Shown in pieces: positions 1 through 64,000 of a stretch of DNA of 64,000 nt. How positions within the stretch are numbered: position 1 is the first letter of the stretch; each line of letters begins with the position of its first letter. A program made the position numbers and the translations under genes. The notes beneath the pieces were generated by a model. The model saw only the letters and a program-made list of their open reading frames with translations. It was not told the origin of the DNA and did no database searches. Origin of the DNA: Macrostomum lignano (lineage: Eukaryota); NCBI GenBank assembly GCA_002269645.1, contig NIVC01001270.1, positions 1 through 64,000 on the forward strand, read 5' to 3'.

Positions 1-590
1 GAGTCTGAAGGAGGGCCTGGCAGCGAACCTGGGCGGAGCGAAGTTCGAGGACGCTATCGACCTGGTGCTCAAGACCTACAGGACCAGCCAGCACGCTCTC
101 ACCGGGCTGACTCCAGCCGAGCTGATGATCGGGCGCAAGCTGCGGTCCGGACTGCAGCTGCTCAGGCCAACTCCAGTGCAACAGCGGGACGACAGCGACC
201 TGCGAGACAGTATCGCACAGAGGCAAGCCAAGAATGCGACCTACACCAACAAGCGAAGGCGAGCTCGTGACTCTATGCTCCAGGCCGGAGACTGGGTCTG
301 GCGACAGACGCCGCACCGAGCGCACAAGCTGGCGACCCGACTGAAGGAACGCTAAAGATCGCCTCCAAACAGGGCGCAACACCTTCGTGCTGTCCGACGG
401 TACAAAGTGGCAAGCGAGTCGGCTGGTTAAGTGCAACAGCCCACCGGCTGACAAGCGCGGCCGACCAAGAGGACGACTGGTTCGATTTGCCGCTGCCGCC
501 GGCTCCGCCCCACGGACGGGCGAGCCGCCACCTCCACCTGAACTTCGAAGGTCAACTCGAGCTCGACGGAACCGGCGCGTTATCCTCTTC
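1..590 (+). mobile_element. Ty3/Gypsy LTR retrotransposon, integrase C-terminal part (degenerate, 5' part outside window)
   Basis: ORF 65-355 reads YRTSQHALTGLTPAELMIGRKLRSGL, the typical post-catalytic integrase motif (Y..TPH..TG.TPAEL..GR.LR). It is followed by a purine tract and an LTR. Confidence 0.85.
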
Positions 591-591
591 C

Positions 592-814
592 GGAAGGGGG
601 GAGAATGTAGTGACTGTGCATCAGGCCTAGGTGTTGTAACTAACTAACTTGAGGCAGAATTTTCAATTACCTTATATGCATCGTGCGTTCAATCATGGTA
701 TCGTTGTTTCGAATTGCGTAACACTGTTTTCAACGTGCACATGATATAAATATATTGAGCGAGACTCAAGTGTCTCCAACTGAATTGAATTAATCAATCA
801 ACTAGAACACAACA
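592..814 (+). mobile_element. Polypurine tract (592-605) and 3' LTR (606-814, about 209 bp)
   Basis: GGAAGGGGGGAGAA is immediately followed by TGTAGTG. The candidate end is CACAACA (808-814), giving TG...CA termini with a 6/7 inverted match. Confidence 0.75.
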
Positions 815-870
815 TACGGGAGTACACAAGTTCGGAGTACACAAGTACAGGAGTACATAAGTACGGACTG
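815..870. repeat. Short tandem repeat, about 16-bp unit x3.5
   Basis: tacgggagtacacaag / ttcggagtacacaag / tacaggagtacataag directly after the LTR. Confidence 0.7.
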
Positions 871-1213
871 CACTCAGGCCAAGGAGCACTGGTAAGAACA
901 GGATTTAACGCTTTAGTATTAGAATTTTTATTTATGAAGGCCTAATTTAGCTAAAAATTGTTAAAGAGAAAGGTTTTTTTTCCATTTTTAAGCTTGACGT
1001 TTGAGACCGTCACTATCGGTAAACCAGTTTAATAAAGTTATTTGAACCAGCATCCGACATGATTTCACAGGCTTACTGACTGTGAGGTTAAAAAGGCATT
1101 CATAACTGCACGGCAAACAAACAAAAGTGCAGCTGTCCCAAGTCCAGTAGGTGAGAACTAGGCAACTCCTGTTTCGCTAATTTCGAGCTGTCACACCTGA
1201 CTCGCGCATGCAG

Positions 1214-4200
1214 GCCGGTGCTCTTTTCGAGAAGATGCGCCGGGCTGCGAAGGACAGCATCAACCGGCTGGTCTGGATGGACAACGAGACGAAGCGTCGA
1301 GCCAAGCAGCGACTGGCCGACATGGTGGAGAAAACCGGCTACCCAGATGAGGCCTGGGATGACAGTTATTTGGACGCGGAGTTCCGCCAGGTGAGTAGCT
1401 TACTGCTCAATACATATTTAATATATATCGTCTCACAACCAGCACTTCGACAATTCTTCCCGTTCCACTGACTCCTGAAAACCTACAAGCGCGCCAATAG
1501 GGTACACACGCTCACGCAGGGTGTACGGCGGTCCTGACTGGCTTTCTAATCGTCAGCGTACATGTACAATTTCTGTGCCTTGGGGGCTGGGCCCTCATGG
1601 GCGTGAATGGCACGGCAACCCTTGTCAATTTATCGCGTCATCATACCAGGGGTCGTGGCGCGAGACCAGTCAGACGCATTTTCCACTGTGCTGCCCTGTT
1701 AAGAGTGTTGTTCCAAGCAGCAGCATCAGCAACTCCATGCAGATTTCCTGTACGTTTCAGATTGATCCGAGTACGCACAGCTACTTCAGCCTGATTGTGA
1801 GCTGCATCAACTACTGGAAGACTCGCCAGGCCCGGCTGCTCACCCAGACCTACAATCCGCTGGATTTCCAGCACTGGGGCCAGCTGTGGGAGCCTGGACT
1901 TCGTTATCTGGCCTACGACCGCGAGCTGCTGGCTCAGGCGGGCGCTCTGCAGGTGCCGCTGTTCCCGTCGGCCGGCCTGCCGCAGCTGCTGGCCTACAGC
2001 GGGGCTGCCAGCATGATGGCGCATGAAATCTTGCAGTCCTTTGACATTACAAGTGAGTGCTGCGTAGGGATGACAGCGAATCTGTCAGAGAGATGACGGT
2101 GGCTTGGTCAGAGAGATGACTTTGACTTTGACTTTGTCAGATAGATAACAATGACTTGGTTAAAGAGATGACAATGAATTGGTTAGATTGATGACTTTGA
2201 CTTTGACTTGGTCAGAGAGATGACAGTGACTTGGTCAGAGAGATGACGGTGACTTGGTCAGAGAGATGACGCTGACTTGGACAGAGAGATGACGGTGACT
2301 TGGTCAGAGAGATGACGGTGACTTGGTCAGAGAGGTGACGGTGACTTGGTCAGAGAGATGACGCGGTGACTTGGTCAGAGAGATGACGGTGACTTGGTCA
2401 GAGAGATGACGGTGACTTGGTCAGAGAGATGACGGTGACTTGGTCAGAGAAGTGACGGTGACTTGGTCAGAGAGATGACGGTGACTTGGTCAGAGAGATG
2501 ACGGTGACTTGGTCAGAGAGATGACGGTGACTTGGTCAGAGAGGTGACGGTGACTTGGTCAGAGAGGTGACGGTGACTTGAGGTGACGGTGACTTGGTCA
2601 GAGAGGTGACGGTGACTTGGTCAGAGAGGTGACGGTGACTTGGTCAGAGAAGTGACGGTGACTTGGTCAGAGAGATGACGGTGACTTGGTCAGAGAGATG
2701 ACAGTGACTTGGTCAGAGAGATGACAGTGACTTGGTCAGAGAGATGACGCGGTGACTTGGTCAGAGAGATGACAGTGACTTGGTCAGAGAGATGACGGTG
2801 ACTTGGTCAGAGAGATGACGGTGACTTGGTCAGAGAGATGACGGTGACTTGGTCAGAGAAGTGACGGTGACTTGGTCAGAGAGGTGACGGTGACTTGGTC
2901 AGAGAGGTGACGGTGACTTGGTCAGAGAAGTGACGGTGACTTGGTCAGAGAGATGACGGTGACTTGGTCAGAGAGATGACGCGGTGACTTGGTCAGAGAG
3001 ATGACAGTGACTTGGTCAGAGAGATGACGCGGTGACTTGGTCAGAGAGATGACAGTGACTTGGTCAGAGAGATGACAGTGACTTGGTCAGAGAGATGACT
3101 TTGACTTGGTCAGAGAGATGACAGTGACTTGGTCAGAGAGATGACTTTGACTTGGTCAGAGAGATGACAGTGACTTGGTCAGAGAGGTGACGTTGACTTG
3201 ATCAGAGAGATGACAGTGACTTGGTCAGAGAGATGACTTTGACTTGGTCAGAGAGATGACAGTGACTTGGTCAGAGAGGTGACGTTGACTTGATCAGAGA
3301 GATGACAGTGACTTGGTCAGAGAGATGACAGTGACTTGGTCAGAAAGGTAACGGTGACTTGGTCAGAGAGGTGACGGTGACTTGGTCAGAGAAGTGACGG
3401 TGACTTGGTCAGAGAAGTGACGGTGACTTGGTCAGAGAGATGATTTTGACTTGGTCAGAGAGATGACGGTGACTAGGTCAGAGAGATGACAGTGACTTGG
3501 TCAGAGAGATGACAGTGACTTGATCAGAGAGATGACAGTGAATTTGTCGGAGAGAAGACAGCTCCGTCGTGAAAACAAGCGTATGAGTCCAGACTGGAAT
3601 TATTTGGCTCAAATTTTTGATAACTTTTTTTTCCTGCAGGTCACGCATACGAAGCGCAGAGGACCAGCGGTTGGTGGTCAGACGCCACAATTTCCGAATA
3701 TCGCAAGCGAACGGCATGCATCATGGACTTGTTTAAGGCAAGACAATTTATAATGGTTTTAAACAAAGACTTGCCAACTTTACAGCCTTCAGCTGCTCTC
3801 TCCATCCCTTATCAGAGCGAGCGCAATCAGCATCAGAGGCTGCTACTGAGCAACTGGACAGCCAGGGAGATGGCCGCGGTCAGCTCAGCTCGAGCTCAGT
3901 TTGACGCCCACCGGCTGCAAGGCGGACGGCCGGACAAGCGGCTGCCGCTGCTGCACCTCACCGAGGACCAGATGTTCTACGTGTTCTATATGCAGGTAAC
4001 TCTAAGCAGTACTCTTATGACGAGTCGACACAAATCTAATTGATACTGTTTAGGAGTTACTCTGCTGTTGAACTTTGAATAAAATTCAGTTAAAGCAGGT
4101 CAACAATCCCCTGATCCCCGAGCACGCACGCGCGCACGGGTACGTACGCAGGCGCGCACTCACACACTCGATCACACAGGGTGTACAGCGGCCCTTGACT

Positions 4201-5797
4201 TTCTAATCGTATGGCATGTACACTCTGTGTCCATGATGTTAATGTTTAATTATTGCAGAATCGGTACCTGGTTCGATAGTCACATAGACACGGTACCGCG
4301 ATTTTAGTATTATAAATTTTTTTTCTTTGTTAGAGGCAGGGGGCTGTGCGCATCCTGGTGCACTTTAAGCGACATTGTCACACAACCGGCGAGATTCATA
4401 ACTGCTCATTCCGCCGACTTCCCGGCCTGAGAAGGCACACAGGCGCGCGGATACGTACGCAGTCATACGCACAGGCACACACTCACACAGGAGTGTACAG
4501 CGGCCCTAACTTTATTTATCGTTAGGCATGTACACTTCACTGTGTCTTGGGGAATGGACCTCTAGGGCGTTAATTGCACGAGCAGAGCCAAGCCGAGATT
4601 CCAATCTATAGCCCCAGAATTAATGCGACTGCACTTGGAATCGAGCTTGGGCCGCTAGAACATCAGAGCGCCGCGCTTGACTATGGGGCTACGGCATAAA
4701 AGCTGGATGCATGCACAAAATCTTAATCAACCCGTGATTTTAATGTTCGTCGCCGTGATTTCAGAAGTTCTGCCACAAGCGCGGCGCCAGCGGTCTGGCG
4801 GTGCGCCGCGCCAGCAGAGGCGCCGATTGGCGACGAGGCCTCGGCGGCAAATTTCACGACTCTGACGGCTTTAAACATTCGGATGGCGATGATGCTCTTC
4901 TGATTCTGAGCCGGGCTCTGTGAGTTCCTCGGGCAGGGAAATCTTTGAAGAAGTTCATTTTTTGTGTTCCTGAGGTGTTAAAAGTTAGGCAAACTATTTT
5001 CAATCATTTTATTGCCAAACTTTCTTCAGCTCAACTTCATCTAAAAGGGGAGAAGAGTATTTTAGTGATGACGTGTCTGTCTGGTTAGAGTTCGGAATTG
5101 AGTGAAGATGCTGTTGTAAACTTTGTGCGAATGTGTGGTTGAGTCCTCATCCGTATGATTGCTTGCCTTAATTTGAGGCAGCTAAAGGCCCCTGTGAACT
5201 AACTTCACCTATGAGCATAAGCTACGCTCGTACATGTATAAATCTGCTAAACAGAGAAATAAGAACAAACCAAACTTGCTGAGTACTTGGTCAACGCAAT
5301 GCAACCTCGAGGCAAGTACCGCCCATTAACTTTTTAAGTTTTCCAAGTGCATTCAATAAGTACTTTCCTTTAGTACTTACGATGTTTTCTCGAGTCACTT
5401 CTCAAGTACTTTCGAAGTACTTGGATGTAGAGACAGGGCGTGCAGTACTTTGTAAGCTTTGCAAGTCAATTGAAGTTGGACAAGAACATTGCATACTTTC
5501 TAAGTTCATGACAATGATACTTTGCAAACTTGATAAGTCAACAATGTCATCCAAGTACATGGTTGACTTGGGAAGTTTCAGCATGTTTTTTTCCCGGGAA
5601 AGGCACTTCGCAACAACAGAAATTTATAATAAACTGCAACCCATATACTCGTAATTAGTCAACATGTATGACGAATATGTTCCAATGTTCCAATTATTTC
5701 AATCTGCAGGGCCAACACAGTTCTGTCCAACGCTCCGGGTTTTGCCAAAGCGTTCGGCTGCCCAGCGGGCAACGTGCACAGCTGCAGTCTCTACTGA
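1214..5797 (+). CDS. Neprilysin/ECE-like M13 family protein, 3' exons; probably catalytically inactive
   Basis: Exons 1214-1390, 1761-2052, 3640-3737, 3816-3995, 4765-4919 and 5710-5797 join in frame (990 nt) with phase-compatible splice sites; intron 3738-3815 is GC-AG. M13 motifs: WMDNETK..A...L..M....GYPD, AGALQVPLF, HEILQSFD, WWS...EY..R.AC, LP.L.LT.DQMF, N.VLSN.PGFAKAFGCP. The 5' exons lie upstream of the window. Confidence 0.85.
1500..4605 (+). repeat. Three dispersed copies of a ~100-bp intronic repeat (about 1500-1620, 4150-4235, 4475-4605), SINE/MITE-like
   Basis: Shared core cacacag(g)gtgtac(a/g)gcgg(t/c)cc...ttt(c)taatcgt...catgtaca...tgtg(t/c)c(t/c) in three introns of the M13 gene. 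Confidence 0.6.
2090..3545. repeat. Intronic minisatellite, 23-bp unit, about 60 copies
   Basis: Unit TGGTCAGAGAGATGACGGTGACT with minor variants. Confidence 0.95.
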
Positions 5798-7509
5798 TGT
5801 GTGCTTTTAGTTCTGTACGATCTGGTTTTGTACTAAAAAACTGAATAACTGTTATAACTTTGATGCCTTGAAAATTGATATCTACATACAGCTATCGGTG
5901 GGTTACCGTAAATAAATATTACAGGCTCTTAACGCCCCAGAGAGCTTAAAATTGGAGCTCAAGAACTGCAGAACGAAAAGTTTTGAAACATAACTCAATG
6001 CTTCATCTTCACATTATTTGTTTTTTTCACTTTTAATAGGAAAGTATGAATGCAGAAAAGCCAATAGTGTGATGAGGGACTAATTAAATATAGTTGAAAA
6101 AATCGTGTCCGTTTTAGTGCATAAAACATGTATATTTTTGTCTGGATAAATATTTAATATTGATTAGCTATAGCTACGGGATAAATACGCAAAAAGTGGA
6201 TAAAAGACCGCCACACGTACATGCCTATAATATTGAACGAATAACAAAGATTAAACAAAATTATCCATGTGATATAGCCTGTAGGGTCGTCGCATAAAAG
6301 GGGATATCAACTTTACGTAAACCCATGTCAGTCCTTAGTCGGTGTCCGAGGGAGTAATTTGAATAGCTAATTACTGTAGTTAGGACTTCATGCCAACACT
6401 AAGCTCTAGCTAGAATGTTAACAACCGCCGAAGTTGCATTAAAAATTTGAAGAAATGTGAAGACACCAAGACCCAAGTGAAGAACCGTGGGGTCTGTCTG
6501 TCGTCGACTGGTCTGACAAAGTATCGGATTTGTAAAAAGAATCCCGGGCTCACAGACGAATTATTTATTTCCTAATTTTCCAATTTTGACAAAGCTGAAT
6601 GTGTCTAATTGCCTTCGGGAAAATTTGTGCGACTTTCTCAAGCTATTCACTCGCCGATAGCATAGTTTAGGCGTTTAGCACTGATAAAGTGTAATAAAAA
6701 ATGATTAATGGAGACTTATTGAATAAGCTACTAAATAATAGTGTGTTAAGGTCATTGTTAAGCACAGCTTAAAAAGGGGGAAAGTTTGAATAGTAGGAGA
6801 ACAAAAATCCCAAAAAAGTTATATAGATACGAGCTAGCTAGATTGTTTTGAACACAGTTGACGAACACAGTCAAGAATCAGAAATATTTCGAGGATTTCA
6901 GCAAAAGGACGTAGAACCAAAAGTTGATAAAGACGAGGAAAAGCGCAAAATATTGTTGTTTTTCAAGTTTAAAATTTGCTCGGAATCATACGCTCGTAAT
7001 AGAATACCTGCTAAATAGCATAATGAAAAACATAGAAAATTAAAGCGAGAAGAACAACACGCTACAAAAAGGAAACTTCTGCAAATACCGAATCAGTTAA
7101 AATCTACAGTGCAGTTCAAACTGACTCCGCGAATTGCAGTGCGAGCAAAAGCGACAAAAATTGGAATCATACAGTTTCAAAATTTCCGGTCTTTTTACGT
7201 AATTTAAAAGGATAAAAACTTTATACCAATAAACAGAGCGTAGAAAAACAAAATTAAAACTGCAAGAGTTTTCATTTTTTGTCCGAAATATTTCGAAAAT
7301 ATTCAGTCTGTCTATGAGATTGATAATTAGGAAAATTATCTTAATAGCAGCAGGACCTATATTGTAACCTATAACTGTGCTATTTTGTCGCTGTAAGCTA
7401 TTATTGTTTCAAGTTTCGGACAAATAAATTTTGAACAGAAAATTTGTCAAACGTCAATGCAACTCGTCACCGAGAAGCAGATGTCTTATCGATGATCTTT
7501 CATATATAG

Positions 7510-10500
7510 TTAGCCCTTGTACAGTTTGTCCAGACTTTCGATTGCTTGGGTTTTGGTAACGCCGTAGTCAGGAATATCACAGACTTTCCAGTTGTAGTAA
7601 TTCTCAAGTTCCTCCTTGAAAGTGACGAGTAACCATTTCCAATAGTCGCAGTTATCCATTGCTGGATCCGGCAGGACATTCCAATCAAGGAATATTTTAT
7701 GAAAATCCGAGTAGTTGTGGTATTTTCTGTCTTTATCTTGTTTCGCATAAGGTTCGCATCTTCCAGTTTTCTTACATGTGGAGTAACACCAAATCCTCTG
7801 TTTTCGGCGACATAATAGCCGCATGTTCCTAATGACACGCCGGTCTGTTTGCCATCGGTTGTTTCTACAATACTTCCACGCACACCATGAATCCTGTGTT
7901 GCATGCAGCAATGCTTATTACATGAACCACATCCGGTCATATTTGTGCATGGCTCATTGCAGAGCGGGCACTGCTCAGGACAGCCCCACAGCTTTTCACA
8001 GGCGCACAAATGGGGACTCATCTGACCCCAGTCAAACTCTTCTAGTGGGACGTCCAGCTGCGTTTCAATTTGCTCAGTTAAGTCATTGATCTTCGTCTTT
8101 AACACCCGGATAAAACCCGACAGCTTTGCGACAGAAAGTTGGCTGATTTGCTCAAAGTCGTCGGGTGTTATCCCGAGAGTTCTCTGTCCTTCACAGAATA
8201 CATGCACCAACGTACCCAGGCTGCAGCCAGTCACCGCGTTCTGTGCATTCGTTGAATCAACACTGTCTGCAGCGTCGCGGATATCTTTCTCAACGTTTCC
8301 GATCAAGACACCAGCATAGTCTTTAATGAGATTCCGCAGTCGTGTGCGCTTCGTTTCATCATCCTTTTTAAGCAAATAATACTTCATCTTGGCTTCCAGC
8401 CAACTTCCGCAAACTGTTTGCTGTTGTGTAGGTAGGCTTGAAATTCTCGAAATGGTTCTCTGTCTGCTAAGTCCCTTAAAATCGCTTTAATGAGCCCAAG
8501 CTTCATGCCTGAAAACTGGGATTCTATGTCGAGTGTAACACGGTTTGCTACCAACTGACGCACCTGCACGATCGCAGCTTGTTTTATGCTGCTGGCAATA
8601 AAGTTGGCAGCCATAACTTCTTCACTCTCTTTTTTGTACAGACTCTTAAAGACAGTAAAAGCGGTCTCTTTGAAAGACTCGAGCTGAGCTTTCAGTCCAT
8701 GCCGTGCATCGAACTCACCCTGCCTTTTTCTGAGAATCTTCTCAGCAGAGCGGCCTGCGTGTACAGAAAGCTTTATGGCGAGGTTTGGCTTTAGCGACAC
8801 TTTTGGTTTTTTACCTTCGGTGTCACTGGAGTTGAACATGGAGACGTGATCGCGGATACTGCTGACGATTTGAGTCAGCGCTAATCTCAAATTACTTTCG
8901 GCTCCAAGGTCTTTGACTGATCAAGCACTTCATCAGCTTCCTTCAGAATTTCATTGCATTCAGAGTGTACATAGCCCTCTGCAGTCTCAAAGCCAAATGA
9001 CTTTTTAATCTCTTTCCAAACCTTATTCCAACCAGTAACATGTGAAAAGTCATTTTTTTCAACACGCATAAGCGGAAATGAGCCTGAAATTCGCTGCCCA
9101 GCAAATGGCACAGCATGTCTAGCGTCCCATTCCTTGTTAAGCAGTGCCCTTTGATCAAAAAATTCGCTGTCAAGAACGGATTTCAAGATATTCTCTCCAT
9201 CCCATACATCAGTTTTTTCCAGCCGCACTTCACTCATAAATCTGTTCCACATCTCCTTGAACTCTACCTCCAGCTGTTGGTCGCTCATCTCCTTTCCTTG
9301 CTTTTCATTGGCCAGTATTTTTGCTCTCTTCAGAATTTCTTCTCGATAGTTTCCCATATCATTCTGATTGAGCAGCTTCACGCGTTGTATCTCCTTGGAC
9401 CGCATGAGACTGCTATGGGTTTCGCTTATTGCTCTGTCCGCAGCATCTCTAAGGGCATTTTCCCTTTCCTGCTGCCACTTCTTACAGATCTCCTTCTTCC
9501 GATGGCTACAGATGAACTCGGTCATTTCCTTTGACACCGTTTGAGCAACTCCAAAGATATGAGTCCTCATTTTATTTTCTGCATCTCTAAAATTATTCTC
9601 GAGTTTTTCACTTGAGCTGCTTCCAGAAATCAGTGTGATGTTGCTACACAACCAATCTGATGCAGCTTTCTCAATCATCATCTTCAACTCCGCAAACTTT
9701 TGCTCCACATCTCGGTACGCCTGGAGCTCAATTGTATTCTGAAAGCTGAATACGAAGTCTTCCTTCAGCACCGCGTTCCACAGATCTTTTATGCGCTGCG
9801 AGAGTTCGCTAAAGGAGAGGGTGCTGTCAGAGAGACATTGTAAAACTTCAACAACCCTCCTTTTCACTTTAATTACATCCTTGCAATAGTCAGGGCTAAC
9901 GGGGGCCATTGGCGGCTTGCCCTCCCACAGATGAGGCAGGAAAAATATATTACTATCTGCAAACTCGATCACATCTGTGAACTGGGTTACCTCAAGCTGC
10001 TGTTCCTCTTTTGCTACATCCCTAGTGCTTTGATCCAGTTGTGTCAACAGCTTTTCCTTGGCAACTTGAGTCTCTTCAGCTGCATTGACAGCAGCCACAT
10101 TTTGATGAACGAAAATGCAGGATTTCTTCTTGATAATGTCTCCAAATGCAGCTTTCATTCTAAGGAAAGCATGTACGACCACCTGTAAAATGTCCCTTGT
10201 GTCATTGAGTCCTTCTCCGTACATGTTCATGATGGTGACATCTGCCAATCCAATAATCATGGTTGCCAACTCATTATCGTGAGTCATTGAGCCTTCTGCG
10301 ATCTCTGACGACCTCAAACCTTCAGAGTCGATGACGGCAATGTAATCTGCTTTCAGCTGGGACTTCTGCTTGTCATTCGGCACCAGCTGAAGAAAAGCTC
10401 CTTTCGTACAGCGGCCCGCGCTCACTGCAAGCTGCAACCCAAAAAGAGAATTCAGCAGAGTTGATTTTCCTGAGCTCTGCAGTCCCACCACTGCCAATAC

Positions 10501-13500
10501 CAGTAGTGATTTTGTGCCAACCTTTTTCTCTACGGCTTCGAGCACAGCTGACACCCAGTCGACAGGACATGCAGACGCATTCCCATCCATCACTTCGAGA
10601 GGTTCACCTTTCAACAGGAGATCTGCTGCGAAACTCGTCAACATGCTTTTGTAGTCGCTTTCTGCTGACGCAACTTGCGAGCGGCAACAGTGATGAATAG
10701 CTTCGTACGTCTGCCCGATCTCCCGAAACACCTGCTCTAATCCAAATGCGGAATCTTCCATCTTTTTTTCCAATTTTACAAGCTCATCATTGCTGGACTT
10801 TAAATTCGAACTCATATTCTGAGCCTCTCTATTCCGTACAAGAGCTTGCTGATAATTAGATGTGAGCCGCGGCAGCTTCCTACGGCACAGACTGTCAAGA
10901 CTGAGCTTCATCCTCTGCATGAAGATCTCTCTGCACGAATCATCAGTTGCTTTACTTGCATACATCATGAATTGAAAAAGAAAGCTGTTGGCTTCCCCAT
11001 GCTCCTTTAAAAAAAGAAATTGGCGCTTTCTCTCCTTCCGAATTTCGTCTCTCTCAGCTTCAACCCATTTGGCCCTCTTATTTGAATCCATTCGTTTGTT
11101 GTCTCTGTACAGGTTTTTGTTCCTTTTTGCTATCGTCTGCCACATGCTGCCACTGAGAGGCAAATTCTTGTTCCTGCTGACAGCCAGATCCTCCTTCTCA
11201 TCGATAAACTGCATTACAGTCTGAGCAGCCTTCACCGCTTGCTGTACTACTGGTTGCTTTTCGTCAACTTGCCATCTCAGAAAGTCACCCATGGATGAGA
11301 TTTCATCAAGTGATAGTTTCATTTTAAGATCGAGTTTCGAAAGGACTTTCTTCATCTCACATGCAATGCTCTTGGGCGACATTTGATCCTTCTTGCTCCA
11401 GCAGGTGATGCCATGAAAGAGGCCTCCCATCGCATCTAATTCCTTCTTGGCCTTCTTCATGCACTGTGGCACTTTCTCCGAAGTGCGTACCAAAACGATA
11501 CTTCTCTTTCGTTCCATGATTCGGTACAGTGCAGTCAGAACCGAATCTGTTTCTGTGTCACTCTCAGGAAGCATTACAACAACACATGCAGACAGACGTG
11601 ACAGCAACTTGAGCTGCTCTTGATGCAGCAGACCGTCTCCTCGTAGATTCAGAACGCAGGTGACTTGCTGCAGACCCAGAGACTCGTTCTGCGGATCAGG
11701 AACTGCCCATGCCAGCTCTATCGATCCATCACTAATTGTTCTGCTGGGTGAGTTAGAGTTGAACTCAGGAAAAAGCTCATGCTTGTCACTAATGCACTTG
11801 TTGATGAGACTGGACTTTGAGAATTGAGAGTTTCCAAGTCTCACAAAGGAAATGATGGGAAATTTGTCCACGTCAGACGAAATCCGTAAAACTTTGCCCC
11901 TTGCTGCGGATCAGGGTGCACAAAACAGCAGCTGCGTAGTGACCAAACTCGGAGTTTGAGGGAACCGGCGCAGGCCGATGCGATAGGAAAGGCATGCTTG
12001 CAGTCATTCAGCTTCTCAGCCAGGAGTTGCTGCAGCCGCATGTTGCAGCTCAGAAGACAAGCCAGTAATACATCTGAGTAGTGCAGTTTTTTTGCCTCTT
12101 CTTCTTTTTCTTCTTCTTCTTTTGCTTCGTGTGCCATGTCCTCCTCATCGTCTTCGTCATCCCAGAAGCTTTGAGAAACCGCCTTCTTACCTTCCGATGG
12201 GCTTATGTTACAAGCTTCAACGATTTCAAAGCCGGACTTGTAGTCCGCCTGAATGATTGACTTTAAAATCTTCTGAGGTAGCCGTGTGGCATCAGAGGCA
12301 GCAGAATACATCTCATCACCCACTTTCATGACATCAATAAGGCCGATTTTTGAAGGAAAATATTCTGCCAACCCAAGCCGCTGTATAAGAGCCATCTCAT
12401 CCTTGTCTAATTGTTGTTTATAGCTATTTGTCACAACCACTTCAGAAGTATTTGATCGAGCGTCTCGCAGTTCACTGACCATATTTTCTGGAAGCTGCAA
12501 TGGCTGTCCATTATCGCTGAAATTACTCAACAGATGCGTCACCACTTCATTCAGTTCCTTCCAGGCCCTGCTGCTGTTGTCTGCAATATCTGTCAGTTTT
12601 TCATTTAGAGGTGCAGCCCACTGTATGCCGCTTTGTTGAAATAGCAAGATCCAGTCAGCCACATGAAAGCAACAGCCATCGTCAAATCTTGCGTCCATCG
12701 CTGTGTGCAACAGTCGTGCCTGCACAAACTCTGGCTCGGAGCTTTCCTTTATAACAGAAAGTTGTTGCGCGCTTTCTTTCAAACTCTGCGCCAGATGCTG
12801 AAGACTTTCTGGATTTTTAAGGTTCTCAAAAATGTCGTTTTGTAGCGAATAGGAGTTGCGAGCAAGAGCGGTGCAGGTTAAAAAGTGCTTTTCTGCATCA
12901 CCAGACTCCTTCAGTCGCCTTAGTAGATGCTGCACCGCTGTATTCAGATCGACGAAAACCAGCTGCAGCACTTTGCGCTGCTTCTCACTGTCTCCTTCGT
13001 GCTGCACATTAAAAGCCTGAAGATCTGGCAGCACAGTTTGCTCCACTGCCTCTGCCAGCTTCAGCGGGCAGTCAAGTCCCATGTCGGTGAGCTTGCTGTA
13101 ATTTTCATCCTGTTCACAAGCCAGCTGGAAATAGAGCCGGCCTTTCATAGGAAAGCTGCAGCTGCCACTCATTTGGAGTAAGTAAGAAATGTGCGATTTG
13201 ATTGGCTTAATTGCATCTCTTATTGTAGGCAAAGCTTGAACGACAGCTAGCATGATAGTATGAAAATGAGGGTTCCGTGTCCAGCTTACGCCCCTTTTCT
13301 CTTCATCTGTTAGCTGCTCAACTGCTTCTACTCTCTCGCACAATGTCTGCAGCTGCAGATGCCAATTCTCTTCTGATAAATTTTCCTTTTCCACTCGCTG
13401 TGCGAATTCATCAATGCGCTGCTGTACGCAGCTGACTGCCTGTCTGTAAGAATCACTGCTCTCAGCAGGCGCCTTTTGTCCTGTGCGCTCCTCCCAGGAT

Positions 13501-14816
13501 TTTTTCAAAGCGTTGGCCAGAGCGTCAGCATCCTGGAAGTGCTGCCCGTTTGCCTTGACAATCTGCCACACAGGCACTGTGTCACTGCTGCCGTCAATCA
13601 CTGCCCAAGTGCTGCTGTCTTGCACAAGACCTTCGCACCACTTGGACACCGAGCTCGCACCTGGAGCTCCTCCGAACATTTGACTTTTGAGCTGTACATT
13701 CGAACTCTGTTTCTCTCTCTTGTCCGCAGTATTATCTTCCGATGAGCTCGCAACACCTGCATCTGAAGGTTCACCCTTGATAAATAAATTTCCACCTTTA
13801 ACAGCAGTAGCTAAAGCTTTGCTCACGCTATTCTTAATCATTTCCAGATTAGAACTGGATTGGTACAGCGCATGAGCAGTTGTGATGTGCACTCCACCAA
13901 AGTGAATCATTCCAGCAATTGCATGACTGCCGTACTGATCGAAGAAGTTCGTTGCCTCCTCAGTGACATCTGACTTGCATGTCATCATGGCTTCGATGTT
14001 CTGCAGCTCCTCAATAGCCCTGCCAGAAAGATGCAGATTGCTGCACTCCAGCAGACACGCAGCAGTTGGCACCGTGTGCACTGTGCACTTTGCATACACA
14101 GACTCAGAGTTCTGCTGCATTGATTGTTTGCGTTCGCCTGACCGGAAGTCTGCTTTAGCAGAAGCAGCGAGTTCAATAGTCGAAAGCATCCCAGTCACGC
14201 TGAATGAACCCTGAATACTTAAAGAAAACACGTCAGCCGAGAATTTGTTAAGACTCTCACTGCTAAAAAACTCAAAAGTCGATTCGCCAGCTGGCAACGC
14301 GCAAGATGGCTGCACTAATTTCACGCCGGTTGCGGGTTCGAGCAGCCGAGTCGAGCTGCATTGCTTCCAGACTCCTCCTTCAAGCTTCATCCCTTTTTGG
14401 AGATGTTCACCCGATGCGTTTGAAACCACAGCATTCGCATCCACCGTGCACACTGGCTGCGGTGACCCCTCTTTCGTAGTCCAGAGGCTTGCAATACCTT
14501 TCTTAATATCCTCTTCAGATAATGCTTGTGTTTTGCACATCTGAGTGAGCTCACTCGGTACTTCTGGCGCCTCGGCTGGAATTTCTGGTAGTTTCAAATC
14601 CTGTTGTTCGAATTTCTTGTTCTTTCTCCGCTTTTCAATTTCTTTCATTTTTTCTTCTACCTCTAGTCTTTTATTTTGTAGTTCTAATTTCTGTAGCTCC
14701 TCTTTCTGTTCTTCCAATGTCTTCGCCTCGAGCTTCTCATCATTCACATTTTGGCTTCTGCTGCCTTCGGGTGGTTCACTCGGTTTAGAACCCTCTGATC
14801 CACTAAGAGACTCCAT
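7510..14816 (-). CDS. GVIN1: Very large inducible GTPase (VLIG/GVIN1/URGCP family) with N-terminal MACPF-like domain; four -1 frameshifts (probable assembly errors; pseudogene not excluded)
   Basis: ORFs 14816-11841, 11871-8887, 8890-8384, 8387-7500 and 7911-7510 are consecutive overlapping segments. Family motifs: ISFVRLG...SKS, DG.IELAW, NLRGD, P-loop GLQSSGKST (10485-10459), GRCTKGAF, IDSEGLRS, HDNELAT, GCPEQCPLC..PC, YWKW. The ATG is preceded by an in-frame TAG and a 3' splice site (AG at 14853-14852). Adding four bases gives 2436 aa, the size expected for the family. Confidence 0.88.
13542..14384 (-). other. MACPF-like domain within the VLIG N-terminus (aa ~145-425)
   Basis: Signature-like FFDQYGSHAIAGMIHFGG (YGSH-x-GG at 13934-13893), a preceding alternating amphipathic segment, and a downstream FGG...W...L...W.VID...VPVW. 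Confidence 0.7.
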
Positions 14817-15132
14817 TAGTTGCTAATAGCATCCAAGTTCGATTAAGATACCTGTAAATTACAACGGGAAAAATTAAATCTCTCCGAGGAACTCAGGAGA
14901 AGCAATCAACTGATAATTTATTCGCCAGGAATAGCTCAAGCCTAAAGACAATCAGGCACTAAGATCTTTGAGCATATATGACCTAGGGTTGTAGCTCCAC
15001 CCCCTCGCGTGTTTGCAACCCCAGCCGGCACCCACCCTCCTCCTCGTGGGGGTTGAGGCCGGGGGTTTTTATGCCGTGCTTTGGAGCAGTTGCCTCGCTG
15101 CCTTGGTTGAGAATTTTTTGGACTGCTGAGTC

Positions 15133-16170
15133 ATGTCACACAGTCCTATGACTGTATACGAGCTGCGCACCGAGGCCTACATACTGCTGGAAACAAACAC
15201 ACCTTGCAAAAGAGACTCCGACAGGCGGAGGCACAAGACTCAGCAGGAGCCCAATCAGCATCGATCTCTGGACTCATTGACCATTGTGACAGAAGCGATC
15301 ATCCAAGGAGGCAGGAGCTCAGCGAAATGTCTTTAGACGACAGGAGGGCGGCAGGAGAGACCCATGGGATTGGCGACCTGGACCGGGAGCTGCTGGAAGC
15401 GGAGAAGCTGCGCCTGCTGACGATTCGCCGAGATCAAGCGCGCATGGAGGCTGAGATCCAGCAGCTGGGCGGCAGAGTTGTGAGCCGCCGCGGCGACCAC
15501 CGAATGTTGTGGTGCCCGGTGAGTACTCATGCTTTGAGTATTTGGTGTTAGGAGTGGGACCCACAGCTGGAGGCCAAATGAGGTGCAGCTGCCAGGACAG
15601 CAGCATCCGAGCACGTATCGGGTGCTAGACTTCATCAGCACTCGGAAGCGGCTGTCGCTGAACAAATCGAGCCAGGCGGGGAAGCAGTTCATTCTGGATA
15701 GTCTGTCTGTTGGTGAGTGGATTACCGGGAATGCGAATGCACTGATGCAGATGCTGAAGGACGGCAGGCTTCTGGTTCTCAGAGACAGCACCATCGACAT
15801 GTCTGAGTTGCTCGAGTACCTGAAGCACACAGCCAAGATCGGCGACCTCCTCGACCTCGGTTTCGACCGCGGTCGCGTGTTGCGCTATGACGACGAGTTC
15901 AGAGTGCAGCAGACGGGTTACGGCGCCTGGGACAGCTCGGTGACCGACCTCGGATTGGTAGCAGCGCACCTGATGGCACCGGGTCTGCAGCGGCAGGCTG
16001 GTGCTGCGGCAAAGCCAGCACTGAAGCGAACGGTCTGCTTCGACTACAACAGACTGTCCGGCTGACATCGCAATCCGTGCCGATTCACGCACTGTTGTTT
16101 GCGCTGCGGCCAGGCGCACTCGGAGGCCACCTTCCACGGATCGGAGGGTGGCCCGGCGGCAAAAAACTGA
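15133..16170 (+). mobile_element. DIRS/Ngaro-like gag ORF remnant (disrupted)
   Basis: W....A...LL.YL..TA.I.......VLRYDDEFR....W followed by the Cys/His knuckle CFDYNRLSG*HRNPCRFTHCCLRCGQAH, typical of tyrosine-recombinase retrotransposon gag. In-frame TGA at 16063-16065 and a frameshift upstream. Confidence 0.65.
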
Positions 16171-16230
16171 TGGACGGGGTTCGGCGGCAGGGGGTCTCTT
16201 AACACCGAGTCGCCCGCCCCTGCTGCTAAG

Positions 16231-17035
16231 TTGTTAATACAATTTGAGACAGTGAAAGGTCAAATCGCTGAGTATGCACCAAATGTGCCCATTGATGATA
16301 AAAATCTGACAGCCAATCAAGTTCAGTGTGTCAAAGATCTGCTGTATCAGTGCCGGGATGTGTTCTCGAAAGGTCCAAACGACCTGGGCTGCACTTCACT
16401 CCTTGACCACAAAATTGACACCGGGTCGGCGAAACCCATTAGAGTGCCTCCTCGTCGATTGTCACCGCTGAACCAGCGAGCTGTGTCAGAGATGGTCGAG
16501 CAGATGGTGCGAGACGACATCGTAGAGCCTTCGAATTCTCCGTGGTCGAGTCCAGTCATTATGGTGAAGAAGGACAGCAGTTTGCGCTTTGTGAACGACT
16601 TCAGACTGCTCAACTTCTGAAGTCATCCACTGCTTCACACCAGCGATCTGATCGATGCTCTCGCAGGATCCACAACGCTCGACTTCACTAGCGGATACAC
16701 CCAGGTGATGCTGGACTCAGAGAGTCACGCAAAAACAGCATTTCATGCGCCACAGGGATTATTCCAGTACAAGAGACTACCGCAAGGTGTGTGCAATGGT
16801 CCTGCCACGTTTTAAAGACTGATGAAACTCGTTCTGAAGGGCCTACGTTGGGAAGTGTGCCTGTCATTTCTTGACGACGTTGTCATCTTTTTAAAAGGAG
16901 TCGAGGAGCATCTGTGGCGTCTTGAGCTTGTTTTGCAGAAATTCAGAACCGCTAACCTGAAGTTGAAGCAACCAAGTGCTACTTGTGCTATCAGGAGATC
17001 TCATTTCTTGGCTTTCGAATCTCAAAAGATGGCGT
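16231..17035 (+). mobile_element. Ty3/Gypsy reverse transcriptase fragment (pseudogenised)
   Basis: HKIDTGSAKPI..PPRRLSP, IVEPSNSPWSSPV.MVKK, DFRLLN, LDFTSGY.QV, KTAF, LPQG..NGPATF, FLDD. Contains stops and frameshifts and is truncated before RNase H. Confidence 0.9.
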
Positions 17036-17754
17036 TTTAGAGAGGACGAAATAGACTTCTTCAAGTTTATGTTAATAAATTAGTTGCAGTTTTGACAGGA
17101 TCATAATTTTGTCTTTATAGAGATTTTTTATGGTGCTGATTTCAAATATGAGCTTCATTTTTGGTAGCTTCAACCCAACTATATGTAGCTTACGAGTTCG
17201 TAAAACCAACCACCGAGGCATGGGGAATGGGGATGGGGAGATTCTTTATGGGGATTGATTTTATCAACATAAAGAGGTATGAAGACCTATTCAAGATGGT
17301 GTTGATAAAGTACGGACTCACGGGGAGGGGTGGACCCTAGTAAAAGGTCAATGACCAAATACCAGGGCATGGGAAATGGGATAAGAGTTTTTGAGCGTCT
17401 TGACGACAATCTGCATTATTTATGTTGTTAAGGCTTTCCTTCAGCCGAGCCATGAACCGGACTTCACGTCTCTCCTTCTCACTATCCAAGCGCTTGGCCT
17501 CCTCGGATCTTTCTTTCTTCGATGATTGTTCGTCAACATTTTGAAGGCTTTTCAGTAGATTGGCTTTCTCGTCTTCAGAGATGGTCGAGATGGCAATGGC
17601 TGCGCTTGCTGACTCTTTTGAATTTATACTTTTTTTATTAAGTTAAGAATTTTGCTTGACTGTTTAGCCTCGGAATCCATGGTTCATAGCTTGGCACAAG
17701 AATTGGAGCGAGGTGAGGCGAGGTCAGATTGGTTATGCATATATCTTTGGTTTC

Positions 17755-17950
17755 TCTCTCTCTGTCTGGCAAATCCACGGAATTGCCGTGGAAATATTGT
17801 GAATTAACCGTCTGAATACGGAACTTCTCTCTGCTAGGCAAACCCATGGAATTGCCGTGGAAATATCGTGAATTACCGCCTGAATATGGAAGTTCTCTCT
17901 GCTAGGCAAACCCATGGAATTGCCGTGGAAATATCGTGAATTAACCGTCC
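17755..17950. repeat. Tandem repeat, about 69-bp unit x3
   Basis: ctctctgctaggcaaacccatggaattgccgtggaaatatcgtgaattaaccg... repeated. Confidence 0.85.
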
Positions 17951-20532
17951 AAAAATCCTTCGGAATGAGGAAGCGAGGCAAGCGTAGAAAAGCACGCGTG
18001 GAATACATGGCATGCATTGAACCATAGTTGGAAAGAAAAGAAAGGCTTGCTGCCGCTGCGTAGAAAAGCACGTTGTGGTTGCATGGAGAGAAATTTGCAT
18101 TTCAGTGAATTTTAGTCAACGAGAACGCATAGGCACAATGCAAGGTAATGAATGATTTGAGCGGGGTAGGGTTTGCGCTCAAGCAGTTTCTCTCTGTGCC
18201 GTTGTTAGGCACCATCACACCCCAAGCATTTGCTGTGAGTCTTCTGTATCAAACATTAACAGGCTGCTTGGCTTGGCCCTCAAACCTCAGTTTCGTTATT
18301 GTCCTTTGGTCATTGAGGTCGGCTAGTCTAGAACTGGTCTGTCTGGATAGCTGTGGCGACGGTTGAATACTAGAGGGGTGAAGGTAGGAAGAAGACAAAG
18401 GAGTGGAAATAACAGGTTGTGCGGGAGACAATTTGGAGCTCATGCCTTCGGGTATCGGTTTTGGAATGAGGGGTGGCGAAGGCCGGCCGCTTCTGCGTAC
18501 AAGGGCTAATACATTTAGATGGGCATTGAATTTGTATTGGTCCACCTCACCTCCAAAATCAACCCCTATATGGGTCCTAAGTACTTCAAGTAGTATTTTG
18601 GTTACTCAAAACAAGTCTCAAAAGCATTTTGGTGGTAAGTTAGAAGAAATCGATTACAACAAATAGTACAAAGCTCACCCCGGCCGTCGTTCCGTAAAGC
18701 AGCCCGACGGGCGGATCCGCAACCTGGAAACCAGACGATTTGAGAGGCAGTGAGCCGAAGGTTTGTTAAAACACGAACTATTACGGCAAAAGAGTACTCA
18801 TACGAGTATAACTGTCATCTGTCATAACAGTCATATTATGAACAGCTCGACTTTTACTGCTCAATAAAGTAAAAATGAAAGCATTTAGTCTCTGCCCGAA
18901 ATCAAACGAAAGTTTTTGCCTATTTTTTCTAGGAGGGTCACATTGGTCTGCTAAGAGTTATTTAAGAGATAAAAACCAAATGGCAACTCTTACAGCCGGT
19001 AATATAAAATGTGAAAACCAACTTTATATCTTCGCACAAAATCTTAGCAAGTCAACAAATCCCATGAATTTTAAATGAATAAGGCTGCGTGCGTAAGACA
19101 TGGAATTTAAATAAGATTTACAATAGAAATACTCTGCATGAATATTACCTTAGATGTGTCGTTCAACGGTAGGTTTGTCGATTGGCACAAATAAACTTAG
19201 CTACAGCTGGTTTACGAGTACTGCCGAGTTGGGCTTAAGAGACAGCTTACAGTTTTTTAAGAGAAGGGACTAGCCTCTCTCAGTGGTACCCTCCTATATA
19301 TAAGCTTTAGTTGTCAAAGCGTTGATCGACAATTTTCCTACATCTGCAGGTGTAGATAGAAAATTCCTGGAAAAATTCAGGGTTGAAGAAGAGCGTACAA
19401 GGTACAAGTTGGGGTAGATAATTTCACAGCATCGATGCACAACACGCGCGTCATGGTTACAAAAGTACATCGGTTTATGCGACGCGAGCACTTTCTATCA
19501 CAAACATCGTACAAACTGGGCTGTAGTGCACGCATGAGGTGGGTTGTTTTTCTAACAGCACGCACATTTACTGAATAATGACGCGAACTGGTAAAAGTAA
19601 AGCGAAGGTCCTGCAGTGGTAGCGCTGGGCTAGAAGAACAAATAAATTAGCATTGACTATCGACTTCTAGCAACAAGTCTAAACTAATGCTAGTAAAGAC
19701 AGTTGCCACTAGTGCATCATAAAGAACACGCTAATCTTGTTGAGAGGGGGCGATTCGAGAGAAATGAAAACACATTCTGCAAATTTGCGAAAGCGAGTCG
19801 GAAGCGTAGGCAGCACGTCATGGCAGATGGAGGTAAGCAGCTCTGGTGTGGCTGGCGGCCTGAACAATTGGACCAGTCAAGCAGCTCCTAGAGACGGAGT
19901 TCTCCCTATGAATACGGCTGACAGAAAGCCTCGTCATTCACCATGGTGATTTGTTCCAATGCTTGAATAAAGATTTCAGAATTATAAAGGCAATATCGCC
20001 GGTAGTTGTCAAGTGCATCAGCAAACGTAAGTAAACTGTGCAAGGCCAAAGCAAATCGAATGGGATCTGCTGGAGACTGTATGACAGACTGTGGGAAAGT
20101 ATGCTTTTGATGTTTGCTGATCGGCACTGGCGAGACTGGACCGGGTGCTGACTGGATCTGCCAGAACCACATTATGTGGTCAGATTTGAATACTATTTAA
20201 AAAGTACGGCGCGTATTGGTGTGCTGTTGGACCTGGACCGTGATAAAAGCTGGGTGATGGGCTTCGATGACGATTGCTGAGCGAGCCAGATGGGAGTCTC
20301 ACAGATCTTATGGTGTCGCAAAGTTAAGGTGCGAGTGGTTCTAATCAGCCCACAAACGCAGCCTGTTAGTGTACGAGCGTACTTTGCAAACTACAACAGG
20401 ACTAGTGAAAGTAATCCTCAAACTAAAAACGTGACGCGATTATTGTGCGGTAGTTTCCATTGTTTCTGGCAGCACAATTGAATTCCACGATTTGACCGGC
20501 GATTCATTGCAGATGAGGACGAACAAATGGAC

Positions 20533-20647
20533 GGGCCCGTTCTATAAAGCCATCGTAAGATAAGATCGATCTTAGCTCCTATCTTCGCAGTGTAAAAGTT
20601 CCGACGTACGATCGAACTTACGCTACGACAGCTTTATAGTACGACCC
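20533..20647. mobile_element. Possible small MITE with imperfect ~35-bp terminal inverted repeats
   Basis: Left gggcccgttctataaagccatcgtaagataagatcgatc resembles the reverse complement of the right end (gggtcgtactataaagctgtcgtagcgtaagttcgatc). No clear TSD. Confidence 0.45.
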
Positions 20648-20780
20648 TGAAGTCTTTCGTCTTAAATAAATGAATAAATGGGACAATATTTTTTCTGATT
20701 GAGACGAAACAAGTTTCTTTGACAGAGACGAATAAATATACCGCTGTTCAATGCTTTGCACACTGGTGACCAGGACATTT

Positions 20781-20942
20781 AAGCACTCAAAACCAAGTAA
20801 CTCGATATAAATATATAAAAGCGTGCATTCAACGCAAAAAGCGCGCTTAATAGCTCGTGATCGCATATTGGCTAGATTCATTTAATGCACGAGTAATATG
20901 TGATTACAAACAATACTACGCAATACTTGGTTTTGAGTGCTT
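20781..20942. repeat. Perfect 19-bp inverted repeat pair (MITE-like)
   Basis: AAGCACTCAAAACCAAGTA at 20781-20799 and TACTTGGTTTTGAGTGCTT at 20924-20942. Confidence 0.7.
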
Positions 20943-21572
20943 CCAAGTATTGAATCCTATATTTAATCAATTTTGCCACTTTGCTTTATCTCATATACCT
21001 CGAAGTACGTAACCTTATATACTAACCTATGTATATCATAACCTCAGCTGCATGAGTTGAAATAAACTTCACAAGAATGAAAAAGTTTAAAACAATTATT
21101 AAGAGCTTGAAACATGACTTCATCAAAACCAACGAAACTCTGAAGCTGAAGATGCGAATTCAACCCGGGCAAATAAATTTTCATCATTTGACCACATAGA
21201 CTTATTAAAAAGCTTTTTTAACAAGGTTACTGTCACTGTCAGCAATTATAAAAAGCTCAATGACAGCAGCTTTGACAGATTTAGCAACCAATTCAAAGTC
21301 TGGCAAATCTTATTTCTCAACATGCCGAAGGTCTCGACGGTACGTCAGTTTGAAGATGAACGTGAACCCTATTAGATAAAATAAGAATCCAATATTAGTT
21401 GAACTTGTCTTCGGAAAAAATGACTTGAAACAGACAGGATTTTGTCTAGCTGAACTAAGCGAATGGATTATCGAAATGAGAAAGGAGAAACTTAGTCCCA
21501 AATCCATGCCTTACTCGATTAGAAGCAAGATCTAAGTGGAAGACTGAACCACCACTAAATTAGGAATTAGTA

Positions 21573-22546
21573 CACCATTTTACCTCCTATTTTGAACAAA
21601 GTCTTGTTCAAAAGAAACAAGCAGAACTTCAATTCAAACACTTTAAGAAATATCAGCCCTTGCGGAAATTCAAATCAAACAAAGTCCTTTTCTATTGAAA
21701 CGGAAGAACTTCAATTCAGACTGTCTGTGGCCAAAATTGTCCCCGAATGCAGATTTGAAATTCAAAAGAAACAAAGTCACATTCTATTTCGACAAAGGGA
21801 TAAAACACAACATATCGACGAACATAAGAGTAAAATGAAAAACAGGAACCAGACAGTGTCAGTTGGCCAACTTAAGACACCTGACCATCAATTGCCAGTT
21901 CTCTCTTCAGAGCGGCCTTCCACATGACTAAAAAATGAACTGTATGGTGGAAGCCGCCTGACCTGAATGGTGTCCGGAATCTCGTAGGCTGCTTTTCCGC
22001 TCTCCCTGACCTCACAATCGTGTACACTGTTGACCTCTTGACTCCAAGTTGGCGCGCCAGTTCCACAAAGTAATCCCCACGATCAGCAGCCCTGATGATA
22101 CGGTCTCTGTCACTGTTGCTTAAACAATAGCGCACTGCCGAGGCTGTTGTTCCATGATATCTTCATCGAATTCTGCTTCAAATTCATCGATTCCATCTTC
22201 TTCCAGCAATTCATCGTCTTCTTCAATCTTATCTTCAGCATTCATATCGTTTCTTATTGCGCAACGATTGTATAGTTATGCAGTACAGGAAAAACAAGAA
22301 GTTAGATTAATGTACTAAAATGTACTCGTATCTAAATGTATGTGCAAAAATATCTGTCGAAATAGAGTGTGACTTTGTTTCTTTTGAATTTCAAATCTGC
22401 GCATGCGCGTCACTCGGGGACAACTTTGGCCACAGACAGTCTGAATTGAAGTTCTTCTGTTTTAATAGAAAGGGACTTTGTTTGAATGGAAATTCTGCTT
22501 GCTTCTTTTGAACAAGACTTTGTTCAAAATAGGAGGTAAAATGGTG
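21573..22546 (-). mobile_element. Internally deleted Tc1/mariner (IS630-Tc1) element with ~200-bp TIRs and TA target duplication
   Basis: TA|CACCATTTTACCTCCTATTTTGAACAAAG ... CTTTGTTCAAAATAGGAGGTAAAATGGTG|TA. The minus strand carries an acidic N-terminus (ATG 22245), an HTH (ELARQLGVKRSTVYTIVR) and the C-terminal LPPYSSF / WKAALKRELA; the catalytic core is deleted. Confidence 0.9.
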
Positions 22547-24747
22547 TAGACGGTGCGGGAATCAAATAAATCTGTGACAGCAGACAAGCCTTACAAATTA
22601 AAATTAACATAAACGGGCCTAATTAATAAAGTATTTATCTAACCACTAGCCTATTTTAACAAATATGTAGTTACGAAAATTAATACACACAGTTAATAAT
22701 ATCAAAACTGAAATAAACAATTTTTATATATTGACATATTCAATCCCTTAGCGGGCAAAACTCGCTGTATTTTTTAAAGAATAAACGTGTTTATTAGTCA
22801 GTTTTAAAAAGGTATAAAACTATGGCTTGACAGAGACAAAATATAGCAAAGCTGGTGCAGTGTTTAAACACATTAAAATTATGATTATGATTTAGCGCTT
22901 AATTTAAATCAGGATTGAAAACCCTGAATTGATCAGGATTATCAGATTTGATATAATGGGGTCATTCGCGTAGAAAATTGAAGCGGAAAAATCATTCGGT
23001 CATTGAAATCACAAATCAATTACTGGCAGGCAATCAATGAAAGTTGCTCGTACAAATCGTATACGCATACAATGCTCACTCAAGCATGTACCATGTAAGT
23101 GCAATGCACTAAGCATGTACACACAATGAGCGTAGCATGTACTCAGCAACATTGAAAAGTCGGCACTCTATGCGCCAGTGAGCAATTTCTCTTGGACTAT
23201 TCTGAAACAAAAGATACGAAAAACCGATCGGGGTAGCTTTAATCCGTCCAACACTCGCACAGCGCTCCCCCACTTCATTCCGAGTGACGCTAAGTTACGC
23301 AAAGATTGAGAGACTTTATTACCTGCAATCTCAAAAGTGGCGTCCACAGACGGAATCTTTCGTGATGGCGACTTTTCGATGTTGCTGAGTATACGTAACA
23401 TCTAGACACAATGTACACGTTAAATGTGTACAGTTACTACAGTAATTGGCCAGAATAATCAGAGCTGTATAAATATAGTAATTATATCAATGTTTAAAGA
23501 AAGCAATAATGGATAATTTGTTTTTAGCACAGTCAGCCTATGAAAAATTGGTTAATAATGTCGGATTAGAGTCGATTAAAGATTTAATGGAGGTAAAATT
23601 GGAAGCTAGGGAGAAAAGATGGGTTAAATAATTAGCTTCCAATAAAAAAATCACGGGCTCACAGTGCAGCATATTGGAATGGATTTCACAATGCGGAGCC
23701 GCTGTAAAAGCTACCGCATTAGGCAGAAAAGAGCACGCTATTAGTAGGTTAAATAACCAGCATTAATTATTGGCTTTTGTGCATGCTGAGCTGTCGACGA
23801 CTCGGCACTGCGCTGTCTATTTTATTTGGTCAACTCCACCAAATTCACGCTTTTGGTGTCTTTCTATCTCCCCTATTATCGTGCCCGCGCGATAAACTGA
23901 AGTTTATTACTCAAATATCGATTTTTTAATACTGTGTTCCGACCCACTCACACACCCCTAATTTTGTTTAATCTCTTATCTTATCTCCTCTAGAACGAAT
24001 TGTCTTTCAAAGTTATTGGGCGATTCACACCCATGATACACACCCAAAGAAGTGAGTGTACATACATTCCCTGTGAGAGCGTGTGTACAGTGTACATGTA
24101 CTCGTAGCAGCACAATAAGCACAACCAGGCAGATGGAACGCAACAATCTAAGGGCTAGACAAAGCGAAGGTCAATATAATGATATATATTATTGTATCTA
24201 ATTATGTAAATAGATTTTCTATAACAACAGTAATAATAAAGGAAGACATTTTGTAGACTCATCGATACATATTAATTCACTCTATGAAAACATAGAAAAA
24301 TATGGTTAAAGTTGTACAATTAGCCTAAGGACAGACAGACAGAAATTAAAGAATAATATAAAAAAAACAAGTAAAGCTGGTACTTTCATTTTTACTGAAC
24401 AAAATAAACTGCAAACACAAATACTACTGTAATAATAATGGATTACTAATAATGGAAATAGTGCTAATGTTACTTATAAGTAAATATGAAAAAAATTAAT
24501 ATCGATCAGATTTAAATCAATCCATATTGATCCCGTCGTAGTGTGTTGGCTGTTGGAGACGCAAGAGAATCAACGGTACAATGTTCAAGAAATTGAATTC
24601 TTTGTTAGTTTAGTTTGAACTTAATGTCCGCTGCATGTATGACATCCCCATATCTCTATAGCTGTAATTTCCTATTGAATCAAATATAACTGAGTTACTA
24701 CAGTATGATTGGGAGTTAGAAACACCGGCCAGACGCGGGGAGCAGAG

Positions 24748-27700
24748 TTAAGACAGCTGCAGCAGCACCGATTTGGCAAAGGCGGCAGCCTGCATGCTGG
24801 CGTACGGCTGCCACACGTTTCCCTTCTGACCGTCGTGATAGTCGGAGCAGGCGCGCACAATTAGAAACGAGTTGCACCGGTTGCCAAGGATACTCTCTAG
24901 CACCTGGTCGAACTCGGTGTCGTAGCCAAGCAGGCCGCGCTCGTCGGCGAATGCGGTGCGCAGGTAGGTGTCCGACACCACCGGCTTGCCGCAGCCGAGC
25001 GGCCCGAGGCGCACCATCGGCCAGTTGCCGGCGCGGTCGATGCTCGGCGGGGCGATCTCGATGATCTGCCCGTCGCCCAGCTGCATTTGCACCTTGTCCT
25101 CGACGCCTTCCGGCCGGGCAAAGTCGGACAGCTGGCTGACCACCTCGGCAAAGAGCTGGTTCCACGGCGCCTGCGGGGTGCGGGTCGGCCGCTGATGCAG
25201 TGGGGTGCCTGGATCTAGGACACGGTAATCTCAACTGGACCCTGGATCCTTGAGATGATTTTAATCTCAACCGATCCCTGGATCCTTGAGATGATTTTGA
25301 TTTCAACCGATCCCTGGATCCTTGGGACGATTCTGATCTCAACCGATCCCTGGATCCTTGGGATGATTCTGATCTCAACCGATCCCTGGATCCTTGAGAT
25401 GATTCTGATCTCAACCGATCCCTGGATCCTTGAGATTACTCAATTCAACTCACCCTTGACAGCCCAATTCGAGGTGGTTCCCAGATGCATCCCGATGAAA
25501 ATGGTACCTAGGCCAAGAAGCATCCCAGAGTCGCTTCTGAGTCGTTCCAGGTAACGGGTAAAATGAAAGCGACAATAAAGTCGTATCTATCAATCTATGA
25601 CGACCTTAAGACGAAAAGATGTCACGGTACAAGTCGCCCAAAAGTCGTTAACGAGTCAATTTGAGGCGTTTTATTGTCTGTGACTCTAAAACGACTCTGG
25701 GGTGTTTCTATAACGACTCTGGGACCGTAGAGTCGTATCTGAGGCGTGCTAGAGGCGTTTTTAACGGACATGACAATCCCAACTCCAAGTGGTTCTCAGA
25801 CGCAAGACGCAAAGCGCACTTACATTCTCAAAGCTGGGCCCGTACTCATTAACCAGACTGGCAGCTTTGCGCATGAGGCTGGGATCCGGGATGGTCCAGT
25901 TCTTCAGGCTGAAGCTGAACTGCCCGGAGTCGTCCTCGTCGACATTGTCGCAGTAGATGTAGGCGCTGTCCTGCTCGCGGCTGGGCGATGCGATAATGAT
26001 GTCGCCAAGGCGGCTGCTCTTGGCCAGGTCGCCCAGGTTGCACACCGAGCCGCAGACGCCAACTAGCAGCACGTGCTCAATGTCCTGCACAGGTGATCAA
26101 TCAATCAGATGCTCAATCAAAGGCGGGGTGTCCGAGACTAGGAGACACTAAGAGGTGCCAAGAGGAGACACTGTCGGGGTGTCCACCAATTTGGGACAGA
26201 GACACTGTCGGGGTGTCCACCGATTTGGGACAGAGACACTGTCGGGGTGTCCACCAATTTGGGACAGAGACACTGTTGGGTGTCCACCAATTTGGGACAG
26301 AGACACTGTCGGAGTGTCCACCAATTTGGGCGGGGTGTCCATCAATCTGGGATAGAGATACTGTGGGTGTCCATCAATTTGGGACAGAGACACTGTGGGG
26401 TGTCCACCGATCTTGTGTAGACACATTGTCAGCTTGCCCAAAACGATGCGAAATTTAGCTAATAAAGAATGTAAAAATCGCAGTTTCTAAGAACTTGCCT
26501 GAAACGTGCCCAACAATCGAGTCGTCGTATTGCCGCTAGCAATCTTGGCCCGCCTGTCACGCCCAACCGCCGGCAGTTTAGTGCTGACGCACTTGTGCGG
26601 ACCAATAAACCCGATAGTGTAGACGTGCGAATCGCCGCCTTTAGTCTCGTAGCGAACGTAGGTGGTCTTATCCTGCATCATAGCGTCCACCGCTCGTTTC
26701 TCGCACATCAGATTAGTGATAATGGCCACGGTCGGCTTGTCCTTCATCTTAGTGATGACGTCCATGTTGCCCTCGGCCATGACTTCCACTTTGCCCATGC
26801 CCAGATCGGCGTTCTCCTCGTCCTGGGCAACCCGGAGTACGTAGGCAAACTTGCCCTTGTGCTTACCCTCCATGGCCATGCGGTGGATGCTCTCCTCCGA
26901 CAGCATCTGGTCAAGGATGCGCACGATCAGCTTCTCGTCCTGGCGAATCACCCTGAGCGCAATTGTTTTGAGAGTTGTGATGCAGCGAGGGAATAGCCAA
27001 TATGGTATTTGTAGAGGTATATAAAATATACAGTAAATTCCAATTCTTTGCATACAGAGGACCTATATGTCATTACCTGTCAACTTTACTTACTATGCAT
27101 TTGTCATCTATACTTACTTACAGGACATGTTTGATAGCACAATATTCAAATTATGTAATTGGTCTATAATTATCCAAAAATGCATCTGACACAATTGCTG
27201 TTAAAATAGGGGATGCTAGATTAGAGATGCTTACTTGGACAGCTCCTCAGTAGTGAGCACATTGGGATAGGCTTCCTCAATGGTGCGCATCAGCTGTTCC
27301 TGCACTCGAACCTCCAGTGGCCTGTCGTCTCGCTCTGGACAGGTAATTTAAATGGGAAAATGTAATAACTTTGCTGTTGGTTACTAGTGTAAAGCAAACG
27401 GAACAATCATGTGAAAGTTTTCAGCTAAGATATTTCACTATGTGGATATAACACAGCTAATCTCTGACACTGCTCTGAATCATTTGAAGTTACTCTGTAT
27501 CATATCTGACACGAATTATTATCCCATCTGTCAAGTATTTAATTATATCCGAGACTGTTCTGGATAACATCTGAACTTGCTGTGTATCAACACCTGACAC
27601 TACTCTGTATCACACCTGACACTGTTCTGTATCACACCTGACACTGTTCTGTATCACACCTGACACTGTTCTGTATCATATCTGACACTGTTCTGTATCA

Positions 27701-30700
27701 CAGCTGACACTGTTCTGAATCACACCTGACACTGTTCTGAATCACATCTGACACTGTTCTGAATCACATCTGACACTTCTGTATCACTTCTGACACTATT
27801 CTGTATCACTTCTGACACTATTCTGTATCACTTCTGACACTATTCTGTATCACTTGACACTGTTCTGAATCACATCTGACACTTCTGTATCACTTCTGAC
27901 ACTATTCTGTATCACTTGACACTGTTCTAAATCACATCTGACACTGTTCTGAATCACATCTAACTACTTTGTAACTTCTATATGACTGCTCATTATCATT
28001 ATGTCTGACACTGCCCATTTTTCTAGTCTGACACCGTATAATATAAAAAAAAGTCAAAAAACACCTGCGTACTAAAAATTATTAACAAAACACAAATATT
28101 ACTAAAAACAAAATACATGGATACGATGGATCATGATATACATAAAATAACAAAGACATCAACTACAACCCTAATTGATAAGGAATTTTACTCACAGCAA
28201 CTACAAGAAGTGCAAATGCAAATCTACAAAACAGCTCAAAGCCTATAAAGCTGGGAAACTATAATAAAAGACAGGTGCAGCCTTCGCAAAGCGCAACAAC
28301 TTCAAATAAGCGACAACGAAAGTAGGAGTAAAATACCTGACAATAGCTATTTCTATCTGACACTGCTCAATATCCCATCTGAGACTGCTCAATATCGCAT
28401 CTGACACTGCTCAATATCACACCTGACACTGTCCAACATCAAATCTGACACTGCTCAATATCGTATCTGACACTGCTCAATATCCCATCTGACACTGCCC
28501 AACATCAAATCTGACACTGCTTTTTTTTCTCAGAAACCTGAGAAAAAGCATCAACACGGGAAAAAGGAACAAAATAATCCAATGCAAAGAAGAAAGCCAT
28601 CCGCAACATGCCTACGAGTAGAAACTAAAAGGACAAATAAAAACAAAAAATACCAGACAAGGTAACTAACTTTGCAAAAAAAGTTTTCTTACCAAAGTTT
28701 GGCATGTCTAAAAATAGATTGAAGGAATGATTTTATAGACATTATTGGAAGGATTTTTATAGACAAGATGCCAATTTTATTGGGTTAATAGCATGACTAT
28801 ACCAATATTACAAGTACAGCTTAGTTCTAAACAACTCTGACAGCTTTTCATTTTATCTTTATAATTTTATCTTATATCTGTTTAGATTTTTAGTTTTATT
28901 AGGAGACTTGAACAGAAAGTAATATACCAAAATCTGCCGATTTTGTTTGGCTAATCGACAAGTACAAGACTTGCTACTCAACGAGTAGACAGTAGTGAAA
29001 AATAACGATAAAAATTAGCAAATCGATAGAACTTACCCTCCATGCCTTCGAACACTGCCTCGTTCTTGTCCAACGGGATCACGTCCAGATGGATGCGAGA
29101 AATGTTATTGTACTTATCCAGCAGCATCAGCCGCATCACTCGTTTAATAAATGTGGCATAATCCTTGGGCACGTGACCCGGCGTGATGAGATCGTTGAAG
29201 AACATGAATGACGTCTGCACTAGAAAGCTGGTCACCTTCTTCTGCGCGGACGGGACGAACCAGAAGTGCAGCTTTCGGTTCTCCTGCAGGTAGATGAAGA
29301 CAAAACACGGGTTAAATTTTTGTAATTTTATTTTAACTTGTAGGAAGGTGCTGTTGGCACTTTATCTGATTTTATCACAACTTACTGCTCGAACATCATT
29401 AGAGTCCTGGTTGACTACAAAGCATTTGTAGGTGATCTCGGACTCCGAATCAGCCAACGGTGTGTAGGCGCCCTCTGCGGATTATTTAAAATAGGGAGAT
29501 TTTTTGAGGGAAATCCGTTCGGTTGCTGGGTAACTTGCGGCGCAAGTGTACCCAAGTTAAAGCTACGAGAATATACTACTGAGACTACAGACACTATCAA
29601 GGGGTAGCCAGCTTCAAACAGGCTGTTAAAACTTTCCGTCACCCTTGCCAGGCAAAGCACCCCCATGGCGAGCTAATTGTAGCTTACTTACAGGTGAGAA
29701 ATAGTCGATTTTTCCTGCCAAACCTGATGCAATTCTAGGCAAAATCACGACTTTAAAAGTATTTATTCTTTGGGCAAGAAGTGCAAAGCCCTGTTTAATG
29801 CGCAGCGCTAATGCTAAAAGCGCAGTAAAAATTTCCTACTTTTTCTTGACGAGAAAATCCGAACTTATTATACTGCGTGGATGCCAGAGAAACAAAAATC
29901 ATAAACGGGATTTGTCACCCGGGGTCGAAATGTCGCCCAAGGCTTCTAAAGTTCAGTAAATATCGATAGAAACAGTTTCTATGCGGAATAAGTATAATTA
30001 ATCCAGTAAGCAATAAAATCCTGTCAGGTGCAATCCGATTACAACTAATACAGGAAATCGAAGCCATCAAATAGAGTTTACAGAGGCACAGCCCAACAGA
30101 GAGAAATATCCCCAGACTTGCTTCTGTTGTGATCGCTCTGGAATAAACTGGATAGATAGGCAAGGTAGTGATTCATATTTTCGCCTTAGCCACTTCCCCG
30201 TCTGTACCACGAATCGATAGGGAGGGATGCATCCATATCTTAGAAGGCACGCGCACAACCCGGCTAAGATAGATGTGTAAACAAAACACACAGAGATAGA
30301 GGCCTTCTACACAATGTAGTGAATGACGAATTCAGAATTTGCCTGCAAATGGACCAAGTGGATAGCGGATCTGAATGAGGTTCGTTTTTAGACAAAAAAT
30401 CACATAAACACTGAGTCACCCTCTGCTGTTCCGTGACTCTCAGCAGACTGTCGCTGACCCCCCTGTGATTCTGCAGCAGACTGCCACTGAACCTCTGTGA
30501 TTCTGCAGCAGGACTGCCGCTGACCCCCCTGTGATTCTGCAGCGGGACTGCCGCTGACCCCTCTGTGATTCTGCAGCGGGACTGCCGCTGACCCCTCTGT
30601 GATTCTGCAGCAGACTGCCGCTGACCCCTCTGTGATTCTGCAGCGGGACTGCCGCTGACCCCTCTGTGATTCTGCAGCGGGACTGCCGCTGACCCCTCTG

Positions 30701-31677
30701 TGATTCTGCAGCGGGACTGCCGCTGACCCCTCTGTGATTCTGCAGCGGGACTGCCGCTGACCCCTCTGTGATTCTGCAGCGGGACTGCCGCTGACCCCTC
30801 TGTGATTCTGCAGCGGGACTGCCGCTGACCCCTCTGTGATTCTGCAGCGGGACTGCCGCTGACCCCTCTGTGATTCTGCAGCGGGACTGCCGCTGACCCC
30901 TCTGTGATTCTGCAGCGGGACTGCCGCTTTGACCCCTCTGTGATTCTGCAGCGGGACTGCCGCTTTGACCCCTCTGTGATTCTGCAGCGGGACTGCCGCT
31001 GACCCCTCTGTGATTCTGCAGCGGGACTGCCGCTGACCCCTCTGTGATTCTGCAGCGGGACTGCCGCTGACCCCTCTGTGATTCTGCAGCGGGACTGCCG
31101 CTGACCCCTCTGTGATTCTGCAGCGGGACTGCCGCTGACCCCCCTGTGATTCTGCAGCAGACTGCAGTTTTGACCCCTCTGTGATTCTGCAGCGGGACTG
31201 CCGCTGACCCCTCTGTGATTCTGCAGCGGGACTGCCGCTGACCCCTCTGTGATTCTGCAGCGGGACTGCCGCTGACCCCTCTGTGATTCTGCAGCGGGAC
31301 TGCCGCTGACCCCCCTGTGATTCTGCAGCAGACTGCAGTTTTGACCCCTCTGTGATTCTGCAGCAGACTGCAGTTTTGACCCCTCTGTGATTCTGCAGCA
31401 GACTGCAGTTTTGACCCCTCTGTGATTCTGCAGCAGACTTGCCGTTTTGACCCCTCTGTGATTCTGCAGCAAACTGCCGTTTTGACCCCTCTAATTCTGA
31501 AGAAGACTTACTGTCATCAATAATCGCTTTATAGATTACAATGCCCTGGTTGACGCCAGTAGCCACATGGACAATCTGGTTTTGGTCGAGATTGTCGCTG
31601 GAGGTGCGCACACACTCCATAGTAGTCATTTGGCCTCGCCTGATTGGCGTCATCACAATCACCCAACTGGACTCCAT
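24748..31677 (-). CDS. Uncharacterised winged-helix plus nucleoside phosphorylase (PNP_UDP_1/MTAN-like) domain protein, about 567 aa
   Basis: Exons 31677-31512 (3' splice site before 31687), 29723-29692 (32-nt micro-exon), 29283-29037, 27334-27235, 26952-26499, 26084-25824 and 25191-24748 join in frame (1704 nt); intron 26498-26085 is GC-AG. PNP motifs: TNLMCEKRAV, LLVGVCG, RLGDIII, YDTE, IVRACSDYHDGQKGNVWQPYASMQAAAFAK. Additional upstream coding exons cannot be excluded. Confidence 0.85.
25230..25440. repeat. Intronic minisatellite, 36-bp unit x~6
   Basis: atctcaaccgatccctggatccttgagatgatt(t/c)tg. Confidence 0.9.
25490..25790 (+). mobile_element. Dispersed intronic repeat, MITE-like; inverted homologue at about 61900-62202
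   Basis: cccgatgaaaatggtacctaggccaagaagcatcccagagtcgc...agatgtcacgg.acaagt...ggcgtttta.tgtctg.gactct matches the reverse complement of D2HGDH intron 1. Confidence 0.7.
26150..26420. repeat. Intronic minisatellite, 33-34-bp unit x~7
   Basis: gtccaccaatttgggacagagacactgtcggggt. Confidence 0.9.
27570..28520. repeat. Two related 22-bp minisatellite blocks (27570-27965 and 28355-28520)
   Basis: Units tctgacactgttctgtatcaca and tctgacactgctcaatatccca share TCTGACACTG. Confidence 0.85.
30420..31490. repeat. Intronic minisatellite, 33-bp unit x~32
   Basis: cccctctgtgattctgcagcgggactgccgctga; produces the spurious ORFs 30264-31472 and 30400-31677. Confidence 0.95.
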
Positions 31678-32724
31678 GCTTTCAGAGCTGCAAAGAAAGA
31701 CTGTGCCTGTTTGCTACGGGCATTTTTGAACTACATACTTAAAGTTGTTAAAACAGTTGCAAATCTAGTTAGATGCACAACAAAGACTTCAATTTTGCAT
31801 TTCAATAAAAGTACACAGGGTTCCTTTGATCTAGATACAAAACGTAGCATAGCATGAAATGGAAAAATTATTAAAAAAATAAAATAAAATTTTTATTTGC
31901 CTAGTACCAGTAGAGCTAGAATCTAAACATAATATACACAAGAATGGCAATATTCACAGTTACATAGCCCCTACTATAGTTAGTAAAAATATAATTTAGG
32001 TTAAACATTTAACACTATGTTGTAATTTATAAATAAAATTTTTATAATACTATTTTACTAACATTTTATTAACATTTAAATAAAATTGTATTGAAAATAC
32101 TAAAACTGTTCTATTACAAATGAATTTATTAATACATTTAGTACATATTTCTATAAAAGCTATACCAATAAAATACACATAATTTCATTGTTAAAGAGTC
32201 AAAGAATTGGGCATAATAAGACATTAAATAAAAATTTATTTTTAAATATTTCTAATTCAAGCCAACCAACAATGTTTAAGAAGATTAAGATATATTTATA
32301 ATCATGGCATTGTAATTTTTTAGGCTATAGCCCCTTATTGTCACCAAGGTCTAAATCATACCAGACATCCCCTTTCCTATGCCTAACTATACTAGACTAT
32401 GCCTACACTATTAAAGGCCAATCTATATTAGACTCTATCCATGATAATGGCCATTGGCTGCAATAAGCCTTATATAGCCTAATATATAAAATAAAAATAC
32501 AAAAAATTATATGCATAGTAAGCTGTAAAATTCTATTCTAGATATTAAAAGAGTTTTATTATACAAATAATAATTAAAGGTTTAGAAAGCAAAGATGAAT
32601 ATCTATGTATTATTTTACTTATAAGTTGAGTCTTTAATCATTACTAGGCCCTTTTAAATCTAACTATAATCAGGAAAGTAGCATAGCATATGCTAGAACA
32701 TTTTTAAAGATAATCAATATATCA

Positions 32725-32800
32725 TCCTATATACTAAAAATGAAGATCTTGTTTGCTTGTGTAGGAGTGTAGAAGTGGTTAATAGTTTTTAAGAATGTAA
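32725..32800 (+). mobile_element. Helitron-like 5' end (degenerate)
   Basis: A|TCCTATATACTAAAAATGAA, nearly identical to the 5' end at 45281. The 3' end was not located. Confidence 0.5.
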
Positions 32801-33479
32801 CAATTTGAATCTGCGCTAATAATTTTACTTTACAAAATATTCTATCTATTCTCAATATTTTATGTTTCTTAAAAATACACATGTTTGGATAATATAAATA
32901 GGAGCAGGCTGAGAGGCAACTTGTATAACTTGTGTTTTCACTAGTTCAATAGCTATAAGCTCAAAATGTGCTCAATTCTCAGACCATTGCTTATTTATTC
33001 TAAGAAGTATTGTGAGGAAGCTTGGGAGTTGGGAATCAGGAATTCATGCAAAGAGAATACTAAGAGTAATTGCTGTGACAGTGTGACCCTCTAATCTTGG
33101 TAATGCCCAGACTGGAGAATAATACATCTAACTACCAGTAAGACTGCTCAGGCCATATTATAGTACTAAGAATACTACCAGAATGCTACCAGAACACTAC
33201 TAGAATTAGGAATTAGAAATTAAGAAATAATGTTTAACATTATTTAAGGATATTGTTAAGAAAAAAGTCAGCCTGTAATAATTTGATAGCATTTAGTGAG
33301 ATAGTTCAGAGGACAGAAGTAAGCCCTACAACACTTGTTTATGTACAATCAATTATATCCTAAATGGCTTAATTGATTTTCATAAGACCTGCATCATTCA
33401 ATTAGAATTTTTTATATATTATATATGCACTATTTCTATATAATATCAAATATTTCTAGTAAAACCAAAAAACTATAGC

Positions 33480-33960
33480 ATATAAATAATAATGACAGAA
33501 TACGCAGTACAACTTAGCATGGATCATGTGGCCTGCCAGCTGGAGTCGCCAATGGTGCAATAGGTTGCTTAGATAGACTAGGGGGCCTAGGCCAGTGAGG
33601 CAATACAAAGCTATGTTGGTCACTTGCTTATAGCCAATATTGAAGATGGCCTGCATATAGCAAGCCAGCATATACCATATTATCAACTAATTACTCAAGC
33701 GACTCCTTTAGCATCAAGGTCTCAACATTATATATTAGGCCTAGGATAGTCTTAATCATTGCCTAGAACAATGCTGCCTTCTGGTAGTCAAGTAAGACCT
33801 TAGACTGCAGGACTGCCCTCAGGGCTCATAGAACAAAAAGCAGCCTAGGCAAGCCTGCAACAATACTGCAAATCTTTGAGGATGCTAGGAACCAAACTAT
33901 TAAGGTAGACAAACTACTAAGCTAATAATATAAAAGCTCTGTCAACTGTCTATCAACACT
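33480..33960 (-). mobile_element. RTE-like non-LTR retrotransposon RT C-terminal remnant, heavily C-to-T mutated
   Basis: YLNS.V.S..KD...C.RLA*AAF (from YLGS...D...R.GLAW.AF), then NI....VTN..LY..TGL.P.....HHWRLQLAGHMIHA. Confidence 0.7.
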
Positions 33961-35187
33961 TATTAGACTAAGCCCTTAGTTTGAAACATATTAGCAATAT
34001 AATAAATCTAAAATCTCTTAGCCCCCTAATAGTATACTATTAATATAAATTTAAATGTTACAAAAATTCAAAAACTATTTTAATAAAAGCATAGGGGCCT
34101 ACATTATCTAATATATATAGGCCCTTACTTTTTAAAATGTTAGTTTAAGTTTATAATAGGCCTATACAATTTGTTTAAAAAACTATTAAATTTATATAGG
34201 GGGCCTACTTAATATGATTTTTATTGTTTCTAAAAACAATAAGAGCATGGTATAGGCGTAGCCTCTTTTAGGCCTAGAAGTGTACATCTGCTATGTGCAC
34301 CCTATTGCGTTTACATCCTGCATGCATGCAAACTTCCATAGGTTTATTGCATAGCTATGGCATACATAGGAATGAATGCTTAAAAAAGTGGGGGACCATG
34401 GTCAATTGCCCCCCCCCATTCCTACATATATGATTTTTTATATCAGGAGTAAGAAGTTCAAAAAAGTTTTTTGTCTAATAAAAATGGGGGCCAGATGACT
34501 TTGCTGCCCCCCACTCTCGAAAAGTGGGGGGGGGCATGGCCCCACGGGCCCCTGTTCCTACTCCTATGCCAACTTCCTGTCAGTGTCATTGGCATAGAAA
34601 TTTCAAACTTTCGAACTTTCAAATTTAAACGAAAAATAATTTCGCGAACAAAACTGCACTACTATTGCCGCATATTCATATATACGGTAATATACCAAGT
34701 AAGCTGTATGAATAAAGCATAAGACTTCTAAAAAACCTTGTGATTTGTGAATTTAGTTAGGCCTAGGTAGAACTTTTAAATAGATTATCTGACTCTGCTG
34801 GTTGAAAAGAAATACTTAAACTAAATAAAAGGAGAAACTTCATTCATGATATACAAAAAATGTTATTATAATATAATTTCTTTTCACAACGTTTAAAATC
34901 GTGCGTTTAACATTATCACATCAAAGTAATAATCGTAGCGATACCGAAAAAGACAAAAAATAAATTAGCTAATATGCTAGGGTTAAATAAATTTTTAATA
35001 CTTTCTATAGATTAATAGGCGTCGACTGATGTCGGTGTCCGCAAAATATGAGAAGCTGAAGATGTGTTGAATACTGAAAAATATTTTTTAAACTCTTTAA
35101 CGGCCAGTAAATAAACGACTATTTTTTGTCAAAACAGAATTATAAACTACTCTGGTTTGCTCTCTTATTCCTTATGAACCTGAAGCG

Positions 35188-35341
35188 CAGTAGTAGCGCA
35201 ACCATGAAATTTGTTTTAGGGGACGGATTCTAGAAGGGCGAAGGGGGGTGGCTCTGTTTTTGGCAAAAATTCGCTTGCTCCCCTTGGATTTTTAAAGTCT
35301 CTGCCTAAGGGGGGACGCCGCCCCCTCTGGTTGCGCCACTG
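35188..35341. mobile_element. hAT-type MITE (154 bp)
   Basis: Termini CAGTAG(TAG)CGCAACC / GGTTGCGCCACTG, flanked by CTGAAGCG / CTGAAACG (7/8 match, 8-bp TSD). Confidence 0.7.
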
Positions 35342-35559
35342 CTGAAACGCCTGCGCCTGCTGCGCGACATGTACATACATCACGGTTTAATTTCTACTTC
35401 TTGCAATACGTGCTGCAGCTTTTCCCTAATATTACCAACGAACGTCACGTTAAAAAATAAGACGATTGTAAGCCGTGCGTGGCATGATCGAAGCTAAGCT
35501 TGTTATGGACTCATTCATGATATCATGCATGTGTTTCTGAATATTTTAGCAAACGAATC

Positions 35560-36235
35560 TCTTAACAACAACAAAGTACGTAGTCCTCCAGTAAGTCAAT
35601 GGAAGGAGCGTCTGCAGATCGCTGCCGAAGCGCCAAACTTGCAGACGAAGTCCGGCCCATTGACGGTGTCGGGCGCCCCAGCGTCGCTCAGGATACAGTT
35701 CACGTATCTCTCTGGGTCCTCGCTTACTCGTAATTGAGACCAACGGAACGGTCCCGGCAAAGTTTGCACAGCTAGGACGTCCTTGACAGACTGGGGTCAG
35801 TAGCTCTAAGCCCGGATCACGTGGCCTGCCACATCTCTTAGAAAATGTAAAACCTTCCCGCCATACATGTAGTACATGCAAGTACTCATAGTACACAGTA
35901 CATATATTGCGTTAACAACAACAACAACAAACAACAAATTACGCAGCCTGGCAAGCACAGTCACAGAGCAGGGTGCGTCAGATGGCGCGCCGCAGAGCCT
36001 GAGAGCGGACGATGTTCGCCCTCTTGGCAGTGTCAGGCGCCCCGGCGTCGCGTAGGAGGCAGTCCACGTATCGACAGGTTTGGGCCTGACCCCGCCTGAG
36101 CGGGCCCCGCAGGGTGAGCAGCAGGACGTCCTGAACAGGTTGGGGGCAGTAGCCCTCGGCCCGGATCACGTGGCTCGCCAGTTGAAAAGTTGCGTTAGAA
36201 AAGTACTCGTAGGGCCTATCGTGCAAAAATGATAC
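35560..36235 (-). mobile_element. Two tandem 5'-truncated RTE-like LINE 3' ends with (TTG)n tails (about 35850-35560 and 36235-35914)
   Basis: QLASHVIRAEGYCPQPVQDVLLLTL.GP.RRGQ.....YVDCLLRDAG resembles the RTE C-terminus. Each copy ends in a GTT/TTG microsatellite on the minus strand. Confidence 0.7.
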
Positions 36236-37150
36236 TTCCGTAAACCTTTGAAAATTTGACATAATAGAAAAAATCACTGATTAAATTGAATAGCAGAGCA
36301 GAAAACGTTGCTTTTCACAGTCATATGTGCTTTAGTTTGCACTGCAATTCACAGTGTATTTGTTTTTTCTTCTTTAAAAAGCACGGCGACAACAATACTG
36401 TGTTGGGTTGCGAAAGCGCACAGTATCTGATTGTTACGTTATGTTGTAAATAAATGAAACTTGGAAAAGCGCATTGTTTCTGTACTTTGCACTTTCATGC
36501 AATAAATGGGCCAAAAAAGCCTCACAGCACAGTTAATCCAATCCAGTAATAAAACTACTAAATTAGAGCAGGTAAGAGCCATAAAAGAAGGATTCTGTAA
36601 TGTCGCAACTTAAACATTTCTGCTCTTGATTCAATCCAATAGCAATAATGGTTGAGCAGATAGACAACAATTAAAAACAATATAAAGTTTCGCAAACAAA
36701 GTTTGTAAACAATACGATTTCTGGTGCTGACAGTATAATTAATATTAATAGTATACAATAACAATGGTAAAAAATACAAAATTCACGAAACTTGTGTTGT
36801 GAACACTACTAGTAATTAATGACAAATAATGTTACAGCTGCATATATAAATTCATAAGTTATTATGAAGAGAATTCACAGGAAGCTAATTAGATTGTTGA
36901 TGTACGAGCTACATCATTCAACTCAAATGGTGAATTAGAAAAATGCACTATGCGAATTCCCTTGTTACTTGTGATTGTGAATTGCGGGCGGCTTGTAAAT
37001 TCTTAATACTCGTGAAGCAATGACTATAATCAATCTTGGGTCTCACAAAGTAAAAAAATGGTAAAAACTGACAGAATCGGTGTGTGGTGTGCATTGCAAA
37101 TGAACTTCATGTGAATGTCTGTTCAATATCAGATTCCTTTATCATTTGCT

Positions 37151-37422
37151 CAGATACTGCTGAGGCTGGCCAGCTCCCGCTTCACCCGGTCCTATTCAGA
37201 TACTGCTGAGGCTGGCCAGCTCCCGCTTCACCCGGTCCTATTCAGATACTGCTGAGGCTGGCCAGCTCCCGCTGCACCCGGTCCTATTCAGATACTGCTG
37301 AGGCTGGCCAGCTCCCGCTTCACCCGGTCCTATTCAGATACTGCTGAGGCTGGCCAGCTCCCGCTTCACCCGGTCCTATTCAGATACTGCTGAGGCTGGC
37401 CAGCTCCCGCTTCACCCGGTCC
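37151..37422 (-). repeat. 46-bp tandem repeat x6 made of the last 13 codons, stop codon and 4 nt of the SH3 gene
   Basis: Units start at 37151, 37197, 37243, 37289, 37335 and 37381. On the minus strand each reads GAC CGG GTG AAG CGG GAG CTG GCC AGC CTC AGC AGT ATC TGA ATAG. Confidence 0.95.
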
Positions 37423-39396
37423 ATGTCCACGCAGCAGGCGTGAAAGCTCTTCTTAATATTGTCGATCTCCTCTTTCAGGCCCGCGATGTTGTCAACAGCC
37501 GTGCGCTTGAACCTGCTCAGCTCCAGGATCTCCCGGTCGCGCTGGGCCGCCTCCGAGCGAAGGCGCTGCACCTCCTGAAGCAGTTCAGCGAGCGTCTCCG
37601 GCTGCTGCTGACCGGACCCGCCAGCCGCGCTGTAAGACGTGGCGGCCGTGGTCAGCTGGGAGCTCTCGGTGCGGCTGGCCTCCTCTTCCAGATGCTGCGG
37701 GGCGTTCAATGGATTGCTGCTCAGTTGCTATGCGGGCCTTAGCAACCAGCGGTCACCTGGATTTGGCTTTACCGTGTTTTACACTGTGGGATTCCCATAC
37801 CCTACACTGTGGGATTCCCATACCCTACAACTGTGGGATTCCCATACTACACTGTGGGATTCCCATACCCTATACTGTGGGATTCCCATACTACACTGTG
37901 GGATTCCCATACCCTACACTGTGGGATTCCCATACCCTATACTGTGGGATTCCCATACTACACTGTGGGATTCCCATACCCTACACTGTGGGATTCCCAT
38001 ACCCTACACTGTAGGATTCCAATACCCTACACTTTGGGATTCCCATCCCCAGTAGGACACTCACTGGGCCCCTGTGATTGGCTCCGTTTGGCGGCCTCTT
38101 GCCGGCCACCGGCCGCGGCCTGCCAGCTGCCGCGTCGGCCAGCGGCTGCCGCTGCGGGTGGTCGCCAGCCAGCAGGCCGTTGCTGCCGGCGTGTGCAGCG
38201 GCGGAGTCCAGCCCGCCGGACGAGTTCTGGTGCCGGGCGGCGGCGCTGACAGGCGGCCGGGCCGGCGCGGCGGCGGCAGTCGAGGAGGCGGCCTGTCGGG
38301 CAGGCGCGGCAGCCGAGGCGGAGCAGGGCTCAACAAAGTTGTCGGGGAACACGCCGACCTGGCCGTGCAGCTCGCCCTGCCACCAGCCGTCGTCGCTGAG
38401 GTTGCGGTTGGTGACGCGGATCACGTCGCCGATGTGGAGGGTCAGCTCGTCCTGGTGCTGGGCCGTGTAGGCGTGGATCACCTGCGTTGCCATGGAAATA
38501 GGGATTGTGAATGGGGATATTTTTATGGATTCGGGACCCGGGCTTCTGTAATTGGGATCTGGGTGTATGTAATTGGGATCTCGGTGTCTGTAATTGGGAT
38601 CTCGGTGTCTGTAATTGGGATCTGGGTGTCTGTAATTGGGATCTGGGTGTCTGAAATTGGGATCTGGGTGTCTGTAATTGGAATCTGGGTGTCTGTAATT
38701 GGGATCTTGGTGTCTGTAATTGGAATCTGGGTGTCTGTAACTGGGATTTGGGTGTCTGTAACTGGGATCTGGGTGTCTGTAATTGGGATCTGGGTGTCTG
38801 TAATTGGGATCTGTGCCCCAATACCCGAGCCACTCCAACCCAGCCTCCCTAACCTTCACATAGTCCGAGTGCATCTGCAGCTTGGCCTTATCAGACAGCG
38901 AGGCCGATGCTGAACCGCCAGCAGTCGCCGACTGCGCAGGCTTCGGCTGGTGCTGCCTGACTGCGCTGGTGGGCGCCATCCCGGGCAGGGGGCGCGACGG
39001 CAGCTGCTGCTGCTCGTGCGGCGGCTGGCCACCCCCGCCGTCAATGTCCAGATAGGCCAGCGGGACGGGAAACTTGGCGGCCAGCTTGGGCACGTAGACG
39101 GTCGCCACAGCGGCGGATCCGGCAGCTGGCAGCGGCTCCATCGCATAGACAGCAGAGTTGGCCTCCAAGCCGGAGGCGCGCAGCTTCGGGTCAACCCGGC
39201 GCAGGGTGGCCAGGCGGCACGGTTTAACAAAATTGTCAGGGAACAGGCCGCGCCTGCCCGCCGAGTTCCGGCCGCGAAGCCAGCCGTCCTCCTCCGGCTC
39301 GGCGTCGTACAGCAGCTCGCCTTTGACTATGGAGAGCTCGTCCTCCTGGTCGGCTTTGTAATCGAACTCCACTAAATAGCAGCACTTGTCCGACAT
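37380..39396 (-). CDS. CD2AP/CIN85 (SH3KBP1)-like adaptor: two SH3 domains, Pro/Ala-rich linkers, C-terminal coiled coil (424 aa)
   Basis: Exons 39396-38854, 38481-38065 and 37694-37380, all phase 0, GT-AG. SH3 motifs FDYKADQEDELSI.KGE...GWLRG...GLFPDNFV and HAYTAQHQDELTL.IGD...GWWQGE...GVFPDNFV. Confidence 0.85.
37780..38050. repeat. Intronic minisatellite, 21-24-bp unit x~12
   Basis: ctgtgggattcccata(ccc)taca; contains the hairpin-type palindrome TGGGA-T-TCCCA. Confidence 0.9.
38545..38815. repeat. Intronic minisatellite, 21-bp unit x~13
   Basis: gtaattgggatctgggtgtct; reads as HPDPNYR repeats on the minus strand. Confidence 0.9.
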
Positions 39397-41869
39397 TGCG
39401 CAGCTGCAGTGTGTTTTTGTTTTAATTCGCTAAATTCCAACTGATTTCTCTTCGTGTGATAACATATTCACACAAAATAAAGCACAATAACAGCGGGGAC
39501 TGTTAAAACCTTAGTTTTTTATACACGCTTCTAAATGTAACATACTTATCTCTAAGTTATCGAACTTTTGCTGGGAGTTAGAATTCTTCAACCTGATGCT
39601 TTAGAAAAATATGTATATTCTTATACTACATTTGAGAATATGAATTAATGCAAAGATCTAGAAAGCCAGGCCTTAGTGATGTCAGAGAACTCAGCTTTTA
39701 GCTTATACTGGTAGTTTGTTCAATTTCCAGTGGCTTTGGGCAAGTTAGTGCAGTAGTAGTAATACTACTAATATTAGTAGTTACATTACTATATAAATTA
39801 GGGTATTGATGCCTTGCCAAAAGCAAAGGTGAATAAAAGTGGCATCTCCTATTTATCTAGCAATTTATACCCATTATTATATTTATTATGATTAATGCTT
39901 CCAGTATGCTAAATGCATGAGCATATACATGCATGCATACATATCCAAATATACATGCATAACTGTTGGTTAACCCAGTCAATCTAGCTGGCATAAATTG
40001 CAAAATTGATGACATGAAGTTCTATCAAGGACAAGGTGCCTTTTGACTTGGTCAATAGGTGCTGGACATGGCAGAATGTGGTTCAACAAAGTGTTTGATG
40101 GTAGGCTGGGTAGCTATGCCTGATCACATAGCTGCCTCTACCATGCTACTGTCATTATTTGTTATATCCTACCAAGGCCAAGGTCACGCATTGGAGTTCC
40201 ACTGTAGCTATAGATATGGCTATGAGAAGTTATAGATATAAAGGTTTTTTAGACAAAGCATATGAAAGGAACATATACTTTCCATATCTAGTAATATTTT
40301 AGTAAGACTTTTTCCATTGGAGCTGTTGATTTAATAATTGAAAGGGATAGGATAGGGGCCAGTTTTAAATTTTGCACTATATTATATCAAACATGCATTT
40401 TAAGAGATGGCCAGCAGGTGTATAACATACTGCAAGCCACCTAGCAATCAGGTTTTAAATTAAAAAAATCAAATCAATTTTAATTTTGAATTTTAAATAT
40501 TTTTTAAATAATAGAGAAAGAGAAGTAAAGATGCCATATAAGAAGCATGAGGATATAGGACAATTAAAGAGAAACTTAAATTAAAGAGATTAAGGACAAA
40601 GAGAAAGGGAGAGAGGACAGAAAGGCTGTGTTTATTGCATTCTAATAAGCCCTTTTTCTCACTTTTGTAGTTAGTATTCAGTAGTAGAGTTTGTCCCTAT
40701 CATTGGTTCCAACTATCATTGGTTCAAGGCTAATATTAGACATCCAATAACTAAGCTATATGCTACGGCTACAATTTGTACAGTGATAAGAAGCATGTCG
40801 CAAAGAAAATTTGTGACTTCTATTTGCTTCCAAAATAAATTATTATTCTACTTAGCAATTATTGCAAGTATCTCTATTGTGTTTTATTGGCAGTGCATTT
40901 TAAAGTACTTGTAGACTTTAGGTAAATATGTATTATAAAGAAAGGTATAATGTAGTAAGGTTTGAATTTCAGTATGATATATAGGATATACTACACATAT
41001 ACTTCATCTCTAGCTTCTTCATGCTTGTACCATTTGCTTCTGCATATGGAGAATGTTTTATTCCTATAGAAATTAAATGCAAAAGCAAAATAGAGCTGCA
41101 TGCTTCAAATTGTTTTATACTAATACCTATAGTTAGCCAGTTTGGCACTTGCCAGCATCAATGTTACTTTTTCTTGCATTGTTTTTTATCTTACAAAGGT
41201 TTCATTACATGCATATATATAATTCTAGTCACTTGATTTATCTACACCAATGTAACTTAGGGAAATGAGTGAATTTTGCTAACCTGGTTGCAAATAGTTG
41301 ATAGACAATGGTTGGGTAATGCCTCAATGATAGCTAAATATGTAATCAAGATAGTAATACTATTGCATAGCTGCTTTTTGTAGCTTTTATATGACTAGAC
41401 TAGCCAACTCATAGGTATCATGGTTCTAGGATATGCTTGCATATATCCCATAAATTGAAAGTCATTTGTAACCTTTTTTTTATTTTCATTTGTTTATTCT
41501 GGTTACCATTTTAATGCTATTTTATTTTTAATTATATCTTTTAATTTTATTGCTATTTTAATGCTAAAAATACTATTATTTAGTAAAAGTAATATAACAT
41601 TTTTAACTTTATTAATTATTTATAATTAACAAGCTGTTGAAACCCGCGGATTTTGAACCCGAGGAATTCCAATACCCGGAACTACTTTTGCATGTATTCT
41701 GAAATCTAAGGCCATACACAAACAAAAACTTGTTAATAGTTAGTAGGATAGAGGTAGACATAAAATGGAGCACATTTGTCTAAAATTAGGGTTTGAGACA
41801 TTGTTGGCTGGGGTACTGCGCAGAATGTCAGGCAATGTCTGTCTGTCTCTAAAACATATATTGCTAAAC

Positions 41870-42168
41870 TCTGGTCTCTCCCTGACTCTCCCTACGTCCC
41901 TTGGATCCTTCTATCGTCTCTTTGTTTCCTCTCATCTCTCTTGTCCCTCGTCTCTCCTCTCTCCTCTCGTATCTTCCCTTATCTCTCTTCTCTTTCGTCT
42001 CTTGTCTCTTCGTTTCTCTCTCCTCTCCTTTCTCCTCTCTCCCCCTCTCCTCTCTCATCTCTCCCCTCTTCTCTCGTCTCTTCCCTCACCTCTTTTCTCT
42101 CTCGTCTTTGCTCTCTCATCATTCATTTCTCTTTTTTTATCTTTTATCTCTTCTCATTTCTCTCTGCT

Positions 42169-42251
<83 letters not shown>

Positions 42252-42925
42252 GTCTTTCTCTCTTATCTCTCCTTCTCTCTCTCCCCTCTCCTCTTTCCGC
42301 TCCTCTCTCCTCACTCACTTCTCTACCTTTGTCTCTCCTCTCTCCTCTCGTCTCTGTAACCTCTCCTCTGTTCTCTCTACTCTCCCATCTTTTATCTGTT
42401 CACTCTCGTCTCTGCTCTCTCATCCTCCCTCTTTAATCTGGCATCTCTGTCTTATATGTTCTCTCACCTCTCTCCTCTGTACTCTTTTCTTTCCCCTCTT
42501 TTGACTCCTCACTTTCCTTTCTCCTTTCTTCTTTTCTCTTCTCTTCCCTTTTCTATACTCTGTCTCCCTCTCTTCTCTCACTCCACTCTCCTCTCTCTGT
42601 TATCTCTTATCTCTCCTTCCACCTCTCATCTCTAGAACCTTAGAGATGTAGAGATGTATCTTTATCTCTTCTCTCTTCCCTTTACTCTCTCATCTCTTCT
42701 TTCACCTGTTTCCTCTCTGCTCTCCTCTCTGCTGTCTCCTCTCTCCTCTCATCTGCAGCTCTCTGCTCTCTCATCTCTACTCTCTCCTCTCGCTTTTCCT
42801 CTCTCCCCTCTTCTCCCCTCTCTCTCATCGTCCTCACCCCCTCATCTCTCCTATTATCTTTTATCTTTTCTTTTATCCCCTCTGTCGCCTCTCCTCTCTT
42901 CGAATCGTCTATTCCTTCTTCTTTC
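41870..42925. repeat. CT-rich low-complexity tract with a pure (CT)n core at about 42175-42244
   Basis: About 1 kb polypyrimidine strand; source of spurious Leu/Ser ORFs. Confidence 0.95.
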
Positions 42926-43599
42926 CACTTTCATCTGCCCCTCAGCTATGAGCTGGATTCTTTATCTGGCCTTTGAGGTAAAAGTCTGCCCATCCCTGCT
43001 TGGAAAGCCAGTTTGTGGGACGTAGTACTCTCATGGTTGTTCTCATGCTTTGATCACGTCATCTTTCTTGCCAATTTGCAGTCCTGAAAGGAATTTGTGT
43101 ATCTTCAGCTCCACTGCAGTCTGCATCAGTCTAAAAACCAAGGAAAAACGCATTTCTTAGGAGGCCATTTAAAATTTACATAGTACCTTTAAAAGAAACC
43201 TAAAATTTCCCTGGTGTGCCTAATTTAGTAGGGTTGTATTGCATTGCATCGCATCGCCTTTTCATAAATCTTTAGCTTTTACAAACCATGCTGGATTCCC
43301 TCAATTTGCCAATTGCCATCCAGTGTTAAACTGCTGCAGAGTTTGCCAATACAGAGGGGAGGGCAGTGGTTAGAATTTCTCACTAAACTGTTATGGCTAA
43401 ACGTAGCCTCTCCACTCTCGGGGTGCAGAGAAGGCTATAAATAAAGTTATTCCAAAACACTGTACATTTGCTATGTACATTCAGTCCTATCGCCTGACCC
43501 TTCGTCTGGCTCTGGGGCAATGAGTGAGTGAGTGGCACAAACAACAGAAAAAGCAGACAAACTTCACATGCTTACAGTTTCTTTTTCGGTTGAGTTACA

Positions 43600-44165
43600 G
43601 AGTTGAAACTTTACATTTAGACAGAGAATGGGTCAATGAAGAATTGTGTCAAGTTTGAAGTCAATCGCTTTACGTGGAGCAAACTTATGGCAGCTGAAAG
43701 TTAGTCAATTTTGAAACCCTTTTACACATCTGGGGCTGGGCCCAGATCGGGAAAGAGAGGCAGGCGGGCGGACATTGGGGTGGTTGCTACGCTGAAAAAA
43801 ACAGCCTAACTTTAAAAGTGCACAGCGGCTTTCAGGATTAACTTTGAGATTTGAAATTTTACACGATTGTGTCAAAATAGGTGAAAATTGCCTGTGTCAA
43901 ATTTGAAGAGAATCGGTAGAAGTGGAGCGGCGCTATGGAGGATTAAGTGAAAAAATCGCACATTTTGAGCAGTTTTTTGTACTTTTAGGTAGGAAGACTC
44001 AAATTTAGGAAATTAAAAGGTAGCCTAAGACATTCTCCGTAGTAAGTTTAGGGTGGGTGTAAAGTTTGGTGTAATTTGGTTGAGCGGTTTGGGAGTCCAT
44101 AGCGATCAAAATTGTCCACACACAGACAGACAGACAGACAAAGTTTTGATTTTTATATGTAGAGA
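43600..44165 (-). mobile_element. Non-autonomous Helitron-like element, 5' end at 44165; 3' end not found
   Basis: Minus strand A|TCTCTACATATAAAAATCAAAACTTTGTCTGTCTGTCTGTC, the typical 5' TC plus (GTCT)n pattern of non-autonomous Helitrons. Confidence 0.55.
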
Positions 44166-45869
44166 TTTGTCCTGCCAAACTCTGGATCATGTAGTATATG
44201 CACAAAAATTTTGGCATGCATTTGCCTTGTATACCAAAAGTTAGGTATTGCTATTACCCTAAAAAATAATGTGTATGCATACCTAGTATGCACTTGATAG
44301 AATCATGCAGAAAAGTTATTGTTAAGTGGAAAAAAATAGAAAAACATGGAAAAGTAGATTTTAAAGCATAAATTTTAAGCTTTCTACTTTGAAAAACTTA
44401 TAATAACAAATAAGGTGTTTAAACAAATGTTTATATGTTGATTTTTGGCTATATATAGTATAAACAAAAAAGATGAATAATCAACCAAATTATTAGCATA
44501 AAAAAGGGTCATTTATGTAACATTTACTGTTGCAATGCAAAAAAGGTTATTTATTGACACAATAGGGGCCTACTTGGGGCCTGGGCACTAGGCTCTAGTC
44601 TAGCTTTGAGAATATGGCTATGCACTCAACTTTTTTGTGTGCATTGTAACTATTCAATTTTTGTTCAGGCATGCACCTAGCCTAGCATGATTCAGACTAT
44701 GGTCTTTCTACTTGCTAATACTAGGCCTAGGCCTAGGCCTATCTAATAATTATACTACCAATAACAATGTCTTTATTACTAGGCCTATTATTACTTAGTA
44801 AAATTAACCCCCACCCTTGTTTTATCAATTATTTAATAATAGGCCCTACTGGTGAAAAAATGGGAATGGCTTCTATTGAACAGAGTTGCAATGCTTGCTA
44901 GGCCAAAGAATACACAAAAATTTTCAATGCATTTTTGTTTGCCAAATTTTGTGTCATTTTGCCAAGTTTATAGCTCACTGGGTTTATAGCCATAGGTGAT
45001 AGCAGATAGGCATGCATTTTCTATCTGCCAAGCACTTCTTTTGCGACTTTTTAGAGACTTTAGGGCCTATAATGCTTCTAATGCGTTTAATTGATTAATA
45101 ATTGATTGAAAAAATGTTGTAAAATTGGTTATTCATTTATTATTGGCATATTGATGCCATTGGCATAGTGATAGAATAACATATTGCGCATAAAAATGGC
45201 TGTGGGAAAAACTATAGAATTTTTTGTAAAAAACAACTTTTCACCAAAGCGTCTTCACCCTTCGGGTTTACTACTAAGCATCCTCCTATATACTAAAAAT
45301 GAAATGTCTGTAGCTATGCGATAGATTTCAGAAAAATTGGCTCAACCGATTTTCTTCAAACTTGCACCATTCGATCAGAAATTTTCCTGGCACGGTACAT
45401 GCATCTTGGCTAAGAAATTGCTCAATGTTAAAGGGATTAAATATTCGAAAAACATGCTTTTTTGCAAAGGTCAAGCCAAATTTTCGACTTGAAATGCATT
45501 GTAAGAATGCTAGAGAAAAAACTGACTGGCTCAATTCCGATTGTGATAAAGATTGCATCACAACAAGGTGAAAACAGTGCCACAGAAACGCACACAAGAC
45601 TTGATTGAAATTGCGTAACCCTATTGCTAACTTAAATTGAGACTGATACTGGCTGACTGAGAAATTGATTATGTCATAACTTTTTACTCTAACCGACTTG
45701 CTGTAAGTATTGAATTATAAGGGCCACAAGTCATGTTCTCCAATTGAAAAGAGATAGCCGGATGCAAACAGACTGGAATGCTAATGTAGCGACCTTGGTT
45801 CGAATCTTAGTAGTGAAAAATGTTTTTTTTATTAAAACACCTTAAAAAACACAAAATACGAAACGTTAA

Positions 45870-48670
45870 AGAGCCACCATGTCAAACATAAAAGAGCTAC
45901 CATGTCAAACATATAAGAGCCACCATGTCAAACATATACGTGACTACATGTCAAACATAAAAGAGCTACCATGTCAAACATATACGTGACTACATGTAAA
46001 ACATTAAAGAGCCACCATGTCAAACATATACGTAACTCCATGTCAAACATTGAAGAGACCCCATGTCAAACATTAAAGAGCCACCATGTTGAACATAAAA
46101 GAGCCACCATGTAAAACATATAGGTAACTCCATGTCAAACATTGAAGCGACACCATGTTGAACATAAAAGAGCCACCATGTCGAACATTAAAGAGCCACC
46201 ATGTTGAACATAAAAGAGCTACCATGTCAAACATTAAAGAGCCACCATGTCAAACATAAAAGAGCCATCATGTCAAAAATTAAAGAGCCACCATGTCTAT
46301 CATTAAAGAGCCATCATGTCAAACATTAAAGAGCTACTTTGTCTAACATTAAAGAGCCACCATGTCAAACATAATAGAGCCACCATGTCAAACATTAAAA
46401 AGCCACTTTGTCAAACATAGAAGAGCCCCTATGTCAAACATAGAAGAGCCGCCATGTCAAACATAAAGGAGCCCCCATGTCAAACATAGAAGAGCCACCA
46501 TGTCAGACATTGAAAAGCCACCGTGTCAAACATAAAAGAGTTACCATGTACGAGCGTAGAACAAAAAAGAGCCACAATGTATAACATAAAAGAGCCACAA
46601 TGTATAACATAAAAGAGCCACCCTGTTAAACATAAAAGATACACAATTTCAAACGTAAAAGTAAGCGAATTTTAAAGGAGCCGCTATAATGCTAAGGAAA
46701 TTGTCGCACTAGCTACTTATTGTCTGGTGGATGCTTGCTATTTGGGGATGCTATCTATCTTGGGGATGCTTGCTATTTGGAGATGCTATCTATCTTGGGG
46801 ATGCTTGCTATCTGGGGGATGCTTGCTATCTGGGAGATGCTTGCTATCTGGTGGATGCTTGCTATCTGAGGGATGCTTGCTATCTTGGGGATGCTTGCTA
46901 TCTGGGGGATGCTTGCTATCTTGGGGATGCTTGCTATCTGGGGGATGCTTGCTAACTTTGGGATGTTTGCTATCTGGGGGATGCTTGCTATCTTGGGGAT
47001 GCTTGCTATCTAGGGGAGCCACCATGTCAAACATATACGTGACTACATGTCAAACATATACGTGACTCCCTGTCTAACATTAAAGAGCCACCATGTAAAA
47101 CATATACACATGACTACATAACAAACATTAAAGAGCCACCATGTCGAACATTAAAGAGCCACCATGACGAAAATTAAAGAGCCACCATGTCAAGCATAAA
47201 ATAGCCACTATGTCAAACATTAAAGAGCCACTATGTCAAACATATATGTGACTACATGTCAAACATATATGTGACTCCATGTCAAACATTAAAGAGCCAC
47301 CATGTCGAACATTAAAGAGTCACCATGTAAAGCATATACGTGACTCCATGCCAAAAACATACATGACTCCATGTCAAACATTAAAGAGCCACCATGTCAC
47401 ACATTAAAGAACCACCATGTCGAACATTAAAGAGCCACCATTTCAAGCATAAAAGAGCCACTATGTCAAACATTAAAGAGCCACCATGTCAAACATATAT
47501 GTGACTACATGTCAAACATATACGTGACTCCATGTCAAACATTAAAGAGCCACCATGTCACACATTAAAGAGCCACCATGTCACACATTAAAGAGCCACC
47601 ATGTTAAGCAATAAAGAGCCACAATGTAGAACATTAAAGAGCCATGATGTCAAACAATAAAAAGCCATCATGTCAAACAATAAAGAGCCACAATGTAGAA
47701 CACTAAAGAGCCACAATGTCAAACATTAAAGAGCCATCATGTCAAACATTAAAGAGCCATCATGTCAAACAATAAAGAGCCACCATGTAGAGCATTAAAG
47801 AGCCACAATGTAGAGCATTAAAAAGCCACCATTTAGAACATTAAAGAGCCACCATGTAGAAAATTAAAAAGCCACAATTTCGAACAATAAAGAGCCACCA
47901 TGTCGAACATTAAAGAGCCACCATGTCAAACATTAAAGAGCCACCATGTCAAACATTAAAGAGCCACCATGTCAAACATTAAAGAGACACCATGTCAAAC
48001 ATTAAAGAGCCACCATGTCAAACATTAAAGAGACACCATGTCAAACATTAAAGAGCCACCATGTCGAACATTAAGTAGCCATCATGTCAAACAATAAAAA
48101 GCCACCATGTTGAACATTAAAGAGCCACCATGTCAAATATTAAAGAGCCACAATGTAGAACATTAAAGAGCCACAATGTCAAATAGTAAAGAGCACAATG
48201 TAGAACATTAAAGAGCCACCATGTCAAAAATTAAAGAGCAACAATGTAGAAAATTAAAGAGCCACAATGTAGAACATTAAAGAGCCACAATGTCGAGCAT
48301 TAAAGAGACACCATGTCAAACATTAAAAAGCCACCATGTCAAACAATAAAGAGCCACCATGTTGAACATTAAAGAGCCACCATGTCAAACATTAAAGAGC
48401 CAGCATGTCAAACAGTAAAGAGCCACCATGTCAAACATTAAAGAGCCACCATGTCGAACGTTAAAGAGCCACCATGTCGAACATTAACGAGCCACGATGT
48501 CAAACATAAAAGAGCTACCAAGTTAGACATAGAAGAGCCACCATGTGAAACATATATGTGACTCCATGTCAAACATTAAAGAGCCACCATGTAGAACATT
48601 AAAGAGTCACCATGCCAAACATTAAAAAGCCACCAATTCAAACATAAAATAGCCACCATTTCAAACACAG
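45870..48670. repeat. 23-bp minisatellite blocks (45870-46670 and 47015-48670)
   Basis: AAAGAGCCACCATGTCAAACATT and variants. Confidence 0.92.
46727..47010. repeat. 18-bp minisatellite; related blocks at 48770-48930 and 54170-54560
   Basis: GGATGCTTGCTATCTGGG. Confidence 0.92.
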
Positions 48671-49346
48671 GAGAGACATTTTCAAACGTAATAAGAAGCG
48701 TCATGCCAATCATAAAGGAGCCCCTAGAAAGCTAAAAGGAAATGTTGCACTATATACTTTTTGTCAGTTGGATGCTTGCTATTTAAGGATAGATACTTGC
48801 TATCAATTGGATGCTTGCTATCTGGGGGTGCTTGCTATCTGGGGGTGCTTGCTATCTGGGGGTGCTTGCTATCTAGGGGTGCTTGCTATCTGGGGGTGCT
48901 TGCTATCTGGGGGGGGGGGAGGGGGGATGCTTGCTGTCTTGGGATGTTTTCTTTTTGCATTTCGCTTCATTTGAGCAGTTTTTCTGTTGTCTTTGTGAAG
49001 ACTCTATTTGGCGGGGTTTTTTTACTTGTAGAGAACAGAAGTTCTATCCAGATGTCCCCCATCGGGGGGGCGAAGATTGCTAGTAATTTTCTAAAAAGAA
49101 AAAAAATTCCAAGGAATTAAGCTTTTTAGTAGAATTTTCATTTCAAAATATATACCGAATTAACAAAAATTTGTAAAGAAGTCAAAAAAATCAATACAGA
49201 ATACTTACATTTATTTATAGTATTTGCAATACGTATGTATATTCTTTAAAGTTTGTAAAATAACTATACAAAACGAAAAGCGCGTCGTCTGCTGAGAAAA
49301 AGGTCCGGTCACAACATAATCACATAATTATGGTCTACTAGTAGTA

Positions 49347-51349
49347 GGGACTCCAGTGAGATTTTGAAACTTTAAAATTTATATATTTTCAGATATGTAT
49401 CTGATAGAGGACAATAACAGCATCACAAAATGGCTTCACTTATTAAATTTAGTTGAGTAATAAAAAAGTTATAGCATTTTTTGTGCCCAAAAAATTACGT
49501 TTTTAGATAGGAAAAATACATTATAGATTGTTGCCATTAGATGTACGAAAACAAAATTTTTCACTTTTTGTTGTCATATCTTTTTTGCTATTCAACATAC
49601 AATATTGAGTCTGGTATCATTTTAAAGACCAAGCAGTTCTACATAAGATTAACAAATTGTTTTTATTCTTTCTAATGTATCTTTCTTGGGGTTTGCATTT
49701 GAATTTTTAAAAAGTGAAAAATGCATATCAAAAATAGAGCAAAATTAAAATTTCAAATGACTATTATTTAAAAGTTAATTGCTTTTTCTGAAATCTTTTT
49801 TATTTGTTTACTCCACAACATATAAAAGTATATATTTTTATACCAATTTTTCCTATATATTGACAAAGGTTAAAAAATTCACCAATTTTGTGACTTTTTT
49901 GCTACTGGAACTTGATAGCATATCTTAAAATTGCACATTTTTCAACTTTGAATGATTATATTTTTTAGACTAATGAATATATATAAAGTTTGATTTGTTT
50001 TTTTAATGAAAAACATATGAAAATGTTTTTTTTTGTGTACTTTGGTTTATTTAAAAGCTCTTGTTCTTTTTTTTCCAATATTATTGCTTGTTGAGTAGCT
50101 GCAACTAAAGACTGAAGTTAGCATATATTTAATGCTTATTGTCTTTACACACATAATGTATATTGTCTGCTTTGCTTTTTAACTGTAAAACATATAGGTA
50201 AATAATTGTTGATACTATTGTCTTGTATATTTTTTGATTGAGCCTATCCTTATTGTAAAATTGTATATTGTGAATAAAGTTACCGATGAACATTTCTGTA
50301 AACAAGTGTAAAGAAGTATTTAAAAATATATTGTACTTAAAATTGTATATTGTGAAGTTGCTTATTAAACTTACAAATGGAAAAAACACAATTTCTTATG
50401 AAATTCAGTTCATTTTTATGGGAGTTTGAATTGCAGACCAAGGTTACGTGCATTCAAGGGGTCATTTATTGGGATTGCAATTGCTATAGCTCAATAAGCT
50501 AAAGCATACATTTATTTGTATTATTTTGCCTTCAAAACTAATTTGCAATGGTAAAACGTCTTCTTTTTGGTTAAGAAAAGCCATAATAAGCCACTTTTTA
50601 TATAAGTAGTATGTAAGTAGTATCGCTACTAAAAAGCAAACATTGCTGCTGCTCCTCGGCGGATGTATGTGGAAAGATATAAAAGTGCTGTGAAGAATTC
50701 CTATAAGTTCCTCTATTAAATGCAGTAGAAGAATAGTCTTCGGAAATTACTGCTAGAAAAAAAATTTAAATTTTCTGTTTTATCCGTCTATTTTACACTG
50801 AAGAGATAGGCAAAAAACAGGCTTCAATAACTTTTTGGCGGATGTAGATAGACATGTGCGGTTTTTTTTAATGTAATCATATTACGGAGTAGCATTCATT
50901 TCCGGGTTTTACTAAGCTTCGGAAATACGGGTACGATTTTTATTCAACTTTAATTTTTTTATACTGTCTAAATAGGGAGAAAAGAAAAAAAATTTCTGCT
51001 TAAAATGTCAAAAAATGTTTGTAAATATAGTTGTTTGTATCAATAAATAGTTATATTTTGTTAAAATAATTGCTTTCCAACAAAAAAACGAACTTTCGAA
51101 AGTCACTTTTTTTGGCAACAAAACGAGTGTATTAAAAAAAAGACGAAGTTCAGTGGGACATTACTCGGCATACAATGTATATATTTTTTGTTTCTTTATC
51201 TCATTAAAAAGAATAGAAACTCTTCTTTAACATGTATATTTTGTTTTTACTATAAACATTTTCTATGCATGGCAATTTCATTTTTAAAAAACATTATTTT
51301 ACGATTTTTCGTGTAATTATCAGCTTTACGGTAACCTCACTGGAGTCCC
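49347..51349. mobile_element. AT-rich non-autonomous TIR DNA transposon (~2 kb)
   Basis: GGGACTCCAGTGAG at 49347 and CTCACTGGAGTCCC ending at 51349. The flanks are palindromic (CTACTAGTAG), so the TSD is ambiguous (TA or CTAGTAG). Confidence 0.65.

Positions 51350-64000: not shown

Follow-up and report, generated by a model that had tools for sequence, protein, structure and literature searches.

Long GVIN/VLIG GTPases carry an N-terminal domain with a predicted MACPF fold: evidence from a frame-broken Macrostomum lignano gene and its relatives

The window analysed here, a 64,000-nucleotide stretch of the genome of the flatworm Macrostomum lignano, contains on its minus strand (14816-7510) a giant GTPase gene that almost certainly belongs to the GVIN/VLIG family, the least understood among the four interferon-inducible GTPase families. 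AF2 modelling, together with searches of the model against the PDB, predicts that the N-terminal ~320 residues of the encoded protein adopt a true MACPF fold, and we hold the homology of this domain to MACPF with high confidence. The order of MACPF domain, atypical G domain, VLIG GTPase and tail is family-wide among the long (~2,400 aa) GVIN/VLIG proteins. An original prediction made from the letters alone had proposed a giant GTPase with a MACPF-like N-terminus in an invertebrate, and the motifs that it quoted (YGSHAIAGMIHFGG, SLSIQGSFSVTGMLSTIELAASAKADF, WCEGLVQDSSTWAVIDGSSDTVPVW and a Ser/Gly-rich segment) were all found on the minus strand where it had placed them.

The features of the locus are collected in Table 1. 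A family HMM derived from 27 full-length relatives (~2,400 aa each) matches 14723-7516 collinearly over its positions 65-2418. Addition of one base at about 11896, 8895, 8403 and 7766 generates a 2,436-codon frame with zero internal stops. ORF1 (991 codons, 14816-11841) has an in-frame stop two codons upstream of its ATG and encloses the span flagged originally (13542-14384), which represents aa 145-425 of this ORF. The 626-aa UniRef entry A0A1I8G4K9, autonamed 'MACPF domain-containing protein', is 100% identical to the N-terminal domain and is a truncated gene model. No Pfam domain was detected in the middle region (aa 446-911). Hydropathy over the first 40 residues peaks at -0.53 (10-aa averages), indicating that a signal peptide is absent, as had been proposed; no TM helix was found in the protein, and a hydrophobic N-terminus is also lacking in 41 of 42 full-length relatives. 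These properties point to a cytosolic protein. A retroelement fragment and many repeats are present around the gene.

Table 1. Features of the giant GTPase gene and its frame breaks (positions are those of the window; aa numbering from the ATG of ORF1 unless stated)
Feature	Position	Strand	Basis or remark
Whole giant GTPase gene	7510..14816	-	five frame pieces; family HMM and tblastn with homologues
Charged, coiled-coil-like N-terminal leader, aa 1-126	14439..14816	-	
Predicted MACPF-fold domain, aa ~127-445	13482..14438	-	Pfam, PDB profile, AF2, Foldseek
TMH1-equivalent, aa 184-238, 55 aa	14103..14267	-	between AF2 strands; low-confidence tip
MACPF signature YGSHAIAGMIHFGG, aa 295-308	13893..13934	-	
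TMH2-equivalent, aa 319-374, 56 aa	13695..13862	-	AF2 helix, then low-confidence loop, between strands
C-terminal MACPF motif W..GL....TW.VID....PVW (WCEGLVQDSSTWAVIDGSSDTVPVW), aa 393-417	13566..13640	-	
Middle region, MACPF to first G-like domain, aa 446-911	12084..13481	-	within family HMM
Pfam URGCP domain (PF25496), atypical G domain, split by J1	11212..12083	-	
VLIG-type GTPase domain	9883..11049	-	Pfam URGCP_GTPase E 9.4e-112, ORF2 aa 275-663
Cys/His-rich cluster of C-terminal tail, HLCACEKLWGCPEQCPLCNEPC...CCMQHRIHG	7884..8012	-	
Frame break J1, one lost base	11865..11925	-	near GGGG and TTTT runs
Frame break J2, one lost base	8875..8914	-	near AAA run
Frame break J3, one lost base	8366..8426	-	
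Frame break J4, one lost base	7737..7791	-	near AAAA run

The domain order proposed for the giant gene held. The gene as assembled is not one uninterrupted coding exon: it has four breaks, missed in the original prediction, and zero introns. Introns were considered as the source of the breaks and rejected, because alignments with homologues run through the junctions with no added sequence; at J1, for example, 68 nt correspond to 21 homologue residues. In the assembled sequence the MACPF domain, which lies in ORF1 (991 aa), is no longer linked to the GTPase. Should the breaks be real, the product of ORF1 would be a 991-aa protein composed of the MACPF domain and the middle region without a G domain. 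We regard assembly errors and a young pseudogene as evenly balanced accounts of the four breaks. The chance that the locus represents an inactive or decaying pseudogene with real frameshifts, producing at most the 991-aa MACPF product, is not far below even. Besides the number of breaks, such an interpretation is favored by the truncated public models for the locus and for a ~95% identical copy (626 and 677 aa, respectively), by the retroelement fragment and repeats flanking the gene, and by the frequent annotation of GVIN/VLIG members, which are giant single-exon immune genes in which frame interruptions are common, as pseudogenes. A divergent single-exon M. lignano paralogue in the same assembly (PAA93654.1, GCA_002269645.1) also has a frame break, where one base is deleted at an A8 run, and its tail contains a single in-frame stop. 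Exact-protein contig look-ups for ORF1, ORF2 and three further proteins (P0001, P0002 and P0206) gave no match. The human relative resembles the M. lignano gene in being interrupted in frame: GVIN1 contains in-frame stops and was for a long time listed among pseudogenes, yet it is reported to be functional (10.1101/2025.03.24.645074). Against loss of function, four single-base restorations are sufficient to recover 2,436 codons without a stop, and the catalytic and signature motifs are all intact. Moreover, all five frame breaks at the two M. lignano loci are one-base deletions beside homopolymers, losses that are typical of long-read consensus errors.

Evidence for the MACPF assignment was obtained both from the M. 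lignano sequence and from family alignments. The Pfam MACPF model (PF01823) matches aa 219-396 (14162-13629) with 29.4 bits (E 1.1e-6), exceeding the gathering cut-off of 21.5 bits. A single-sequence phmmer search of the PDB recovered pleurotolysin B (PlyB) at E 0.015, which is suggestive at most; a profile built from 33 family sequences matched PlyB at 8.7e-6 across nearly the entire domain and also matched C8alpha (4.8e-4), Plu-MACPF (0.02) and TgPLP1 (0.12). The signature segment YGSHAIAGMIHFGG agrees with Y/W-G-T/S-H-F/Y-x6-G-G except at position 5, which is Ala rather than Phe/Tyr. Within the family alignments, G296, H298, G302, G307 and G308 are invariant or almost so, the GG hinge is invariant, and W393, L397, W404, I407 and W417 of the C-terminal motif are invariant or close to it. 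The family profile aligns the latter motif with EEWVAST..HWRVIEV of PlyB. The M. lignano copy outscores the other family members tested on the Pfam MACPF model, which one member (P0020) passes only narrowly, with 22.0 bits, and which misses the fish and urchin copies; the domain is therefore rarely annotated. On primary sequence, the link to MACPF is borderline outside the M. lignano copy.

An AF2 model of aa 100-480 built on the family alignment (mean pLDDT 79.1, pTM 0.73) contains long bent strands, including those at model residues 140-157 and 203-219, flanked by two ~55-residue regions. These inter-strand regions are part helical and part low confidence. When the model was compared with the PDB by Foldseek, 62 matches were obtained at E<=1e-3, and the best 50 of the 62 were all MACPF proteins. 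PlyB (2e-12) led the list, which also included GNIP1Aa, C8alpha, perforin (1.1e-7), C6, C9, MPEG1, Mpf2Ba1, TgPLP1 and astrotactin-2 (ASTN2). TM-scores were modest (0.35-0.45), as would be expected from floppy TMH loops and additional helices beside the domain. The Pfam score, the family profile and Foldseek thus agree on a MACPF-like N-terminus, and neither outcome that the original prediction had named as refuting it, the lack of a significant MACPF match or a model without the bent sheet and its two clusters, was observed. The alternative that the MACPF resemblance arose by chance in an unrelated domain, for which one could cite the phmmer E value of only 0.015 and the failure of several family members against the Pfam model, is ruled out for practical purposes by the matches of the family profile to the PDB and by the Foldseek results.

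Equivalents of both TMH regions can be delimited in the M. lignano protein. The TMH1-equivalent region includes the alternating stretches SLSIQGSFSVTG/MLSTIELAASAKADF and encloses the alternating segment SLSIQGSFSVTGMLSTIELAASAKADF (aa 198-224, 14225-14145). Its median length in the family is 55 aa with a narrow spread, and hydropathy averaged over the family alternates most strongly at 198-211 and 213-223; within the M. lignano protein the alternation is at the 99th percentile. The stretch of PlyB that aligns with this region is presumably PlyB TMH1. The second, Ser/Gly-rich segment (aa 319-372) falls within the TMH2-equivalent, for which the family median length is 56 aa and alternation peaks at 335-356. 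TMH2 alternation is weaker in the M. lignano protein by itself, where it ranks at an unremarkable 87th percentile. When hydropathy is averaged over the family, period-2 alternation is present at the midpoints of both regions. Since the TMH lengths are fixed, the hydropathy alternates family-wide and a signal peptide is absent, pore formation by the giant GTPase is plausible on sequence grounds; that it actually forms pores or perforates membranes we nevertheless consider doubtful.

The degenerate GTPase-like module, intact P-loop GTPase and Cys/His-rich tail that had been proposed downstream are all present. PF25496 covers ORF1 residues 912-962 and ORF2 residues 3-220 (E 2.9e-36). This URGCP domain has a variant P-loop of the GxxxxSKS type, LGNSQFSKSS (11838-11809), and NLRGD replaces DxxG. 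Its AF2 model (pLDDT 82) is related by Foldseek to the P-loop GTPase fold (Arl13B, Rabs, GBP5, atlastin, GBP1). Both G1 (GLQSSGKST, 10485-10459) and G3 (DSEG, 10329-10318) are intact in the VLIG-type GTPase domain. The Pfam GBP and dynamin models match the G domain weakly. The family consensus of the tail displays a conserved C..CP.C...C....H motif.

To survey the distribution of the N-terminal domain, an HMMER scan was performed with aa 100-480 over 1.84 billion representatives. The scan yielded 337 clusters at E<=1e-3, 169 of them at E<=1e-10. Among 151 homologues retrieved from the 337 clusters, about 140 possess the [YF]G[ST]H..GG signature and 66 also contain the VLIG GTPase. Lengths of 2,300-2,600 aa are common in the retrieved set, with the domain at residues ~100-550. 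Members come from eel, tarpon, sea urchin, oyster, alligator and hamster, and include the M. lignano paralogue. In hamster GVIN1, FGSHANQGPLHLGG is present and the N-domain HMM gives E 2e-120, consistent with the original suggestion that the motif is a family-wide but little-studied feature. PF26771 was observed in the precomputed Pfam list of hamster GVIN1 only. The N-domain was unmatched in 65 of the 66 proteins collected with the GTPase query, most of which are GVIN1-like or URGCP-like forms of ~1,600 aa. The family therefore exists in two architectures, forms of ~1,600 aa without the MACPF domain and forms of ~2,400 aa with it. Other searches were less productive: a word-index homologue search with the domain recovered only the protein itself, and a 33-sequence profile recovered only 6 proteins. 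The M. lignano protein shares with GVIN/VLIG proteins the arrangement of its domains over ~2,400 aa, an intronless giant gene and the lack of a signal peptide. It differs from the vertebrate members in its flatworm host, in an N-domain identity to vertebrate copies of ~26-31%, and in the four frameshifts in the assembly. To our knowledge, no interferon system has been described in flatworms, and interferon induction therefore cannot be assumed in this lineage.

Functional information on the family has come from human GVIN1 (10.1101/2025.03.24.645074), and the mechanism is no longer unknown in the sense of the original prediction. According to this work, the human protein coats Burkholderia in the cytosol, operates in parallel to GBP1 and disturbs the localization of outer-membrane proteins; coatomer formation is O-antigen dependent and requires cofactors. 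The report describes a coat, not lysis, and divides the protein into an 'N-terminal domain', which is not named further, a flexible linker and two large-GTPase domains (10.1101/2025.03.24.645074). This first function of a GVIN protein was published only in 2025 with the N-terminal domain left unnamed. The MACPF domain of GVIN/VLIG is already present in a 2022 supplementary table, where it was recorded and left unexplored; no paper discussing GVIN/VLIG together with MACPF or perforin was found in the literature searched.

On balance we lean toward a cytosolic effector in which the GTPase orders the MACPF domains and their hairpins insert into or perturb a target membrane. The G domains would dimerize or polymerize in a nucleotide-dependent manner, a behavior known from GBP1 and proposed for the coats of human GVIN1. 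Their assembly may concentrate and order MACPF domains on the target membrane, which could be a pathogen surface or a vacuole. The 55- and 56-residue TMH regions might then open out as amphipathic beta-hairpins and penetrate or perturb the membrane. Insertion is plausible because the nearest matches, PlyB, GNIP1Aa, C8/C9, perforin and MPEG1, are proven pore formers. The conserved perforin-like domain would in this way supply a concrete mechanism in which GTP-driven assembly is coupled to insertion into, or perturbation of, a membrane. Several observations weigh against this reading. Lytic activity is unreported for any GVIN/VLIG protein, and human GVIN1 gives a coat rather than lysis (10.1101/2025.03.24.645074). 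The Foldseek TM-scores are just 0.35-0.45 and the TMH tips are of low confidence, TMH2 alternation is unremarkable in the M. lignano protein taken alone, and non-lytic MACPF proteins exist, with ASTN2 among the Foldseek matches. The four frameshifts in the M. lignano copy, and the frameshift and in-frame stop in its paralogue, also count against it.

The MACPF domain could instead be real and non-lytic, functioning as an oligomerization scaffold or as a module that binds surfaces, lipids or glycans for the coat, a possibility that we judge rather unlikely. It would accord with the O-antigen-dependent, cofactor-requiring human GVIN1 coatomer, for which no lysis is reported (10.1101/2025.03.24.645074), with the modest TMH2 amphipathicity of the M. 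lignano protein, and with the danger that a pore former in the cytosol would pose to the host cell. Astrotactin-2, the BRINPs and Torso-like retain the fold without forming pores, and ASTN2 is itself a structural match. These proteins differ from the M. lignano protein, however, in being extracellular or membrane-anchored developmental proteins, and their TMH regions are not known to be conserved amphipathic hairpins. A non-lytic role is also harder to reconcile with TMH lengths held at 55/56 aa with alternating hydropathy across phyla, with the conserved GG hinge and signature, and with best sequence and structure matches that are bona fide pore formers, ASTN2 ranking lower.

Comparison with characterized systems places the proposed GTPase-ordered effector in context. 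Fungal pleurotolysin B (PDB 4oej, 4v2t, 9do6), part of a two-component toxin, is the best match both by profile (8.7e-6) and by Foldseek (2e-12), and the alignment covers both TMH regions, the signature and the C-terminal W motif. Like PlyB, the M. lignano MACPF domain lacks an evident membrane-binding domain and would depend on a partner module. PlyB, however, is a toxin component of ~50 kDa that relies on PlyA/OlyA for membrane binding, whereas the M. lignano MACPF domain, ~15% identical to it, is joined to two G domains within a predicted cytosolic protein of 2,436 aa. Perforin-1, perforin-2/MPEG1 and C6-C9 have in common with the M. lignano protein the MACPF fold, the signature, two ~55-aa TMH regions and a presumed immune context. 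Unlike it, they are secreted or luminal proteins with signal peptides and disulphides, and they possess C2, P2 or TSP/LDLa/EGF domains that the M. lignano protein lacks. The GBP1 coatomer offers a functional analogy only: GTP-driven dimerization and polymerization are followed by insertion into the bacterial outer membrane. GBP1 lies outside the GVIN/VLIG family, has no MACPF domain and inserts by its farnesyl tail. The perforin-like domain also raises the question of whether the functional 1,808-aa human GVIN1 ORF retains MACPF. The M. lignano locus itself adds one further, possibly broken, member to the family, so its locus-specific value is limited.

Among the proteins recovered by the N-domain search was one from a cyanobacterial MAG of Okeania. 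In a scan of bacterial genomes, a 17.9-kb contig of Okeania sp. SIO3B5 was found to contain an intact 2,301-aa ORF with the signature YGSHALLGTITFGG, a URGCP domain and an intact VLIG GTPase (GIQSSGKS). The architecture is therefore not limited to animals. The ORF is densely surrounded by genes for TPR, CoA-binding, FMN-dependent dehydrogenase, TM2 and M48 peptidase proteins, which we read as bacterial-type neighbors. Together, the flatworm, mollusc, echinoderm and cyanobacterial members indicate an architecture far older than interferon. That GVIN/VLIG proteins are nucleotide-gated cytosolic perforins built on an ancient module, represented in Okeania and from flatworms to mammals, is a broader proposal that we consider unlikely as it stands; if true, they would be the first GTP-controlled effectors of the perforin family to act from the cytosol. 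No match to the M. lignano protein or the Okeania ORF was obtained with NCBIfam or PADLOC, and PADLOC has no model for the Okeania or Leptolyngbya protein. The latter, from Leptolyngbya sp. PCC 7376, is a 1,246-aa homologue of the G-domain part and is encoded on a 5.1-Mb contig that is probably the complete chromosome.

An intact GVIN-type reading frame from a cyanobacterial contig, that of the Okeania sp. SIO3B5 metagenome-assembled genome, has the same architecture as the giant gene: a MACPF-like N-domain, which carries YGSHALLGTITFGG, a URGCP domain, and a VLIG GTPase containing GIQSSGKS. Its neighbors encode TPR, CoA-binding, FMN dehydrogenase, TM2, and M48 peptidase proteins, and these flanking genes look bacterial. 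A second cyanobacterial protein, Lepto7376_3821 of Leptolyngbya sp. PCC 7376 (1,246 aa), is homologous to the G-domain part. Taken together, the Okeania ORF and the Leptolyngbya homologue suggest a prokaryotic origin or horizontal transfer of GVIN-type GTPases. PADLOC contained no model matching the Okeania ORF.

The VLIG GTPase query also matched G domains of this type in a fungus (Racocetra) and a ciliate (Paramecium). The long VLIG form (∼2,400 aa, with the MACPF N-domain) and the short form (∼1,600 aa, without it) are separate architectures that share one database name. Among the matches of this query, PF26771.1 is present in the precomputed Pfam list of hamster GVIN1 and of no other protein; it may represent a new Pfam family covering a GVIN1 region specific to the long form.

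The coding region of the divergent M. lignano paralogue, PAA93654.1, consists of one exon, and its tail is shifted out of frame at an A8 run by the loss of one base, with one in-frame stop in the shifted tail. Because this locus is interrupted as well, frame interruptions are recurrent in either this gene family or assembly GCA_002269645.1.

Coordinates of coding and repeat features in the window and at the related loci
Feature	Sequence	Positions	Strand	Remarks
GVIN-type ORF, intact, 2,301 aa	NZ_JAAHHG010000183.1	4196-11101	+	Okeania sp. SIO3B5 MAG contig
PAA93654.1, divergent paralogue, 1,982 aa	NIVC01000023.1	6001-13406	+	M. lignano, GCA_002269645.1
Short ORF with …SPWSSPVIMVKKDSSLRFVNDFRLLN	window	16231-16620	+	immediately upstream of giant gene
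ORF with two SH3 domains	window	37981-39396	-	Pfam SH3_9, E 3.5e-30
ORF with FAD_binding_4 domain	window	62198-63004	+	Pfam E 7e-35
Minisatellite, 23-mer x64	window	2084-3559
Minisatellite	window	27547-27961
Minisatellite	window	30446-31470
Minisatellite	window	37150-38050
Minisatellite	window	38545-38813
Minisatellite region	window	45861-48678		includes 23-mer x72 at 47016-48678
Minisatellite	window	59752-61306
Minisatellite	window	63022-63446
Degenerate (CT)n microsatellite, ∼220 units	window	41929-42355

The short ORF beside the giant gene, which we take to resemble the beginning of a retrotransposon reverse transcriptase, gave a weak retroviral-protease-like Pfam match (E 0.007) and adjoins GC-rich ORFs at 15200-16140 that overlap on both strands. 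These two segments are probably a truncated retroelement. The SH3 and FAD_binding_4 ORFs are probably ordinary host-gene exons.

Minisatellites are abundant across the window (units of 18-46 bp, up to 72 copies) and account for the GC-skew spike at 2-4 kb. Long ORFs at 30264-31677 are spurious products of the minisatellite at 30446-31470, and their Pfam matches are meaningless. The (CT)n microsatellite underlies a 223-aa ORF at 41765-42436; in the 42-44 kb bin, GC skew and AT skew are both strongly negative, and this repeat is partly responsible.
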